From a virus, in IMG/VR virus record IMGVR_UViG_3300048997_000046, positions 1 through 45,533 of that record: a DNA stretch of 45,533 nt; one strand, 5' to 3'. The translations under genes were made by a program, and so were the position numbers. Within the stretch, counting starts at the first letter, position 1. The number at the start of each line of letters is the position of its first letter. The notes below the pieces were generated by a model. The model worked only from the letters and a program-made list of their open reading frames with translations, searched no databases and was not told the DNA's origin. This document shows positions 1 through 45,533 of the stretch, one piece after another.

Positions 1-117
1 AAGCATCGGCTCTGGAACGCCGAGCGGCTTCGCGACGCGATCTCTTTGCGCGGACTTAGCGACAAGGCTGAAACCGATCCATCGCGGCTTCTAAGCAATA
101 CCGGCGAAACACCATAG
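1..117 (+). CDS. Duplicated 3' end of the GcrA/Myb-like gene (same as 45407..45523); artefact of the end overlap
   Basis: Same sequence and frame as the end of CDS 45002..45523. Stop TAG at 115..117. Confidence 0.7.
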   Translation, partial: KHRLWNAERLRDAISLRGLSDKAETDPSRLLSNTGETP

Positions 118-127
118 CAGCCTAAGG
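1..127 (+). repeat. Terminal direct repeat, copy 1 (identical to 45407..45533)
   Basis: Base-for-base identity read directly: aagcatcggctctggaacgcc...accatagcagcctaagg occurs at both ends. Confidence 0.97.
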
Positions 128-145
128 GCGGCGGGAGATCGGGAC
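121..145 (+). promoter_or_regulatory. Conserved intercistronic box, copy c (variant): cctaagggcggcgggagatcgggac-ATG
   Basis: Aligns with the boxes at 356, 43993 and 44971. Starts just after the upstream stop and ends at the next ATG. Confidence 0.5.
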
Positions 146-355
146 ATGGCGCTGAAGGTCCACAAAGCAATCCGATACACGCGGTACGGTGAAGATCGCG
201 TGCGGTCGCTTTGTGGTCGTGCCTCCGGCTTCGTGTGGAATCCTGAAACGATTGAGTACGGGCAGAACGTCTCAGGCGACGATGGCGCGGTCACATGCAG
301 CTTTTGCAAGCGGCTGATCCATCCGAAAACGCCCGTCGAACCTAAGGCACCCTAG
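146..355 (+). CDS. Hypothetical small protein, 69 aa, with a C-terminal CxxC
   Basis: ORF track. ATG preceded by GGGAG inside the conserved box. Confidence 0.6.
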   Translation: MALKVHKAIRYTRYGEDRVRSLCGRASGFVWNPETIEYGQNVSGDDGAVTCSFCKRLIHPKTPVEPKAP

Positions 356-384
356 CCCCATCAAGGGCGGCAATGGAGGACGGG
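356..384 (+). promoter_or_regulatory. Conserved intercistronic box, copy d: ccccatcaagggcggcaatggaggacggg-ATG
   Basis: CCC-ATCAA-GGG hairpin followed by a GGAGG Shine-Dalgarno. Aligns with the copies at 43993 and 44971. Confidence 0.5.
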
Positions 385-750
385 ATGGCGGCGAAATGGA
401 CGAAGGGGCCGTGGGAGCATTTACCCGGCGATTCCGAATGCGCTCACCCGCGAGTTGTCGCGCGAATTGTTCGAGACAGACCCTATTCAATTTGCGTTGC
501 GGACGTTGGCAACGCCGAATCCGTGAAGGATGCTGGCGAAGAGTGGGAAGCCAACGCGGCCCTAATCGCCGAGGCCCCCAATCTAGTCGAAGCGCTGAGA
601 CTTTGCCAGCAAACGCTCGCGCTGCTCACGGCAGCAAAGCACACAAGCACAAACGATCCAGCCGTCAGCGTTGTCAACGCTTGGGCGCAATGCGTCGAGG
701 CAGAAGCATCTGCCCGCGCCGCCCTCGCCCGCGCCGAAGGACAGGGATGA
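385..750 (+). CDS. Conserved phage protein with GPW...ANAALIAEAPNLVEAL motif (paralogue of 34883..35149)
   Basis: The ORF opens at 373. ATG 385 matches the start position in the sister boxes. The motif is shared with the second copy. Confidence 0.65.
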   Translation: MAAKWTKGPWEHLPGDSECAHPRVVARIVRDRPYSICVADVGNAESVKDAGEEWEANAALIAEAPNLVEALRLCQQTLALLTAAKHTSTNDPAVSVVNAWAQCVEAEASARAALARAEGQG

Positions 751-1199
751 TGAACCTGCAACGGCTTTATGAAATTCTCGGCGAAACAACCGTGCAGCTT
801 CGCAAAGGTGAGGTTGTCGAGCGTAGCAAAGCTGGTCCGGTCGATGTTGTGACCATCAATGCCATGCCGCACGAAAGCGAAGCGGCCAGCGAAACAGAGG
901 TTGTCGATCTCACGCTCCTTTCTGTCGGTGTGGATTGCGCCAAAGCTCACTCCCACAAAGCGGAACTGATCGACATTCTCAAGAAGTATTCCGCGCCCGA
1001 ACGTTTGGCGGGCGGGCCATCGTACATCGAGGTCGGCGCAGAGATTGGTGACCAAGGCGCTGCGTTTCAGTTGTTTGCGCTCGGCAAAGTACTTGGCCTC
1101 TGGAGCGTGATTACACCCGCGACCATGGGATTCGCAGGCAAGGAAGCAACCGACATGGCCGGACAAGGCTTCGTGATGATTTCAGGATTCCGCCCATGA
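747..1199 (+). CDS. Hypothetical protein, 150 aa
   Basis: ATG 747 overlaps the upstream TGA (ATGA coupling). The longer 396.. extension would overlap the previous gene. Confidence 0.65.
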   Translation: MMNLQRLYEILGETTVQLRKGEVVERSKAGPVDVVTINAMPHESEAASETEVVDLTLLSVGVDCAKAHSHKAELIDILKKYSAPERLAGGPSYIEVGAEIGDQGAAFQLFALGKVLGLWSVITPATMGFAGKEATDMAGQGFVMISGFRP

Positions 1200-1477
1200 C
1201 GCCTCCGAGTGAATCAACCTCTGGACTCGTGGAGTTGGAGAAAAGGCTGACGAAGCCGCAACTCCGTGCGCTGCAATGGCTGTCTGAAGTTGGAGGATGG
1301 CGTGCCGCGTGGTGGGGCGGCGTACCGCACACAAGCTGGCCGAAGCAAATGCGCCCAGCGACGTACGGTTCGTTGCGAGCTGCAGGATTGATCGAGGCGC
1401 ACCAAGTCGGCCGACTCGATAGAGCGGTCCGTCTTACTGAGAACGGTCGCCGCGCCCTCAAGGCTTCCGTGCCATGA
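1196..1477 (+). CDS. Hypothetical protein, 93 aa, possible winged-helix
   Basis: ATGA overlap with the upstream stop. ORF track. Confidence 0.6.
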   Translation: MTPPSESTSGLVELEKRLTKPQLRALQWLSEVGGWRAAWWGGVPHTSWPKQMRPATYGSLRAAGLIEAHQVGRLDRAVRLTENGRRALKASVP

Positions 1478-1647
1478 GCGGGACAGAATGCGGCTGCTGC
1501 GGTTGCGACATCACGGATGACAACGTGGCTGAGAATGACCAGGGCGATCTCATCTGCGAGTGCTGCCAGATTTGCATCCTCGCGGAAGGCCTCTTGTATC
1601 TCGCAGATGTTGAGCCAGCGCAACAATTTCTCGAAGCAGCGGAGTAA
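1474..1647 (+). CDS. Cys-rich mini-protein, 57 aa (CGCCGC ... CECCQIC); below the ORF-track cutoff
   Basis: Hand-translated: ATGA overlap with the upstream gene, no in-frame stop until TAA 1645..1647, and it exactly fills the gap before 1651. Confidence 0.55.
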   Translation: MSGTECGCCGCDITDDNVAENDQGDLICECCQICILAEGLLYLADVEPAQQFLEAAE

Positions 1648-1650
1648 GCC

Positions 1651-1890
1651 ATGAAATTCTGCAAGGACTGCAAATGGGCTCAGAATGTGGATGGGCCTAG
1701 ATACATGGTCTGCAGCGCACCGCAAGCTGCAATCGTCACAGATTTGGTAACTGGTGAGGTGAAGCGGCGATTCAAATACTGCGAGTCATATCGCAGTGCG
1801 CCGTCCGGTGGCCCGGACGACTGCGGCTCCGAAGGATTGTTTTGGGAACCGCTCGACACCGCGAATCCGACCCCCGCAAAGCAGGAATGA
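1651..1890 (+). CDS. Hypothetical Cys-containing protein, 79 aa
   Basis: ORF track. GGAG lies 6-7 nt upstream of the ATG. Confidence 0.6.
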   Translation: MKFCKDCKWAQNVDGPRYMVCSAPQAAIVTDLVTGEVKRRFKYCESYRSAPSGGPDDCGSEGLFWEPLDTANPTPAKQE

Positions 1891-1918
1891 TCGAACGGAC
1901 ACGGCGGATGGAGGAAGT

Positions 1919-2092
1919 ATGAGCAAGGAACTCTACATCGCAGAAGTCGAGCGCATCATGGCTGATCTTGAAGACGAGGGCATGTCGCCAGATGCAGCAT
2001 ACGACCTCGCCAGCGAACGCGCCTATCCAGCGATGCGTGAACGTCTCGCGGATATTGCCGACCACGCCAAGAAGCGGGAGCGCGGCGAATGA
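1919..2092 (+). CDS. Hypothetical acidic protein, 57 aa
   Basis: Internal ATG of ORF 1796..2092, preceded by GGAGGAAGT. Confidence 0.55.
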   Translation: MSKELYIAEVERIMADLEDEGMSPDAAYDLASERAYPAMRERLADIADHAKKRERGE

Positions 2093-2131
2093 CCACCACA
2101 CAATCCATGCCGGGTACGGTGGAGGGGTGAG

Positions 2132-2383
2132 ATGCTCATAAGCAAACGCACGGAAGTCGAAATCGACATCGACATGGACATGGACGAGCTTGCCGATGAG
2201 CTTTCCAATACCGAAAAGCAGGAGCTGCTGCAATTACTGCTCGGCGGCTCTCCGACTGGGAACTGCGATTACATCCAGCGCGCATACGAAGCGCTGATGG
2301 CGAACCGAGCACCCGAAGCTCTTTGCTACCTCGAAAGCTATCTGCATCCGGCCGGCCGCTTGCCAATGAAGAAGGCTGCGTGA
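2132..2383 (+). CDS. Hypothetical protein, 83 aa
   Basis: ORF track. GGAGG upstream of the ATG. Confidence 0.55.
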   Translation: MLISKRTEVEIDIDMDMDELADELSNTEKQELLQLLLGGSPTGNCDYIQRAYEALMANRAPEALCYLESYLHPAGRLPMKKAA

Positions 2384-2598
2384 TGACCGCCTCTCAATCG
2401 AACCTTTCCGTTCCATGCGTGGGAGAGAGGGAACGCAGGATTGCGTTGGCGCAGGCAGATATTGACGTGGCGCTACGTCACCTCGCGGCGCTCAACGACG
2501 GAACGCTCGTTCCGAATCTCCGCATAACTTGCGCGGCGGGACGGCTCGAAAATGCCTCTCGCATCCTTCGCGGAATCCCCACACAGGGGGAGACGTAG
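2383..2598 (+). CDS. Hypothetical protein, 71 aa
   Basis: ATG 2383 shares its A with the upstream TGA (TGATG coupling). Confidence 0.5.
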   Translation: MTASQSNLSVPCVGERERRIALAQADIDVALRHLAALNDGTLVPNLRITCAAGRLENASRILRGIPTQGET

Positions 2599-2599
2599 G

Positions 2600-2947
2600 A
2601 TGCGGCAGCCCTCGCACGATAGCTGGCATTCGGACGCCCTCGTATGGCTTACGACGCATGACAGCCTGCGGGGGTTTCCGGGTGGGCTGCACGAAGGCGA
2701 CCCGCATCCCGGTTGGTTCAAGCGGCGGCTCGTGTCCCGTGGCCCGTGGATTCCTGCATCCATCACGCTCGAAGCGCCATTTGATCCTGAGACCGGCGAA
2801 CTGCTCGGCCCCGAAGAGTTCGCATGCGAGGTGATGGGCGAGCCACGCGACGTGATGGAAGAGTGGACTTGGCTCGCTGGTTCTCCAATCAGCAGAGAGA
2901 CTTACACAACAATGCTCGAAATCCTTTTTACAGGGGAGTTTGCATGA
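2600..2947 (+). CDS. Hypothetical protein, 115 aa
   Basis: ATG 2600 lies directly after the upstream TAG. Downstream ATGA coupling. Confidence 0.55.
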   Translation: MRQPSHDSWHSDALVWLTTHDSLRGFPGGLHEGDPHPGWFKRRLVSRGPWIPASITLEAPFDPETGELLGPEEFACEVMGEPRDVMEEWTWLAGSPISRETYTTMLEILFTGEFA

Positions 2948-3684
2948 ACAATCTGGAACTTTGGAACAAGCTGGAGCCTACCGATCCGTCGCACACAAAG
3001 CAATTCAATCGCAGCGGCGGGTTCAGCGGCACGGCAATCAATGCCACCTACATTCTCAAGCGGCTCACCGAAACGTTTGGGCCGTGCGGACGTGGCTGGA
3101 AATTCGCGCTGGAGGACGAACGGATTGAGGACGGTCACACACTCAAGACAGGCGACAGGGCCAAGCTGCACATCGTCCGCGGGCACCTCGAATACATGCA
3201 GGAAGGCCAATGGTTTCAAACCTCACCACAGTTCGGGCAGACCATGTTGGTGGGCGAGAACAAGTACGGCGCGTTCACCGACGAAGAAGCTCCGAAGAAA
3301 AGCATTACCGACTGCATCAGCAAGTGCGCCGTCACCATCGGCATCGGCGCCGATGTTCACCTCGGGCTGTTTGACGACAACAAGTACCTTAACCAGCGCA
3401 AGCAGGAAGAGGCTGCGAACGGAAATGGCGAACAGCACCCTATCGAGCGGCAGAATGGCGGCGCCGCAACGCTCAAGGCCGATCCTGTCGCGGCAGCAAA
3501 GACGTGGGTCAAAACCGCCAAGGAAACCATCAAGGCGTTCAACAGCCCCGAGGCTCTTTCGGCGTGGGAGGACGTGAACAAGAACACAATCGTCAGGCTG
3601 CACAGCATCGATCCGAAGGCCCACAAGGAACTGATGCAGGCCATTCAGGATCGGCATACCAACATCAGCCCGCTGGCAGCATAG
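2944..3684 (+). CDS. Single-strand annealing protein, Sak/Rad52-like
   Basis: Motifs INATYILKRLTETFGPCGRGWKF and KKSITDCISKCAVTIGIGADVHLGLFDD resemble the phage Rad52/Sak family (from memory, not searched). Confidence 0.6.
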   Translation: MNNLELWNKLEPTDPSHTKQFNRSGGFSGTAINATYILKRLTETFGPCGRGWKFALEDERIEDGHTLKTGDRAKLHIVRGHLEYMQEGQWFQTSPQFGQTMLVGENKYGAFTDEEAPKKSITDCISKCAVTIGIGADVHLGLFDDNKYLNQRKQEEAANGNGEQHPIERQNGGAATLKADPVAAAKTWVKTAKETIKAFNSPEALSAWEDVNKNTIVRLHSIDPKAHKELMQAIQDRHTNISPLAA

Positions 3685-3694
3685 GAGAACGGCA

Positions 3695-3931
3695 ATGGCA
3701 TATTTCGATTGCGTGATCTGGAAAGAGACGCAGACCGGCAAGAAATTCGCGGTCAAGATCGGCAGCGCAAAGCAGCGGGATGACGGTGGGTTCGCTGTTT
3801 ATCTCGATGCAAACCCGCTTGATGGCAAGTTCACTATCTCGCCACAGCGTGAACGAACGCAGGCAACCCCGTCACGCCCGGCCAGTGCAGCGTTCGACCG
3901 CAACAGTATGGATGAAGAGATTCCGTTTTGA
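3695..3931 (+). CDS. Small protein, 78 aa, ending in an SSB-type acidic tip (..NSMDEEIPF)
   Basis: ORF track with an AGGAG RBS. The C-terminus matches the bacterial SSB tail consensus D-D-D-I-P-F. It sits between the annealase and the NinB-like gene. Confidence 0.6.
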   Translation: MAYFDCVIWKETQTGKKFAVKIGSAKQRDDGGFAVYLDANPLDGKFTISPQRERTQATPSRPASAAFDRNSMDEEIPF

Positions 3932-4353
3932 GCGAGCTGTACGCAAAGCGGGTTGGCAACGCGCTGTATCCTGACGGCGATGAATCCATTGTGGAATTCG
4001 GGCGGCTGCCGTTCGGAAAACCGCTGCGGGTGGAAGTCCGCCAGCCCCGCAATGTGCAATTTCACAGGCTCTATTTTGCTCTGTGCAAGCGGATCGCGGA
4101 TGGCATCGGCTCTACCGCGGAGAACGTCAGCGATGTTCTCAAGGTCGCGACCGGCCACGTCACGATCATCCGCACGAAAAGCTATGGCGATGTGAAGATA
4201 CCGAAATCCATATCGTTTGCGAAGATGGATCAGACGGCATTCTCCGGTTTCTTCGAGCGCTGCGTGCAGGTGATCTATGCCGAGTGGGGGATCGAGCCGA
4301 ACGCGGTTGCCGATCTGCTCACCCCCACGCTGAGTGCGGAGGCGCGGGGGTAA
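3928..4353 (+). CDS. NinB/Orf-like or DUF1367-like recombination accessory protein (weak call)
   Basis: ATGA coupling. The pattern RNVQFHRLYFALCKRI ... ISFAKMDQTAFSGFFERCVQVI recalls NinB-type proteins. Confidence 0.4.
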   Translation: MSELYAKRVGNALYPDGDESIVEFGRLPFGKPLRVEVRQPRNVQFHRLYFALCKRIADGIGSTAENVSDVLKVATGHVTIIRTKSYGDVKIPKSISFAKMDQTAFSGFFERCVQVIYAEWGIEPNAVADLLTPTLSAEARG

Positions 4354-4354
4354 G

Positions 4355-4663
4355 ATGGGCGCGTTCGGTTATTGGGACAAGCGTGACGAGTTGAAACGGC
4401 TGCGGCTGGAGCGGGAGATGGTTCGGCATCGCTATGTGAATTGCACGCCGCCATTTGATCCTAGCAATAGCGTTCTGTCCGGCCTCGGACGAAGTGGTGA
4501 TAATGTACGACTCTGCCTTGGCTGGCTGATCGACGAATACGAGAATGCACTTGCGAGCGGTCGTAGTAAAGCGTGGGAAGATGCGGTTGTTGCTACCGCG
4601 TCACTGTTCGCTTCGCCCGTGCCGCGCTCAATCCCACGTATCCCCTCCAAGCGCGGAGCATAG
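4355..4663 (+). CDS. Hypothetical protein, 102 aa
   Basis: ATG 4355 lies 1 nt after the upstream TAA. Confidence 0.5.
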   Translation: MGAFGYWDKRDELKRLRLEREMVRHRYVNCTPPFDPSNSVLSGLGRSGDNVRLCLGWLIDEYENALASGRSKAWEDAVVATASLFASPVPRSIPRIPSKRGA

Positions 4664-4665
4664 GG

Positions 4666-4926
4666 ATGGCGAGGTGTCCTACATGCGGGCAGGAAACTCC
4701 AATCCGAGGTGCTGGCGAAGCGTTAGCGCGCGCGATGAAGGTTGCGCATCATACGGGTGCCGCTGTCTATCATACCAATGAGGGTGGCTACGCAATCGAG
4801 TATGGCGGCGGGCGAACGGACCTGGCCGCGATTGAGTCTGCCATAGCAAACGGGCTGATCCAATCCAAGTGGTCGCATTTGCCAGATGGATATTGGGTGT
4901 TGACCCCAAAGGGGCGGAAAGTATGA
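4666..4926 (+). CDS. Hypothetical protein, 86 aa, with an N-terminal CPTCG
   Basis: Internal ATG of ORF 4573..4926, directly after the upstream stop. Confidence 0.5.
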   Translation: MARCPTCGQETPIRGAGEALARAMKVAHHTGAAVYHTNEGGYAIEYGGGRTDLAAIESAIANGLIQSKWSHLPDGYWVLTPKGRKV

Positions 4927-5294
4927 ACCGCGCCGAGTTCACCAAGCCGACGCGGCGCCTCGCTCTCAAGCGTGCCGCTGGTCGCTGTGAAGCATCGGGC
5001 TCCATGTTTGGCCTTGATCCGGGACAGCGTTGCTGCATCCCGCTCGCCAATGGTGTTCGTTTTGAGCATGTGAATCCCGACGCAAATTCAAAGGACAACA
5101 GCATAGAGAATTGCGCTGCGGTCTGCATACGTTGCTGGCGATACAAAACCGATCATTACGACAAGCCGTTGGTCGCCAAGACGCTTCGCCAGCAGGACAA
5201 GGACAACGGGATTCGCAACAGCCGCGGCTTCCGCAAGCCACCGGACGGCTACAAATATTCTTGGCGCACGGGAAGGATGGAGAAAACCGGATGA
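4923..5294 (+). CDS. HNH endonuclease (1 of 3)
   Basis: ATGA coupling. Motif EHVNP...N..ENCAAVCIRCWRYKT plus upstream Cys residues. Confidence 0.6.
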   Translation: MNRAEFTKPTRRLALKRAAGRCEASGSMFGLDPGQRCCIPLANGVRFEHVNPDANSKDNSIENCAAVCIRCWRYKTDHYDKPLVAKTLRQQDKDNGIRNSRGFRKPPDGYKYSWRTGRMEKTG

Positions 5295-5461
5295 ATGAAA
5301 CAAGGCAAGTTGCGCTGGACGAGCTGGCCGACCTTCGCAAGCGATTTTACGAGAGAGCCGGTGATACTTCACTTTCTGCACAACGTGAACGTGAAACTGA
5401 CTTATGGCGCGCGATAGAGGTGGCCACATATTTCGCACGTAACGCGAAGGGTGCCCCATGA
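5291..5461 (+). CDS. Hypothetical protein, 56 aa
   Basis: ATGA overlap with the HNH stop. Internal start of ORF 5111..5461. Confidence 0.5.
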   Translation: MNETRQVALDELADLRKRFYERAGDTSLSAQRERETDLWRAIEVATYFARNAKGAP

Positions 5462-5504
5462 ACCAGCGGTATGAGCCGAGGGTGCGACAAATACAGGAGA
5501 ATTT

Positions 5505-5732
5505 ATGAGCGAGCAGAAATGGAAACCGGCATCGACAGCACCAAGGGACGGCACTTGGCTTTTGCTGCGGGGCCGCAACATGGCGAATGAGCCGATGATT
5601 CCTGTCGTTGTCGCATGGAAGCCGCCCGGTTCTCCCAGTACCGGCTGGTGGGATAGCGGTAGTTTCAAGAATTGCGATTCACTGGCTACCGGCGATGCTG
5701 ACTGGCATCCGCTTCCCGACGAATCCGCTTGA
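5505..5732 (+). CDS. DUF551-like phage protein
   Basis: W-KP-STAPRDGTWLLL N-terminus typical of this small phage family. AGGAG RBS. Confidence 0.5.
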   Translation: MSEQKWKPASTAPRDGTWLLLRGRNMANEPMIPVVVAWKPPGSPSTGWWDSGSFKNCDSLATGDADWHPLPDESA

Positions 5733-5748
5733 GCCGAGGGCGCGGGAC

Positions 5749-6030
5749 ATGACTGCCATTGAAGAAATTGCTGCCGAGCGCAAACGCCAGGTCGAGCAGG
5801 AAGGCTGGGCGCCTGAACATGATGATGAACATGGCGGTGGCGAACTGGCAAAGGCTGCGGCTTGCTACGCGCTTGGACATCACACCGTCTCGAATATCGG
5901 CGGTGACCGCATCCATATCTGGCCGTGGGAAAATTGGGCATGGAAACCAACAACGCCACGCCGCAACCTCGTCAAAGCCGCTGCACTGATCGTTGCAGAG
6001 GTCGAGCGACTTGATCGGACAACCCCATGA
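5749..6030 (+). CDS. Conserved phage protein (ERKRQ..EGW..EHDDEH..GELAKAAACY motif)
   Basis: Internal ATG of ORF 5608..6030. I recognise the motif as recurrent in phages; function unknown. Confidence 0.55.
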   Translation: MTAIEEIAAERKRQVEQEGWAPEHDDEHGGGELAKAAACYALGHHTVSNIGGDRIHIWPWENWAWKPTTPRRNLVKAAALIVAEVERLDRTTP

Positions 6031-6908
6031 CCGCACAGAACCCCGCCTCCCCCGATGGGGAGTGGGTGATGGTGCCGAAACGTGCGCTGGATTGGTTGCT
6101 TGGCGAGGGGCCGGACGAACAGGGGCATTGGTTTGGAGACGGTGACGATCCAGCGGGACGGCGCGGGCGATATTGGTGGCGCACTCAATTCTGCAACATG
6201 CTCGCCTCAGCGCCCCGCCCCGATGTAGGGAAGGGTCAATGGTTTGCCTTACCTTACATCCTCAAGCAGGGACCGTGTGCTACGGAGAACTGTCTAGGCG
6301 AACCAGTATGGCGCTTCGAGGGCGGCGGCGTTGGTTCGGACTACTGCTTGAACTGCCATGCAAAACTCACTTCGGCACCACCTCGCCCCGATGCAGACGC
6401 AAAGCTGGCGGATGATCTGGCACGTCGATTTCTCGAAGCGGCCGGCTGGTGCGAAGGAACCCAGCTTGAGAAGCCATACTCGGATGCAGACTACATCGCG
6501 CTGTTCCGCGAGGCCGCATCCCTCACCGAACGCGCCGTATCTCTGGAGAAAACAGCCTCAGAAGCGTTGTGGACGTTTTGCTACGATGTGGCGACAGCGT
6601 TTCAGCATGATAACTCTCACGCGGGGATAGAGTTCTTTAAGCGGGCCAAAAGACTAGGTGTTCTCCTAGAATCCGAAGCTGGCGACAGCGTTCGTGAAGG
6701 GTTGCAGTCTGCGTCCGTGTGGCGACCACATACGCCAGAAGAATGCGAACAATTCTGCCAAGCTTCCACAGCCTCAGAAGCGTTGCAGGAATGCGAGAGG
6801 CTGAGGGCGGCGCTGAAATCGGCTGATGAAGTCTTGGCCTTATATCTCTTTCCGCCCGGTTCCCCAATTAGAATGCAGATCAGCCGCGCACTAGGAGCAG
6901 CCAAATGA
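6027..6908 (+). CDS. Hypothetical protein, 293 aa
   Basis: ATGA coupling at both ends. Confidence 0.65.
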   Translation: MTAQNPASPDGEWVMVPKRALDWLLGEGPDEQGHWFGDGDDPAGRRGRYWWRTQFCNMLASAPRPDVGKGQWFALPYILKQGPCATENCLGEPVWRFEGGGVGSDYCLNCHAKLTSAPPRPDADAKLADDLARRFLEAAGWCEGTQLEKPYSDADYIALFREAASLTERAVSLEKTASEALWTFCYDVATAFQHDNSHAGIEFFKRAKRLGVLLESEAGDSVREGLQSASVWRPHTPEECEQFCQASTASEALQECERLRAALKSADEVLALYLFPPGSPIRMQISRALGAAK

Positions 6909-7231
6909 GTGAAGTTCCGCTGTGGCAGCAGGTTATTGATCTATTTGACCGGCATGGACTTCCGCCGCCGCCTTGGCGATTGCGCGATGAGCTTGTGGTG
7001 CATTGGGATGAGTACAATAAACGCCACGCATTGCACGCCGAAATCGCCACGCTCCGCAGCCAGCTTGCCGAAGCGCGAGAGGAACGGCGTGAAGATTTGA
7101 AGAGGGCCTTTGTCGCTGGTTGCTGCGCCGTGCTGACATGGACGAAATCAGGAATGCCTCAAGACGATCTTGATGAGGCGGGTTACGACTACGCTGCAAC
7201 CGTCGCCCTCTCCCCCACCACGCCAGCATGA
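6905..7231 (+). CDS. Hypothetical protein, 108 aa
   Basis: ATGA coupling at both ends. Confidence 0.6.
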   Translation: MSEVPLWQQVIDLFDRHGLPPPPWRLRDELVVHWDEYNKRHALHAEIATLRSQLAEAREERREDLKRAFVAGCCAVLTWTKSGMPQDDLDEAGYDYAATVALSPTTPA

Positions 7232-7458
7232 ACACTTTAACCAAATGGTGGCGAAGGATGCGAGTAAGTTTCGTATGGTTCCTGTTTACGTGGACAGCAC
7301 ATGGAACCTCTGGAATGTTCCGAGACATCATTCCAGCAAGACTAAATTATAACTGGCTTGGGCGCAGATGTATGAAGATTATAGAAGAAATCGAACGCCT
7401 TCGCAGCCAGGTCGCAGACCTGCGCCGCTCGGCATCCAACCCGAAGCCGGAGGAATAG
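7228..7458 (+). CDS. Possible small membrane protein, 76 aa (the 5' half is AT-rich and may be noncoding)
   Basis: ATGA coupling supports start 7228. However, 7240-7370 is atypically AT-rich and carries an 8-bp hairpin. An alternative start is 7372. Confidence 0.4.
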   Translation: MNTLTKWWRRMRVSFVWFLFTWTAHGTSGMFRDIIPARLNYNWLGRRCMKIIEEIERLRSQVADLRRSASNPKPEE

Positions 7459-7460
7459 GA

Positions 7461-7571
7461 ATGCGTCAACTGATCGAATGGCTGCATTTCCACGTCGCGC
7501 TCCGTATGCCGATGTGGCTGTCACGTTATCATTGGTGGTGGACGTTCGTTGGAAGCGCAAGGAAGGAATAG
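7461..7571 (+). CDS. Trp/aromatic-rich mini-protein, 36 aa
   Basis: GGAGGAATAGGA-ATG junction, the same architecture as the next gene junction (GGAAGGAATAGG-ATG). Confidence 0.4.
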   Translation: MRQLIEWLHFHVALRMPMWLSRYHWWWTFVGSARKE

Positions 7572-7572
7572 G

Positions 7573-7884
7573 ATGCCAGCAGAATCCATGATCGAGCGAA
7601 TTGCCAAAGCCATGTGGGAGAGAACCCATGATGGCGTGTGGCCTGATACGGCGGAAGCTGACGCTACGGAGTGTGTGACCGCCGATGGGAAACCGGCGAA
7701 GCTGACGACCGCAGATATTTACCGGGAAGATGCCCGCGCCGCTATCCCAGCCATGATGCCAACTCAAGCCGAATGCGAGGCGTTGGCAGAGCATTTCGAA
7801 AATGGCGAAACGCGCGGACATTGGACGCAGGTACGCTCACTATTCAAGGCGCACATCGACTCCGCGCTCAAGGAAGGGGAGTAG
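7573..7884 (+). CDS. Hypothetical protein, 103 aa
   Basis: Internal ATG of ORF 7549..7884 with an upstream GGAAGGA. Confidence 0.55.
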   Translation: MPAESMIERIAKAMWERTHDGVWPDTAEADATECVTADGKPAKLTTADIYREDARAAIPAMMPTQAECEALAEHFENGETRGHWTQVRSLFKAHIDSALKEGE

Positions 7885-7888
7885 GGGG

Positions 7889-9112
7889 ATGGCTGACTTC
7901 ATTTTTCATCAAGCCGTTGGCGAAGCGCCAATTAAGACTTGGACCAAGGGCGTCCAGATCGAAGATCAGGCGATGGCGCAGCTTCACAACGTCGCCAAGC
8001 TGCCGTTCATTCACAAGCACGTTGCGGCCATGCCGGACGTGCATTGGGGCATGGGCGCAACCATCGGCAGCGTGATCGCCACGAAAGGTGCCGTCGTGCC
8101 TGCCGCCGTAGGTGTGGACATCGGCTGCGGAATGATGGCGATGCTGACCACGCTTAAAGCCGAACACCTACCGGACAATCTACATCAAACGCGGCTAGAC
8201 ATCGAGTCCGCCGTGCCGCATGGGCGCACGGACAATGGTGGCGCAAACGACCGCGGCGCGTGGGGCGAGCTGCCACCAGAGGCGGAGAACCGTTGGCAAC
8301 CGCTTGCGGAACGATACGCGGCCATTCTCGCCAAACATCCGAAGGCCAAGGCATATAATTCAGCCCGCCATATCGGAACGCTCGGAACTGGCAATCACTT
8401 CATCGAACTCTGCCTCGATGAAAGCGATTTCGTATGGGTGATGCTGCACTCCGGCTCGCGCGGCGCTGGCAACAAGATCGGCATGTACTTCATCGAAAAG
8501 GCCAAGGAGGAAATGCGCCGGTACTTCATCGATAAATTCCTACCGGATCAGGACTTGGCTTATCTGGTGGATCATACCGAACTGTTCGATGACTACGTGA
8601 ACGCCGTGGAATGGGCGCAGGACTTCGCGCTGGAAAACCGCAAGGCAATGATGCACGCCACACTGAACGCGGTACGCAAGTCGCTGCCGCCGTTCTTCGT
8701 GACGGACATGGCTGTGAACTGCCATCACAACTATATCTCGCGAGAGAACCACTTTGGCACGAATGTGCTGGTGACGCGCAAGGGCGCTGTTCGTGCGCGA
8801 AAAGGCGACCTTGGCATCATTCCCGGCTCGATGGGCACCGGCAGCTTCATCGTGCGCGGCAAGGGTAATCACGAGAGCTTCCACTCCTGCTCGCACGGTG
8901 CCGGCCGCGCTATGTCGCGCGGCGCCGCAAAGAAAGCGATCAGCATGGAACAGCACGCCGCCGCCATGAAGGGCATCGAAGCGAGGCTGGATGCCGATGT
9001 GATCGATGAAAGTCCAGCGGCGTACAAAGACATTGGCGCCGTCATGGCCGCGCAGTCAGACCTTGTGGATGTCGTTCACCGGCTCCGGCAAGTCGTGAAT
9101 GTGAAGGGCTAA
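7889..9112 (+). CDS. rtcB: RNA 3'-phosphate/5'-OH ligase RtcB
   Basis: Motifs MPDVHWGMGATIG, GVDIGCGM, GTLGTGNHFIEL, HSGSRGAGN, NCHHNY and SHGAGR are all present in canonical order. 407 aa from ATG 7889. Confidence 0.9.
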   Translation: MADFIFHQAVGEAPIKTWTKGVQIEDQAMAQLHNVAKLPFIHKHVAAMPDVHWGMGATIGSVIATKGAVVPAAVGVDIGCGMMAMLTTLKAEHLPDNLHQTRLDIESAVPHGRTDNGGANDRGAWGELPPEAENRWQPLAERYAAILAKHPKAKAYNSARHIGTLGTGNHFIELCLDESDFVWVMLHSGSRGAGNKIGMYFIEKAKEEMRRYFIDKFLPDQDLAYLVDHTELFDDYVNAVEWAQDFALENRKAMMHATLNAVRKSLPPFFVTDMAVNCHHNYISRENHFGTNVLVTRKGAVRARKGDLGIIPGSMGTGSFIVRGKGNHESFHSCSHGAGRAMSRGAAKKAISMEQHAAAMKGIEARLDADVIDESPAAYKDIGAVMAAQSDLVDVVHRLRQVVNVKG

Positions 9113-9149
9113 CCCCCATGTCCCACACCCAGCGACAAGGATTGAGTAG

Positions 9150-9536
9150 GTGACGGCGCAGCTTCGCATATCCCCTGCTTACAGTATGGCCGAAGCCGCC
9201 GGGCTCTTGAGAATCAGCCGCCGGGCGTTGCAGGATTTGGTGAAGGTGCATCCGTTCTATTACCAGAACGGGAAGCGAAAGCTGTTTGCCGAGGAAGATG
9301 TATTGGCGTTGCGCACGGTCATGCGCGAGGGTGAAGAAAAATGCCGCTCAAACTTATCCCGCCGAATCTCAAAAGGCGCTGCCCGTTCTACACAGTCCGG
9401 GGAACATATCTCAGGGTCCGCGTGGACCGAAGTACTAAGACGGGCTCGCGAACGATCGCAGCCGGACTGCTCAAAGCATGGCGGGACGACATCGAACGTG
9501 AAGCCATTTCCCGGCCGGGCGAACCCACGTTCATAG
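9150..9536 (+). CDS. xis: Excisionase/MerR-like HTH protein (3' end uncertain; overlaps int by 196 nt)
   Basis: GTG start. The HTH YSMAEAAGLLRISRRALQDLV sits directly upstream of the integrase. Confidence 0.5.
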   Translation: MTAQLRISPAYSMAEAAGLLRISRRALQDLVKVHPFYYQNGKRKLFAEEDVLALRTVMREGEEKCRSNLSRRISKGAARSTQSGEHISGSAWTEVLRRARERSQPDCSKHGGTTSNVKPFPGRANPRS

Positions 9537-10357
9537 ATGCCTCTGTGGCCTATGTCTCCATGCACGGTGAACAACGGTTTCTGCCCCCGATAGTCGAAGC
9601 ACTCCGCACGACCGCCCTCAGCAAGATCGATCAGACGATGATCGATGAACTGGCCTTGCGCCTTTACCCGACAGCTTCCGCGCAAACTCGCAACCGGCAG
9701 GTCTACACCCCTGTCTCGGCCGTCCTGAAACACGCCAAGATCGAGTGGGAGCTGAAGCGGCCGAAGGGCTGGCGCGGTTCCTCCCGAACGACATGGCTGA
9801 AGCCGAACGAAGCCTTTGCTGCGATACGGGCGGCAAAGAAGGCGGATGCCGAGTTTGGGATATTCCTCACCCTGCTCTGCTACACTGGCTTGCGCCTGAG
9901 CGAAGCGCTGGGCCTTCGGTGTGAAGCCATCGAGCTGCAGGATGGCTTTGCCTACGTGCCACAGACCAAGAATGAAGACCCGCGTGCGGTATTCCTGCCG
10001 CCTGCCGTTGTGGCCGCTCTGGCAGGCCACCCGAAGGGCATGGACCGAAAGGGGCGTGTATTCCGCTTCCGCAAGAACGGGCGCCTGTACGCGCTCCTGC
10101 GGGCCACCGAGAAGGCATCCCGACAGAAACTCACCTTCCACCTGTTTCGGCATACCTGGGCCACATGGATGCGCCGCTATGGCGGACTGGACATCGATGG
10201 CCTCATGGCGACGAAGGCATGGAAAGACCCCGCGTCCGCTCGCCGGTACACCCATGTTGTGGTGAGCGAAGAGAGCCGGAAGGCTGCGCTGTTGCCGATC
10301 GACAATGGCGGACTCGACGTGAACATCAAGCGAAAGACCAAGCGCAATGCGGCTTAG
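9341..10357 (+). CDS. int: Tyrosine recombinase / phage integrase
   Basis: GLRLSEAL (Arg), HLFRHTWATW (H-x-x-R) and ARRYTHV (Tyr) motifs. It is adjacent to the tRNA-derived attP. Confidence 0.9.
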   Translation: MPLKLIPPNLKRRCPFYTVRGTYLRVRVDRSTKTGSRTIAAGLLKAWRDDIEREAISRPGEPTFIDASVAYVSMHGEQRFLPPIVEALRTTALSKIDQTMIDELALRLYPTASAQTRNRQVYTPVSAVLKHAKIEWELKRPKGWRGSSRTTWLKPNEAFAAIRAAKKADAEFGIFLTLLCYTGLRLSEALGLRCEAIELQDGFAYVPQTKNEDPRAVFLPPAVVAALAGHPKGMDRKGRVFRFRKNGRLYALLRATEKASRQKLTFHLFRHTWATWMRRYGGLDIDGLMATKAWKDPASARRYTHVVVSEESRKAALLPIDNGGLDVNIKRKTKRNAA

Positions 10358-10362
10358 GTTCG

Positions 10363-10410
10363 CCCTTCACACGGGAGGGGTCACAGGTTCAATCCCTGTC
10401 GCGCCCACCA
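10363..10410 (+). other. attP core: 3' portion of a tRNA-Val(CAC), from the anticodon loop to CCA
   Basis: ccc-TTCACAC-gggag gggtc ACAGG-TTCAATC-CCTGT cgcgccc-a-cca. No matching 5' acceptor or D-arm lies upstream. Confidence 0.75.
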
Positions 10411-10474
10411 GCCTAAACCATTGTCATCAAAGCAGATTATCCGGTTTCGGCCGCATTTCAGCACCACCCCCTAT

Positions 10475-10513
10475 TCGGCACAGAACAGCGTACAATGGCA
10501 GAACTCGGCACAG
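10475..10513 (+). promoter_or_regulatory. Two direct TCGGCACAG repeats 30 bp apart; candidate integrase arm-type sites
   Basis: Exact 9-mers at 10475..10483 and 10505..10513, in the noncoding arm next to the attP core. Confidence 0.35.
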
Positions 10514-10554
10514 GTGGACGTGGACTTTCGACGGACTCCGTTCGCGAGTCGTGC

Positions 10555-10791
10555 CTACCGATGCACAAAGCCTGACACGATGGCGGCGACCAAAGAGACA
10601 ATGCCGCCTAGAAACGTACCCACCATCATAAACAGGCCAAGCAGCGCCTTCCGTCCGCCGCTCATAGCGGCGAGCGTGCCGAGGATGGATTTGATGTCGC
10701 CCTTCATCTCAGCAATGTTGGCGCGGAATTCGCGGTTTTCCTGCTCAAGCGTTGCGAGTCGCTCGGCATCTGTCGGGTAGTACATAGTCAC
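10555..10791 (-). CDS. Tail-anchored small membrane protein, 78 aa (coiled N-terminus, C-terminal TM); lysis-associated or moron
   Basis: ORF track (GTG 10791 or ATG 10785, with GAGGGG upstream). Hydrophobic segment LLGLFMMVGTFLGGIVSLVAAIV. Confidence 0.55.
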   Translation of the reverse strand: MTMYYPTDAERLATLEQENREFRANIAEMKGDIKSILGTLAAMSGGRKALLGLFMMVGTFLGGIVSLVAAIVSGFVHR

Positions 10792-10836
10792 TGAACCCCT
10801 CGCACGGAACGTCCTGATGCGCCCCGGTGTTTACAG

Positions 10837-10989
10837 ATGATGGAATCCTTCGTGCGCGAATACCTGGTAGGCGGCCTTGTTCTGGCCGGCGTGATGTTCA
10901 AGCTGCTTTCCGTGATGGCACGGCTTTCCGCGGCGGAGGCGAGGATGAGACGGGTCCGCATCGCTTTGGCCTCTATGCCTGTTCGCTAG
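10837..10989 (+). CDS. Possible 50-aa hydrophobic peptide (MMESFVREYLVGGLVLAGVMFKLLSVMA..), convergent with the lysis genes
   Basis: Hand-translated open frame below the track cutoff. Its stop overlaps the minus-strand stop (CTAG). No clear Shine-Dalgarno. Confidence 0.25.
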   Translation: MMESFVREYLVGGLVLAGVMFKLLSVMARLSAAEARMRRVRIALASMPVR

Positions 10990-11366
10990 GTCTGAGAGCG
11001 ATTGAGGGCGGCGGTTTCGGTGCGTTCCTGTGCATCCGTCTGGCCGGCCGGTGAAGCTTGGACGATGACGGTCGCCGACTTCGCACCTGCCGGTTTAGTC
11101 CATGTGCTGTTGGCTGAGAATGTCGTGATGCTCGGCAGAATTAGTTGCACCAGTTCCACAATCTCTTCGGTGATCTGCGCGGAGCGGGTCTGAACGCCAT
11201 GCCGCAGCGTAGCGCCACCGAGAAACACCAGTACCCAATCGACAGCGCCGGGGATGTGGAAGGCGACGACATGCGTTGCCTCCAATCCCTGAACGATGCC
11301 GGTGAGCAATCCGGCCGCGCAGATGAAGTACGTTTTCCAGCCGTTGGCGAAGCTGAGGAACTGCAT
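10986..11366 (-). CDS. Holin-like protein with two TM segments
   Basis: ATG 11366 shares its A with the upstream TGA. TMs WKTYFICAAGLLTGIVQGL and AVDWVLVFLGGATL. It follows the endolysin and the lipoprotein. Confidence 0.5.
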   Translation of the reverse strand: MQFLSFANGWKTYFICAAGLLTGIVQGLEATHVVAFHIPGAVDWVLVFLGGATLRHGVQTRSAQITEEIVELVQLILPSITTFSANSTWTKPAGAKSATVIVQASPAGQTDAQERTETAALNRSQT

Positions 11367-11596
11367 CACGGGCTCGGGAAATTGTCGATCAGGCCCGTCG
11401 CGCCGGCCTCTGCCTTTTTCGCGATGTGCTGATTGTGCTTGGAGCAGTATTGCGAACTGGCGACCATGCAGATGGCCGAGTAGCCGTCGCCAAGCAGGTT
11501 CACGCCCATCTGAAGGTTGGACGGGTCGAGTGTGCCGGTGACGCCGCAGCCGCTGACGGCACCAACGATGCAAGCAATGGCGATGATCTTACGCAT
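11366..11596 (-). CDS. Lipoprotein (lipobox AVSG-C), possible spanin component
   Basis: MRKIIAIACIVGAVSGCGV signal peptide. The start lies 3 nt after the endolysin stop. Confidence 0.55.
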   Translation of the reverse strand: MRKIIAIACIVGAVSGCGVTGTLDPSNLQMGVNLLGDGYSAICMVASSQYCSKHNQHIAKKAEAGATGLIDNFPSP

Positions 11597-11598
11597 GT

Positions 11599-11994
11599 TC
11601 AGGTTCCTCTCAGTGGATATTGAGCCCACGGCAGTTGCCAGTGGTCACCGTCTTTTGGTTTCGTCCATTGCCCGCCCCATTCGACAGGCACGTCCTCAAG
11701 CTTCGCCGCCTTCTGCATCGCGTCGTTCAGTTCGACGTAAAGCGCCCAATCCCAATGCGACACGCCACCGACGAAGACACAGAGATCGACCGCATGGCCG
11801 GTCAGGTGGCGGGAGTTCATGGTGAGGGACTTGCCTGTGGCGACCATGCGCCGCTCGGCATCGGGCGTTCGCAGCCCTTCAATGACGCCGAAATCGACAG
11901 GGCTGATCGTGATGCAGTTTTTGACGACGCGCACCAAATCGGGATGCACACCGCTAAGGCGAAAAAGGGAGCGCGCGGAGAGTGCGAAGGCCAT
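11599..11994 (-). CDS. Endolysin, peptidase M15 (VanY / L-Ala-D-Glu peptidase-like)
   Basis: SRHLTGHAVDL and DGDHWQL metal-ligand motifs. Positioned at the end of the late operon. Confidence 0.75.
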   Translation of the reverse strand: MAFALSARSLFRLSGVHPDLVRVVKNCITISPVDFGVIEGLRTPDAERRMVATGKSLTMNSRHLTGHAVDLCVFVGGVSHWDWALYVELNDAMQKAAKLEDVPVEWGGQWTKPKDGDHWQLPWAQYPLRGT

Positions 11995-12037
11995 TTCCGG
12001 ACAGTGCGGAAATGGTCACCTGGGACAACGCACCGTC

Positions 12038-13756
12038 CTAGAAATACGTCACGACAATCGCGTAGCCGTCGCCGCCCTTACCACCCGCCCCGCCGATATT
12101 CGTGCTCGTCGCCGCGGCGCCCGCAGCCCCGCCGCCGCCACCGCCGCCGCCACGCTGCCCACCGTCACCACCCTTGCCGCCGGTTCCATTGGCAGTCGTA
12201 TTCGCGCCGCCGCCGCCGCCACCAGCGCCGCCCCAAGCTTCTGCACCAGCCGCACCTGCGGTTCCGGCAGTCGGGGATGTTCCGCTCGTACCGCGCGCGC
12301 CGCCCGTGCGCGATGTTGCCGAGGCAAGCTCGTAGATGTGCGCGCCGCCGCCATCTCCGGCTGAGTTCGATTGTGTGCCGTTTCCTGCACTGACGGACCC
12401 ACCTGCTCCACCGGCAGCACCGCCCCACATGGAGCTGCCGCCACAACCTTGTCCTCCTAAGCCGCTGTTACTGTCGGACCCACCGGCACCGCCGCCAAAC
12501 TCCGCTGCGTGACCTGTATTGCTAGCATTTCCACTGCCTGCTCCGGCTCCGCCGCAAGCTTCCGCGTTGCTGACAGCACCGGGGCCACCACCGGCAAGAG
12601 CGCTAGAACCTCCTACGGCACCTGGCGCGCCCGAACCGCCGCCTGAACCACCTGCGCGGGCCGTGGTAGCACCCAACCCGCCGCCGCCGCCGGCATAGCC
12701 GGTAAGGTGTGCTCCGAATGTTGTATTGCCCCCGGTCGAGCCGACTGAACCCGTGGCGTTAGAACCGCCTGCGCCACCCGTGCCACCGGCCCCGATTGTG
12801 ACAGTCTCAGATGAGCCGAGATCGGAAGCGTTAAATTCTTGAATGATACAGGCCCCGCCGCCGCCACCACTTCCGCCAAGATTTGAAGTGCTATTACCGC
12901 CTGCGCCTCCTCCTCCGCCGCCTCCGGGGCCCCAAAGGATCACCTTTACGCGGGTCGCATTGGTCGGCTTGTTCCATGTGTTCGCGCCGGCCGCGCTGTA
13001 GGTATTGACCTGCACAGCTCCTGCGAAGCCGCCGCTCGCGCTACCCCATTGTGGATTGGCGCCCGCACCTTGCGTAACAAGCACCTGTCCGTTTGTGCCG
13101 GGAGCGAGTGCGGCCCACGCGGACGAACCGCGATAGAGAATGTCGCCCCGTGTACTGCCGATGCGATCCAGCGTTCCATCGGTATAGGTTTCGGCAGCCG
13201 CCAACGTGGCGGCATCGCCAGAATCCGCATATGCCTCAGCCGTTACGAGCGCCGTAGCAGCCGCGCCCGCCGCATCGAACGATGCCGAACTCAGTCCGCC
13301 ATCTTTGAGCAGCTTGCCGGTCGTACCATCGAATTGCGCAAGGTCGCCATTGGTCGAACTGGCTGGCCCGACAACATCGCCTGAACCGCCGCCCGCCGCT
13401 GAGATAACGCCGCTCGTTTCCGTGATGGTGCTGCCATCGACCTTGTAGATGCCAAATTGGGTAGCCGATCCGATCTGAACCGCAGGTGCAGCATCAGAGC
13501 GCATGAAAGTGAGGGCGCTACCGGGGACCGCTGCATCGCTGGCCGTGGCCGTGGGATCGGCACCCACAGGCGGCGGCAGATTACCGAACGCGCCTCCGCT
13601 TGTTGCTTGGCCCGTGCCGACAAGCGGCTTCAGATGCGCGGCGAGTTCACGGAATGAAAGCCGATGCGGTGCGCCCATTCCGTTGCGGGTGCGGCCGATA
13701 ACCTCGAATTGCGCAAGCTGATCGCGGATGCCGCGGATTTTGTCGGATGCGCTCAC
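12038..13756 (-). CDS. Glycine-rich tail fibre protein
   Basis: 572 aa. TWNKPTNATRVKVILWGPGGGGGGG is followed by about 300 aa of Gly-rich sequence ending in GDGYAIVVTYF. GTGA coupling to the upstream gene. Confidence 0.7.
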   Translation of the reverse strand: MSASDKIRGIRDQLAQFEVIGRTRNGMGAPHRLSFRELAAHLKPLVGTGQATSGGAFGNLPPPVGADPTATASDAAVPGSALTFMRSDAAPAVQIGSATQFGIYKVDGSTITETSGVISAAGGGSGDVVGPASSTNGDLAQFDGTTGKLLKDGGLSSASFDAAGAAATALVTAEAYADSGDAATLAAAETYTDGTLDRIGSTRGDILYRGSSAWAALAPGTNGQVLVTQGAGANPQWGSASGGFAGAVQVNTYSAAGANTWNKPTNATRVKVILWGPGGGGGGGAGGNSTSNLGGSGGGGGACIIQEFNASDLGSSETVTIGAGGTGGAGGSNATGSVGSTGGNTTFGAHLTGYAGGGGGLGATTARAGGSGGGSGAPGAVGGSSALAGGGPGAVSNAEACGGAGAGSGNASNTGHAAEFGGGAGGSDSNSGLGGQGCGGSSMWGGAAGGAGGSVSAGNGTQSNSAGDGGGAHIYELASATSRTGGARGTSGTSPTAGTAGAAGAEAWGGAGGGGGGANTTANGTGGKGGDGGQRGGGGGGGGAAGAAATSTNIGGAGGKGGDGYAIVVTYF

Positions 13757-16700
13757 TTCGTGCTACCGATCATCTTCGACCCGGCTTGCGCCAGTCCGAT
13801 CATCTCGCCGACGATACGATCCGTGTTTTGACGCTTTTCATCGACGGTCATTTTTGCATCGTCATTGATCGCCTGAATAGCCGTGCGCTGAATGCCGAGC
13901 GTGGCACGCATACCGATCAGCGTAGAATAGAGCCGCGCCTTACCGGCATCCTGAACCATGATGCTGGGATCGCCACGCTTGAGCGCAAGGAATTCATTGG
14001 CGTGTGCTTCCTCCAGCGTTTTCATGTCATCGTAGAACGTCTCGATGGGTTGCGAGCCAGTCTGCGGATTTCGCACGAAGAAACTCTGCACGAACGGCAG
14101 ATCGCTCATCTCCCACGGCTTGTTGTGAACCGCGAAGGGTGCGCCAAGGGCTTTCATCACGTCGATGCCGAGCGTTCCGGCCCAGCCACGAACATAATTG
14201 TCCACCACGATAGGCGAGACATCCGCGAGATTGACGCCTCCATGAGGGCCGAGTACGCGCGCCAGCGCCTTCGCAGGCTCCGTCGTGGCCTCGGTATATT
14301 GCATGTCGCCGGACGCATCTTTGAGCGAATCGGGAATAAGTTGCTTGCCGGAGAAGAAGCTGTAATTGGCCGCACCTTCGATGATCGGCGTGATGACCGG
14401 CGGCAGGTTCTTCGGCAGTATCTCGCTCATGTCGCGGAAGATGTGATCGAATGCGTGCGGGTTGTTCTCGAATTCATGTTCGATGAACCGTTCCAGCGGA
14501 ATACCAACCAGCGGCCCGATTACATACGGCTTGCCGATGCGGAAACGCTGGCCTGCTATCGGCGGCGTGATGAAGTAGTTATCCCGTTCCCATTGCGGGA
14601 GGTCTGTGTAGCGCTTGCCGGCCGGCAGGTCTTTGTCGGCCTGCCGATTGGCGAGATAGAGTCCAATCTGCGGAACGGCCAAGCCCATGATGACATATAG
14701 CGATGTGTTGAGCGCACGCCCTGCTGCCCACGCGCCCTTACCCTGTCGTAAACCGAGAATGTCGGCCTTGAAGAACGGGACCCATTTGGCCCATGTATTC
14801 GCCACGTTGGCGATGAATTTCTCGTCGTAGTCGAGATACGCCTTGCGGGCGTTCATCGCGGCCTTCATCGGCTCCGCGCCTTTGCCTACCGCGTTCTTGT
14901 AGTAGCCAATGCGGGAGGCTTGCGCCAAACGATCCGTGAGAATTTGAGCCAGCTCAAGCGGATGCCGCACCGTGTTCCACAATCGATTGGTGACGCCGGT
15001 TTCTTCCAACAGCTTCTGCGCATCCGTGGTGAGAACGCTGCGGTCGATGTCCACGATGGAACCGGACAATCCGCCCGTGCGAGCCAGTTCCCAAAACGCA
15101 TCGCCTTTGCCAAAGGAATCCATCAGGCCGCGCATCATCGTGATAAACGGTGGCGGATGAGACGGATCGGCAATGAAGGCTGTGAGTTGATGCTTCAGGG
15201 CAATGCGCGGTCCGAATGTCGGATCGCCTGCAATACCGGCGCGCGCAATCTTCGCCGGGAACTGCACAACCTTGTCAATCAAGGTTGCCTCGCCCGGTGA
15301 ATCCGCAGCACGATAAAGCCGCGCCACGTTCTCATCGTTTGCCTGCCAGACTTCGGCTTTGCCGTTCCGGTAGAAGATAAATTGCTGCTTCCCGAGCCCC
15401 TTGGCGCCTTGCTGAATAATAGGTTCAAATGCCTTGGCTTCCTTGTCCGTCAGGCCATAGGGCTTGAACACACTGCTTCCGGGTTCGGCCAATGTAGCCT
15501 TGGCTTCAGGCGCCGCGAGCCGCTTCACATCCGGGGATTGCGGGATGCCTTCCTGCGCGCCGACGATAGCGCCTGCCGCACGGTTGCGATCTGCAAAGCG
15601 AATGAGCATTCGCGCGTTATCGATGTCGGCCAGCCACGGATCGATGATCTTCTTGTCCGAGCCTTCCATGCGGGCGATCGGATTGACCGCACGGAAGCTC
15701 TTGCGGGAGCCGGACTTGAATGGCTGGTCGTCGCCCATCAAACGGCGCAATGAAACGTGGCTGGTGTTTGCCGCGATCATCGCGTCCATCTGTTTCTGCG
15801 AAATGCCGCCGGAATCGCGCACATAGGTAAGCACGCTGTTCTTCCATTGCTGCATGAGGTCATTGGCTTTGGCGTATTTCTTCAGGTTCGGATCGGCCGC
15901 GTTGGCTTCGGCTTCCTTCGCGCCGCCGGGAAAGACTCCGGTATCGATACCCTGCTTCGCCTTTTCGATGGTCCGAAGTGCCACGCGATAGGTATTGAAC
16001 TCATCCTGATTGCCGCCGATGCGCTTGATTTCATCGGCCACATCCTTGAGCGCCGGGCCTTCCTTTTCCTTGAAGGTGACGGGATCGAACGGACCGCGGA
16101 AGAAGAAATGATCCGCCCGATTCTCGCTCGCATAGGTGGAGCGGGCCATGTCTTCGATGCCAATGTCCGTTGTGGGGTCCAGCAGGCCGCGAGTCTTGAG
16201 TTCGGTATCGACGCGGCGCGCGGCGTCCAGCTCCATTTCGAGGCCGAGCAGCGCAGGCCGGTGCGCAGTCGAGGGTTCGCCAATCGACTCCTTGAAGCGT
16301 GAGACTCGCATGGAGGTATCCAGCGTGAATGGATCATCGCCGCCGGCGTGACCGCTGATCTGTTTTGGTGGTTCGCCGCCCGCACCGCCGCTTCCGTTTG
16401 TGGGGCCTTTCGTTCCGCCGCCCATCGAACGGTTGCGCGCGAGATATTCCTGCGTCTCAAGCGGCAAGCCCGCTTCGGAACGGTCTGCATCCACGCGGGC
16501 GTATTCCCAGCCATGCTTGCCCTGTTCGGCTTCCAGTCGTGTACCTGGTCCAGCGGTCAGCAGTTTTGCAGCTCTGCCAGGTCCTGCATTGTAGGCCGTC
16601 AGAATGGCGTCCTCATCTCCCCGGAAGCGGCGATAGAGGTCCGTGAGAATAGTCCGTGCGGCGGTTTCGTTATATGACGGGTCCGTCAACTTTGTGGGAT

Positions 16701-17946
16701 CGAAGCCATACTGCCGTGCTGTGCCCGGCATGATCTGGTAGCGCCCGATGGCGCCGGCCGGCGAGATCGCATCATCCTTTGAGCCTTCCAGCGCACGGAC
16801 TTTGGGCAACAGGTCTTCGATGCCGGCGTTCGCCAGTGCTGGCTTCTGCTCCTTTGCCTGCCCCGGCTTCGGCGGTTCATCGGCTGCTACGCGGTTCAGG
16901 TGAGGCGTGGATGGGTTGCCCTGAACGTCCTGCGCCAGCACCTCTTGCCGGAACACCGGATCGTTCTGCGCCTTCTTCGTCGTCTCCCAAGGCGGTGTGC
17001 CTGTCCGGCGATAAATCTCCTGAAGATTGGCCTGCACACGCTTTCCGGCTTCGTTGGGCACAAACCTCTGGCCGCCCACGGCGCCGACAACCTTGCCCGC
17101 GCCATGAAAGCCCAGCATGACTGTGGCGCCGATGGCAAAATCATCAGCGTTCGGCACATGGCCTTCGAGGCCTGCGCCTACCGTCGTCGCAGCGACCGCC
17201 TGAGAGGCCATATTAGCCCCTGTGGCGAGCCACGGCTTTGCCCCTGCCGCAAGCACCTTCGACCCGACGGCCCCGCCCAGTGGCGCGGAGACAAGCCCTA
17301 CGACGCCAGCCTTCGCGGTATTGATGGTGGACTTCGTAGCCATCGCCAGAAAGTCGCTGAACGAATGAACCTCGCCGCGCTGGTAGGCGTCGATCATCAC
17401 CTCGCGGAGCGCTTGCGGGAGAGCGTTGGCGCCAAAGCCCGCGCCCGCTACGCCACCGATTGCTTCCGTCGCGCCAGTTTCGCCGCCTACGGGCACGGCA
17501 GCGCCAGCGGCAGTACCGGCACCAGCCCCGCCAACAAACCCCGCCACGGTGGCGGGAAGGTCGCCAACGGCCTGTCCCGTTGCTTCCAGCATCTTGCTGA
17601 GAAGGCCAGCACTCTGCGGCGCTACGGTGTCCGGCAGTTTACCGCGTGACGCGAGGCCGGAAACGGACATTTGCCAGCCCGCTTCCAGCATCTCCAGCGG
17701 GTTCGTCGCCTGATGGATCGCAGCATTGCCGCGGTTCATCGCATCGATCGCATGGGTACTCGGATCGCTATTCCCCCAATAGGCCTCAATCTCATGTTGA
17801 TTGAAGCCGCCAGCCTGTAGCTTTGCTGTCTGCTGCGCACGCCACTGATTTGCTTCATCCGCGGTAAAGCCGCCCGATAATAGTTTCTGATAGGCTTGCG
17901 CGCCTTGCGGAACGACGGGCTGCGGAGCAACGCCGGGGCCGCTCAC
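13753..17946 (-). CDS. Internal virion / ejection protein with an SLT lytic transglycosylase domain, 1397 aa
   Basis: EGS...AIGRYQIMPGTARQYG...AYNAGPGR motif. Size and position match podovirus internal core proteins. Confidence 0.75.
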   Translation of the reverse strand: MSGPGVAPQPVVPQGAQAYQKLLSGGFTADEANQWRAQQTAKLQAGGFNQHEIEAYWGNSDPSTHAIDAMNRGNAAIHQATNPLEMLEAGWQMSVSGLASRGKLPDTVAPQSAGLLSKMLEATGQAVGDLPATVAGFVGGAGAGTAAGAAVPVGGETGATEAIGGVAGAGFGANALPQALREVMIDAYQRGEVHSFSDFLAMATKSTINTAKAGVVGLVSAPLGGAVGSKVLAAGAKPWLATGANMASQAVAATTVGAGLEGHVPNADDFAIGATVMLGFHGAGKVVGAVGGQRFVPNEAGKRVQANLQEIYRRTGTPPWETTKKAQNDPVFRQEVLAQDVQGNPSTPHLNRVAADEPPKPGQAKEQKPALANAGIEDLLPKVRALEGSKDDAISPAGAIGRYQIMPGTARQYGFDPTKLTDPSYNETAARTILTDLYRRFRGDEDAILTAYNAGPGRAAKLLTAGPGTRLEAEQGKHGWEYARVDADRSEAGLPLETQEYLARNRSMGGGTKGPTNGSGGAGGEPPKQISGHAGGDDPFTLDTSMRVSRFKESIGEPSTAHRPALLGLEMELDAARRVDTELKTRGLLDPTTDIGIEDMARSTYASENRADHFFFRGPFDPVTFKEKEGPALKDVADEIKRIGGNQDEFNTYRVALRTIEKAKQGIDTGVFPGGAKEAEANAADPNLKKYAKANDLMQQWKNSVLTYVRDSGGISQKQMDAMIAANTSHVSLRRLMGDDQPFKSGSRKSFRAVNPIARMEGSDKKIIDPWLADIDNARMLIRFADRNRAAGAIVGAQEGIPQSPDVKRLAAPEAKATLAEPGSSVFKPYGLTDKEAKAFEPIIQQGAKGLGKQQFIFYRNGKAEVWQANDENVARLYRAADSPGEATLIDKVVQFPAKIARAGIAGDPTFGPRIALKHQLTAFIADPSHPPPFITMMRGLMDSFGKGDAFWELARTGGLSGSIVDIDRSVLTTDAQKLLEETGVTNRLWNTVRHPLELAQILTDRLAQASRIGYYKNAVGKGAEPMKAAMNARKAYLDYDEKFIANVANTWAKWVPFFKADILGLRQGKGAWAAGRALNTSLYVIMGLAVPQIGLYLANRQADKDLPAGKRYTDLPQWERDNYFITPPIAGQRFRIGKPYVIGPLVGIPLERFIEHEFENNPHAFDHIFRDMSEILPKNLPPVITPIIEGAANYSFFSGKQLIPDSLKDASGDMQYTEATTEPAKALARVLGPHGGVNLADVSPIVVDNYVRGWAGTLGIDVMKALGAPFAVHNKPWEMSDLPFVQSFFVRNPQTGSQPIETFYDDMKTLEEAHANEFLALKRGDPSIMVQDAGKARLYSTLIGMRATLGIQRTAIQAINDDAKMTVDEKRQNTDRIVGEMIGLAQAGSKMIGSTK

Positions 17947-19547
17947 GGTCCACCTGTCCGCTTCAGATAATCGGCTGCGCTTTCGCCCGCATTGCGCTTT
18001 GGCGCATTTACGCTGGGAACAAGGCCGATATTGCCCTGCGCACGATTGGTCAGGTTGTCCAGTGATTCCTTCTGGCCGGTCATGTACGGCACGGCCTGAT
18101 GCCAGAGCGAGTTCTTCGCATCGCGTGATAGCAGATCATGCCACTTGCCGGTCTTGTAGGCAGATTCAAATTCCGTGGTGGCCTGCTGCTCGAACTGGAG
18201 ATATTTCTGATCGCCGGCTGGGTCGTTCTTGCCCATCAGCACATTGGAATTTGTGATGCTGGAGCGGATGCCGCGCATGAAGGACTTGAACTGCTGTTGC
18301 GCCACGCGATAGCCCGGATCATGGGCCAGTGTCGAAATCGCGCCTTTGAAGAAGCCGTAATCCTTGTCGGATAGCTGGCCGTTCGCGCGCGCGGAAATCA
18401 CTTGCTCATCGGTAAGTGCGCGCGGGTCATCTGCGCCCAGTGTCAACCGGCTTTTGAAATCATCGTAGGTGTGCGGATCAGTGATGGCCTTCTTGCCTTC
18501 CTGCTGTTCCTTGAGAACGCGAGCCGCCATGTCGGTAAGTGATCGCACCTCTCCAGCCGTAGCGCCCGGATGGAGCGAAAGCTGCGCAATCATCTGTGGT
18601 GCATTCGGCGGGACAGCCAATGATCCGTCAGGCTGAATGAAGGATGCCGTAAGCGAGGATGACTTCGCCTCGAAATCTTCATGGTTCTGACGGCGCACCT
18701 CTTCAGCCTGCGCTTTCTGCGCCGTGATGGAGGCACGCGACTGTTCATCGGCGTAGTGCTGTGCTTCGCTTTGCTGCTGCCCATCGAGCAGGCCGTCAAA
18801 CTCCCCGGAAGAGATGACAGAGCGCATCGCACTAGCGCCGCCCTTCTCGGCAATCCCGCGCGCTGCCCCCTGGGCAATGCGCTGCTGGCCTTCGCGGATA
18901 TATTCGCTACGGACGGTTGCGGCTTCAGATGGAGACATCCACGGCATGGATGAAACCTGCGCATCCACATAGTCTGCGAGCTGCTTCTGCATCGCTTTGT
19001 GTTGCGTAGGGTCTGCATAGGAAATATCCGAGGCTTTGTTGGCAAAGTTCAGAATGCCGGAATGAACCGCACCTGCCGCGGCACTGGAGGCATCGGCTAC
19101 GCCGATGTTCGTATATTTGCTGGTGGACTCATCTTTCCACGCTGCGGCGGTTCGTGCGCCAATCCGAGTATTGGTGGTTTCACCGAAATCATCCCAAATC
19201 TTCTCGATGCCAGCGCGGTACTTGTCCAGAAGTTGCGGGTCATGCGGATCGGCGCCGGGAACCTGATTGCCGTTTCCGTCCGTGCCGCCGTTAAAGAAAT
19301 TGTTGGTGAAGCGAACAGACTTTGCTTCGCGATCTATGCGGTCTTCCGCAAGCGCTGGCACGTCGTGCATGGCGCCATACGTTTCGCCAGCCTGTTCTAC
19401 GCCCTCTCCGAACTGCTCAAGTCCGGAGCGGATGGAATCCGCATTCTCATGCCCCATGATGCCGATGCGATGCGCAGCGGACGCAAGAGGGCTGGGATCA
19501 ATTCCGCGCTGGGCTTCAGGAGAGACGTATTGCTGGATACGAGGCAT
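17943..19547 (-). CDS. Virion internal protein, 534 aa (function by position)
   Basis: Large ORF coupled (GTGA) to the SLT protein. Confidence 0.6.
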   Translation of the reverse strand: MPRIQQYVSPEAQRGIDPSPLASAAHRIGIMGHENADSIRSGLEQFGEGVEQAGETYGAMHDVPALAEDRIDREAKSVRFTNNFFNGGTDGNGNQVPGADPHDPQLLDKYRAGIEKIWDDFGETTNTRIGARTAAAWKDESTSKYTNIGVADASSAAAGAVHSGILNFANKASDISYADPTQHKAMQKQLADYVDAQVSSMPWMSPSEAATVRSEYIREGQQRIAQGAARGIAEKGGASAMRSVISSGEFDGLLDGQQQSEAQHYADEQSRASITAQKAQAEEVRRQNHEDFEAKSSSLTASFIQPDGSLAVPPNAPQMIAQLSLHPGATAGEVRSLTDMAARVLKEQQEGKKAITDPHTYDDFKSRLTLGADDPRALTDEQVISARANGQLSDKDYGFFKGAISTLAHDPGYRVAQQQFKSFMRGIRSSITNSNVLMGKNDPAGDQKYLQFEQQATTEFESAYKTGKWHDLLSRDAKNSLWHQAVPYMTGQKESLDNLTNRAQGNIGLVPSVNAPKRNAGESAADYLKRTGGP

Positions 19548-20006
19548 CTAGATTCCCAATCCGAACGATCCAAGCCCACCTAAAATTTCGCCAGCGCCAC
19601 CGAGAATGCCGCCCACCTCTGCACCCGTCGCCTGATCTTCCGCAGCCTTCGATTGCGCAAGGTAGCCCTGCTGCTCGATTTCGCCTTGCAAGCCGATCAT
19701 GTTGCGTGTGATGGAGCCTTGGGCCACAGAAGATCGCATGACATCCGCCGCGCTGCCGGAAATCTTGAGTCCAGAGGAAGCAATGTCCGCGCGGCCAGCG
19801 CCGAGCGTCTGGTAAATCTGGCGGTTTGCTGCAAGTTCTTTGATGCCAGTGGAGTATTGCGTCCACTGTGCAGCTTTCTTGTAGTAAGCTGCTTCGGTCC
19901 GGTCCGCCGCCGCAGATTCAAAGCCGGCGAAGATGTCGCCAGCGCCTTTGAAGATGCTGCCTATCCCACCGAAATCATTTTCACCGGAATTGCCGAAGAT
20001 GCTCAT
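19548..20006 (-). CDS. Virion-associated protein, 152 aa, Gly-rich termini
   Basis: ATGA coupling with the upstream 1400-aa gene. Confidence 0.6.
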   Translation of the reverse strand: MSIFGNSGENDFGGIGSIFKGAGDIFAGFESAAADRTEAAYYKKAAQWTQYSTGIKELAANRQIYQTLGAGRADIASSGLKISGSAADVMRSSVAQGSITRNMIGLQGEIEQQGYLAQSKAAEDQATGAEVGGILGGAGEILGGLGSFGLGI

Positions 20007-23000
20007 TCGTCTTTCGCCTCAATAAATCCTGCAATCGCCGTCACTGTGACCGGCCACGGACGCGTCACCTCCCAACAGAGGCGGGAGTCCGTGCCATCCG
20101 TATCATCGATGCTGATATCCTTCGCCGCGACCGTTCCGGTGAACAGCGTAGGAGCTGCAAAGTCCGTCCCGTTCGGCTGCTTCAGTGGCACGGGATACAG
20201 CCGGTCGAAATCCACGCCGATGCTCAGACCAAACGATTTCACCAGCGCGATTGCAGCCTTGTGAATGCGCCGCATCTTGCCGAATGCCGGTCCTGCCTGT
20301 GCGCCTGCGTCCGGGCCGAAATCCGGCCGCAGCAACTGCCCGCGCGAGGTGTAGGTAAACCCGACGCCCCCGAAGAAATCATATTCCGTCGTTTCGGTGC
20401 TGGGAGGCAAATCACTTGCGCTGTAGATCGCCAACAGCCGCGTGGTGACGGTCGAGTGCCCGCTGAAATAGCTGCCAATCAAGGTCGGTGTCGGCCCCGT
20501 GCTGTGCGTGTAACTGCCGATGAGATAGATCGCGCCGGAATTACAGTCGAACACCTGAATGCTGTTGACGTTGATGGTCAGACCAGCATTCCATGCCGTG
20601 ATGGTTTGCGAACCATCCGACAGATCAATGGTGATGACGTTGGGCGCATCGAAAATCTGCAAGGTGCCGCTGATGAAGCAGCGCGAAAGATCGCAACCGT
20701 GCAGTCCAGAAAGGACACTGGCCCACATCACCGCGCCGGAGACGCGGTTCACCTTCACCAGATAGGCGTTGTGGGTGACGGTATCGGCAGTCTGCACCCA
20801 AAAGAGCAGGTTGCCATCCGCCGCGTCAAATCCAAGGCCTGATGCGGCTGAGGTATGACTCCATGCCGGGTCAATATCTGCGCCATGCAGCGAGCAGATG
20901 TGGCGCAAGGTCGCTTCTGGCGCCCAACCTTCATAGAGGTCAATCGGGCTTGTGGAATTGCCCGAATAGTCCGGCGCACCCATCGCGTAATAGTCGCCGC
21001 GGCCCCGCAATCCTTCGCAAACAAAAACCTGCCCATCCGTCGCAACAATATCGGAAAGCGTAACCTTTGTGACGTACACCATCACATCGGGAGTGTCGCT
21101 GTTCGACAAATCCCATACCGCGACTTCGGTACCAGCCAGCGAACCCGTGACAAGATAATTGTGCGTGCCCTTTACCACAGGCGAGAGAGTGCCGGGGCAT
21201 TGAACATTGGTCGGGCTGGAATTGAACCCGCTATTTGCGGTGCCGGTTGTGCCCAATAGCGTTTGATCGCTGAGGCGGACGCACGCCATTTTGACGCTGT
21301 TGGTAATCCCGTCGCAGGCGCCGTAATAGTTTCCATTTGGGTGAATGCACGCAGCAACAGTGTTGACGAAGATATTGGCCGGACCTACACCGAACACGGC
21401 GGAGTTGATGGCTTCCGCCACCTCATCGCCGGTCGTGTTCTTGTTGAACACCTGAATGCCGCCGGTATCGTCGCCGCCATCATCCTGCGTTTCCGCAATC
21501 AGTGCGAGCGTGGCATCGACGAACCAATTGCCTGCGCTTGTGTCGTATAGCACGGGCGTTCCAGCTGCGACAAAGGCTTCGAGTGAGCCAAGATTTGGAT
21601 TGACGACGGGCGTACTATCCGTTGTTGTCGTGCTGGTGCCGGTCAGATCGCAGGTGCCGAGATTCTGGAAATAATCCCATGTGAAGGTGCCGGAAAACGC
21701 AATGTCGATATAGCCATCCGTCACCGTAAAATCGCCAAGGTCCAGTCCGCCGATGAAAGCCGAAACCGTCTTGCCGTTCAGGTGCCAGTAGCCATAGAGA
21801 CGAATGCCAGTTGGTGTATCGCCGCCGGTGAGAATAGAGGTGTTTGCCGGAACCGCCGAGCCGTCGATGAAAAACGCATCGCAATCGTCGGAGCAATCGT
21901 CGAACTCCGGCGACAGCATTTCCACCCAGCGCACGCCAAAATCATCGTCGTCCACGTCCGGCTGATTGGTGACGGCATAGAGCGTTTCACCCAAGCCGGT
22001 ATCGGTTGGCGTGCTGCTTACAGCAATGCTTTCGAAGGTGCGACTATCGCCATGCTCATGCCGGTGCCAGCCGTTGAAGGATTCCTTGCCGTAGGCCGCG
22101 TGCCGAAACACGGAACCTACCAGCGTGCCATCGTTTCGGCGCACCCACAAATTCCATGACGGCGTTTGCTGATAGCGGATTTCCGCGACACCGCCGCAAA
22201 CCAGCGTCCCCGCCAGATGCTCCAGATTGTCGGCAAACCAGCCGGCCGCTTCACCGTAGGGATAATTCGCAATGTCGAGAATACGTCGCCCCTGCCGCTG
22301 TACGAACGCGATTGTGCGGAGACACATCTGCGGCTCGATGTCGGCGCAGCCATAAGCCGTGACGCGGCGCATCTGCATGGAGGACGGCGAAATCGGGTCG
22401 TTCAGAGCGGACGCCTGTACCAGCCACTCGCCCGCCAGCGAACCCATGAGGATTCCGTTGTCGCCCGAGAGCATCCAGAAGAACTGATTGAGTTCGGTGG
22501 CGTTGGCTGTTGCAGCGATCGCATTATCATCCGCGACCGTGCCGTCCGTGTCCGTGGGCGTGAAATCGAAATGCTTGTCGGATTTGGAGGCGTCCACGCG
22601 GTTGCTCGCCGCGCCGGAGAGCCACAAGCGGCCCTCATGGTACGTGCCGCACGCCGGATGCCCAGTCGTGTCGCTGAACGCGCCCAGCCGCCATGCGGTT
22701 GTCGCCGAGAAATCCCCCACCAGGTTCAGCCCAACGGCTGGGCTATAATCCATAGTCCGGCTATCGGACAGGCCATTGATGGTCGTCCATGAAGCGCTCT
22801 GTCCATCGACATCGGTGAACACCATCGTCGAGGTGCGGTCGTCGGGATCGTTCAGAATGCCGCGCACCGTGTAGATGCCGGAAATGTCGCCACCTGGAGG
22901 ATCTGTGAACGTGCCATTGGTGATTGCTACCTGCTGCCCAGCGGCGAAGTATTGCGTGAAGTCGATAGCCGGATACTGCGCTTGCAGGCCGGGAAAGCCG

Positions 23001-24205
23001 CCAACCGTCCACAGGGCGCGGATGTTCACATTGCCTTCGACGGCAGCGAATGCTCCGGCCCCGCGCAGATCGCTTTGGAGCGTTGCCGTGACATGCGTGG
23101 TATCGGTGACGACCGTGATTTTCAGCCAGACCCAATTCACCTTCGCGGTGGACAGCACCCAATGCGTGCCATCGTCGAGTGTTGGATCGACGCCGGTCAG
23201 CCCGCCTTGCGAAGAATAGATATTGCCGTCCGAACCTGTGACCTGATCGCCTTTGACGTACGCAGTCAGCTTGTCCCACATCTGCGGCCCGCCCTGAAAA
23301 CGAATGAGGCGGTTCACATCGGTTGCGAGAAAGCCCTGCCCGTCATTGATCGCATCGGTATCGGACGCCGTGACGGTGATGCTGCCGGTATCGCCGGAAA
23401 GCGTCAGCGTGGTTTGCGAAACCAGCGGGTCTTGGATGTCGAGATATGGCCCGTCCGTGAACTCCTGAATGGAGATCGCGAAGGGCTGCGGAGCCACACC
23501 GACCGAGAGAACGCGCGGCTCATAATCGGAATGCAGAATGAGAACGGTCGAGTCGTCACTGACAATGCGCAGGGCTTCCAGATCGTCCGGCCCGTACGGA
23601 GTCGCCAGCTCGAAAATCTTGAACACTTTGTCGAGCGTGGCGCCCGCCACATACGCAATCGTGCTGCCGTCGATGCTCGCGTCCGTAATCGGGTCCAGCA
23701 AGGTGAACGAATTGCCGGTGATCGTGCCGATGGTGAACTGGCGATTGGTGAGAATGGGCGCCGAGGATGGAATCGCCACCAGATCGAACATGATGGTGTC
23801 GCCGTCCGCCCAATTCGCCGGAATCGTATCGGCCAGAAACACAACGGCCGGCGTAGCAGTCGAAATACCGGAGACATGAATATCGCCGTCCGCCACCCGA
23901 ACGAGGGACCCGCCTTGGCGAAGCCGGATCGTGCCGTCATCTTCGCCCGTGCCGCCGGTGAACTCCGCGACATACGGCGCATCAATCTGGAAATCGAAGG
24001 TGCGGAGAACCGCAAAGCGGCCCTTCTTGGTGTGCTGCGCGTATACGAAACCGCTGCGCCGCGTCCACGGACCTTCCTCAGTCGGATAGGCGTTCAGGCA
24101 TTCGGAGAGCGCGGTTTTCCATGCAGGGTCCGTCATCCGGCCTTGCGATGCCGGGGACCAAAAGCCGCCGAGAAACGAGCTTTGGAGAAAGGCGGTGTTC
24201 GCCAT
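20003..24205 (-). CDS. Large tail structural protein, tail tubular B-like N-terminus, 1400 aa
   Basis: The N-terminus FLQSSFLGGFWSPASQGR...TRRSGF resembles podoviral tubular protein B starts. It follows the adaptor-like gene. Confidence 0.55.
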   Translation of the reverse strand: MANTAFLQSSFLGGFWSPASQGRMTDPAWKTALSECLNAYPTEEGPWTRRSGFVYAQHTKKGRFAVLRTFDFQIDAPYVAEFTGGTGEDDGTIRLRQGGSLVRVADGDIHVSGISTATPAVVFLADTIPANWADGDTIMFDLVAIPSSAPILTNRQFTIGTITGNSFTLLDPITDASIDGSTIAYVAGATLDKVFKIFELATPYGPDDLEALRIVSDDSTVLILHSDYEPRVLSVGVAPQPFAISIQEFTDGPYLDIQDPLVSQTTLTLSGDTGSITVTASDTDAINDGQGFLATDVNRLIRFQGGPQMWDKLTAYVKGDQVTGSDGNIYSSQGGLTGVDPTLDDGTHWVLSTAKVNWVWLKITVVTDTTHVTATLQSDLRGAGAFAAVEGNVNIRALWTVGGFPGLQAQYPAIDFTQYFAAGQQVAITNGTFTDPPGGDISGIYTVRGILNDPDDRTSTMVFTDVDGQSASWTTINGLSDSRTMDYSPAVGLNLVGDFSATTAWRLGAFSDTTGHPACGTYHEGRLWLSGAASNRVDASKSDKHFDFTPTDTDGTVADDNAIAATANATELNQFFWMLSGDNGILMGSLAGEWLVQASALNDPISPSSMQMRRVTAYGCADIEPQMCLRTIAFVQRQGRRILDIANYPYGEAAGWFADNLEHLAGTLVCGGVAEIRYQQTPSWNLWVRRNDGTLVGSVFRHAAYGKESFNGWHRHEHGDSRTFESIAVSSTPTDTGLGETLYAVTNQPDVDDDDFGVRWVEMLSPEFDDCSDDCDAFFIDGSAVPANTSILTGGDTPTGIRLYGYWHLNGKTVSAFIGGLDLGDFTVTDGYIDIAFSGTFTWDYFQNLGTCDLTGTSTTTTDSTPVVNPNLGSLEAFVAAGTPVLYDTSAGNWFVDATLALIAETQDDGGDDTGGIQVFNKNTTGDEVAEAINSAVFGVGPANIFVNTVAACIHPNGNYYGACDGITNSVKMACVRLSDQTLLGTTGTANSGFNSSPTNVQCPGTLSPVVKGTHNYLVTGSLAGTEVAVWDLSNSDTPDVMVYVTKVTLSDIVATDGQVFVCEGLRGRGDYYAMGAPDYSGNSTSPIDLYEGWAPEATLRHICSLHGADIDPAWSHTSAASGLGFDAADGNLLFWVQTADTVTHNAYLVKVNRVSGAVMWASVLSGLHGCDLSRCFISGTLQIFDAPNVITIDLSDGSQTITAWNAGLTINVNSIQVFDCNSGAIYLIGSYTHSTGPTPTLIGSYFSGHSTVTTRLLAIYSASDLPPSTETTEYDFFGGVGFTYTSRGQLLRPDFGPDAGAQAGPAFGKMRRIHKAAIALVKSFGLSIGVDFDRLYPVPLKQPNGTDFAAPTLFTGTVAAKDISIDDTDGTDSRLCWEVTRPWPVTVTAIAGFIEAKDE

Positions 24206-24208
24206 CGG

Positions 24209-25360
24209 CTACACCCTGCACGCGATATAATCGTCCAGCGGCGGCTCAGTAGGGTCGGTTTCGATCCCGTTGACGGCAATCGCTTCTGTCTGAAGCATCT
24301 TGTACATCGACGCGATGGTCTTCAGTTTCGTCGTCGATTGCGTCAGCCGTTCGCACACTTCCATGGCGATGCGGCAAGCGAAGTATTCGCAGAACAGCGG
24401 GTCCATTTGCAGCACGTCCGACACGTCGGCCGCAAAGCGGAAGATCACCGGCCCCGGAAAGCTGGAGGTGAAGTAGTTGCCTTCGAACTCCCAATCGGTA
24501 TCCAGCAGGTTCGACGGCGCACCCAGCACGGAATACTCGCCCGCCTTTGGAGATCGCGGAGCCTTGCGCAGGAACCCGTTCGGCAGCCGGAACACATTAC
24601 GGGTCGAGGAATCATTGAACGGTCCGCTGCCCAGCGGATATATCAGGTTCGGCAGGATGAGCGTCGGCGCCGCCGTCAGCGTCCGCCACTTGGCCGTAGG
24701 CGGCGTGTCCTGATTTCCACTTTGCAGAGAGAGATACGTCGTGACGCCGATGAAGACGAGTTCGCCGGCAAAGAACGATGTCGCCGTGGCCGCCGTCACA
24801 TCATCGGAGTCTGCCGTGCTGGCGATTTCCCAATGCACATTGCTGTCGCCAACCGGATTGTGGTTCGTGTTCGCGGCGGCCAGCGAAACGTACACGCTAC
24901 CATCCGAGCCAACGGCATGATCGCCCAAGGCGTAGGTGAAACCTGAGCCCCATGTTGTGACGCATTCCTGCGCGGTGAGAGGGCCGAAATAGTTGGTCCA
25001 GAAGCCGCTTGTGCTGGTGGGATCGTGCGCGATATTCGAGGCCGTCAGCGAGTAATACACCTCGCCATCAGAGCCGATCACAACGTCATTGAAATTGTAT
25101 GTCGTGCCACTCGCCCATGTGGCGAAGGTCACGAATTTGCTGGCGTTGAAGGTGCCGATGGGCCGGAGCGCGGCCTTGCGGATGGTGTAGCGCCACACGG
25201 CACGCCGCTGTTCCGCCACCCGCAGCTTGTCGTAGCAGGAGCGGATTTCGAGCGCGTTTGTGCTGTTCTCTGTCGCCAGCAGGCCGGCAGCAATCTGACG
25301 AACGCCACAGTGTTGCAGCGCCCTGTTTGCGATGTCGGTTGGATTCTGGAAGACGGTCAC
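24209..25360 (-). CDS. Tail tubular A / adaptor-like protein, 383 aa
   Basis: The N-terminal IANRALQHCG...YDKLR...WRY pattern and its position upstream of the tubular B-like gene. Confidence 0.45.
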   Translation of the reverse strand: MTVFQNPTDIANRALQHCGVRQIAAGLLATENSTNALEIRSCYDKLRVAEQRRAVWRYTIRKAALRPIGTFNASKFVTFATWASGTTYNFNDVVIGSDGEVYYSLTASNIAHDPTSTSGFWTNYFGPLTAQECVTTWGSGFTYALGDHAVGSDGSVYVSLAAANTNHNPVGDSNVHWEIASTADSDDVTAATATSFFAGELVFIGVTTYLSLQSGNQDTPPTAKWRTLTAAPTLILPNLIYPLGSGPFNDSSTRNVFRLPNGFLRKAPRSPKAGEYSVLGAPSNLLDTDWEFEGNYFTSSFPGPVIFRFAADVSDVLQMDPLFCEYFACRIAMEVCERLTQSTTKLKTIASMYKMLQTEAIAVNGIETDPTEPPLDDYIACRV

Positions 25361-25381
25361 GGGTTAGGGCCTCCTAACCCG

Positions 25382-25711
25382 TCAAGCGAGCGGAACCCGC
25401 GCTATGACCGCATACACCGCCGTGGCGGATGCAACGGCGAATTGGTACGAGCCCGGCGGCAGATCGAGCAGCTTTGCGCCGTTCGCTGCAAACGTGCCGA
25501 CGATCAAATCCTCTTCCGTGCCACCGGTGCCGTCCGGTTTATCGAAGGACCGCTTGATGTCGAGATAGGTTGACCCATCTCCGCCAAGCACCTGAAGCTT
25601 CACGGTTCCGAAGTTCGATGCCACCACAGTTGCCAGATAGCGCCCACCTTCCACCAGCACGAATTGCTGGGTGGCCGCGACATTGGAGAACTGGACTGCC
25701 TCGTGATGCAC
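25382..25711 (-). CDS. Virion module protein, 109 aa
   Basis: GTG 25711 preceded by GGAGGCGAC. The longer ORF extension overlaps the upstream gene. Confidence 0.5.
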   Translation of the reverse strand: MHHEAVQFSNVAATQQFVLVEGGRYLATVVASNFGTVKLQVLGGDGSTYLDIKRSFDKPDGTGGTEEDLIVGTFAANGAKLLDLPPGSYQFAVASATAVYAVIARVPLA

Positions 25712-25719
25712 GTCGCCTC

Positions 25720-25920
25720 CTACAGCGTATAAACGCTGGTGCGGCCGTCGTTCAGATATTCGATCAAGCGAGTCACGGCGCGATCCGCTTCCGCGCGCGT
25801 CCAACCCACGCCCGTATCGATGCGCAGCTCAATATCCGTCGATCCCGTGCTGGCGCCCTCGGTGATGTTGTCCGGATTGTCAGCCGCGCCGCGATTCACG
25901 CCGATGAAAATGTTTGCCAC
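25720..25920 (-). CDS. Virion module protein, 66 aa
   Basis: ORF track; compact packing in the head-tail region. Confidence 0.5.
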   Translation of the reverse strand: MANIFIGVNRGAADNPDNITEGASTGSTDIELRIDTGVGWTRAEADRAVTRLIEYLNDGRTSVYTL

Positions 25921-25929
25921 TGTTTTCTC

Positions 25930-26292
25930 CTACGGAGTGAGCCCGCCCAAACCACCTTCGACCGCCTTCACAATTTGCTTCAGCGCCGATACGAACTGGC
26001 GACGAGTCGTCACTGACGACTTGTCGAACGACACCGTGACGTCTCCCGTCAGTTCTGCCGTCTGGTATGCGGTCAGTGCGGCCTTGTACGCAGTCCAATC
26101 GGTATTCAGCGTGTTCACATGGCCCTGTGTCGGGATTGCGCCGTCAGCAACCAGTGTGGCGATGTCGGTATTCACCGTCGTTGTCGCCGGAAGCGTTCCG
26201 ATGGGATCGCCCGGAGCCGACAGAGAAACCGAAAGCGGGATGCCGTTGGCGTCGTTCAAGCCGAGCGTTGCGATGACCTGTACGACCGCCAT
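25930..26292 (-). CDS. Virion module protein, 120 aa
   Basis: ORF track. Confidence 0.55.
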   Translation of the reverse strand: MAVVQVIATLGLNDANGIPLSVSLSAPGDPIGTLPATTTVNTDIATLVADGAIPTQGHVNTLNTDWTAYKAALTAYQTAELTGDVTVSFDKSSVTTRRQFVSALKQIVKAVEGGLGGLTP

Positions 26293-26304
26293 GTGCGCTC
26301 ACAC

Positions 26305-26832
26305 CTATTCCGCGTAAGCCAGCCGGCAACCGATCTTCCCACCCGTGGTGATGTCGGTTGTGTGGACCGTAAACACCACGTCGAACCAGCCGCCGGGGTC
26401 TACCGAAAGACCTGCCGCCTGCCAGATCGGCTGCACGCGCTTCTCCAGCGTGTAGGTGCCACTTTCGTTGACGATTTCGGTCTGGTTGACCGCAGAGGCG
26501 CCATCGACATCGGTTGCGAAGAAGTCGGCGTCCAGCACCGTTCCCTGAAGGGCAGGCTTCGTGCCGTCCACTGTGGAATCCGAATAGTTCAGACCCACAT
26601 TGAACTTGCCGGCTCCGAGCCCAGGCGTTTCCCACTTGAGGGATTTCACCTTCACATTGGAGCGGATGCGGACGAGCGCATACGTCGAGCCTGCGGCCAT
26701 CGAGCCGGAGCACGTCAGATAGCCGTCGATTTCGTTCAGCCGGTAATTGCCGCCTTCGCCGGCCGTGTCACGCGTGACCGGAATGGCATCGAGATCGGTG
26801 ATGCCGGGCGACTTGAGAGATTCCGTGGTCAT
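26305..26832 (-). CDS. Virion module protein, 175 aa (possible capsid accessory)
   Basis: ORF directly downstream of the major capsid gene. Confidence 0.55.
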   Translation of the reverse strand: MTTESLKSPGITDLDAIPVTRDTAGEGGNYRLNEIDGYLTCSGSMAAGSTYALVRIRSNVKVKSLKWETPGLGAGKFNVGLNYSDSTVDGTKPALQGTVLDADFFATDVDGASAVNQTEIVNESGTYTLEKRVQPIWQAAGLSVDPGGWFDVVFTVHTTDITTGGKIGCRLAYAE

Positions 26833-26846
26833 GGTTCACATGCTCC

Positions 26847-27788
26847 TTACGGGTTGATCGGGCCGCCGGTCGTATCGGCGCAAAGGATTTGAACGACCTT
26901 GCCGGGCTGCGTTCGGGTTGCGCCGAAGGTGTGCACGGTGGAGATGTCCCACGGATTTCCAGACAGGTCGGGGCGCTGGAAAATCTGTGTCTTGAGATCG
27001 ATCCAGATGCCGAGATGCAACCCGGACTTCACAAAGGCGATGATGCCGCGGGTAGTGTTCGCGGTCGTTTCCGGCACACGCTCCATCACCACGACATTGA
27101 AGCCGACGAAGCGAGTCACCTTGCCATCTACCAGCACGGCGTTCTTCGCGACCGTCTCGTTGTAGTCTCGGCTAGTGACCTGCACCTGATTGAGCAGATC
27201 GGATTCCTGTTTCGAACCGATCACGACGGTGGCCGGATCGTTTTCGAGGTCGTTTTCGTAGTGGCGCAAAATGCGCTTGGCTTCGATCATCTTGGCGACG
27301 GTCAAGCCGGTCGAGGCAGATGCGCCAAAGTTTGCGGCGATCTGAAACTTCGAGGTGTCGAAGTTCTCGGTGGTCAGCCCACCCGCATCGGCGCCGATCT
27401 GCGCATTGCCGGCGGCACAGCTCAGAATTGCGTCGTCCCAATCGCGACCGGCGGCATTGGCGGCATTGTCCGTCGCCTTGCCCTTCGGGTCATCGATTGC
27501 GGTGCGGACCTGATCGAAATTGTCGAAATACTGATCGATTTCACGATCCTGCGGAAACACCCAGCGACGGGTGAAGTCCTGCGGCGTGTTCGACTTTGGA
27601 GCGAAGCGCCCGTTCGGGGCCTTCGACTGCACAGCACCCATCTGCTGCATGGGTGAAGCCTGCTTGCCGACGTAGCCGACATATTCGTCTACGAGGCCGC
27701 GGAGCTTCGAACCCTTCTGCTGCAGCTTGAGATCGAGCCGTGAAGAAAACTTGGTTGTATAGACTGGAATGAGGCCCTGGTCGGACAT
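26847..27788 (-). CDS. Major capsid protein (T7 gp10-like)
   Basis: 313 aa after the scaffold gene. RFVGFNVVVMERVP and AFVKSGLHLGIW segments parallel T7 gp10 (MGFEVVEVPHL, GLFMHRSAVGTV). Confidence 0.75.
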   Translation of the reverse strand: MSDQGLIPVYTTKFSSRLDLKLQQKGSKLRGLVDEYVGYVGKQASPMQQMGAVQSKAPNGRFAPKSNTPQDFTRRWVFPQDREIDQYFDNFDQVRTAIDDPKGKATDNAANAAGRDWDDAILSCAAGNAQIGADAGGLTTENFDTSKFQIAANFGASASTGLTVAKMIEAKRILRHYENDLENDPATVVIGSKQESDLLNQVQVTSRDYNETVAKNAVLVDGKVTRFVGFNVVVMERVPETTANTTRGIIAFVKSGLHLGIWIDLKTQIFQRPDLSGNPWDISTVHTFGATRTQPGKVVQILCADTTGGPINP

Positions 27789-27922
27789 CGATGTCTCCGT
27801 TGGTCAAAACCACTGATCGACTCGTGGCCTTGTCCGAACGGGGGCCGGATACCCTCGCGGCCTGTTGCTTGTGCGAGAGCGTGCGGAGAATTACGGCGTG
27901 GAATGAGGCGTGCAACGCACCG

Positions 27923-28153
27923 TCATTTTGCGCTGGTCACGCGCTTGTAGTGCGCGGCATACATGGTATCGAGTTCGTCCTGCCCGCCGTCCGGCATCGA
28001 AGACATCCCCAGCGCCTTCATCTTTGCCATGTTGGCTTCACGCGGTGACATATCGACGGCGCGAGGATCATAGGTGGACTTACCGCTTCCACTGTCGCCG
28101 GAGGGCGCTTTGCCGCGAAGCGCCGACGCGATCTTGTCTAGCGGGCCTGCCAT
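27923..28153 (-). CDS. Hypothetical head-module protein, 76 aa
   Basis: ATG 28153 preceded by AAGGAA. Internal start of ORF 27923..28222. Confidence 0.5.
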   Translation of the reverse strand: MAGPLDKIASALRGKAPSGDSGSGKSTYDPRAVDMSPREANMAKMKALGMSSMPDGGQDELDTMYAAHYKRVTSAK

Positions 28154-28154
28154 G

Positions 28155-28340
28155 TCACGATTCCTTCTTGCGTGCGTGCTGCGCCAGTTTGCCGATCTTG
28201 CGGCTGGCATCCGCAGAGACAAATTCCTTCGCCACGGATTCCGGCGGGGGCTTGTGGCCTTCCGACTTCAGTTTCGCGCGGCCTTTGGTCGATGCAGCCA
28301 TATGCATGTAGCGATTTTGCGCTTGGCTCACGCTGGGCAT
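28155..28340 (-). CDS. DUF3008-like small basic protein, 61 aa (MPSVSQAQNRYMHMAAS...)
   Basis: ATG 28340 shares a base with the scaffold stop (TGATG). The N-terminal motif is typical of this family. Confidence 0.5.
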   Translation of the reverse strand: MPSVSQAQNRYMHMAASTKGRAKLKSEGHKPPPESVAKEFVSADASRKIGKLAQHARKKES

Positions 28341-29182
28341 CAGACACCGGCCCGGATACGATTGAGCGCATCCAATTCGGCAACCGCCTTGGTATCGCCA
28401 GCGTTCACCTTTGAGACCCAGCCGGTATCGGCTTTCAGTTCCTGAAAGCGGGCTTCGGCCTGTTCGCGATTCATTACGCCAGGAACTTCGCGGTTCTGAG
28501 GAGAGACGAATTTGTCTTCGCCCATCATCTGGCCAATCTTGAGCAGTGCATTCGCTACTTTGGTTCGTCCTTCGGCGCCCACCAGCGTTTGCAGGATGTC
28601 CTTGTCGAGGCCGAGCTTTTCCGCCGCCTGATTGGCGATGAAGGTGTTGGCCTCCATATGATGGCCCCAACTCTTGCGAAGCGTGTCCGCATCCTCTGCG
28701 GCCTTTGCCTGCGAAACGGTCGCCGAGTTCTTGTCCGCATCGTCGATGAATTTCACGATGGCGCGGGCGATGTTCGGCGCCGCGTCTTTTGGCACACCCT
28801 CGGAATGGAAAGCGCTGCCGATAGAGGAAACAAAATCTTCATCTAGCGCGGTTCCATCCGAGAACTTCACGCCCGAAAAATCATAACCCTTGGCATCTTC
28901 CGGCACGCCGATTCGCGTGCGGAACGCCTTCACGCCTTCTGCATCAGTGGCGTCCTTCGGCAGCCGAACGAGCTGGTCTTTCGGAATGCCGACGAACTTC
29001 TCGGCCTCGCGAAACGATTTCAGCGCCTCGCGGGCGGCTTCGGCCGGCGACTTTGCATCCCAGCCGTGATTCTTGAATGCACCCTGCGTTTCCGCATCGA
29101 AGGTCGCGAACGCCGGGTCTGCGGCGAGCGTACCGGCGGGCGGCGCAGACTGTTGCTGCTGCTGTTGTCCTTGGTCACTCAT
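28340..29182 (-). CDS. Scaffolding protein
   Basis: 280 aa, acidic/helical with a poly-Q N-terminus, located between portal and capsid. Confidence 0.65.
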   Translation of the reverse strand: MSDQGQQQQQQSAPPAGTLAADPAFATFDAETQGAFKNHGWDAKSPAEAAREALKSFREAEKFVGIPKDQLVRLPKDATDAEGVKAFRTRIGVPEDAKGYDFSGVKFSDGTALDEDFVSSIGSAFHSEGVPKDAAPNIARAIVKFIDDADKNSATVSQAKAAEDADTLRKSWGHHMEANTFIANQAAEKLGLDKDILQTLVGAEGRTKVANALLKIGQMMGEDKFVSPQNREVPGVMNREQAEARFQELKADTGWVSKVNAGDTKAVAELDALNRIRAGV

Positions 29183-29433
29183 GGATGGTCCTTTTCTGCT
29201 GCAATGAGGTACATTTGTTCCGGCGTCAGATGAATCGCGCGTTCAATGCGAAGCCATACCTGTCGCCTGCCCTCGCGGATCGCCATTTTCTGAGGGCTTT
29301 CATCCACTGCGGTCGTGCGAGACGCGCAGCAAAATTCATGAAGATCGGCCAGCACGTTCTTTCCGGCCGGCGAGCCGAAACAGAACTGGAAATTCCGCCT
29401 GCGGCGCTGGAAAAAGTCCAGAATCTCTTTCAT
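29179..29433 (-). CDS. Small conserved head-module protein, 84 aa (possibly Bbp19-like)
   Basis: ATGA coupling to both portal and scaffold. FGSPAGKNVLADL...REGRRQVWLRI pattern. Confidence 0.5.
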   Translation of the reverse strand: MKEILDFFQRRRRNFQFCFGSPAGKNVLADLHEFCCASRTTAVDESPQKMAIREGRRQVWLRIERAIHLTPEQMYLIAAEKDHP

Positions 29434-31148
29434 GCGGCCTGTGCTTGCGGTTGACCGATCTGCCCGCCTGCCTTCTTCACGGCGGCTTGGGCCTTAATTA
29501 TCGCGGCCTGCGCGGGAAGTGCTTGCACCTGCTGTTCGGCCTGTTTGGCCTGCGCGCGTTGCTGGCGAACCTGTGCAATTGCATCTGCCGAACGCATCCA
29601 GCTTTCCGGCACGTCCTGAATGCGCGCGATTTCCGGAATCGCCACATCGAAGTCGAAGGGATCGAGCACGGACGGATCTTGCATCTGACCGGCGACTTCC
29701 AGTGCCGTTTCCACCGTGCGCAGGAAACCAGATGCTTCACCGGCTCGCGCCGCCTTGAATAGCGGCGAGGTATAGACGACCTTGTATTCGCCCTTGGCCT
29801 CGCGAAGGACCGGCGGCATCGGGTCCAGCAACTTCAACCGCACCGCAAGATCAATCTCGCGGTCGATCATTGGCTCCAGATAATCGGATGCCATACCACC
29901 AACCAGCGGTGCGAGAAATACGCCCTTCTGGTTGATAAGCTCGATGACCTGCGTGGCGGTCATGTTCGGGTTTTCAACAAGGGTCTGGAAGATGGTGGTA
30001 AACGACACCTCGCCAATGAGGGCGCGTTCCTCATCCATCATTTCCTTGGTGATCTGGATTTTTCCCATCTCCAGCGGGATCACGAGCGGCTTGCCGTCAG
30101 CGCTCACGCCGCCCTTCATTTCGGAGCCGGGAATGAGCGTAAAGTCGGAAATGCCGTCGTCCGGCGTCAGAAGAATTGGATCAGCGGAACGATGTCCCGA
30201 CTTGAGGAAGGTTGCCTTCTCCGCGTTAAGGGTCTTGAGCGCCGGCAGCACATCCATCATTGGGCCGCGGCCGTAGATTTCGTTTGGGCCCTGCGCATAG
30301 CGGGCGAACGGCAGCGGGAAGCTGTAATATCCCGCATCGGGATCGTTCATCAGCCGGCGGCCGGTACACGAAACGTAGTGCGAGCAGAATGGCTTCGAAC
30401 CGCGCCCCAGCTTCTCCGCAGGGTCGTATTCACCATTCGGATAGACGCAGTGGAAGAAATCGAAAAGCTGTTCACTGTCCTTGTCCTGCGCGTCATCCAG
30501 CGCATCGGGCAACATATCGTGGCCCCACTTCTGCATCGCCTGCCGCGCTGTCATGCGGTAGGGGCGCACGAACGCGTCCACCTGGCCTTGATGATTGGTT
30601 CGAATGTAGACTTCGCCTAGCGGCAGAGCAGCGTAGCGGAAGCCGCGAACGGGATTACCGTGCATGTCGTATAATTGATCGACAAACATGGGGCCGTTGC
30701 CGAAAGCGCCAACCTGGTAGAAAATGCTCTGGTTCTGCTTGCGGAAATTCGCAGCCGACATATAGCGGGTTCGGAAGAGAACGTTCGAAGCCTTCTCCAT
30801 CCAAAGCCGGACCTGCCGATTTTTCTGCACATACGGCTCGGAGGCTTCTAGGTTGTGCCACTTCGATGAAAACGGCGTCAGCATGGAGTCGCAGATGGCC
30901 GCGAACTTCATCAGCGCGACCATGCCGGTGGCATCGATCTGCTTGTCCGTCTTTTTCGTGCCGGGAAAATTGTAGCTTTCGCGATAGAAGGTGTTGCGCA
31001 TACTTGGATAGACGAGTTGCGCCACTTCCTCCCATTGGCCTGCGAAATTCACCCGGTAGAGGTTAGACTGCACATGAATGCGGTACACAGAGTCTACGAT
31101 TTCGACTTCGCGTTGTGTCGGCTCCGGCCGCGCTGCGATCTGTCGCAT
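29430..31148 (-). CDS. Portal (head-tail connector) protein, podovirus type
   Basis: 572 aa immediately after TerL and a small ORF. YGRGPMMDVLPALKTLN resembles the T7 gp8 SYGRSYIEEYLGDLRSLE region. Confidence 0.8.
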   Translation of the reverse strand: MRQIAARPEPTQREVEIVDSVYRIHVQSNLYRVNFAGQWEEVAQLVYPSMRNTFYRESYNFPGTKKTDKQIDATGMVALMKFAAICDSMLTPFSSKWHNLEASEPYVQKNRQVRLWMEKASNVLFRTRYMSAANFRKQNQSIFYQVGAFGNGPMFVDQLYDMHGNPVRGFRYAALPLGEVYIRTNHQGQVDAFVRPYRMTARQAMQKWGHDMLPDALDDAQDKDSEQLFDFFHCVYPNGEYDPAEKLGRGSKPFCSHYVSCTGRRLMNDPDAGYYSFPLPFARYAQGPNEIYGRGPMMDVLPALKTLNAEKATFLKSGHRSADPILLTPDDGISDFTLIPGSEMKGGVSADGKPLVIPLEMGKIQITKEMMDEERALIGEVSFTTIFQTLVENPNMTATQVIELINQKGVFLAPLVGGMASDYLEPMIDREIDLAVRLKLLDPMPPVLREAKGEYKVVYTSPLFKAARAGEASGFLRTVETALEVAGQMQDPSVLDPFDFDVAIPEIARIQDVPESWMRSADAIAQVRQQRAQAKQAEQQVQALPAQAAIIKAQAAVKKAGGQIGQPQAQAA

Positions 31149-31351
31149 CAGGCTCTCGGCGTGCCTGCGGAATTGAGCCGGTTGCCGAACATCGTACTCA
31201 TGGCGCTCTGGAAATCGCTGGATTGGCCGGCCGCCATCAGCTTCTTTTTACGCTGAAGCTGCTCTTCCTCGCTCAGTTGCGAGAGTGTGCTATCGACAGG
31301 GTTTGTTCCGCCGAAGATGGTCTGAATTCCGGTGAGGTTTTGCGCAGCCAT
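31148..31351 (-). CDS. Hypothetical protein, 67 aa
   Basis: ATG 31351 inside ORF 31148..31360. TGATG coupling to the portal start. Confidence 0.45.
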   Translation of the reverse strand: MAAQNLTGIQTIFGGTNPVDSTLSQLSEEEQLQRKKKLMAAGQSSDFQSAMSTMFGNRLNSAGTPRA

Positions 31352-31397
31352 GCGCCGCACCGTTCAGGCAAGCGCGTTTCAGGTGCAACGCACCCGC

Positions 31398-32882
31398 TCA
31401 GATGCCCCAGTGCTCGCCTTCCACGCCCTGCGCAATCCGCACAGGTGCGTTTGAGGTAGAGCTATAGCCCCTCGCACCGCTCACCCTGGCAAACCGCTTT
31501 GCCATGACGCCGATGCGGGAAGCGGACATGAGGTCGTCCTGCAGCTTCACGATCATGCCGTCCTTGCGGTGGTAAATCCGGAATTCCTCCCACCAGTCCT
31601 TCAAATGCCGCGCGACTTTGAACCGCCCCGTCGTCATGCGGTCGTACATCTCCTGCACGCCCGCTTCGGTGGAGATCGAGCCATCCGGCCACGTCGCGTG
31701 GCCCGGCAGCATCTTCAATCCCTCTTCTTTGTAGAAGCGGGCGAGAGGTGTTCCTGAACCAGCATCGCGATTGGTGCCATCTCGCGGCCACGCCACCGGA
31801 ATATCCGTGCCGTAGCCCTTCATGGCCTTGGCGTGGTCTATCGGCCGCGCATCGCGCATTCGAAAGCCGTGGAGGATATGCAGGCAGTCGGCGTCCTTGT
31901 CCCACGCATACAGCACGGCAGCGAACGGATGCCCGATGCCAAAGTCTATCGCCCAAAGCTTCGGCCAGTAGCCGGGAGGGCTGAACGCATCCTCTGCAAT
32001 CGCTTCCTCCGGAACGGGGAATATCCGGCCGGAGCCAAGCATGGGCACGCCCCGGGACCGCGCTTCGCGTTCATGGGCAGGATAGCCAGCAATGATGCGC
32101 TGGCGCTCCGCCGCGCCACCCGGGAAGTGGGTATCGGGAACATCGTCAATGGTCATCGTGACCATGCCGCGGTCATCGCTGGGCTCGTTCATAAAGCGGC
32201 CAACGACCGCACTCATGCCTTTCATTGGCGTGAGCGTCAGAAACCCGAAACCACCGGTGGCCGTGATGCGCGTTAGCATCTCTCCGTAAATGTCCATCGG
32301 CGGTTCTTCGTCGCCCCAAAACCAATCCAGCGTCTCACCCTGGAACTTGGTCCGCCCCTGCTCATAGGATTTGAAGCGTGCGACCGAGATTCCGCCCGAC
32401 ACATGGCGGACCTGAATGGTGTCGTAGGCATCGGTAATGCCGCGAGCGAGAGAGGGCTTGTCGGTAAAGCATTCCTTCGGGATCATGCCAGTGCCGAAGG
32501 CGGATTCCACCCCGGGTTCACCACAGAGCTTCTTTTGCTGCACGTCCCGGGCCAGCGATGACGTTTCGCCAACGACCCAGCCGCGATTCGGTTTATCCAG
32601 TTTGCGCCCCTGCCAGTTTGGCGGGTACATCCCGGTCATGTGGCAGGCGACCGTGAAAGCACCGGTTTCCGTTTTTCCCAATTGATTGCCGGCGAGAAAC
32701 AGCGTCTCGCGCATTTTGGCAGTGAGGGCGATGAATTCTTGTTGCTTGGGATAGGGTTCGAAGAAATCGAGGACGCGGAATTTCCGGCGCCGCTCTATCT
32801 CCTTCAGGATTTTGCGAAGCTCGCGTTCCTTGGCCGGGTCCATTTCCGGCTTAGAGGAAGCGTCAGCTTTTTTGGGTGGCAT
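31398..32882 (-). CDS. terL: Terminase large subunit
   Basis: Walker A LAGNQLGKTETG. 494 aa, upstream of the portal. Confidence 0.85.
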   Translation of the reverse strand: MPPKKADASSKPEMDPAKERELRKILKEIERRRKFRVLDFFEPYPKQQEFIALTAKMRETLFLAGNQLGKTETGAFTVACHMTGMYPPNWQGRKLDKPNRGWVVGETSSLARDVQQKKLCGEPGVESAFGTGMIPKECFTDKPSLARGITDAYDTIQVRHVSGGISVARFKSYEQGRTKFQGETLDWFWGDEEPPMDIYGEMLTRITATGGFGFLTLTPMKGMSAVVGRFMNEPSDDRGMVTMTIDDVPDTHFPGGAAERQRIIAGYPAHEREARSRGVPMLGSGRIFPVPEEAIAEDAFSPPGYWPKLWAIDFGIGHPFAAVLYAWDKDADCLHILHGFRMRDARPIDHAKAMKGYGTDIPVAWPRDGTNRDAGSGTPLARFYKEEGLKMLPGHATWPDGSISTEAGVQEMYDRMTTGRFKVARHLKDWWEEFRIYHRKDGMIVKLQDDLMSASRIGVMAKRFARVSGARGYSSTSNAPVRIAQGVEGEHWGI

Positions 32883-33164
32883 CTAGAAACCGGTCTGCCA
32901 GTCGCCGCAGTTCGGGCAGTAGTAACCGGCGCTGGTGACGTGGAAGAGAGAATTTCCGCAGTTGCAGTGCCAGTGCGGCCTCTTTTCATAGAGGCACTTA
33001 AACCGCATCAAGCCCTTTTCGGCTTTGCAATTCGGGCATTCCAGCCAGACCGCCCCGGCGGGCGCAACGCTCACCCAAACGTGCAGGCAAGCAAGACAGT
33101 GTGCCTCGCCGGTAATGTGAGGCACCTCCGGTTCTTTCGGCTTGAACGCCAGAACCTCAGCCAT
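32883..33164 (-). CDS. Zinc-ribbon protein, 93 aa, with four CxxC-type pairs
   Basis: CLAC, CPNC, CNC and CPNC motifs. Wedged between TerS (8-nt overlap) and TerL (abutting). Confidence 0.6.
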   Translation of the reverse strand: MAEVLAFKPKEPEVPHITGEAHCLACLHVWVSVAPAGAVWLECPNCKAEKGLMRFKCLYEKRPHWHCNCGNSLFHVTSAGYYCPNCGDWQTGF

Positions 33165-33651
33165 CGGCGCTCACCACCTCGCCCTCTATCACCGGCAAGG
33201 ATGGAACCGCCATCGGTCCCATCAACTGCTTCACCGCGGCCAGCAAATCCGCCGTGCTGCGGTTGTCCTCATGCTGAACCCGAATGTCCTGCGTGGTCTT
33301 CCGCCCATACCCGGTCCGGTCGAGCACACTGTCGATTGCCGACGCCTTCACCTTGACGTCAGTGCTGCGGATCAGGTCTTCCATCTCGAGGATCGCCACA
33401 ACCGCCAGCCCATCCAGCCGCCTGTCCGCTTCCTCCCGCAGAGCCGCCAATATCCCGGGATGCCGCAGGAACTCGCAGGCCGTAATCCGAGCCCGGTCCT
33501 CTGAATACCCCGCAGCCCGCGCCACACGCGCCGCATTGACCCCGCGCACCCCAACCCAGCCAACGACGAACTTCCGCTGCATCGGGTTCAGAGCCAACAT
33601 GCACGGCCCCAAATTATCGACAGGAACCTCGGCAATCGGCTCGTCTTCCAT
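33157..33651 (-). CDS. terS: Terminase small subunit
   Basis: The N-terminal HTH-like NPMQRKFVVGWVG..NAARVARAAGYS is typical of TerS. Located just upstream of TerL. Confidence 0.7.
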   Translation of the reverse strand: MEDEPIAEVPVDNLGPCMLALNPMQRKFVVGWVGVRGVNAARVARAAGYSEDRARITACEFLRHPGILAALREEADRRLDGLAVVAILEMEDLIRSTDVKVKASAIDSVLDRTGYGRKTTQDIRVQHEDNRSTADLLAAVKQLMGPMAVPSLPVIEGEVVSADG

Positions 33652-33876
33652 GCCGGAATTGTTACGCGGCTAATCCACCACACCCCAACGCACCCGCGGG
33701 CCCGTAACATGCCGTCGTAAGGAAACCCCCCGGTCTTTTTCAGAACCGAACGCGAAAGAGTGACGAGACGTGCCTCTACACACAAGCCTTTGGTTTTCGG
33801 CCCCCACGCCGGCCTGCCCCCGGTCTATTTGGTCGATGCCTGGCACCCATTTGCGTCTGCCATTCAGGCTCAAAGA

Positions 33877-33982
33877 TGACGCAGGCGTCACGCTGTTACG
33901 GCAGGGGGTGGATAGAACAGGTCATGTGCTGGTAATGTGGTGACCTAATACCGCACATGGATAAGCCTGACGTAGCGTCAGG
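33877..33982. promoter_or_regulatory. Two related palindromes, TGACGC-AG-GCGTCA and CCTGACG-TAG-CGTCAGG
   Basis: Read directly at 33877..33890 and 33966..33982, in the 327-bp noncoding leader before terS. Confidence 0.35.
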
Positions 33983-34148
33983 AGGTGGGATCAGGTTTGC
34001 TTGGCGGGATGGCTGCGAGCTGCGCCTTCGCCTCTGGCGTGATGAGGCCCTTTTCATCAAGGATGGCGAGCATCTTGTCGATGAAGGGTTCGAGGATGCG
34101 CTCGTGCGCGTTCATGGTCTGAGTGTAGCGCCCACAAGCGGATTTCAT
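33978..34148 (-). CDS. Small protein, 56 aa (MKSACGRYTQTMNAHERILEPFIDKML...); below the ORF-track cutoff
   Basis: Verified codon by codon. GGAGGGGG lies 7 nt upstream of the ATG. Third positions are strongly G/C, as in the other genes. Confidence 0.55.
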   Translation of the reverse strand: MKSACGRYTQTMNAHERILEPFIDKMLAILDEKGLITPEAKAQLAAIPPSKPDPTS

Positions 34149-34467
34149 CAAGCCCCCTCCGTTGGTTCCCCCTGTATATCACATTTCGAGTGCCGAAGGA
34201 TCGATGCAACGCACCTCAATCGTGACGGGGCGTCATGTTTGTTCAATACCACGCAGTATCTGGCGGAGGGCCGGAACGTCCAGCAGAAGAATACCACAAT
34301 TTGGACAACATAAAGCAGGGATCGCTGGAGGTAATCGGCCCGCTGCCGTGGCAGGGTAATCCGGGCCAGCAAGACTCACTTTATCAATGCCAGCTTCTGT
34401 CATCGTCAAATGCGCTCCCATGAATTGCTGCGGGCGGGGCGCTACTCCCGCTAGGCCGTCGCCTTTC

Positions 34468-34535
34468 AATTTGGGCCGGATTCGAACCAGCAACCTCCGC
34501 CTCAGGACGGCACTCTACCATTGAGCTACCAATGA
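34468..34535 (-). tRNA. tRNA-like element / degenerate tRNA (canonical D- and T-arms, 4-nt anticodon loop, imperfect acceptor stem)
   Basis: Minus strand: TCATTGG TA GCTC-AATGGTA-GAGT G CCGTC-CTGA-GGCGG AGGTT GCTGG-TTCGAAT-CCGGC CCAAATT. Only 4 of 7 acceptor pairs form. Confidence 0.45.
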
Positions 34536-34591
34536 CCGTGTCTGCTTTCCACGCCGCCGCAGCACGCAAACAATAGCACACAAATCAGGGC

Positions 34592-34620
34592 TTGACAGCG
34601 TGATTGCTGTTGCCTAAATT
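34592..34620 (+). promoter_or_regulatory. Near-consensus sigma70-type promoter, TTGACA-17 nt-TAAATT
   Basis: -35 at 34592..34597 and -10 at 34615..34620, about 70 nt upstream of ATG 34692. The palindrome TTGCC-N8-GGCAA (34610..34627) overlaps the -10. Confidence 0.55.
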
Positions 34621-34691
34621 GCGGCAAGTGGTGAGCTGATGTTGAAGCACCAGCCCACCTGTCACACGGCGAAAACTTGGAGGTCCACGCC

Positions 34692-34886
34692 ATGCAACAG
34701 TATCAGGATACATGCACATTCGAGGTTCAGGCAACGCCACGTTTGGCTTACCAGGATGCTCTCTTGCGGGGGAGATTGTCGTTCGATCCGCAGTCACCCA
34801 AGTGGCAAGGCCATTGGTACTATGCGGGGCAACAGGATGGCCGGCCGCAGTTCCGATCGCTCCATGATGGGGAGCTACTGCCGTGA
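34692..34886 (+). CDS. Hypothetical protein, 64 aa
   Basis: ATG 34692 lies 8 nt after GGAGG. GTGA coupling to the next gene. Confidence 0.5.
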   Translation: MQQYQDTCTFEVQATPRLAYQDALLRGRLSFDPQSPKWQGHWYYAGQQDGRPQFRSLHDGELLP

Positions 34887-35149
34887 GCCACACACCTGCT
34901 CCATGGCGATACGAGCACACCACGAAGACCGTCCGCAGCGTTCCGGCGAACTACTGGCTCGCCACGATGGATAGCTGGGATGGTGCTGTCGATCATCGGG
35001 CTAATGCCAACCTCATCGCTGCATCGCCAGATTTGCTCGCCGCTGCTCAAACACTAGTGCGGCGCATCGAGCGGGACAACCTGCACACAACGCATGGTGT
35101 CCAGCTTGAGCCTTTACGTGCTGCAATCGCCAAGGCGGAGGGCCAGTGA
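34883..35149 (+). CDS. Conserved phage protein with PAPW...ANANLIAASPDLLAAA motif (paralogue of 385..750)
   Basis: GTG start overlapping the upstream TGA. Motif shared with the first copy. Confidence 0.6.
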   Translation: MSHTPAPWRYEHTTKTVRSVPANYWLATMDSWDGAVDHRANANLIAASPDLLAAAQTLVRRIERDNLHTTHGVQLEPLRAAIAKAEGQ

Positions 35150-35364
35150 AGCACGATTTACACACCGTGGGAGAGGCGCTGTTCGGTAATCAGTGGCGGT
35201 GTCCTCTCGCACGGGCTTTGGGAGTCAGTGAACGCACGATGCGATACTGGGCGGCGGGACAGTTCACGGATGCTATTCCGTGGGATGAGATCGCTGCCCT
35301 TTGTCGTGTGCGGGATTTGGCGCTTACGACACTGGCGAAGCAACTCACGCGGCTTTCCGAGTAA
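35146..35364 (+). CDS. HTH DNA-binding protein, 72 aa
   Basis: HTH LARALGVSERTMRYWAAG. GTGA coupling. Confidence 0.6.
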   Translation: MKHDLHTVGEALFGNQWRCPLARALGVSERTMRYWAAGQFTDAIPWDEIAALCRVRDLALTTLAKQLTRLSE

Positions 35365-35848
35365 CCAACCCAGCCGCTTCGGCCATTTCCTTCAATGCGG
35401 TTGATTTGGCAAACTCGCGGGCGCTCAGATTGTCGTCGTTGATGCGCCAGCGGCTTTCAACCGCTTCAATGAACGTGACCCAGCCGGAGAACAGGCGCTT
35501 GAGGCTGTTGTATTCGTAGTGCGGCACGTCCGCGAACAAGCGACCATCCGGCAGGCGCAATTCCTCGAAGAAATTGGATATGGCCTTGATAGTGCCACGA
35601 CAGCCGCGCTGCCCTATTTCGCGCACGATAGTCTGTACCGCAGCATTTCGGGATGCGCGCGCCTCAGGTGTTTTGCGTGCCTTGTCGTCCAAGAATCGGC
35701 GGCCTGTCGCGTGGCACCATTCGCTGAAAATGGTATCGCGGTACTCGCCCATCTGCCGCACAAGGTCTGCACCCAGCATGTCCGCAGTCTGGTATGGGCT
35801 CGCAGCACAAATCTCATGCGCCCGCCGGTGAGCGTTCATGTCATCCAT
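35345..35848 (-). CDS. Hypothetical protein, 167 aa (last gene of the early-right operon)
   Basis: ORF track. Its 3' end overlaps the convergent gene 35146..35364 by 20 nt. Confidence 0.6.
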   Translation of the reverse strand: MDDMNAHRRAHEICAASPYQTADMLGADLVRQMGEYRDTIFSEWCHATGRRFLDDKARKTPEARASRNAAVQTIVREIGQRGCRGTIKAISNFFEELRLPDGRLFADVPHYEYNSLKRLFSGWVTFIEAVESRWRINDDNLSAREFAKSTALKEMAEAAGLVTRKAA

Positions 35849-36252
35849 TGTCCAGTTTCCTCAAAATGCGTCAATTGCTTTAGGGCGGCCATTTGAAGGC
35901 CGCGCCGCTTTCTTTCCAGGTCTCTGGCGTGGGATCGGTTGGCTGCGTAGTACGCCTTAGTTTGTTCGTTCTGCACGACAGGCCCGCACACCGAACAATA
36001 TTTTTGGCCTCCACCGCTCCGCACGTAGGAGCCGCCGCAACGCGCACACTGATCCAGGATTCCGAGAGGCTTGTATGCGGCACCCGCGTGCATTGCGTAC
36101 CAATCGCGCGCCCAGTTGTTATGACAGGTTCTGCAAAACTGTTTTTTGCCTGTTGATCGCTCTGAAAAGTGACCGTTTTGACAAGGCTTCCCGGTAAAGT
36201 ACCATTTCAGCCCCCGTTGGCGAGCACTCTTCAGTGAAACAACTCGCTTCAT
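35836..36252 (-). CDS. Zinc-finger protein, 138 aa (YFTGKPCQNGH motif)
   Basis: ATG 36252 lies directly after the upstream stop. Several CxxC pairs. Confidence 0.55.
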   Translation of the reverse strand: MKRVVSLKSARQRGLKWYFTGKPCQNGHFSERSTGKKQFCRTCHNNWARDWYAMHAGAAYKPLGILDQCARCGGSYVRSGGGQKYCSVCGPVVQNEQTKAYYAANRSHARDLERKRRGLQMAALKQLTHFEETGQWMT

Positions 36253-36253
36253 G

Positions 36254-36652
36254 TCACGCCGCCTCCAGTGCCGCAGCAATAGCCGTAGGCTGCGGCGTTT
36301 CCTCTTTCGGCCATGAGAACGGGCGCATTGGTTTCGGCCAATGCCGTTCTTCCCAAAAGTCCGTAGCGACCACGATCTTACCCATCTTGCGGACGCGCTC
36401 GAATAGCACGGAAGCGCGATCCACCTCATCCTGAGTCGGAACGCGATCGCCCTTTTCCGTGTTGCAGTGATTGCAGGCTAGCACGATATTGCGCGTGGAT
36501 TGTCCGCCTGCCCGCTTCGGCCAAAGATGGTCCTTGCTCCATTGGCTGGGACGGCGACCACGGCCCTGTCGCGGCGGCCCGCTGAATTCATGCCCGCAAT
36601 AGAAGCAGCGGCCGTCTTGGCAGGCACAGAGAATGGCAACGAGCGTGGTCAC
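36254..36652 (-). CDS. HNH endonuclease (2 of 3)
   Basis: CFYCGHEF...KDHLWP...NIVLACNHCNTEKGD. GTGA coupling. Confidence 0.75.
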   Translation of the reverse strand: MTTLVAILCACQDGRCFYCGHEFSGPPRQGRGRRPSQWSKDHLWPKRAGGQSTRNIVLACNHCNTEKGDRVPTQDEVDRASVLFERVRKMGKIVVATDFWEERHWPKPMRPFSWPKEETPQPTAIAAALEAA

Positions 36653-37398
36653 GGCACGGCCACCAGCTCAATCCGCAGCCCAAGCGCCTGTACCCAATCC
36701 ATCAGATTATCGGCGCGCGGAATCCGTCCATCGTCCTGATGCGGAATTTCCCATTTGCTTACCTGTCCCTGTCCGCACAGAATCTTGTCGTCCAAGGCTT
36801 CCTGGGCGATTTTGAGGGCCTTCCGGCGCTCGATCAGCAGATGGCACAGTTCAGGCCATTGCGTGGCCCAGCGGCCTTGTGGGGCGACGGGTGCTCCACA
36901 TTTGGAGGATTCGGGTCGATGCTGTTTGCGGGTTTCAACAATGTCGTTCCATGCGGCGCCGGTTTCGGCTGTCTCAGGCCGTGTGATCTGGCGCTGGAAG
37001 TCGCGGACTATGGCATTGGCTTGCTCGATAGTGGTAGTTCCGGCGACATCGCCACTTGCGATCGCGGCCTCGAGCTGCTCACTCGTCAACGGGCGAAGCG
37101 CGTCCAGCGCCGTTGGGCTTTTCGGAAGATTTAAGAAGCTACCTAAGTTTAGGAATGGCTCATGCCGCGCTAATCGTCGGAACATGGCCGAACTGTCCGG
37201 GTCTAACCCAAGGTGCTGACGGACAATCTCCATGAAGCGCCCGTGACCAGCGATGGTCTTCAGATCTTCGAGCGCCTTGCCAAGCTCGATCACCTCCATA
37301 AACGAGCGCCGGATGGCGGCGCGTGCCCGGCGAACGAGGATTGATTCCTCCTCGGTCAATTCAATTGTGGCTTCCGGCTTGAACGCGACGATGCTCAT
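36649..37398 (-). CDS. DUF3102-like protein with a C-terminal XRE-type HTH
   Basis: [28 protein letters not shown] pattern. ATGA coupling at 37398. Confidence 0.5.
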
Positions 37399-37958
37399 GT
37401 GACTGGCCTCACAGATTCTGGTGTTCGGCATCGCGGGCAAGGCGGTGAGCGCCATTTCTGAGTCTGTGGCTTGCGGCGCCCCACCCATCCGCAATTTGCG
37501 CATTTGCATGGCGGGTACTGGTACCCGTCGCTTTTTGGAATTGATGTGCGCCGCCCGGCGAACGAGTTTCCCTTTGCCAGATTGGCTCGCCTAGAGAGGA
37601 TTTGGAGATTCCACGGCACGTGCAGCCCACAAACATCCGCAGAGATAAGCGGCACGATATGGTCAACATCCACCACTTCTCCGCGCTTGTACGCGGCGTG
37701 CGCTTCGGCATAGATGGCACGAATTGCCACTCTGTCAGCCCATGGCGGCTGCGCGCGGCGAGCGCGAGCAGATGCGTTGCTAACCAATCCATTGATGCGG
37801 TTGCCGTCGGCGGTTTCGAGATTGCGGAGACGGCCCTGCAAATACCGCGCTTCGGCGGATGACGCTTTCCATTCCGCATACGCCGCCCTAATGCCTTCCG
37901 CCAGTTCCGCCCGCAGATTCGACGGCGGTTCCACAATCGCAACTGCTGCCATGCTCAT
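37395..37958 (-). CDS. HNH endonuclease (3 of 3) with a C-terminal zinc ribbon
   Basis: DVDHIVPL...[21 protein letters not shown], then CKCANCG...CPRC. Confidence 0.75.
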
Positions 37959-37973
37959 GTTCTCAGCCCTTTC

Positions 37974-38153
37974 TCAGCCCTCCACACGCTTGCCCATGCT
38001 TGCCAACATCGCTTGGCACGTCGCCATTTGCTGCTCGTTCATCGGGCCCATGCGCACATAGTCGGTTTCGAGATAGGTGCCGTCGTTGTGCTGAACCTTG
38101 CGCCATTTGGGTTCCACGAACTTCTTCGTTCCAATGTACCACTCAATGCTCAT
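37974..38153 (-). CDS. Hypothetical protein, 59 aa
   Basis: ATG 38153 (the ORF track starts 2 codons earlier, at TTG). Confidence 0.5.
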   Translation of the reverse strand: MSIEWYIGTKKFVEPKWRKVQHNDGTYLETDYVRMGPMNEQQMATCQAMLASMGKRVEG

Positions 38154-38155
38154 GC

Positions 38156-38314
38156 TCAAAGCTCCTCAGGCTCGGAAAGCCGCAATTCGACCGCGCGCGC
38201 TACCATTTCCGCATAGGCTTCTGGGTTCTCTTGGCGAAAGCGCTGCATCGCCTTGATGCTTGGAAGCGCCTCAGCGGCTGGGCTCTTGCCGTACAGTTCG
38301 TGCAATTCGTTCAT
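38156..38314 (-). CDS. Small protein, 52 aa (MNELHELYGKSPAAEALPSIKAMQRF...); below the ORF-track cutoff
   Basis: Hand-translated with length checked at 159 nt. AAGGGA lies 7 nt upstream. Its stop is 2 nt before the next ATG. Confidence 0.5.
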   Translation of the reverse strand: MNELHELYGKSPAAEALPSIKAMQRFRQENPEAYAEMVARAVELRLSEPEEL

Positions 38315-38862
38315 GGCACATCCCTTCGACCAGAATCATAACCTGATTTGCCCCGCTGGTGAATCATGCGCGATCAACGCTCACGTACAATTCTCCCATA
38401 GTTCCGCTTTCCGCTAACCCGGCTCTGTTTCCAGAGTGCAGCCTGCCGGGGCACCTTCAGCACGTATAACCTCACTCGCTATTCAGCCTTTGAGTGCCAA
38501 AAACCATATTTGGCCCTCGCAGCTGCGGGGCGCACCCCGCCCGGCTGGCCCTTCCGAGCCACACTTAGCCGTACGTTTGGTGAGGTTGTCCTTAGTCCGG
38601 TGCGGACTGTCAGGGGCTCGGAACCGGAAGCTCTGCCTTCCGTAAAGTTCGCCCGTGCGCATCTCGATTTTTGGGAGGGTCGAGCAACCCCGTTGTAAAC
38701 ACACAAAGGATCGGCTATGTTCGCTGCGTGCTGAACGATACTTACCGATGAGGCCGCTTGTGTTTACAAACACGGCGGCCTTCTTCTTTTCGCACATGCC
38801 CTTCGGCTCAATCGGCGCACTGGCCGGGCCACTTGAAGCCGTACGAGAAGAAACTGCGTAGA
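38315..38862. other. 548-bp structured noncoding gap inside the early-right operon: candidate replication origin and/or ncRNA
   Basis: No credible ORF. Contains a 10-bp inverted repeat TGTAAACACA (38694..38703 / 38759..38768) and a GCGGGG-CGCA-CCCCGC hairpin (38525..38540). Also has 18-mer direct repeats at 38558 and 38828 and several other 6-bp hairpins. Confidence 0.45.
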
Positions 38863-39360
38863 TCATGCCGCGATTCCAATCTGCTTTGGAGCGGCACATT
38901 CGATCTGGACTGCTGACATTTCAGCAGCAATGGCCTTGAGTTCCCGCGCTCCCGCCTCCCGCCGCGCGGCGATGTAGGCCTTTTGTGTGCATAACTCCCA
39001 TGCAGGCGGCGCTTCGATGAAAGTCAACAATTCACCCACACGTGGATAGAATTTGGCGTCCCGGCGGCGATGCGCTGCAATCGAATCCCGAATGTCACCT
39101 ATTTGGTAAGGCCGAAGGTCGCGCACGTAATCCGCATACAGATTTTTCGCCTGTTCGGGTGTGAAGTCTGGCCGCCAGTAATGCAAGGCGAGACGCCCAA
39201 GCATACACAGGATTGTTTGGTCTTTTGCTTTGGAAGCTGCAATAATCGCGGGGTCGCGGGTCTCAGGCACGGCGAGAAGATGCAGCCATGCGCCAATCTC
39301 TTTCGGGCCGTCACCAATGAGCGCGGCAATACCTGCCAGGTGGTTGCCGATGGCTGTCAT
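38863..39360 (-). CDS. Hypothetical protein, 165 aa (replication module by position)
   Basis: ATGA coupling at 39360. Confidence 0.55.
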   Translation of the reverse strand: MTAIGNHLAGIAALIGDGPKEIGAWLHLLAVPETRDPAIIAASKAKDQTILCMLGRLALHYWRPDFTPEQAKNLYADYVRDLRPYQIGDIRDSIAAHRRRDAKFYPRVGELLTFIEAPPAWELCTQKAYIAARREAGARELKAIAAEMSAVQIECAAPKQIGIAA

Positions 39361-39629
39361 TCCACGGCCACCCTGTACATCCAAAGCCCATTGCCGAGAT
39401 TCTTGTGTTCCGTGCGGAAGCCGAGACGCTTGAGATCGCGGAATCGTGCGCTGCATGATGCCGGCGGATCGCCTGTCTCGCGGCTGATTTGATCGAGTGT
39501 GCGTTCCTTGCCGTCTTTCAGACAGTCGAAGACGCGCTGCATTTGGGGCGCAAGGCGGCGTTCATCGGCGCCCGTGATAAATGGCCCCCGCGGCTTCCAC
39601 GCCAGCAAATCGAGCTGCTGAAGCATCAC
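39357..39629 (-). CDS. Winged-helix DNA-binding protein, 90 aa
   Basis: RTLDQISRETGDPPASCSARFRDLKRLGF pattern. Coupled on both sides. Confidence 0.55.
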   Translation of the reverse strand: MMLQQLDLLAWKPRGPFITGADERRLAPQMQRVFDCLKDGKERTLDQISRETGDPPASCSARFRDLKRLGFRTEHKNLGNGLWMYRVAVE

Positions 39630-40042
39630 TCGCCCACCTCCTGGTTGGAGAGGGAGCGGGCGATTTCATCTTCAGGAAGAACGCGAAACGGCAACCGGCT
39701 TGGCTGTAGAGCGTTCGTGAGGCTCGCTGGCGGCAATGACGCGAGTTTCGCGAAGTCAGATAGCCGCAGCACAACGAGGATGTCTGAGCGCGGCTGTGTG
39801 AGCATCAGCGCGTAGCGGCCCTCAAGCCAGCCGTAGAGGGTTTTGAACCCCGCGCCTCGTTTGCTGGTCTTGCATTCGATGCGCTTATCTTCGCCGCGGA
39901 CCGGCACGTTGATGTCGCCAGTGAACGATCCGCCGGCCGAGCCGCTTAACGGGATACGTTCGGCTCCGATGCCATCGCCTTGCAGTTCCTTGACGCAACG
40001 CCGCTCGAATTTGTTGCCCTTGATCCGGTTCGGGTGCGTCAT
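39626..40042 (-). CDS. PD-(D/E)XK nuclease, Hjc-like Holliday junction resolvase
   Basis: GNKFERRCVKEL...SGSAGGSFTGDI...RIECK (D ... E-x-K). ATGA coupling. Confidence 0.55.
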   Translation of the reverse strand: MTHPNRIKGNKFERRCVKELQGDGIGAERIPLSGSAGGSFTGDINVPVRGEDKRIECKTSKRGAGFKTLYGWLEGRYALMLTQPRSDILVVLRLSDFAKLASLPPASLTNALQPSRLPFRVLPEDEIARSLSNQEVGE

Positions 40043-40230
40043 CCTTCGCCCCCATTGCAGCCGGTGACTTCGCAGTTTGGTTCGTCGGGCTGGCAACGTT
40101 TGCGCTGTTCCTCATCACGGTCCATGCCGTAAGCGATCAGCAGCGCCCCTATCTCGTAGATGTCCTTCGCCTTCTGCATATGTCTGGCATAGCGCTGTAC
40201 GAGCGGGGAGAATTCGGGGCCGAGGGTCAT
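40039..40230 (-). CDS. Hypothetical protein, 63 aa
   Basis: ORF track; coupled. Confidence 0.5.
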   Translation of the reverse strand: MTLGPEFSPLVQRYARHMQKAKDIYEIGALLIAYGMDRDEEQRKRCQPDEPNCEVTGCNGGEG

Positions 40231-40412
40231 GTAAACCTCTTGATGCCCCGTTCATTCAGTTTTTCTAGGAGCGCAGACGCCTCCTTGATTTTGCGCGTAA
40301 GAACACCCTTGCGGGCGCCGGAAGCTTTCGCGCGTTCCGCATGTAGATCACGCAGTGTCGCTGCCCACTGCTCAGAGCAGTGCGCTTGATTTGCAAAAAT
40401 ATTCTCAGTCAT
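40227..40412 (-). CDS. Hypothetical protein, 61 aa
   Basis: ORF track; coupled. Confidence 0.5.
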   Translation of the reverse strand: MTENIFANQAHCSEQWAATLRDLHAERAKASGARKGVLTRKIKEASALLEKLNERGIKRFT

Positions 40413-40493
40413 TTTGCCACTCCTTCGTCAGGCTCATAGAGAAGCGCCACGAATCCCGTATGCTGAGGATGGAATTGAGCAGCCAGCGGATCA

Positions 40494-41174
40494 TCAGGCT
40501 GCCCTCTGATTGTCAGCCAGTTCGCGGCGCTCACGGATGGGCGCGTTCCACGGAAGGTCCATCTCCGCTTTCGCAGCGGGCGTGCGCTCCACATGCAGCT
40601 TCTCGAAGCGGGGCAGAGAGAGAATGGCGAACCGGACGGACGTGTGATCGAACCCGGCCACCCCGCCTATTCCATTGTGGGAAAAGCCGTCATCGGCCAA
40701 TGCTTTCCATGCCCGCGCCCGCGCCAGAGTGACCAGCCGCTGCTTTGCGCCACCAATGACATGAGACGGCGAGACTTTCAGACGCTTGGCTTGGAAACTG
40801 GCGGCGGCAAACCATTGGGCTTCTGACGGTGCCCGTGCCGGACAACCAAGCTTGACATGCTCCCTGCAATGCAGGGCTATCATGTTCGTCAGACGCTTCC
40901 CGCACACAGCACAGCCAGGCAATGTGTCACGGCGGCGCTGACGCTCCGCCTTCCAGCACCACTGACAGCGCGTGTGATAAACCACGACCCCGCAGTCGAT
41001 GCATCTGTTCCGCTTCTCGTTCCGCACAATACCTCTCCCGTCCGCGTTACTCACGCGAGTCCCTTGTTTCAATTCCCACCCGAGCGATGCCCTTCGACAC
41101 TCACCCGCTGCATCGCCCAGCAGCGGATGTACGGTTATGCGGCGCGTTTGCGCTCTTGTTCTGGTTCGCCCCAC
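40494..41174 (-). CDS. DnaA domain IV (DnaA-box binding HTH) protein with N-terminal Cys clusters; start uncertain (41174 or GTG 41064)
   Basis: The C-terminal half, KQRLVTLARARAWKALADDGFSHNGIGGVAGFDHTSVRFAI, resembles the DnaA C-terminal domain. N-terminus has CIDCG..CQWC and CAVCG..HCREH. Confidence 0.55.
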   Translation of the reverse strand: MGRTRTRAQTRRITVHPLLGDAAGECRRASLGWELKQGTRVSNADGRGIVRNEKRNRCIDCGVVVYHTRCQWCWKAERQRRRDTLPGCAVCGKRLTNMIALHCREHVKLGCPARAPSEAQWFAAASFQAKRLKVSPSHVIGGAKQRLVTLARARAWKALADDGFSHNGIGGVAGFDHTSVRFAILSLPRFEKLHVERTPAAKAEMDLPWNAPIRERRELADNQRAA

Positions 41175-41725
41175 TGCTCAGCCATCGCAGCAGCAATGCC
41201 AGGCAGTGTGCGGGACCGTTCTTTCCAGCGGTCAGGAGACGGCGGCGCCCGATGAACGCGGGCCGCACGGCCTTCGACAATTTCTGTTGGTGTCAGGGCC
41301 GGCAGATTCTTGAGCCAAAGGCATGTCGCCTTGGTTTCGCCGTGCCCGAATTGCCACGGCTGGATGATCTGCTCCGGCTTACGAATGCGCGTGCTGATGA
41401 TGGAAATCGGGTTTTCAATGGCGATCCGCGGGATACTGCAAGCCATGATCCAACGCACGAAATCAAGCGCGGACTCTTGCTCTGGACCCTTGCCCCTGAA
41501 CCAACGCGCACCCGATATAGCCAAGTGCGTGCAAGGCGGAAACGCGATAAGCATATCCCACTGCAAGCAGTCACTGAGGGATCGCAGAAGATGCTGGATG
41601 CTATCCTGATAGTGCGGCCCAGGGCGTTCACTGGGCAGCAGATCGCACGACCACGCATCATGCCCGCGGGCAATAAAGGCATCGCGGACAACGCCGGAAA
41701 ATTCGCAGGCGACGAGAACCCTCAT
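41135..41725 (-). CDS. Short C5-cytosine methyltransferase-like protein, 196 aa
   Basis: MRVLVACEFSG, FPPCTHLAISG (a PC catalytic-type motif) and AIENP (ENV-like). No recognisable target-recognition region. Confidence 0.45.
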   Translation of the reverse strand: MRVLVACEFSGVVRDAFIARGHDAWSCDLLPSERPGPHYQDSIQHLLRSLSDCLQWDMLIAFPPCTHLAISGARWFRGKGPEQESALDFVRWIMACSIPRIAIENPISIISTRIRKPEQIIQPWQFGHGETKATCLWLKNLPALTPTEIVEGRAARVHRAPPSPDRWKERSRTLPGIAAAMAEQWGEPEQERKRAA

Positions 41726-42136
41726 GCGCCCCCGCCCCCGTGCCGGCGCATGGGATTCCGTATCGTGCCGTGGCGGTGGAAAACACCGGCAGCGAGTGCA
41801 GCGAACCAAAGTGTGATGCCCCACCACACCATGTTCAGCGCCGTACCGAATAGATTTTACGAGCGTCAGGATCGAAGCGCGCGCATCCGATCGTGAGCGG
41901 TCCGTTTCGACCCGATGAACAGCGAGATTCAATCAGCGCCAGAACCTCACGCGCGGTCAGGACTCCGGTAACCCTACCGGCCGGAACCGATTGCGTCCGC
42001 GAAGGGTCTGCGCCTACGCGATCTGGAATGGATGAGCAGGCGCAGTCGCTAACCGCGCGGGTCGAGGCACTGGAAGATGCCTTGGTGCTGCTTGTCGGCG
42101 CGTTGATGCGCGTCGGGGTGCCCGTGCGCGAGGAGT

Positions 42137-42367
42137 TCATCGCTGCACTCCAGGCAGCCATCGCAGCCGCGCGCCAAACCAATCAGCGTAGCGAGAAAAT
42201 CGCCGTGCTGAGGCTTTTCGCGGACATGGCAGAAGCAGCGCGCGGGCTTGAGCCAGACGGTCGATAAGTTCGGCGTAGGGACGGCCATCGATTAACGAAG
42301 ATTGAGAGGTAACGTTACCGGCGCGATTTGCTGCCATTGCTGGCGCGCATTGGTTAAGGGCGCTCAT
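42137..42367 (-). CDS. Possible early protein, 76 aa (conflicts with plus-strand ORF 42028..42267)
   Basis: ATGA coupling to the Cro-like gene, but codon bias is weak in the overlapped half. Confidence 0.35.
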   Translation of the reverse strand: MSALNQCAPAMAANRAGNVTSQSSLIDGRPYAELIDRLAQARALLLPCPRKASARRFSRYADWFGARLRWLPGVQR

Positions 42368-42600
42368 GCGGCGGCTTGTTGTTTTTGGTTAGGAATGTGA
42401 GCCGGTTTGGGGGGCGCGTAGCCACGAATGAAGGCGCGAACTTTATCAACGGTGGCGAGCGTCAGCCCTCCGCCTTCCCGTAACCGTGTCACAAATTTTC
42501 CGTCGTTCACGGCCAATCGGCCGAACGTGGATTCGGTCATTTGCACTTCACGGCGCGCAAGGAACGCCTCGATCTCAACGAGAAGTTCTTGTGTGGTCAT
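42364..42600 (-). CDS. cro: Cro-like early regulator
   Basis: Divergent from the repressor across the operator region. First gene after the TTGACA-17-CATATT promoter. Confidence 0.6.
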   Translation of the reverse strand: MTTQELLVEIEAFLARREVQMTESTFGRLAVNDGKFVTRLREGGGLTLATVDKVRAFIRGYAPPKPAHIPNQKQQAAA

Positions 42601-42607
42601 GCTGGCG

Positions 42608-42684
42608 AATATGATGGGCTATTGCCCAAGTGTCAATGGGCTATTGCCCAAGTGACTATCATGCTTCCAGTGGGCAATGTCCCA
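42608..42684. promoter_or_regulatory. Immunity operator/promoter region: three operators plus a rightward (minus-strand) promoter
   Basis: TGGGCTATTGCCCA at 42615..42628 and 42637..42650 (22-bp phasing), and the variant TGGGCAATGTCCCA at 42671..42684. Minus-strand -35 TTGACA at 42631..42636 and -10 CATATT at 42608..42613. Confidence 0.7.
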
Positions 42685-42687
42685 CTC

Positions 42688-43368
42688 ATGAAACTCGACT
42701 GGCGAGAGCGGCTCAAAAGGGCGATTGAGCGGAAACAAACGACCATGAAGGCGCTGTCTAAGGGTGCCGGATTGGGCGAAACCTACGTTCGGGACATTCT
42801 TGAGCGGGACCGTGATCCGTCTGTGGAAAATGCAAAGCGGCTCTGCGCCACCCTCAATACTTCATATGAATCGATCTTCGGCGAGGGGCCGCTAGAAGAT
42901 CAGATGCCCCCTATGCGCGGGAACATCTTTGAATTTGGTGGTATCGAATACGCGCGAATCCCAGTCTATGACATCAGGTTTGCGGCCGGCACCGGAAATG
43001 TGGAGGAAGGCGATGAAGAACCCATTGACCATTATCTGGTCAGCATGAACACCCTTCGCGCTGCAACGGACGCCCCGCTAACGCAGCTAGCAATTTTTCA
43101 AGCCCACGGCGATTCCATGAAGGAGACTATCAACGGCGGGGATTGGGTTTTCGTGGATCGCCGGAAAACTAATCTCCGAATCCCTGGAATCTATGCCCTG
43201 ACCGTAGACGGCGAGAGGCTCCTGAAGCGTGGTCACCAGCATCTTGAAACCGGCGTTGTGACCTTGATTTCGGACAACACGGCCTATGAGCCGCGACGGC
43301 AAACAATTAAGCACCCAGAAAGGCTTAACATCATCGGCCGCGTCTTTTTGTCAATCCGGCGCCATTAG
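42688..43368 (+). CDS. cI: CI-like repressor (XRE HTH + S24 LexA-type autopeptidase)
   Basis: HTH MKALSKGAGLGETYVRDIL, Ser motif HGDSM and Lys motif LLKRG. An alternative start is 42661. No Shine-Dalgarno before either start. Confidence 0.85.
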   Translation: MKLDWRERLKRAIERKQTTMKALSKGAGLGETYVRDILERDRDPSVENAKRLCATLNTSYESIFGEGPLEDQMPPMRGNIFEFGGIEYARIPVYDIRFAAGTGNVEEGDEEPIDHYLVSMNTLRAATDAPLTQLAIFQAHGDSMKETINGGDWVFVDRRKTNLRIPGIYALTVDGERLLKRGHQHLETGVVTLISDNTAYEPRRQTIKHPERLNIIGRVFLSIRRH

Positions 43369-43677
43369 CATTCTGCGGTGCCGAGCCCGGATAACGGGAG
43401 CCCATGCGTAGCTTGCTGCCGTGAGAACTATTGCAATCACCAATGGCCACGAGAAGAACAGGATGGCAGGAACCAGCTCCCATCCCCAAACTACATGGGC
43501 CCCGTATATGCCAGCTATTCCGCCAAGCAGCGGAACCCATGTCAAGACAAACGCTAGCGAATATCCTACGAAGTGCGGTACTCCCAAAAAATAGGAGAAC
43601 CCGTCACCTATAGCAAACCATTGGAATAGGCCCATTAGAAAATATCCAATGCCTAGCAATACTCGCAGCGCACCCAT
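43351..43677 (-). CDS. Polytopic membrane protein, 108 aa (moron)
   Basis: Three to four hydrophobic spans. AAGGAG RBS. Visibly AT-richer DNA than the flanks. Confidence 0.6.
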   Translation of the reverse strand: MGALRVLLGIGYFLMGLFQWFAIGDGFSYFLGVPHFVGYSLAFVLTWVPLLGGIAGIYGAHVVWGWELVPAILFFSWPLVIAIVLTAASYAWAPVIRARHRRMLMAPD

Positions 43678-43690
43678 AATTCATGGCTCC

Positions 43691-43897
43691 TTATTGGTCT
43701 TTGCAATCCACTGGTCCATGTTGGTCTTGTTGAAATAACGGGAGGCAGGCGGTCACCGAGCCGGTCACCCTGTCCAGCCGAAATACCAAGCTGTTTTCGC
43801 CCGCCGCGACGATCTCATACCGGCCAGTGAAAAAGATCGCGCAGGCAATCACGCCAGCGGCAATCAAGATCGACACAGAGAGTGTTTGGTCGTGCAT
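43691..43897 (-). CDS. Signal-anchored small protein, 68 aa (moron)
   Basis: N-terminal TM SVSILIAAGVIACAIFF, same AT-rich block, co-oriented with 43351..43677. Confidence 0.5.
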   Translation of the reverse strand: MHDQTLSVSILIAAGVIACAIFFTGRYEIVAAGENSLVFRLDRVTGSVTACLPLFQQDQHGPVDCKDQ

Positions 43898-43939
43898 GGC
43901 GCACGTATCGTAAGCGCCGCTGGGTTACCGAAGATGAAA

Positions 43940-43982
43940 TGGGATATTGCCCATTGACAGGTGGGCTATTGCCCATTACCTT
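43940..43982 (+). promoter_or_regulatory. Early-left promoter with two operators
   Basis: TGGGATATTGCCCA at 43940..43953 and TGGGCTATTGCCCA at 43962..43975 (22-bp phasing). -35 TTGACA at 43954..43959 and -10 TACCTT at 43977..43982. Same architecture as the 42.6-kb promoter. Confidence 0.65.
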
Positions 43983-43992
43983 CCCCCTCACA

Positions 43993-44026
43993 CCACCCAT
44001 CAAGGGTGCTGCTGATGGAGGAACGA
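43993..44026 (+). promoter_or_regulatory. Conserved box, copy a: ccacccatcaagggtgctgctgatggaggaacga-ATG
   Basis: CACCC-ATCAA-GGGTG hairpin a few nt downstream of the predicted early-left transcription start. Confidence 0.5.
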
Positions 44027-44317
44027 ATGAAAGCAAAGAACGGTGAGCGAGCGGTTCTGGTTACGACCGCGCACCGGGGCGTGTTCTTTGGATACGCAAC
44101 CGAAACAGATGGCGCGATGGTGAAGCTACGCGCTGCCCGCAACTGCATCTACTGGCCTACGGAGAACAAGGGTTTCCTTGGCCTTGCGAGTACGGGGCCT
44201 GTCAGCGGTGCGAAAGTCGGCCCTGCTGCCGACATTGAATTACGTGACATCACATGCGTTGCAACGTGTACGGATGAAGCGGTCGAGCGCTGGGAAAAAG
44301 CACCGTGGGCGCGCTGA
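44027..44317 (+). CDS. First early-left gene, 96 aa, conserved hypothetical
   Basis: ATG 44027 lies 5 nt after GGAGGA. Internal start of ORF 43961..44317. Confidence 0.6.
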   Translation: MKAKNGERAVLVTTAHRGVFFGYATETDGAMVKLRAARNCIYWPTENKGFLGLASTGPVSGAKVGPAADIELRDITCVATCTDEAVERWEKAPWAR

Positions 44318-44970
44318 TCGTTCGCGGCGAGATTCCTAACGGCTACGGCTCCGGCTACGGCTACGGCTCCGGCGACGGCTACGGCTACGGCTACGGCTAC
44401 GGCTACGGCTCCGGCTACGGCGACGGCTACGGCTACGGCGACGGCTACGGCTACGGCTACGGCTCCGGCTACGGCTACGGCTACGGCTACGGCTACGGCT
44501 CCGGCTCCGGCTACGGCGACGGCTACGGCTACGGCTACGGCTCCGGCTACGGCGACGGCTACGGCTCCGGCTACGGCTACGGCTCCGGCTCCGGCTACGG
44601 CGACGGCTACGGCTACGGCTCCAAAGAATACTGGCTCGGATGCATCGAGTATTTTTCCGAGAAATGGCCTGAGCCGCAGCGCGAACATCTGGCACGGGCG
44701 CGCGATCTCGGTTTGCCGCTCGCGTACTGGCGAAGCAACAAACGCGGTTGCGCCTGCAATGGCGGGCAAAACAATCCTGTATCGCCGGGAACAATCGAAA
44801 CAACTCCGGGACCACTTGATCTGTGTTCTCGCGGAACGCTGCACGCAACGCTGATTCCGCCCAAGTGGAAAGGCGAACGATGGTGGATCGTCGCGCTTCA
44901 CGGCGAAGTTGTCGGCGACGAAGAAAAGTACGGCTGCCTCAAGCGTGAAATTATTGGCGAAGCAACATAA
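44305..44970 (+). CDS. Gly-Tyr dipeptide-repeat protein: (G-Y/S/D)x47 followed by a 115-aa Cys-containing globular domain
   Basis: Single open frame from GTG 44305 through the repeat into non-repetitive sequence (KEYWLGCIEYF...GTLHATLIPPKWKGERWWIVALHGE). Confidence 0.65.
   Translation: MGALIVRGEIPNGYGSGYGYGSGDGYGYGYGYGYGSGYGDGYGYGDGYGYGYGSGYGYGYGYGYGSGSGYGDGYGYGYGSGYGDGYGSGYGYGSGSGYGDGYGYGSKEYWLGCIEYFSEKWPEPQREHLARARDLGLPLAYWRSNKRGCACNGGQNNPVSPGTIETTPGPLDLCSRGTLHATLIPPKWKGERWWIVALHGEVVGDEEKYGCLKREIIGEAT
44341..44622 (+). repeat. Perfect-phase hexanucleotide microsatellite, 47 units of GGCTAC/GGCTCC/GGCGAC
   Basis: Read directly: 282 bp with no phase break. Only three unit variants, which differ at unit positions 4 or 5. 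Confidence 0.95.
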
Positions 44971-45001
44971 CCACCCATCAAGGGCGGCGGGAGACGGAAA
45001 G
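44971..45001 (+). promoter_or_regulatory. Conserved box, copy b: ccacccatcaagggcggcgggagacggaaag-ATG
   Basis: Its first 14 nt are identical to copy a and its last 20 nt nearly identical to copy c. Confidence 0.5.
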
Positions 45002-45523
45002 ATGAACGAGCGACCCAAGGTAATCCAGTTTACGGGTTCTGCGCCGCGCAATGACCATCGCTGGACTACTGATGAGCTAAAGCAACTCATCTCCATGTGG
45101 ATGGCTGGCGACGAAGTTGACAACATCGCAGTTGTATTCGGCGTCACACCGCGAGGCATCAACCGCCAGATTCAGCGGATGCGTGCCAACGGTATTTTGG
45201 TCCCGCGTCGTAAGCGTGGCCACCGCGCCGGTCGCAGCAACCAGCTTTGGACTCCAGAAGAGGTTGAATACCTCGTTCGTCGCCGGAACGAGCGCGCGTC
45301 CACCGAAGAAATCGCAAACGAACTCAACCGAACATTCAATGCCATTCAGGGCATGGTTGAAAGGCTCAAAGCAGAGGGCGTGATCGTTCGCTCATTTGGA
45401 CGCGGGAAGCATCGGCTCTGGAACGCCGAGCGGCTTCGCGACGCGATCTCTTTGCGCGGACTTAGCGACAAGGCTGAAACCGATCCATCGCGGCTTCTAA
45501 GCAATACCGGCGAAACACCATAG
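45002..45523 (+). CDS. GcrA/Myb-like DNA-binding protein with two tandem W-x-x-E-E...HTH repeats
   Basis: WTTDELKQLISMWMAGDEVDNIAVVFGVTPRGINRQIQRM and WTPEEVEYLVRRRNERASTEEIANELNRTFNAIQGMVERL resemble the GcrA N-terminal domain. Confidence 0.5.
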   Translation: MNERPKVIQFTGSAPRNDHRWTTDELKQLISMWMAGDEVDNIAVVFGVTPRGINRQIQRMRANGILVPRRKRGHRAGRSNQLWTPEEVEYLVRRRNERASTEEIANELNRTFNAIQGMVERLKAEGVIVRSFGRGKHRLWNAERLRDAISLRGLSDKAETDPSRLLSNTGETP

Positions 45524-45533
45524 CAGCCTAAGG
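45407..45533 (+). repeat. Terminal direct repeat, copy 2 (identical to 1..127)
   Basis: Base-for-base identity with 1..127. Confidence 0.97.

Follow-up and report, generated by a model that had tools for sequence, protein, structure and literature searches.

An intact RtcB-type RNA ligase gene beside the xis-int module of a temperate phage genome and its possible role in counter-defence RNA repair

RNA-repair ligases in phages and bacteria

Phage T4 repairs the tRNA anticodon-loop nicks made by PrrC, which carry 2',3'-cyclic phosphate and 5'-hydroxyl ends, by means of its Pnkp and Rnl1 enzymes. The resealing of such nicks is the same logic that we propose for the phage described here, being proven for T4 and a proposal in the present case, and the enzymes themselves are unrelated; those of T4 heal the ends and then seal 3'-OH to 5'-phosphate with ATP, whereas RtcB ligases seal 3'-phosphate to 5'-OH directly with GTP. 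In the RtcB2-PrfH system an RtcB paralogue religates ribotoxin-cut 16S rRNA without RtcA; the present phage likewise carries an RtcB without RtcA, but has no PrfH gene. The rtcBA-rtcR operon of E. coli and Salmonella encodes a ligase of the same family (about 408 aa) in which the metal, GTP and histidine-nucleophile residues are identical to those of the phage protein. Unlike these bacteria, the phage is devoid of the RtcA cyclase, the RtcR sigma-54 activator and the Ro/Y-RNA genes, and expression of its rtcB would be phage-controlled, whereas the enterobacterial operon is damage-sensing.

Among phages, the RtcBs of large genomes (PHROG 1075; Cp1R7A-A1, Lacusarx, Erythrobacter XM05 and vB_EliS-L02) and those of Pseudomonas and Erwinia jumbo phages, the latter at about 60% on the amino acid level, belong to the same family and have the same length, 97-100% of the protein being aligned. 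In the literature on jumbo phages, Lacusarx, Rhodococcus phages and Adephagia the gene products are given as ligases for tRNA splicing or repair, and they are assumed to mend tRNAs against defences aimed at these molecules; indeed, RNA repair against such defences is the usual assumption for phage RtcBs. These phages are mostly virulent, have genomes of 130-300 kb and carry rtcB in or near tRNA arrays. In contrast, the gene studied here lies next to xis-int in a 45-kb temperate genome that, unlike the large phages with their tRNA arrays, is tRNA-less except for a degenerate relic. Temperate or tRNA-less carriers have been described in actinophages, namely the temperate cluster K mycobacteriophage Adephagia, whose RtcB is gp84, and the Rhodococcus Cluster CR phages, which have rtcB and lack tRNA genes, so that the present combination is not new in kind. 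Nonetheless, these phages are distant in hosts and sequence and their rtcB is placed in the right arm, not beside int. Phage rtcB is thus common, also in temperate and tRNA-less phages, and the present gene is one more; it adds a temperate, environmental and probably alphaproteobacterial phage to the many that bear RtcB. What this phage offers is a clean small temperate case, partner-less and tRNA-less, for the widely assumed counter-defence role.

The ligase gene, its operon and the phage genome

The window, i.e. the whole stretch of 45,533 nucleotides that was analysed (IMG/VR virus record IMGVR_UViG_3300048997_000046), contains the features listed in Table 1.

Table 1. Features of the phage genome discussed in the text
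Feature	Coordinates	Strand	Basis and remarks
Exonuclease	2824-3684	+	PHROG 7838 / PHROG 319 (exonuclease and NinB/Orf pair)
NinB/Orf	3928-4353	+	PHROG 7838 / PHROG 319 (exonuclease and NinB/Orf pair)
Upstream ORF, 111 aa, no family	7549..7884	+	ORF list
rtcB, intact	7889..9112	+	Predicted 407-aa RtcB-family 3'-phosphate/5'-hydroxyl RNA ligase; Pfam, PHROG, PDB homologues
xis-like HTH_17 ORF	9150..9536	+	Pfam HTH_17, E=1.2e-5, 25.9 bits, slightly below the 27-bit cut-off
Tyrosine integrase (int)	9341..10357	+	Pfam PF00589, E=1.6e-18
attP core, 3' part of tRNA-Val(CAC) from anticodon loop to CCA	10364..10410	+	Sequence
Degenerate tRNA-like element	34471..34532	-	Rfam RF00005, 41.2 bits
cro-like ORF	42049-42288	-	Divergent from the CI-like gene; PHROG 4 / PHROG 6201 (CI-like and cro-like pair)
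CI-like repressor	42541..43368	+	PHROG 4 / PHROG 6201 (CI-like and cro-like pair)

The rtcB reading frame runs through its 407 codons without interruption. A longer alternative, starting at ATG 7802, runs into the upstream gene; the start at 7889 is preferred because of this overlap, of the GGAG-rich Shine-Dalgarno sequence preceding it, and of the nearest homologues, which are 404-410 aa long and align with the product from residue 1. Pfam profile PF01139 (RtcB) matches the protein over its whole length (profile positions 1-426 of 426; E=1.3e-124) with 417 bits against a curated cut-off of 27, and PHROG 1075, 'tRNA splicing ligase', matches it with E=5e-144. The product can also be aligned to the RtcBs of known structure from T. 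thermophilus and P. horikoshii (PDB 2epg and 1uc2/4dwq), and catalytic residues were located from the alignment to these PDB sequences together with the motif positions. The metal ligands are D50, D77, C80, H170, H187 and H280 (D65, D95, C98, H203, H234 and H329 in P. horikoshii) and the GTP contacts N169, F171, E173 and K406 (N202, F204, E206 and the C-terminal lysine). The histidine to be guanylylated is H336, within the SCSHGAGR stretch that holds the HGAGR motif; it corresponds to H404 of P. horikoshii and, presumably, to H337 of E. coli. Further conserved residues that could be placed are H52, R191, N281 and R340. The catalytic columns are invariant across 162 aligned relatives, H280 being kept in 161 of the 162, and dN/dS against the seven closest relatives is 0.03-0.10, with dS saturated. 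The intact frame and the purifying selection, which is strong, establish rtcB as a real gene.

A preliminary description made from the DNA letters had announced an intact RtcB with all signature motifs, to be checked by a profile search and to be given up if catalytic His or Cys residues were found missing upon alignment. The full-length PF01139 match, the PHROG 1075 match and the presence of every catalytic residue, with C80, H170, H187, H280 and H336 among them, bear this description out. On the other hand, the protein reaches the cut-off of neither curated subfamily, with 160.7 bits against 407 for the E. coli RtcB equivalog (NCBIfam NF007153 / PRK09588) and 127.9 bits against 271.8 for the PrfH-linked RtcB2 (TIGR03073). 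It is a bona fide family member outside both subfamilies, for which a GTP- and Mn2+-dependent 3'-phosphate/5'-OH ligase activity is predicted; in view of these scores, the substrate preference of either subfamily can be carried over to it only with reserve.

The contig begins and ends with the same 127 nt, an exact direct repeat of the kind left by a circular assembly, and the window therefore represents a complete genome of about 45.4 kb. The genome is that of a temperate phage with rtcB as the last of the genes in its cI-side operon; both the lifestyle and the direction of the operon follow from the CI-like repressor gene, which is on the same strand as rtcB and divergent from the cro-like ORF. 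The plus-strand operon runs on from the CI-like gene over the artificial contig ends and includes, besides the exonuclease and NinB/Orf genes, an HNH protein and several unknowns, with stop and start codons overlapping at many junctions, whereas the minus strand encodes the cro-like ORF, RusA, HNH, small and large terminase, portal, major head, tail, fibre and endolysin proteins, the endolysin gene stopping near 10.5 kb. CI, a divergent cro, recombination genes, xis, int and attP after int make up a lambdoid-like early-left layout. That int directly adjoins the lysis end of the late operon shows the genome in its excised (attP) form. The attP core differs in one base from the 3' part of the intact tRNA-Val(CAC) next to a related integrase in locus L171, and this fragment recurs in the related loci L169, L184 and L209. 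The tRNA-Val(CAC) of the host should end ...GGTTCAATCCCTGTCGCGCCCACCA, and the host is probably an alphaproteobacterium. A megablast search with positions 20000-44000 retrieved no DNA-level relatives among GenBank phages.

The start of rtcB lies 4 nt past the stop codon of the 111-aa ORF, this gap making co-transcription of the two likely, and its own stop codon precedes the xis-like ORF by 37 nt; the latter shares 196 nt with int, out of frame. This agrees with the initial placement of rtcB as the last early-left gene directly before xis-int. Scans of rtcB, the operon and the immunity region for promoters and terminators gave counts at or below shuffled expectation, the sigma-70 consensus possibly not being that of an alphaproteobacterial host, and no terminator-like signals bracketing rtcB were predicted. 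The 4-nt and 37-nt gaps, and the fact that neither a promoter nor a terminator is predicted, speak for rtcB being transcribed together with the operon. The 111-aa ORF has no Pfam or PHROG match, and tblastn against 163 rtcB loci found no homologue of it adjoining a related rtcB; it is thus not a conserved partner. A wider search for such a partner, with 22 window proteins against the same 163 loci by tblastn, returned essentially no common neighbours, and the idea of a conserved rtcB partner was rejected.

Known RNA-repair partners were searched for in the whole genome with Pfam and PHROG on the 30 largest ORFs and with Pfam on the other 143 ORFs, down to a length of 66 aa. These scans yielded neither RtcA, RtcR, archease, Pnkp or TROVE/Ro nor PrfH, Rnl1/Rnl2 or another RNA ligase, and the co-location with RtcA, RtcR or Ro/TROVE by which an Rtc repair system is recognised does not occur here. 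Neither a phage-encoded RNase or toxin able to create RtcB substrates (Pfam) nor defence-system proteins (PADLOC, 143 ORFs) were detected. ARAGORN found no tRNA gene in the genome; Rfam gave a single match, a tRNA-like element located about 25 kb from rtcB that keeps the D-arm, the T-arm and the anticodon stem intact and has a 4-nt anticodon loop (CUGA) and just four acceptor pairs. The preliminary description thus holds for the genome as a whole, both where it stated that no RtcA, archease, Pnkp or Ro/Rsr partner is visible and where it stated that the sole tRNA-shaped RNA cannot decode.

The minimum-energy fold of the tRNA-like element is not a cloverleaf and is no better than that of shuffled sequences (z=0.3), and its anticodon arm has no exact-pattern match in IMG/VR. 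The best local matches are one tRNA-Ile(GAU), two tRNA-Pro(UGG) and two tRNA-Arg. A descent of the element from an rtcB-linked tRNA-Pro could not be shown, the best matches being mixed and the isotype not assignable. Nor was there a tRNA remnant near rtcB: a sensitive Rfam search of positions 6800-10700 gave two sub-threshold chance matches alone.

Relatives and genomic setting of phage rtcB

RtcB is encoded in 693 GenBank phage records as detected by tblastn, including 221 records of Mycobacterium, 63 of Bacillus, 58 of Listeria and 30 of Caulobacter phages, and virulent phages are among the carriers. The best matches in GenBank phages are the proteins of Mesorhizobium phage Cp1R7A-A1 (68%) and of Erythrobacter phages and Sphingobium phage Lacusarx (66%). 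In a large protein collection the closest RtcBs are 80-89% identical and mostly encoded on phage contigs. The closest of all (P0003/L001, 89%) is a lone chromosomal gene between flgH and dksA on a 403-kb contig; L002 and L003 are phage contigs, and the IMG/VR loci L084-L087 follow at 84-86%. A neighbour-joining tree built from 162 sequences places the window RtcB in a tight clade of eight, formed with just these relatives and with six members on phage contigs, well apart from the large chromosomal Caulobacterales clade (64-66% identity). The phylogeny that had been proposed as a check thus groups the protein with phage RtcBs rather than with those chromosomal ones.

DNA similarity to rtcB relatives is confined to the limits of the ORF (7895-9118), and the genes flanking related rtcBs are unrelated to the neighbours in the window. 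From the opposite side, we retrieved 48 IMG/VR loci with an integrase related to that of the window (24-55% identity, all but two 36-55%), many of them at prophage ends; the out-of-frame overlap of xis and int is shared by about 40 of the 48, and in none of them does rtcB occur within 7 kb upstream of int. As homology ends at the ORF limits and related xis-int phages are without the gene, rtcB appears to be gene-sized, variable accessory cargo upstream of a conserved xis-int module.

In 80 IMG/VR loci the surroundings of related rtcBs were surveyed up to a distance of 3.5 kb, with 146 ORFs of 200-520 aa. The commonest Pfam family among these ORFs was tyrosine integrase, with 11 members (12 by iterative HMM search), and at least 11 of the 80 loci have an integrase near rtcB. 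In at least seven loci (L085, L086, L098, L152, L154, L159 and L160) the integrase gene is downstream of rtcB and reads in the same direction; the integrases of these loci are not homologous to that of the window at the tblastn level, and the int-proximal placement of rtcB has therefore arisen repeatedly. These findings document that rtcB has recurrently landed where the early operon borders int, and they agree with a view of the int/att-proximal region as a site for cargo in general.

Possible roles of the phage ligase

We lean, with modest confidence, towards lytic-phase counter-defence RNA repair by a stand-alone ligase, and infer the activity, expression timing, substrates and benefit of the phage RtcB as follows. 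By homology to the E. coli and P. horikoshii enzymes, H336 would be guanylylated using GTP and Mn2+; the GMP would then be passed to the RNA 3'-phosphate, a 2',3'-cyclic phosphate having been opened beforehand, and the attack of the 5'-OH end would seal the break as the last step. The location of rtcB at the int-proximal end of the cI-side operon suggests that the protein is most probably produced early in infection and also once a prophage is induced. It would reseal tRNA, and possibly rRNA, cut by metal-independent RNases of host defence or competitor toxins, candidate opponents being PrrC/RloC-type anticodon nucleases, HEPN RNases, colicin-like or CDI tRNases and MazF-type toxins, and the resealed RNAs would keep translation going for phage development. 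The missing RtcA and Pnkp would be no obstacle, because RtcB needs no healing enzyme; Tanaka and Shuman reportedly observed in 2011 that the E. coli protein ligates unaided in vitro.

The chemistry of the ends narrows the range of candidate opponents. Ends with 2',3'-cyclic phosphate and 5'-OH come from PrrC, RloC, toxins like colicins E5, D and E3, MazF and HEPN enzymes. Nucleases of the PIN, HNH and Toprim types depend on metal and leave 5'-phosphate and 3'-OH ends, which RtcB is unable to seal; VapC is a PIN nuclease, and retron-associated effectors are of the HNH or Toprim types. P2-OLD, too, has been reported to leave 5'-phosphate/3'-OH ends. The nucleases against which the phage had originally been suggested to be tried, PrrC, RloC, VapC and retron-type, are thus retained in their first two members, with their 2',3'-cyclic phosphate/5'-OH ends, and dropped in the last two, which are metal-dependent and generate 5'-phosphate/3'-OH ends.

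Counter-defence repair would fit the phage-borne clade, which includes virulent phages, in which the enzyme can have no role outside the lytic phase, the tRNA linkage and the occasional Ro and Pnkp neighbours of the relatives, and the packing of rtcB into an operon read early or upon induction. It has also been reported that prophage induction in Salmonella generates 2',3'-cyclic phosphate RNA signals, which we count in favour of a repair role. In the literature that we searched there is no experimental demonstration of a phage RtcB overcoming a defence system. Overexpression of the mycobacteriophage Adephagia RtcB inhibited growth of the host, and the effects of RtcB on the cell may therefore be more complex.

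The gene might instead be a case of lysogenic conversion, in which rtcB expressed from the prophage would protect the tRNA or rRNA of the lysogen from ribotoxins, from its own toxin-antitoxin RNases or from stress, the ribotoxins envisaged being those of competitors, such as colicins and CDI or T6SS RNases. An int/att-proximal position is typical of prophage cargo, and the integrases found as the commonest identifiable neighbours of related rtcBs, the absence of the gene from related xis-int phages and the lone chromosomal state of the closest homologue all point the same way. However, position by itself is no proof of expression, rtcB is tightly packed in the operon with no bracketing promoter- or terminator-like signal, and the same clade is also present in virulent and large phages; we regard a lysogen-expressed function as rather doubtful, albeit worth keeping in mind. 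Still less probable, and in our opinion unlikely, is that RtcB serves the RNA biology of the phage itself, acting on phage tRNAs or tRNA-like RNAs or on RNAs cut by a phage nuclease, with the window perhaps retaining the ligase of a module that once also included a tRNA. When the relatives are de-replicated at 95% RtcB identity, tRNA-Pro accounts for 21 of the 50 rtcB-adjacent tRNAs and for 4 of the 131 that are not adjacent (Fisher odds ratio 23, p=3e-10), most of the linked tRNA-Pro have an atypical A37, and the tRNA-like element of the window has kept its D-arm, T-arm and anticodon stem. Yet no tRNA or tRNA remnant adjoins rtcB in the window, the element is remote from it, of no assignable isotype and folds no better than shuffled sequences, no phage RNase or toxin was found by Pfam or PADLOC, and a shared function in keeping translation running would explain the tRNA linkage equally well.

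Two further readings carry very little weight in our assessment. RtcB could act on DNA ends within the recombination module, either joining 3'-phosphate to 5'-OH or capping 5'-phosphate with GMP, as has been reported for E. coli RtcB and M. xanthus RtcB3. Such a role might be thought of from an operon that also contains the exonuclease, NinB/Orf and HNH genes, and RtcB enzymes with activities on DNA 3'-phosphates have reportedly been documented by the Shuman laboratory. The relatives, however, go with tRNAs, Ro and Pnkp and not consistently with recombination genes, and the neighbours of rtcB are not conserved, which leaves such a DNA-directed role very improbable. That rtcB is a passenger without current function is scarcely credible: its absence from phages with related xis-int modules could be read in this sense, but the ORF is intact with its full catalytic set, the low dN/dS denotes constraint, and the gene recurs across many phage lineages. 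Repair of cleaved RNA during lytic growth is the reading that we favour.

Genes for tRNAs beside related rtcBs deserve a description of their own. Of the 163 loci, 36 have a tRNA within 200 nt of rtcB (30 of 142 in the de-replicated set), and the two genes nearly always share a strand; among the 56 adjacent tRNAs of these loci 22 are tRNA-Pro, 18 with the UGG and 4 with the CGG anticodon. In the de-replicated set the adjacent tRNA-Pro is upstream of rtcB in 11 cases and downstream in 10. Bacterial tRNA-Pro normally has G37; 18 of the 22 rtcB-adjacent tRNA-Pro have A37 and the C1-G72/A73 ends are kept. Among the protein-coding neighbours surveyed in the 80 IMG/VR loci, up to 3.5 kb from rtcB, two ORFs have TROVE/Ro and one has a Pnkp phosphatase domain. 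It is tempting to speculate, though at very long reach, on a mobile and recurrent phage module that would combine RtcB with a nuclease-resistant tRNA-Pro(UGG) bearing A37 against an undescribed tRNA-Pro anticodon nuclease, the tRNA half having here been replaced by, or decayed into, the anticodon-less tRNA-like RNA, which might serve as a decoy, with RtcB mending the tRNA of the host. The flanking of rtcB by tRNA-Pro(UGG) with A37 points to a specific tRNA as the target of some defence, and this linkage, which lies mostly outside the window, is the sole aspect of the locus that might lead somewhere new. The closest relatives on long contigs, L001, L002 and L003, all have a tRNA-Pro adjacent to rtcB.

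tRNA genes flanking rtcB in related loci

Among loci that hold homologues of the 407-aa RtcB-family ligase, phage tRNA-Pro genes, mostly with the anticodon UGG, flank rtcB non-randomly. Once the loci had been collapsed at 95% RtcB identity, tRNA-Pro accounted for 21 of the 50 tRNAs lying within 200 nt of rtcB, whereas of the 131 non-adjacent tRNAs 4 were of this type (Fisher p=3e-10). The adjacent tRNA-Pro stood upstream of the gene 11 times and downstream of it 10 times. Of the 22 adjacent tRNA-Pro present before de-replication, 18 carry A37 in place of the canonical G37 and retain the C1-G72/A73 ends of proline identity. Our literature search retrieved no paper reporting such a linkage.

The closest RtcB homologue (89% amino acid identity) is found on a 403-kb chromosomal contig (locus L001), in a bare cassette bordered by flgH and dksA. 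Its three parts are a tRNA-Pro(UGG) with C33 and A37, rtcB, and an unusual tRNA of 75 nt that was typed as 'Ser(AGA)' and lacks a long variable arm. No phage genes were found near this cassette, which has the look of a small module, either mobile or a relic. In the related phage contig L003 an IS605 OrfB/TnpB (Cas12f-like) gene lies directly upstream of rtcB and tRNA-Pro, this position hinting at either an insertion hot spot or the mobilisation of the rtcB/tRNA-Pro cassette. In the gammaproteobacterial MAG contig L005, the full rtcB is followed some 7 kb further downstream by another, incomplete rtcB-like stretch that has 72% nucleotide identity to window positions 8520-9108.

Coordinates of the features in the window and of sites in related loci
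Feature	Position	Strand	Remarks
Direct terminal repeat	1-127 and 45407-45533		exact, 127 nt
Uncharacterised ORF	5608-6030	+	140 aa; PHROG matches
xis-like ORF/int overlap	9341-9536	+	196 nt, out of frame
attP core	10364-10410	+	3' part of tRNA-Val(CAC), anticodon loop to CCA
tRNA-like element	34471-34532	-	Rfam 41 bits; ARAGORN negative
L001 tRNA-Pro/rtcB/tRNA cassette	9904-11298		ERZ26871208:contig_36940
L003 IS605 OrfB/TnpB gene	8619-9887
L005 partial rtcB-like stretch	15865-16453
Related rtcB loci with a flanking tRNA-Pro (tRNA at <=200 nt)	L001-L003, L081, L084, L091, L092, L097, L100, L108, L109, L114, L130, L131, L141, L142, L144, L150, L156, L158

Integration module and genome ends

The attP core begins 6 nt downstream of the int stop codon, and in L171, one of the loci with a related integrase, the integrase gene is adjoined by an intact tRNA-Val(CAC) whose 3' part differs from the core by a single base. 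An overlap of xis and int homologues comparable to that in the window is seen among L164-L209 and is kept in about 40 of the 48 loci with a related integrase, so that neither reading frame seems to have been given up. The terminal repeat marks the contig as the assembly of a circular genome, with a unique length of 45,406 bp.

A tRNA-like element and an uncharacterised phage domain

The tRNA-like element has well-paired D, anticodon and T stems, an anticodon loop of only 4 nt (CUGA), an otherwise perfect 7-bp acceptor stem spoiled by a 2-nt insertion in its 3' strand, and no CCA. Its best matches, Ile-GAU, Pro-UGG and Arg-ACG, do not point to a single isotype. The minimum-energy fold is no better than those of shuffled sequences, and an exact-pattern scan of IMG/VR recovered no copies.

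Nine different PHROG families of unknown function have a C-terminal domain that matches the C-terminal ~90 residues of the uncharacterised ORF, with E-values as low as 3e-38; this is a widespread uncharacterised phage domain. A homologue of this ORF is also located upstream of rtcB in the Pseudomonas fluorescens locus L063.

What the first reader, a model, noticed from the sequence alone, without database searches (positions are those of the whole stretch)
34468..34535. tRNA-shaped element that cannot decode: canonical D- and T-arms, a 4-nt anticodon loop and a broken acceptor stem
On the minus strand the sequence folds as follows. D-arm: GCTC-AATGGTA-GAGT. A 5-bp stem CCGTC/GGCGG closed by only CTGA. 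Then a normal 5-nt variable loop AGGTT and the T-arm GCTGG-TTCGAAT-CCGGC. The acceptor pairs at only 4 of 7 positions unless two bulges are allowed, and no CCA is encoded. The element is 68 nt and lies in AT-richer noncoding DNA at the head of the late operon. It may be a decayed tRNA gene. The intact elbow (D/T loops) with a deleted anticodon loop also fits a tRNA mimic. Candidates are a decoy for anticodon nucleases or tRNA-binding defence sensors, or a YrlA-type Y-RNA module, which in bacteria is genetically linked to RtcB. The phage carries RtcB, though not adjacent.
Basis: partly seen in the sequence, partly recalled or inferred. Interest (0 to 1): 0.7.

Follow-up and report, generated by a model that had tools for sequence, protein, structure and literature searches.

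The report
Orphan non-decoding tRNA remnant in phage
A complete temperate phage genome carries one stretch that is clearly derived from a tRNA but has lost its anticodon and the end of its acceptor stem; no related phage has it, so it is most likely a dead tRNA remnant rather than a new kind of RNA.

Summary
On the minus strand at 34468-34535 there is a real tRNA-derived sequence: Rfam tRNA scores 41.2 bits (curated cut-off 29) and is the only RNA-family hit in the window. The D-arm, T-arm, 5-nt variable loop and every elbow/core nucleotide are canonical. The 5-bp anticodon stem is closed by only 4 nt (CUGA), the acceptor pairs at 4 of 7 positions, and no CCA is encoded. ARAGORN rejects it, and it cannot decode.

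The YrlA/Y-RNA idea fails. YrlA has a permuted arm order, the window has no Ro60/TROVE protein and no Ro-binding motif, and RtcB lies about 25 kb away beside the integrase. The element has no orthologue and no identifiable parent tRNA. It shows no excess folding stability, no significant promoter and no terminator.

Non-decoding tRNA-like genes do recur in phage contigs. About 1% of ARAGORN calls in the sampled phage tRNA regions have odd loops. The short-arm cases I could test are singletons, or one-off derivatives of normal tRNAs.

Best reading: a lineage-specific tRNA remnant in the accessory-gene hotspot upstream of the terminase genes (about 0.55). A functional tRNA-core mimic is not excluded (about 0.28).

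The parts
34468..34535 (-). The whole tRNA-derived element, 68 nt, corresponding to tRNA positions 1-72 with a 3-nt shortfall in the anticodon loop
   Evidence: Read directly. The Rfam tRNA hit covers 34471-34532 at 41.2 bits.
34529..34535 (-). 5' acceptor strand TCATTGG. Only the inner 4 nt pair with the 3' strand.
   Evidence: acceptor 4/7. The Rfam alignment starts at model position 4.
34512..34526 (-). D-arm GCTC-AATGGTA-GAGT (4 bp including G10-U25; A14, G18, G19 and A21 present)
34497..34510 (-). Anticodon-arm remnant: CCGTC / GGCGG stem (5 bp, one U-G) closed by the 4-nt loop CTGA (34502-34505). No anticodon is possible.
   Evidence: the middle segment folds as .(((((....)))))....., -6.4 kcal/mol
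34492..34496 (-). Variable loop AGGTT (A44, G46 and U48, the Levitt partner of A15)
   Evidence: plus established tRNA numbering
34475..34491 (-). T-arm GCTGG-TTCGAAT-CCGGC (5 bp; canonical T54 T55 C56 R57 A58 loop; G53-C61)
   Evidence: the only exact GGTTCGAATCC in the window
34468..34474 (-). 3' acceptor strand CCAAATT, followed by GAAAGG (no CCA)
34149..34691 (.). 543-nt gap in which neither public gene caller places a gene. It lies between the first small late-strand gene (33978-34151, -) and the + strand module (34692-35364). The element sits in the middle.
   Evidence: Gene calls on L090, ORF list, GC 56.4%
34592..34620 (+). Sigma-70-like promoter TTGACA-17-TAAATT. It points away from the element and serves the + strand genes at 34692-35364.
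   Evidence: 10 of 12 matches
34570..34598 (-). Best promoter-like site on the element's own strand (CTGTCA-17-TATTGT with TG extension), 35 nt upstream. Not significant.
   Evidence: 8 of 12 matches; 154 of 500 shuffles do as well

Best explanation
The element is a tRNA gene remnant (a pseudo-tRNA) specific to this phage lineage. It keeps the body of a type-I tRNA, but both business ends are disabled: the anticodon loop is reduced to 4 nt, and the outer three acceptor pairs and the CCA are absent. It cannot be charged and used in translation. It lies in the variable, ORFan-rich stretch between the early/HNH genes and the terminase genes, a place where related phages carry unrelated accessory DNA. 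Most likely it arrived there by recombination and has no dedicated function. If read-through transcription of the late strand crosses it, the intact elbow could still be bound or cut by tRNA-processing enzymes as a side effect. Shown: tRNA ancestry, inability to decode, absence from relatives, no parent tRNA found in the strict, exact-match searches that were possible, and lack of expression signals. Inferred: that it is inert.
For: (1) It is tRNA-derived beyond chance: 41.2 bits, and the only Rfam hit in the window. (2) It has two independent disabling lesions, a 4-nt loop and a 4/7 acceptor with no CCA, and ARAGORN rejects it. (3) It is not conserved. Nine loci from relatives sharing TerS (50-68% identity) and TerL have no tRNA or tRNA-like hit, by Rfam at gathering score, by Rfam at E <= 10 in two of the equivalent gaps (L009 and L012), by ARAGORN and by a T-arm motif search. 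Three of these loci (L008, L011, L214) reach less than 400 nt upstream of TerS. Their intergenic DNA does not align with the window. (4) The neighbourhood is unique: the flanking 64-aa gene has no homologue among 5.8 billion proteins, and the small ORFs have no PHROG. (5) No parent or sibling was found: 0 hits in 185,579 species genomes for the same arms with any loop of 4-9 nt, 0 hits in viral contigs for its anticodon arm, and the best deposited phage or plasmid tRNAs are only about 80% identical. (6) No expression signals: no significant promoter on its strand, no terminator, and folding no better than shuffles (z = +1.17 and +0.88). (7) Base rate: defective-loop tRNA-likes are a regular minority in phage DNA, 6 of 624 ARAGORN calls in 80 phage loci. 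The short-arm examples I could test are singletons or a one-off derivative of a normal tRNA-Ile (L007 against L039/L046/L066).
Against: The decay is oddly selective. All elbow and core nucleotides (U8, A14, A15:U48, G18, G19, A21, G26:A44, G46, G53:C61, T54-A58, C56) and all 14 non-acceptor stem pairs are intact. Three of those pairs are G-U and none is a mismatch. The damage is confined to the two functional tips. Random point decay heavy enough to break three acceptor pairs would be expected to hit the body too. Several other phage elements have the same design with near-perfect stems (L007, L023, L024, L026, L067) or a UUCG cap (L078), and L007 shows compensatory T-stem changes relative to its orthologues. 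A recent origin through two indels (-3 in the loop, +2 in the acceptor 3' strand) would explain the intact body without selection, but that cannot be verified without an ancestor.
Confidence: 0.55

Rival explanations
1. The element is a functional 'anticodon-less' tRNA-core mimic. It is transcribed with, or just ahead of, the packaging/late genes, and its intact L-shaped elbow is recognised by tRNA-binding machinery. It would act either as an RNase P / RNase Z processing handle that defines the 5' end of the late mRNA, or as a sponge for a host factor or defence sensor that reads the tRNA elbow rather than the anticodon.
For: The tRNA body and all tertiary-contact nucleotides are intact while both decoding ends are removed. 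It is on the same strand as, and directly upstream of, the late genes. Elements of the same design recur in other phage contigs with near-perfect stems and stable caps (4-nt loops in L007, L023, L024, L026; UUCG in L078; GCAA in the L035 family, which is followed by a terminator). L007 sits in a conserved promoter-plus-tRNA cassette and shows compensatory T-stem changes. A distant relative (L045, TerL 38% identical) also has a 41-bit tRNA-like element with a broken acceptor in the accessory stretch upstream of its terminase. Precedents from my own knowledge: RNase P matures the P1/P7 C4 RNA, and mascRNA and the MHV68 vtRNAs are tRNA-like processing modules.
Against: There is no orthologue, so no covariation or conservation can be shown for this element. 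It has no significant promoter or terminator and no excess stability. A 4-bp acceptor is a poor RNase P substrate: PMC4201824 attributes the lack of RNase P cleavage of Salmonella YrlA to its short acceptor. Known tRNA-targeting defence nucleases read the anticodon loop or the acceptor/CCA end (established knowledge), and both are missing. The class members tested are singletons, and the only orthologous set shows the short arm as a minority derivative. The pattern searches required exact D- and T-loops, which biases the class towards undecayed copies.
Confidence: 0.28
2. The element acts at the DNA level as a recombination site: a tRNA-like attachment or crossover site (an attP-type core, a secondary site for a satellite or another integrase, or a module-exchange hotspot), not as an RNA.
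For: tRNA genes are the classic targets of tyrosine integrases, and phage genomes often carry partial tRNA copies at att sites (established knowledge). The element sits at a boundary where relatives carry unrelated DNA. The phage is temperate, with an integrase and a CI-like repressor.
Against: The integrase is 24 kb away on a 45.4-kb circle. attP cores carry the 3' part of a tRNA, not a D-arm plus a shortened anticodon arm. A 4-nt spacer between the inverted stem arms is too short for a 6-8-bp overlap region. No tRNA combining this D-loop, anticodon stem, variable loop and T-loop (with a loop of 4-9 nt) exists in 185,579 species genomes (the acceptor strands were not part of the pattern, and a host tRNA sharing only the 3' half was not searched for). 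A tRNA matching the 3' acceptor strand would have to begin AAUUUGG, which is very unusual. No flanking direct repeats were found.
Confidence: 0.07
3. The element is a YrlA/Yrn-type Y-RNA module that works with Ro60 and RtcB.
For: It resembles a tRNA without a usable anticodon, and the phage encodes RtcB. D. radiodurans Yrn1 has the normal arm order with a 5-bp 'anticodon' stem and a short loop (PMC4201824).
Against: The YrlA arm order (T-AS-D) is not met. None of the larger predicted proteins tested has a TROVE/Ro60 domain. No GNCGAAN0-1G motif lies within 100 nt. There is no significant long terminal stem. No Rfam hit other than tRNA appears at E <= 10. RtcB is about 25 kb away and next to the integrase, not in an rsr-yrl-rtc arrangement.
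Confidence: 0.02

Closest known systems
Phage-encoded tRNA genes and their defective copies (ARAGORN 'tRNA-???', tRNAscan-SE pseudo/undetermined calls)
   Same: It is clearly homologous to type-I tRNAs (Rfam RF00005, 41.2 bits). It has a compact AAUGGUA D-loop and a UUCGAAU T-loop like many phage tRNAs. Defective-loop copies make up about 1% of calls in the sampled phage tRNA regions.
   Different: It is the only tRNA-like sequence in this genome, and it is not in a tRNA cluster. Its relatives carry no tRNAs at all. The loop is cut to 4 nt, shorter than the 6- or 8-nt loops ARAGORN tolerates, and the acceptor is also truncated.
YrlA / Yrn1 bacterial Y RNAs (Chen et al. 2014, PMC4201824)
   Same: A tRNA-like D/T elbow with Levitt-pair potential and no decoding function. 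Some are phage-encoded, and they are genetically linked to RtcB in Salmonella.
   Different: YrlA is circularly permuted with a closed acceptor hairpin. It lies next to Ro60 and carries a Ro-binding stem and motif. None of these features is present here.
tRNA-like processing modules (mascRNA of MALAT1, MHV68 vtRNAs, RNase P-processed C4 RNA of P1/P7), recalled from my own knowledge and not tested
   Same: A cloverleaf or elbow retained with a reduced or non-functional anticodon arm. The element sits within or ahead of a longer transcript.
   Different: Those have a full acceptor stem that RNase P/Z can use, and they have documented transcripts. Here the acceptor has 4 bp and no transcript data exist.
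tRNA-fragment attP cores of temperate phages
   Same: A partial tRNA sequence in a temperate phage genome.
   Different: It is not next to the integrase. It includes the 5' half (D-arm). No host tRNA with these arms was found.

Membership tests
Functional (decoding) tRNA | Cloverleaf homology above the curated Rfam threshold | tested here: met
   RF00005 41.2 bits against 29
Functional (decoding) tRNA | 7-nt anticodon loop with U33 and a 3-nt anticodon | tested here: not met
   The loop is CUGA, 4 nt. ARAGORN makes no call.
Functional (decoding) tRNA | 7-bp acceptor stem with a discriminator and an encoded or addable CCA end | tested here: not met
   4 of 7 pairs. 7 bp is reached only with a 2-nt bulge, which is not above chance. 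The element is followed by GAAAGG.
Functional (decoding) tRNA | Conserved elbow/core tertiary nucleotides (U8, A14, R15:Y48, G18, G19, A21, G53:C61, T54, T55, C56, A58) | tested here: met
   All are present in the sequence. The numbering follows established tRNA convention.
tRNA pseudogene / remnant | tRNA homology plus lesions that abolish function | tested here: met
tRNA pseudogene / remnant | No conservation of the lesioned form in relatives | tested here: met
   It is absent from nine relatives' loci. No homologue was found in the viral, metagenome or genome pattern scans.
tRNA pseudogene / remnant | Not expressed as a stable RNA | not testable with these tools
   Only indirect evidence: no significant promoter or terminator.
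YrlA-type Y RNA | Permuted order T-arm, acceptor hairpin, D-arm, with the RNA ends at the anticodon-stem position | tested here: not met
   The order here is D, anticodon, variable, T. The definition comes from PMC4201824.
YrlA-type Y RNA | Encoded next to a Ro60/Rsr (TROVE) gene | tested here: not met
   No TROVE domain in any of the 30 ORFs scanned against Pfam, which include the large ORFs.
YrlA-type Y RNA | Ro-binding stem with the GNCGAAN0-1G motif | tested here: not met
   No motif within 34380-34640 on either strand. The extended fold has z = +0.88.
tmRNA (tRNA-like domain) | Acceptor plus T-arm with a tag-coding region, detectable by ARAGORN or Rfam | tested here: not met
   ARAGORN finds 0 tmRNA. 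Rfam keeps only the best-scoring family of the tRNA clan for a given stretch (tRNA here), and no tmRNA-type match appears anywhere else in the window at E <= 1.
attP tRNA-fragment core | Adjacent to the integrase and identical to the 3' part of a host tRNA gene | tested here: not met
   The integrase is 24 kb away. No other T-arm motif lies near it. No tRNA with the same D-loop, anticodon stem, variable loop and T-loop was found in the genome collection. That pattern was strict, and a host tRNA sharing only the 3' half was not searched for.

The most novel reading that the evidence does not exclude
The element belongs to a scattered, independently arising set of phage-encoded 'anticodon-less' tRNA-core mimics. 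These would be tRNA bodies whose anticodon loop is replaced by a 3-5-nt cap (CUGA here; CAUC, AUAA, GGAU, UCCA, UUCG and GCAA elsewhere). They would be kept because the exposed elbow engages host tRNA-handling or tRNA-sensing machinery, either for transcript processing at the head of the late operon or for titrating an elbow-reading defence factor, possibly alongside the phage's RtcB-based tRNA repair.
Probability: 0.2. Interest if true: 0.65.

Novelty: new member of a known kind. Interest (0 to 1): 0.3.

Why it matters
If the element is only a remnant, it is a routine annotation note: a pseudo-tRNA that ARAGORN misses and the Rfam tRNA model reports, so it should not be counted as a phage tRNA. 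It also marks the stretch upstream of the terminase genes as a recombination-prone accessory hotspot in this BPP-1-like phage group. If it were expressed and functional, it would add a phage example of a tRNA body used for something other than decoding, in a phage that also carries the tRNA ligase RtcB. That would bear on the current question of how phages cope with tRNA-targeting defences. The evidence here does not reach that point.

Tried and rejected
- **Orthologue comparison.** TerS homologues led to nine related loci. None has a tRNA-like sequence, and only coding DNA aligns. No covariation test is therefore possible for this element.
- **Exact-protein look-ups of flanking genes.** These returned only a 100% identical contig. 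The flanking 64-aa gene is an ORFan. The TerS-based scan of viral contigs found nothing.
- **Parent tRNA.** A strict pattern in genomes gave 0 hits. blastn against phages and plasmids gave only generic tRNAs at about 80% identity. The phi16 hit is an ordinary, unannotated tRNA-Trp.
- **Y-RNA reading.** Rejected, as set out in the membership table.
- **attP reading.** Rejected on position, content and the lack of a matching host tRNA.
- **Long enclosing stem (GCUGCGG 34563-34557 with CCGCAGC 34433-34427).** It appears in the centroid fold, but it is no more than expected by chance (my estimate), and the fold has z = +0.88.
- **Complement of the T-arm 3' strand about 100 nt downstream (34358-34368).** This is one of 24 similar chance inverted repeats in 1.8 kb.
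- **Orthologue searches for the L078 and L067 short-arm elements.** They found only the elements themselves.
- **Literature.** Four searches found no description of tetraloop-capped phage tRNA-likes. Two papers on phage tRNAs, searched by term only, do not mention them.

Full report
**What is there.** The window is a complete circular phage genome. Its first and last 127 bases are identical, which gives a 45,406-bp circle. The phage is temperate, with a tyrosine integrase (9341-10357, +) and a CI-like HTH-S24 repressor (42541-43368, +). RtcB (7802-9112, +) lies just upstream of the integrase. The packaging and structural genes run on the minus strand: TerS 33157-33651, TerL 31398-32882, then portal, Bbp19-like and capsid genes. 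An HNH endonuclease lies at 36254-36652.

The finding sits on the minus strand in a 543-nt stretch (34149-34691) where neither public gene caller places a gene. A small late-strand ORF (33978-34151, -) lies on one side. A three-gene + strand module (34692-35364) with its own sigma-70-like promoter at 34592-34620 lies on the other.

Read 5'->3' on the minus strand, the element is TCATTGG-TA-GCTC-AATGGTA-GAGT-G-CCGTC-CTGA-GGCGG-AGGTT-GCTGG-TTCGAAT-CCGGC-CCAAATT.
- The Rfam tRNA model matches 34471-34532 at 41.2 bits (gathering score 29, E = 1.9e-5), covering model positions 4-67.
- It is the only RNA-family hit in the whole window, even at E <= 1.
- The D-stem (4/4), anticodon stem (5/5) and T-stem (5/5) are fully paired, each with one G-U pair.
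- The nucleotides that build the tRNA elbow and core are all present: U8, A14, A15:U48, G18, G19, A21, G26:A44, G46, G53:C61, T54-A58 and C56.
- Two things are missing. The anticodon loop has 4 nt instead of 7, and the outer three acceptor pairs do not form (4/7). No CCA follows.
- ARAGORN calls no tRNA or tmRNA.
- A 2-nt bulge in the 3' strand would restore a 7-bp acceptor, but extra pairing of that kind is expected by chance about one time in three (my estimate).
- The sequence is identical in a second assembly, which may derive from the same sample.

**No relatives carry it.**
- TerS homologues led to nine loci from related phages with TerS 50-68% and TerL 65-75% identical.
- The relatives whose loci reach far enough upstream have a similar layout, with one or more 400-900-nt uncalled gaps between the early genes and TerS. 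Three loci (L008, L011, L214) stop less than 400 nt upstream of TerS.
- None has a tRNA or tRNA-like sequence. This holds for Rfam at gathering score, Rfam at E <= 10 in the equivalent gaps of L009 and L012, ARAGORN and a T-arm motif search.
- Only coding DNA aligns between these loci and the window.
- The 64-aa gene next to the element has no homologue among 5.8 billion proteins.
Nor is there any conservation of the element.

**No parent tRNA.** A pattern requiring the same D-loop, anticodon stem, variable loop and T-loop, with any loop of 4-9 nt, found nothing in one genome from each of 185,579 species. The element's anticodon arm has no exact match in viral contigs. The best deposited phage and plasmid tRNAs are about 80% identical over roughly 60 nt.

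**No expression or stability signal.**
- The element alone and a 161-nt extended region fold no better than shuffled sequence (z = +1.17 and +0.88).
- The best promoter-like site on its strand scores 8 of 12, and 31% of shuffles match that.
- No terminator follows.

**The Y-RNA idea fails as a membership claim.**
- YrlA is a permuted tRNA mimic: T-arm, closed acceptor hairpin, D-arm, with the RNA ends leaving through the anticodon-stem position. It is encoded next to Ro60 and carries a Ro-binding motif (PMC4201824).
- Here the arm order is the normal tRNA order.
- None of the larger predicted proteins tested has a TROVE domain.
- No GNCGAAN0-1G motif lies nearby.
- No Rfam family other than tRNA matches at E <= 10.
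- RtcB is about 25 kb away.

**The attP idea also fails.** The integrase is 24 kb away. The element includes the tRNA 5' half. The spacer between the inverted stem arms is only 4 nt. No host tRNA with these arms was found.

**Similar things elsewhere.** I searched for AATGGTAGAG and GGTTCGAATCC separated by 24 nt instead of the usual 26-28.
- The search found 7 stretches in viral contigs, 20 in metagenome contigs and 5 in 185,579 genomes.
- Several have the window's exact design, with near-perfect stems: position 26, a 5-bp stem, a 4-nt loop and a 5-nt variable loop. Acceptor pairing, counted by script or, for L023, by eye with a one-base shift in register, is L007 7/7, L026 7/7, L024 6/7, L023 6/7 and L031 6/7.
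- A wider spacing scan added L067 (3-nt cap), L078 (6-bp stem with a UUCG cap) and one gut-phage lineage (9 contigs) with a 3-bp stem and a GCAA cap, followed by a terminator.
- This is suggestive, but three points temper it. The patterns demand exact D- and T-loops, which selects undecayed copies. The only orthologous set shows the short arm as the odd one out: L007's relatives L039, L046 and L066 share its acceptor, D-arm and promoter but are ordinary tRNA-Ile(AAU), although L007's T-stem has compensatory changes. L078 and L067 have no orthologues at all.
- As a base rate, 6 of 624 ARAGORN calls in 80 phage tRNA regions not selected for any anticodon-arm defect have abnormal loops.
- A distant relative of the window phage (L045, TerL 38% identical) carries a 41-bit tRNA-like element with a poorly paired acceptor (5 of 7 by the script, 2 of 7 contiguous by eye). 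It lies in an accessory stretch (Fic/DOC, Lar-like) upstream of its terminase. This fits the idea that the position is a dumping ground for accessory DNA.

**Weighing.**
- Against function: uniqueness, the lack of expression signals, two independent disabling lesions and the base rate.
- Against plain decay: the damage is confined to the two functional tips, the body is flawless, and three G-U pairs occur with no mismatch. Point decay able to break three consecutive acceptor pairs should also have hit the body.
- Two recent indels (-3 in the loop, +2 in the acceptor 3' strand) would reconcile an intact body with neutrality, but this cannot be checked without an ancestor.
- I put about 0.55 on an inert, lineage-specific tRNA remnant and about 0.28 on a functional tRNA-core mimic. 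Within the mimic reading, a processing handle is more plausible than a decoy, because the parts that known anticodon nucleases and acceptor-end toxins read are the parts that are missing. I put about 0.07 on a DNA-level recombination site, about 0.02 on a Y RNA, and the remainder on other or chance explanations.

**Novelty and interest.** This is a new member of a known kind: a defective or non-decoding tRNA-like sequence in a phage. It is worth an annotation note. If anyone has the phage or its transcriptome, a single northern blot would be informative. On present evidence it is not a new system.

Noticed in passing
window 1-127 and 45407-45533: An exact 127-bp direct terminal repeat. The contig is a complete circular genome of 45,406 bp, not a prophage with host flanks.
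   Followed up: yes
window 7802-10357: RtcB (436 aa, Pfam E = 1e-124) lies immediately upstream of, and on the same strand as, the tyrosine integrase. This is a lysogeny-module or moron position rather than the replication or late modules. No tRNA-like or other Rfam hit lies nearby.
   Followed up: partly
window 34592-35364: A three-gene + strand module is embedded among minus-strand genes. It comprises an ORFan of 64 aa, an 88-aa Phage_P22_Y8K6/phrog_1273 protein and a 72-aa protein whose relatives are YdaS/Cro-like. It has a 10-of-12 sigma-70-like promoter, and its 3' end overlaps the convergent gene 35345-35848 by 20 nt. The 72-aa gene is conserved in relatives; the other two are not.
   Followed up: partly
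L007 1622-1690; L039 8173-8246; L046 313-386; L066: Gut-phage contigs share a conserved promoter-plus-tRNA cassette in otherwise unrelated flanks. Three carry tRNA-Ile(AAU). L007 has the same acceptor and D-arm, but the whole anticodon arm is swapped for CCUCA-CAUC-UGAGG, and the T-stem has three compensatory pair changes.
   Followed up: partly
L035 670-735 and eight further loci (L047, L048, L052, L060, L061, L065, L075, L082): A tRNA-like element with a mini anticodon arm (3 bp plus a GCAA tetraloop) and no acceptor pairing. An upstream hairpin precedes it and a rho-independent terminator follows it. It is identical in 9 viral contigs, including two whose flanks differ by about 5%. It may be the 3' part of a larger unknown ncRNA.
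   Followed up: partly
L016 ~1330-1400, L033 ~370-440, L085 ~230-300: Rumen/gut family of tRNA-like genes that lack nucleotide 26 and have a 6-nt loop AUUUUA and a 4-nt variable loop AGAU. The acceptor, anticodon and T stems all differ between the three copies but stay paired. This looks like a conserved non-standard tRNA.
   Followed up: no
L015, L018 (two copies: 372-416 and 4397-4441), L014, L025: Soil contigs carry a tRNA-Gly-like gene with an encoded CCA but a 6-nt loop CUCCAA, no nucleotide 26 and one T-stem mismatch. It is present twice within 4 kb in L018.
   Followed up: no
L087 7072-7116 (Terracidiphilus MAG), L030, L019: Acidobacterial sequences with a canonical T-arm and a 5-bp hairpin capped by a GNRA tetraloop (GAAA or GAGA), but no D-stem or acceptor pairing and no Rfam hit. 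Their 5' flanks are conserved (GGTGGCGCAG...CGGATACTTC). An unidentified structured RNA.
   Followed up: no
L045 11549-11618 (-): A distant relative of the window phage (TerL 38%, 93-aa protein 47% identical) has a 41-bit tRNA-like element that ARAGORN rejects. Its acceptor is poorly paired (5 of 7 by the script, 2 of 7 contiguous by eye), and position 33 is G. It lies upstream of a Fic/DOC-domain gene and two Lar-like genes, ahead of TerS and TerL.
   Followed up: partly
L089 2500-2573 (Corynebacterium phage phi16, KY250482.1 55782-55855): The deposited record has no annotation for a cluster of five ARAGORN tRNA calls (Tyr, an 8-nt-loop '???', Trp, Asn, Arg) between ORF98 and ORF99.
   Followed up: partly
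window 13753-17946 and 20003-24205: Two very large minus-strand ORFs (1397 and 1400 aa). The first carries SLT transglycosylase and LPD38 domains. The second has no Pfam match.
   Followed up: no

Follow-up and report, generated by a model that had tools for sequence, protein, structure and literature searches.

Is the 282-bp run of perfect hexamers in this uncultivated phage genome translated, does its length change between relatives, and what would the resulting protein do? We addressed these questions in the window, by which we mean the whole stretch of 45,533 nucleotides analyzed (IMG/VR record IMGVR_UViG_3300048997_000046). The argument refers to five features:

44015..44317, plus strand: DUF6948 partner gene (Pfam PF22253, E 2.3e-23), starting at ATG 44015 or at ATG 44027, the latter behind GGAGGA.
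44305..44970, plus strand: repeat-protein gene with GTG start and TAA stop, 221 aa (ORF list and translation).
44305..44340, plus strand: N-terminal motif MGALIVRGEIPN, family consensus ..[VI][IL]LRGxxP.. (alignment of homologues).
44341..44622, plus strand: (GlyX)47 hexamer tract, a 282-bp coding microsatellite of 47 x 6 nt (direct reading and script).
44623..44967, plus strand: non-repetitive C-terminal domain of about 115 aa, DUF7666/RIIB-like (homologue search and AF2 model).

An earlier note on this DNA had described the tract as 47 unbroken hexamers of three types. Direct reading, a script and Tandem Repeats Finder all bear this out: 44341..44622 consists of GGCTAC (30 copies), GGCTCC (11) and GGCGAC (6), with other types absent, and Tandem Repeats Finder returned a period of 6, 47.0 copies and 0% indels in a shifted register (44339..44620). 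The script likewise confirmed that Gly is encoded by GGC throughout and that the variable codon changes at a single base (TAC>TCC or TAC>GAC). All 94 tract codons are homogeneous, which has a chance probability of about 1e-27 given the codon usage of the 11 long ORFs of the window (GGC 0.615, TAC 0.50, TCC 0.26, GAC 0.46). The copy number of 47 is that of the assembly. The longest exact internal repeat measures 53 nt and every 54-mer of the tract is unique, so ordinary short-read assembly could in principle resolve it. The ORF list also contains the long ORFs opposite the tract that had been called artefactual, a poly-AV frame at 44149..45162 and a poly-RS frame at 44336..44848, both on the minus strand.

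GTG 44305 is the sole canonical start between an in-frame stop (44275-44277) and the tract. When 76 full-length homologues were aligned, the N-terminal motif that follows it proved to be conserved, and at least 90% of them had Gly8; N-termini taken from related loci match the consensus ..ILRGxxP... This family-wide conservation supports a start 5' of the tract, and with it the claim that translation yields (Gly-Tyr/Ser/Asp)47 and carries on into a folded C-terminal domain. The C-terminal domain of the window protein contains no Met. Gly and X alternate perfectly over the 94 residues of the tract, which is 50% Gly, 32% Tyr, 12% Ser and 6% Asp (X = Tyr30/Ser11/Asp6); the six Asp and the lack of basic residues give a net charge of -6. 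AF2 modeled the tract (residues 14-102) with a pLDDT of about 40 and no secondary structure, while the C-terminal domain scored above 90, and the N-terminal motif (pLDDT about 56) was not docked confidently onto that domain. From composition and model, the tract is predicted to be a disordered, acidic, Tyr-rich low-complexity region.

A search with the C-terminal 115 aa, a check suggested in the earlier note, gave 261 homologues at E<=1e-3, nearly all with the N-terminal motif and a G[YSD] tract. The family comprised 243 clusters (50% identity) among 1.84 billion representative proteins. They derive from metagenomes and from uncultivated phage contigs or prophages, mostly linked to Alphaproteobacteria; MAGs of Bradyrhizobium and Hyphomicrobium contain relatives (L003 and L004). 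The common architecture is an N-terminal motif of 12-20 aa (..ILRGxxP..), an array (Gly-[Tyr/Ser/Asp])n with n = 4-67, in which short tracts of 4-10 units are common, and the C-terminal domain of about 115 aa. IMG/VR held 154 confirmed matches to the family, and 80 of these places were fetched for analysis. Among deposited phage genomes, blastn of 43900..45533 returned no match, nor did tblastn of the C-terminal domain and of DUF6948 against 50,697 such genomes, and an exact look-up of the window protein found no record. The tract had been called unusual in an early phage protein; this holds for the 50,697 deposited genomes and fails for uncultivated phage contigs, where the family is common. 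Our literature search found no paper mentioning DUF6948 or DUF7666, only general reviews on Gly-Tyr repeats in phages, and no phage protein family defined by a (Gly-[Tyr/Ser/Asp])n array.

The C-terminal domain was modeled by AF2 with a pLDDT of 91 and a pTM of 0.85, as two helices and a beta-rich core, and its motifs are WRS, NGG, GPLxLC, GTLHAT, WxGERWWIVAL and REIIGE. A fold search of the PDB with this model gave no match below E = 1, and a sequence-profile search of the PDB gave only Gly-Ser linker artefacts. In BFVD, Foldseek matched models of DUF7666 and RIIB proteins (E 4e-4 to 1e-2, probability 1.0, TMq 0.5-0.62). Several DUF7666 models aligned at E 8e-4 to 9e-2, probability 0.97-1.0 and TMq 0.49-0.60, with an rmsd of 2.7-5.6 A over 92-114 columns, the four best at 2.7-3.8 A over 92-95 columns, and the predicted domain thus appears to share the DUF7666 fold. 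In sequence, Pfam (E<=0.1), PHROGs, PADLOC and NCBIfam gave no match for the window domain, and 19 of 150 distant homologues matched DUF7666 (PF24703), all below the gathering score of 27 bits. The best of them (P0254; 24.7 bits, E 3.5e-5) aligned to profile positions 20-89 with the second half of the C-terminal domain; by the 27-bit threshold, neither the window domain nor these relatives belong to DUF7666. Family-library matches of the full-length protein to TrAA12 and to a serine-rich protein were dismissed as low-complexity noise.

The likeness to RIIB lies in the predicted fold of the C-terminal domain, and RIIB is likewise a non-structural phage protein of unclear mechanism. It counteracts RexAB exclusion and is toxic on expression (PMC10312443). 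An hhalign comparison of the family profile with T4 RIIB was not significant (E 0.35) and covered RIIB residues 229-309 only, so that full-length homology to RIIB is not indicated; a Cys-x-x-Gly-Leu-His motif is common to this segment and the C-terminal domain. The two proteins also differ in their N-terminal parts, which in RIIB are HTH-like (T4 RIIB, weak HTH Pfam matches) and free of a Gly-X tract, whereas the window protein has no HTH-like region. RIIB is paired with rIIA, whereas the partner of the window gene is DUF6948, which is not rIIA-like.

Of the 76 related loci that could be tested, 74 have a DUF6948 gene immediately 5' of the repeat gene. In the window, the stop of DUF6948 overlaps the start of the repeat gene by 13 nt, and the overlap is 10-13 nt wherever gene calls exist. 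In-frame fusions of DUF6948 with the C-terminal domain occur naturally in databases. Some fusion-like database proteins, such as P0126, resemble frameshifted gene calls. A programmed frameshift joining DUF6948 to the repeat protein was rejected, since inspection by eye of the 13-nt overlap revealed no canonical slippery heptamer. No PDB sequence match was found for DUF6948. A plus-strand unit starts behind an intergenic region (43898..44014), and the repeat gene comes second in this unit; a gene for a CI/LexA-like repressor and two small genes on the minus strand precede it. Its previous designation as the second early-left gene is therefore right as to its place in the unit and plausible by position as to early expression, while "left" is arbitrary. 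No Pfam family recurred among 127 ORFs flanking the cassette; DNA-modification genes are occasional neighbors. DUF6948 and the repeat gene form a two-gene cassette, which may be a self-contained accessory (host-interaction) module in variable phage regions.

Tract length differs between near-identical relatives. Two loci with 600 nt of 100% identical flank (L013 and L033) carry tracts of 126 and 192 nt, two others with 100% identical flanks (L046 and L051) tracts of 204 and at least 288 nt, and a pair 99.3% identical (L026 and L027) tracts of 144 and 150 nt. At the protein level, seven 90%-identity clusters had two or more complete members that shared an N-terminus, and length differed within every one of them (for example 15/21/37, 6/9/27, 12/22 and 6/12 units, the last pair being an exact 6-unit duplication). 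These comparisons rest on short-read metagenome assemblies, which are able to collapse or break repeats, and 17 of 93 loci lie on contigs that stop at the tract or close to it. Since near-identical relatives differ in unit number, the in-frame length change by slippage that the earlier note had predicted looks real.

Codon statistics were drawn from 78 non-redundant tracts comprising 2457 units, which are not independent, as they are copied from each other. The Gly codon departed from the locus-dominant codon in only 13 units. Lineages differ in their Gly codon (GGC, GGG or GGT) and in TAC versus TAT, and the resulting five unit types (GGC-C in 58 tracts, GGG-C in 13, GGC-T in 5, GGT-C in 1 and GGG-T in 1) are dispersed across the tree of the C-terminal domain. 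Sorted by their first two bases, the X codons were TA (971), TC (798) and GA (610), while the transition-derived CA and TG codons (His/Cys) amounted to 15 and AA and TT (Asn/Phe/Leu) to 27; the double mutant GC (Ala) was seen 21 times against 215 expected under independent positions. The substitutions TAC>TCC and TAC>GAC are both A:T>C:G transversions, so mutational bias could contribute to the Tyr/Ser/Asp spectrum. A diversity-generating retroelement was rejected as the source of the variation, the variable bases being T and A on the same strand with essentially one outcome each, which is not adenine-specific randomization. The single Gly codon per tract, the differences between lineages, the constant composition and the length change together point to slippage-driven concerted evolution of the tract with selection on the protein.

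We therefore favor, with moderate confidence, an explanation that combines a low-complexity protein family, slippage turnover under protein-level selection and a multivalent, length-tunable tether. The hexamer array would turn over by replication slippage or unequal recombination, gaining or losing whole blocks of units in frame. This turnover would homogenize synonymous positions within a tract, and lineages would fix different Gly codons and third bases of X, while selection on the protein would hold Gly at alternate positions, restrict X to Tyr, Ser or Asp and keep the frame open into the C-terminal domain. The disordered, net-acidic and very Tyr-dense tract may then act as a sticker-and-spacer chain with Tyr as stickers, Gly and Ser as spacers and Asp as solubilizer. 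Its binding would be weak, multivalent and length-tunable, the partner being either another copy or a target from the host or the phage. It would also serve as the tether between the N-terminal motif and the C-terminal domain, the latter acting with DUF6948. Our best guess from sequence is accordingly that an accessory phage protein uses the tract as a multivalent region of tunable length for interaction or tethering.

Its composition fits this proposal. FUS and hnRNPA1 [G/S]Y[G/S] domains and high-Gly-Tyr keratin-associated proteins are, like the tract, dominated by Gly, Ser and Tyr, poor in charges and predicted to be disordered, and the tract thus has the composition and the predicted disorder of prion-like domains. 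It differs from the FUS type in its strict period of 2, its lack of Gln, Asn and Arg, its prokaryotic-viral origin, its hypervariable length and its Tyr content of about 32%, compared with roughly 12% in FUS. Tyr stickers and Gly/Ser spacers are an accepted grammar of condensate formation (PMC9748015, PMC10888811). A strict requirement for Tyr stickers is weakened by the inconstant Tyr content of the relatives, in which the Tyr share of X ranges from 0 (L073) to about 90% or all (L032); the L075 and L042 tracts contain few Tyr, and some relatives are nearly all Gly-Ser/Asp.

The same range of Tyr content would suit a passive spacer, that is, a flexible linker for which any hydrophilic Gly-rich sequence suffices and in which length and the choice among Tyr, Ser and Asp drift neutrally as far as solubility and the avoidance of stop codons allow. 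The spread of 4-67 units, with no obvious length optimum, and the disorder predicted by AF2 agree with such a linker, and dipeptide-repeat stalks are known. The Ser-Asp repeat of staphylococcal Clf/Sdr proteins varies in length by strain and forms a flexible stalk. This R region is also a long dipeptide repeat, is encoded by short DNA units that keep the frame and adjoins a folded domain. The architecture of ClfB is an example (PMC3375286). Clf/Sdr proteins are, however, secreted wall-anchored bacterial adhesins, whereas the window protein would be cytoplasmic, alternates with Gly and has mainly Tyr at X; it lacks a signal peptide at its MGALIVRGEIPN N-terminus, an LPXTG at its C-terminus (...REIIGEAT), an A domain and any matching Pfam domain. 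Neutral drift is also at odds with the codon counts, in which His, Cys, Asn, Phe and Ala are one mutation off and should be acceptable to an inert linker, yet are 10- to 100-fold rarer than Ser and Asp. Family-wide, Tyr still ranks first at X (about 40%), although a linker of Gly and Ser only would be the simpler solution, and very distant homologues (C-terminal domain 40-45% identical) retain Gly/Tyr-rich, more degenerate N-terminal regions. We regard a purely passive spacer as unlikely, though the likeliest of the rivals.

The earlier note had considered a possible in-frame contingency locus. In the classical sense, with reversible ON/OFF or antigenic switching, such a locus would mutate very frequently within a population, and its different lengths would give phenotypes favored one after another, as in an arms race with a host factor. 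The tract has in common with the loci of Haemophilus, Neisseria and Campylobacter a perfect in-gene repeat, slippage and a copy number that differs between close relatives, here both at identical-flank loci and in clusters more than 90% identical, and its perfectly homogeneous synonymous sites imply recent, repeated expansion. Units of 1-5 or 7 nt in the classical loci shift the frame or alter a promoter and thereby switch expression. The 6-nt unit of the window, in contrast, is divisible by 3, and the frame is therefore preserved at any copy number, as it is in all relatives. Only the length of a protein segment is altered; ON/OFF switching is thus impossible. In addition, tracts were identical in six of the nine identical-flank locus groups, across samples, which argues that the tract is not wildly unstable, and one protein (P0062) occurred as an exact copy on 10 contigs, which came from several metagenomes and an NCBI assembly. 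Part of the length variation that was seen could be mimicked by collapsed assemblies. Of the contingency idea, the copy-number difference between close relatives stands, whereas the frame switch falls away and about two-thirds of the identical-flank groups are invariant, so that we consider the full form doubtful. Similarly doubtful is a reading in which DUF6948 and the Gly-Tyr/DUF7666-like protein make up a new and widespread RIIB-fold-related counter-defense or exclusion module, the tract engaging a target or condensing and the hexamers serving as a length "accordion" for an arms race.

The tract could also form silk- or amyloid-like fibers, with Gly on one face of a beta-strand and Tyr, Ser and Asp on the other, polymerizing into sheets or fibrils. 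Silk fibroin, (Gly-Ala/Ser/Tyr)n, places Gly on one strand face, and the tract has the same strict Gly-X alternation. This 2-residue period fits beta-strand geometry and not the 3-residue polyglycine-II period, for which reason we rejected a polyglycine-II bundle; such bundles and high-Gly-Tyr keratin-associated proteins have been described (PMC8409303). The like composition also underlies weak Pfam matches to KRTAP and Keratin_2_head among the tract-bearing homologues. AF2 placed no strands in the tract, at low confidence, although it is unreliable for fiber-forming low-complexity sequences; regularly spaced Asp would counter sheet stacking, and tracts of only 4-10 units are frequent. The suggested likeness to phase-separating or fiber-forming domains is hence upheld in composition and not by the structural model (pLDDT about 40, no strands), and fiber formation seems improbable to us.

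Even less probable is a nucleic-acid mimic or decoy, in which a phosphate-like Asp and a base-like Tyr would let the tract occupy a DNA- or RNA-binding host protein. Pentapeptide repeats are rigid DNA mimics in MfpA/Qnr, and 31 of 150 distant homologues fuse the domain to pentapeptide repeats in place of the Gly-X tract, with NCBIfam matches of the Qnr/MfpA type among them. These phage proteins join a homologous domain (phmmer E down to 1e-22) to a repetitive module, as do ankyrin-DUF7666 proteins of giant viruses. Isolated phages with the pentapeptide form include Ralstonia phage DU_RP_II. The absence of basic residues, the charge of -6 and the occasional DNA-modification genes nearby would also suit a mimic. 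The idea is nevertheless pure analogy, and Asp accounts for just 6 of 94 residues in the window copy. In the pentapeptide proteins the domain is N-terminal and the repeat a folded beta-helix (PF00805), whereas in the window the domain is C-terminal and the array a disordered dipeptide repeat; the window protein has no Pfam match to PF00805, and only distant homologues of its C-terminal domain have such repeats. The pentapeptide forms examined lack a Pfam DUF6948 match in the upstream gene, so targets may differ between the two architectures.

Finally, a DNA-level element (origin iterons, a packaging signal or a G-quadruplex) or an assembly artefact of copy number, with translation incidental, is most improbable: GGG-codon relatives do form (GGGTAC)n, a canonical G-quadruplex motif, and contigs often break at the tract, but the peptide pattern stays constant while the DNA unit varies by lineage (GGC/GGG/GGT; TAC/TAT), the frame is open into the C-terminal domain at every locus examined, and the uniqueness of the 54-mers speaks against an artefact.

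In-frame coding microsatellites and low-complexity domains are each already known in kind. The array in this family links three behaviors, namely synonymous homogeneity within a genome, lineage-specific codons and length differences between near-identical phages, and offers a clean natural case of concerted evolution acting on DNA with selection on amino-acid composition. It also defines a cassette (DUF6948 plus DUF7666/RIIB-like) that occurs often in uncultivated phages and in none of the 50,697 deposited genomes searched. The cassette connects two domains of unknown function with one another and, through the predicted fold, with RIIB, whose mechanism has, to our knowledge, been unclear for decades. 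If the tract condenses or captures a target, it would provide a simple, naturally length-tunable system for sticker-and-spacer rules in bacteria. Should the counter-defense reading prove true, the tract would be a viral protein-length analogue of a contingency locus, in which valence and length are rapidly retuned by phage populations.

Direct reading and a script found 47 contiguous hexamers of three kinds at 44341-44622 (GGCTAC x30, GGCTCC x11 and GGCGAC x6), and Tandem Repeats Finder described the tract as period 6, 47.0 copies and zero indels. This bears out the array reported in the earlier note, the copy number of 47 being that of the assembly rather than of individual reads. The longest internal exact repeat of the tract is 53 nt and all 54-mers are unique, so the array is not inherently unassemblable. 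A 221-aa ORF (GTG 44305 to TAA 44970) holds the tract in frame, and GTG 44305 is the sole canonical start codon between the in-frame stop at 44275-44277 and the tract. Its translation reads (Gly-Tyr/Ser/Asp)47 and then 115 non-repetitive residues devoid of Met; with this frame open into the C-terminal residues, the claim that the tract is translated holds. The poly-Ala-Val and poly-Arg-Ser ORFs of the opposite strand are by-products, as had been stated (ORF list). With codon frequencies taken from 11 long ORFs in the same window, the computed probability that 94 of 94 tract codons are GGC, TAC, TCC or GAC is about 1e-27. Another tandem repeat, a short one at 12110-12153 (CCGCCGCCACCG, 2.8 copies), falls within the region of a minus-strand tail-fibre-assembly-like ORF (12038-13756).

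Homologues were searched with the C-terminal 115 aa alone, which makes low-complexity matches impossible. Among 5.8 billion clusters the domain matched 261 proteins (E<=1e-3; best 72% identical), and among 1.84 billion representatives it matched 243 clusters (50% identity). In viral contigs of IMG/VR, 154 places were confirmed; a search of 50,697 deposited phage genomes gave zero matches. Named sources are mostly Alphaproteobacteria (Hyphomicrobium, Bradyrhizobium, Sphingomonas, Rhodobacteraceae), and one homologue carries a Planctomycetaceae MAG label. In nearly all homologues a short N-terminal motif (consensus ..[VI][IL]LRGxxP..) precedes a (Gly-[Tyr/Ser/Asp])n tract, and the conserved domain comes last; absence of the tract from homologues, which the earlier note had named as evidence against its reading, is therefore not what we observe. 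Homologues with a domain 40-45% identical retain more irregular Gly/Tyr-rich N-terminal regions. A set of 78 non-redundant tracts at the DNA level spans 4 to 67 Gly-X units, and the 47 units of the window are long, not extreme. The observation is thus confirmed, and it is more general than the single sequence could reveal.

AlphaFold modelled the C-terminal 115 aa (52 aligned sequences) with a pLDDT of 91 and a pTM of 0.85, as a beta-rich core preceded by two helices. A PDB fold search with this model returned no neighbour (all E>1). Matches in BFVD (E 4e-4 to 1e-2, prob 1.0, TMq 0.5-0.62) comprised DUF7666 proteins, RIIB proteins of T4-like phages, phage pentapeptide-repeat proteins and giant-virus ankyrin proteins. 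PF24703 (DUF7666) was matched by 19 of 150 distant homologues, always on the second half of the domain and always under the gathering score (best 24.7 vs 27 bits). From these matches we name the domain DUF7666/RIIB-like by predicted fold, not as a member under the Pfam criterion. Profile comparison with T4 RIIB was not significant (E 0.35), and in that alignment a Cys-x-x-Gly-Leu-His motif is common to both. In 31 of the 150 distant homologues the domain is N-terminal with pentapeptide repeats after it; at the two such loci examined, Pfam found no DUF6948 gene upstream.

In the full-length model, tract residues 14-102 have a pLDDT of about 40 and zero secondary structure, and the tract is predicted to be intrinsically disordered; the N-terminal motif has a pLDDT of about 56, its docking not being confident. 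The tract comprises 50% Gly and 32% Tyr, together with Ser, and its only charges are acidic. Self-associating low-complexity domains are described by a "sticker-and-spacer" grammar (PMC9748015, PMC10888811), and we infer that the tract composition fits it. Two rival explanations are a passive spacer, with which the modelled disorder sits easily and the place of Tyr as commonest X residue less so, and a silk-like beta-sheet former, which the Gly-X alternation recalls; AlphaFold, of limited reliability for fibre-forming low-complexity sequence, predicts no strands in the tract.

At the DNA level the tracts show a pattern of concerted evolution, together with fast in-frame changes of length. Gly codons are nearly invariant per locus (13 deviations in the 2457 units of the 78 tracts), and the third base of the X codons, those of the non-Gly residues, is uniform within each locus. 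Between loci there are five unit types (GGC+NNC 58, GGG+NNC 13, GGC+NNT 5, GGT+NNC 1, GGG+NNT 1), dispersed over the C-terminal-domain tree, so synonymous differences are fixed between lineages and none within a tract. Such a codon pattern is what repeated expansion from few founder units, or homogenisation through out-of-register pairing, leaves behind. One IMG/VR contig, 3300048818_000025, bears two cassettes of DUF6948 and repeat gene (loci L023 and L034) of different codon type, TAT/TCT/GAT with 38 units vs TAC/TCC/GAC with 8 units, so these paralogous tracts were homogenised separately; a further listed case of two cassettes per contig is L007 7109-7662. GGG-using relatives (loci L013, L015, L033, L044, L054, L064, L076, L081, L093 and others) carry (GGGTAC/GGGTCC/GGGGAC)n, a canonical G-quadruplex-forming motif in coding strand and mRNA, with up to 49 units; the GGC version of the window is free of it.

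Tract length differed in 7 of 7 comparable 90%-identity protein clusters (at least 2 complete members with the same N-terminus), with unit numbers such as 15/21/37, 6/9/27 and 12/22; in one case, 6 vs 12 units reflect an exact 36-nt block duplication. Loci L013 and L033 are 100% identical over 600 nt of downstream flank and have tracts of 126 vs 192 nt; L046 and L051, also with 100% identical flanks, have 204 vs at least 288 nt; L026 and L027 (99.3% identical) have 144 vs 150 nt. Six other identical-flank groups have identical tracts. The in-frame length variation proposed earlier thus holds among close relatives in short-read assemblies, and the earlier interpretation is partly supported, that is, for translation, homologue comparison and length variation; the contingency behaviour and the condensate or fibre formation that it also raised are conjectural. 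At 17 of 93 loci (e.g. L041, L044, L051, L087) a contig begins or stops in or close to the tract, so part of the variation could stem from short-read collapse. Assemblies of short-read metagenomes thus often break at the repeat, and many of the family's database proteins lack their N-terminal part. A true contingency locus, a further rival, would draw on the same length differences, the identical tracts and the possible collapse standing on the other side.

Among the X codons of the 2457 units, TA (Tyr, 971), TC (Ser, 798) and GA (Asp/Glu, 610) dominate. The remaining codons one step from TAC are rare: transition-derived CA and TG (His, Cys) total 15, and AA and TT (Asn, Phe/Leu) total 27. GC (Ala), a double change, was counted 21 times vs 215 expected under independent variation of the two positions. 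The tenfold Ala deficit, like the scarcity of transition products, speaks for protein-level selection for Gly plus Tyr/Ser/Asp, with the reservation that unit counts are non-independent because units are copied, which inflates nominal P values. The two common changes, TAC>TCC and TAC>GAC, are each an A:T>C:G transversion, which leaves room for a mutational bias; among the other variants just GCC, the double transversion, reaches a moderate frequency. Selection may account for this near lack of transitions, as may an unusual mutational spectrum, alone or in combination. A nucleic-acid mimic would find its counterpart in the charges of the tract, which are acidic only, next to a Tyr-dominated X position. 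The weakest rival is a DNA element or artefact: assembly breakpoints speak for the artefact and unique 54-mers against it, and conservation of the peptide across differing DNA units makes a role as DNA (iterons, G-quadruplex) unlikely.

PHROG matches to terminase, portal/head-tail connector, tail proteins and an RtcB-like ligase mark the window as a phage, and its portal is 41-48% identical to portals of an uncultured phage and of Ralstonia podoviruses. The features concerned are:

29430-31148, portal/head-tail connector (PHROG match)
31398-32882, terminase large subunit (PHROG match)
42541-43368, CI/LexA-type repressor gene (HTH_3 and Peptidase_S24), upstream of the cassette
43351-43897, minus strand, two small ORFs (108 aa and 68 aa) between repressor gene and cassette
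117-nt intergenic region ahead of the plus-strand unit
44015 or 44027 to 44317, plus strand, DUF6948 gene (PF22253, E 2.3e-23), first in the unit
44305-44970, plus strand, repeat gene, its GTG start overlapping the DUF6948 stop by 13 nt
45002-45523, plus strand, HTH protein gene, third in the unit

Judged from position, early status of the plus-strand unit is plausible. The site between a CI-like repressor and the neighbouring unit is often home to prophage exclusion or immunity genes. The 108-aa ORF matches phrog_3075, a family of unknown function, and both small ORFs resemble hydrophobic membrane proteins, judging from their translations. The RtcB-type RNA ligase gene lies at 7802-9112 (phrog_1075, E 6e-144); phage ligases of this type are usually tied to mending tRNA cut by host anticodon nucleases. 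In the divergent intergenic region directly before the DUF6948 gene (43940-43977), two 16-nt direct repeats TGGG[A/C]TATTGCCCATT, 22 nt apart, look operator-like in arrangement, and a simple scan there found no sigma-70 consensus promoter. A 15-nt exact direct repeat, ACCACCCATCAAGGG, with just two copies in the window (43992-44006 and 44970-44984), flanks the cassette at a spacing of 978 nt, 9-21 nt ahead of the candidate starts 44015/44027 and 18 nt ahead of 45002. The first copy can fold as a 5-bp stem and pentaloop (CACCC-AUCAA-GGGUG; -8.7 kcal/mol, z -2.2), and folding of the second is weaker. The pair could be a common regulatory RNA/DNA site (boxB-like?) or a cassette-insertion scar.

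A DUF6948 gene lies immediately upstream of the repeat gene in 74 of 76 judgeable loci, and overlaps of 10-13 nt in independent gene calls are consistent with translational coupling. Among 150 homologues, 7 contain a DUF6948 match. The related proteins P0234, P0242 and P0225 are in-frame fusions of DUF6948 with the latter half of the C-terminal domain, and P0125 and P0030 are also listed as fusions; these combine the first ~75 DUF6948 residues with the last ~55 of the DUF7666-like domain, or the DUF6948 N-terminal part with a tract. They may be either real, suggesting physical cooperation, or recombinant or chimeric assemblies, and lend Rosetta-stone-type support to a functional link. No Pfam family recurs among 127 ORFs on either side of the cassette, so the pair behaves like a self-contained module of variable regions.

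The tract is a translated, conserved and compositionally constrained segment, predicted to be disordered, with a short motif on one side and a folded domain on the other. RIIB counters RexAB by an unknown mechanism and is toxic when expressed (PMC10312443), and the modelled fold link to it is a lead, not evidence. The feature belongs to known kinds, coding microsatellite and low-complexity domain, within an uncharacterised but widespread phage family. We propose that the tract would provide weak, multivalent, length-tunable binding, to itself or to a target, plus tethering, and that the repeat protein would work with DUF6948 as an accessory module for host interaction.
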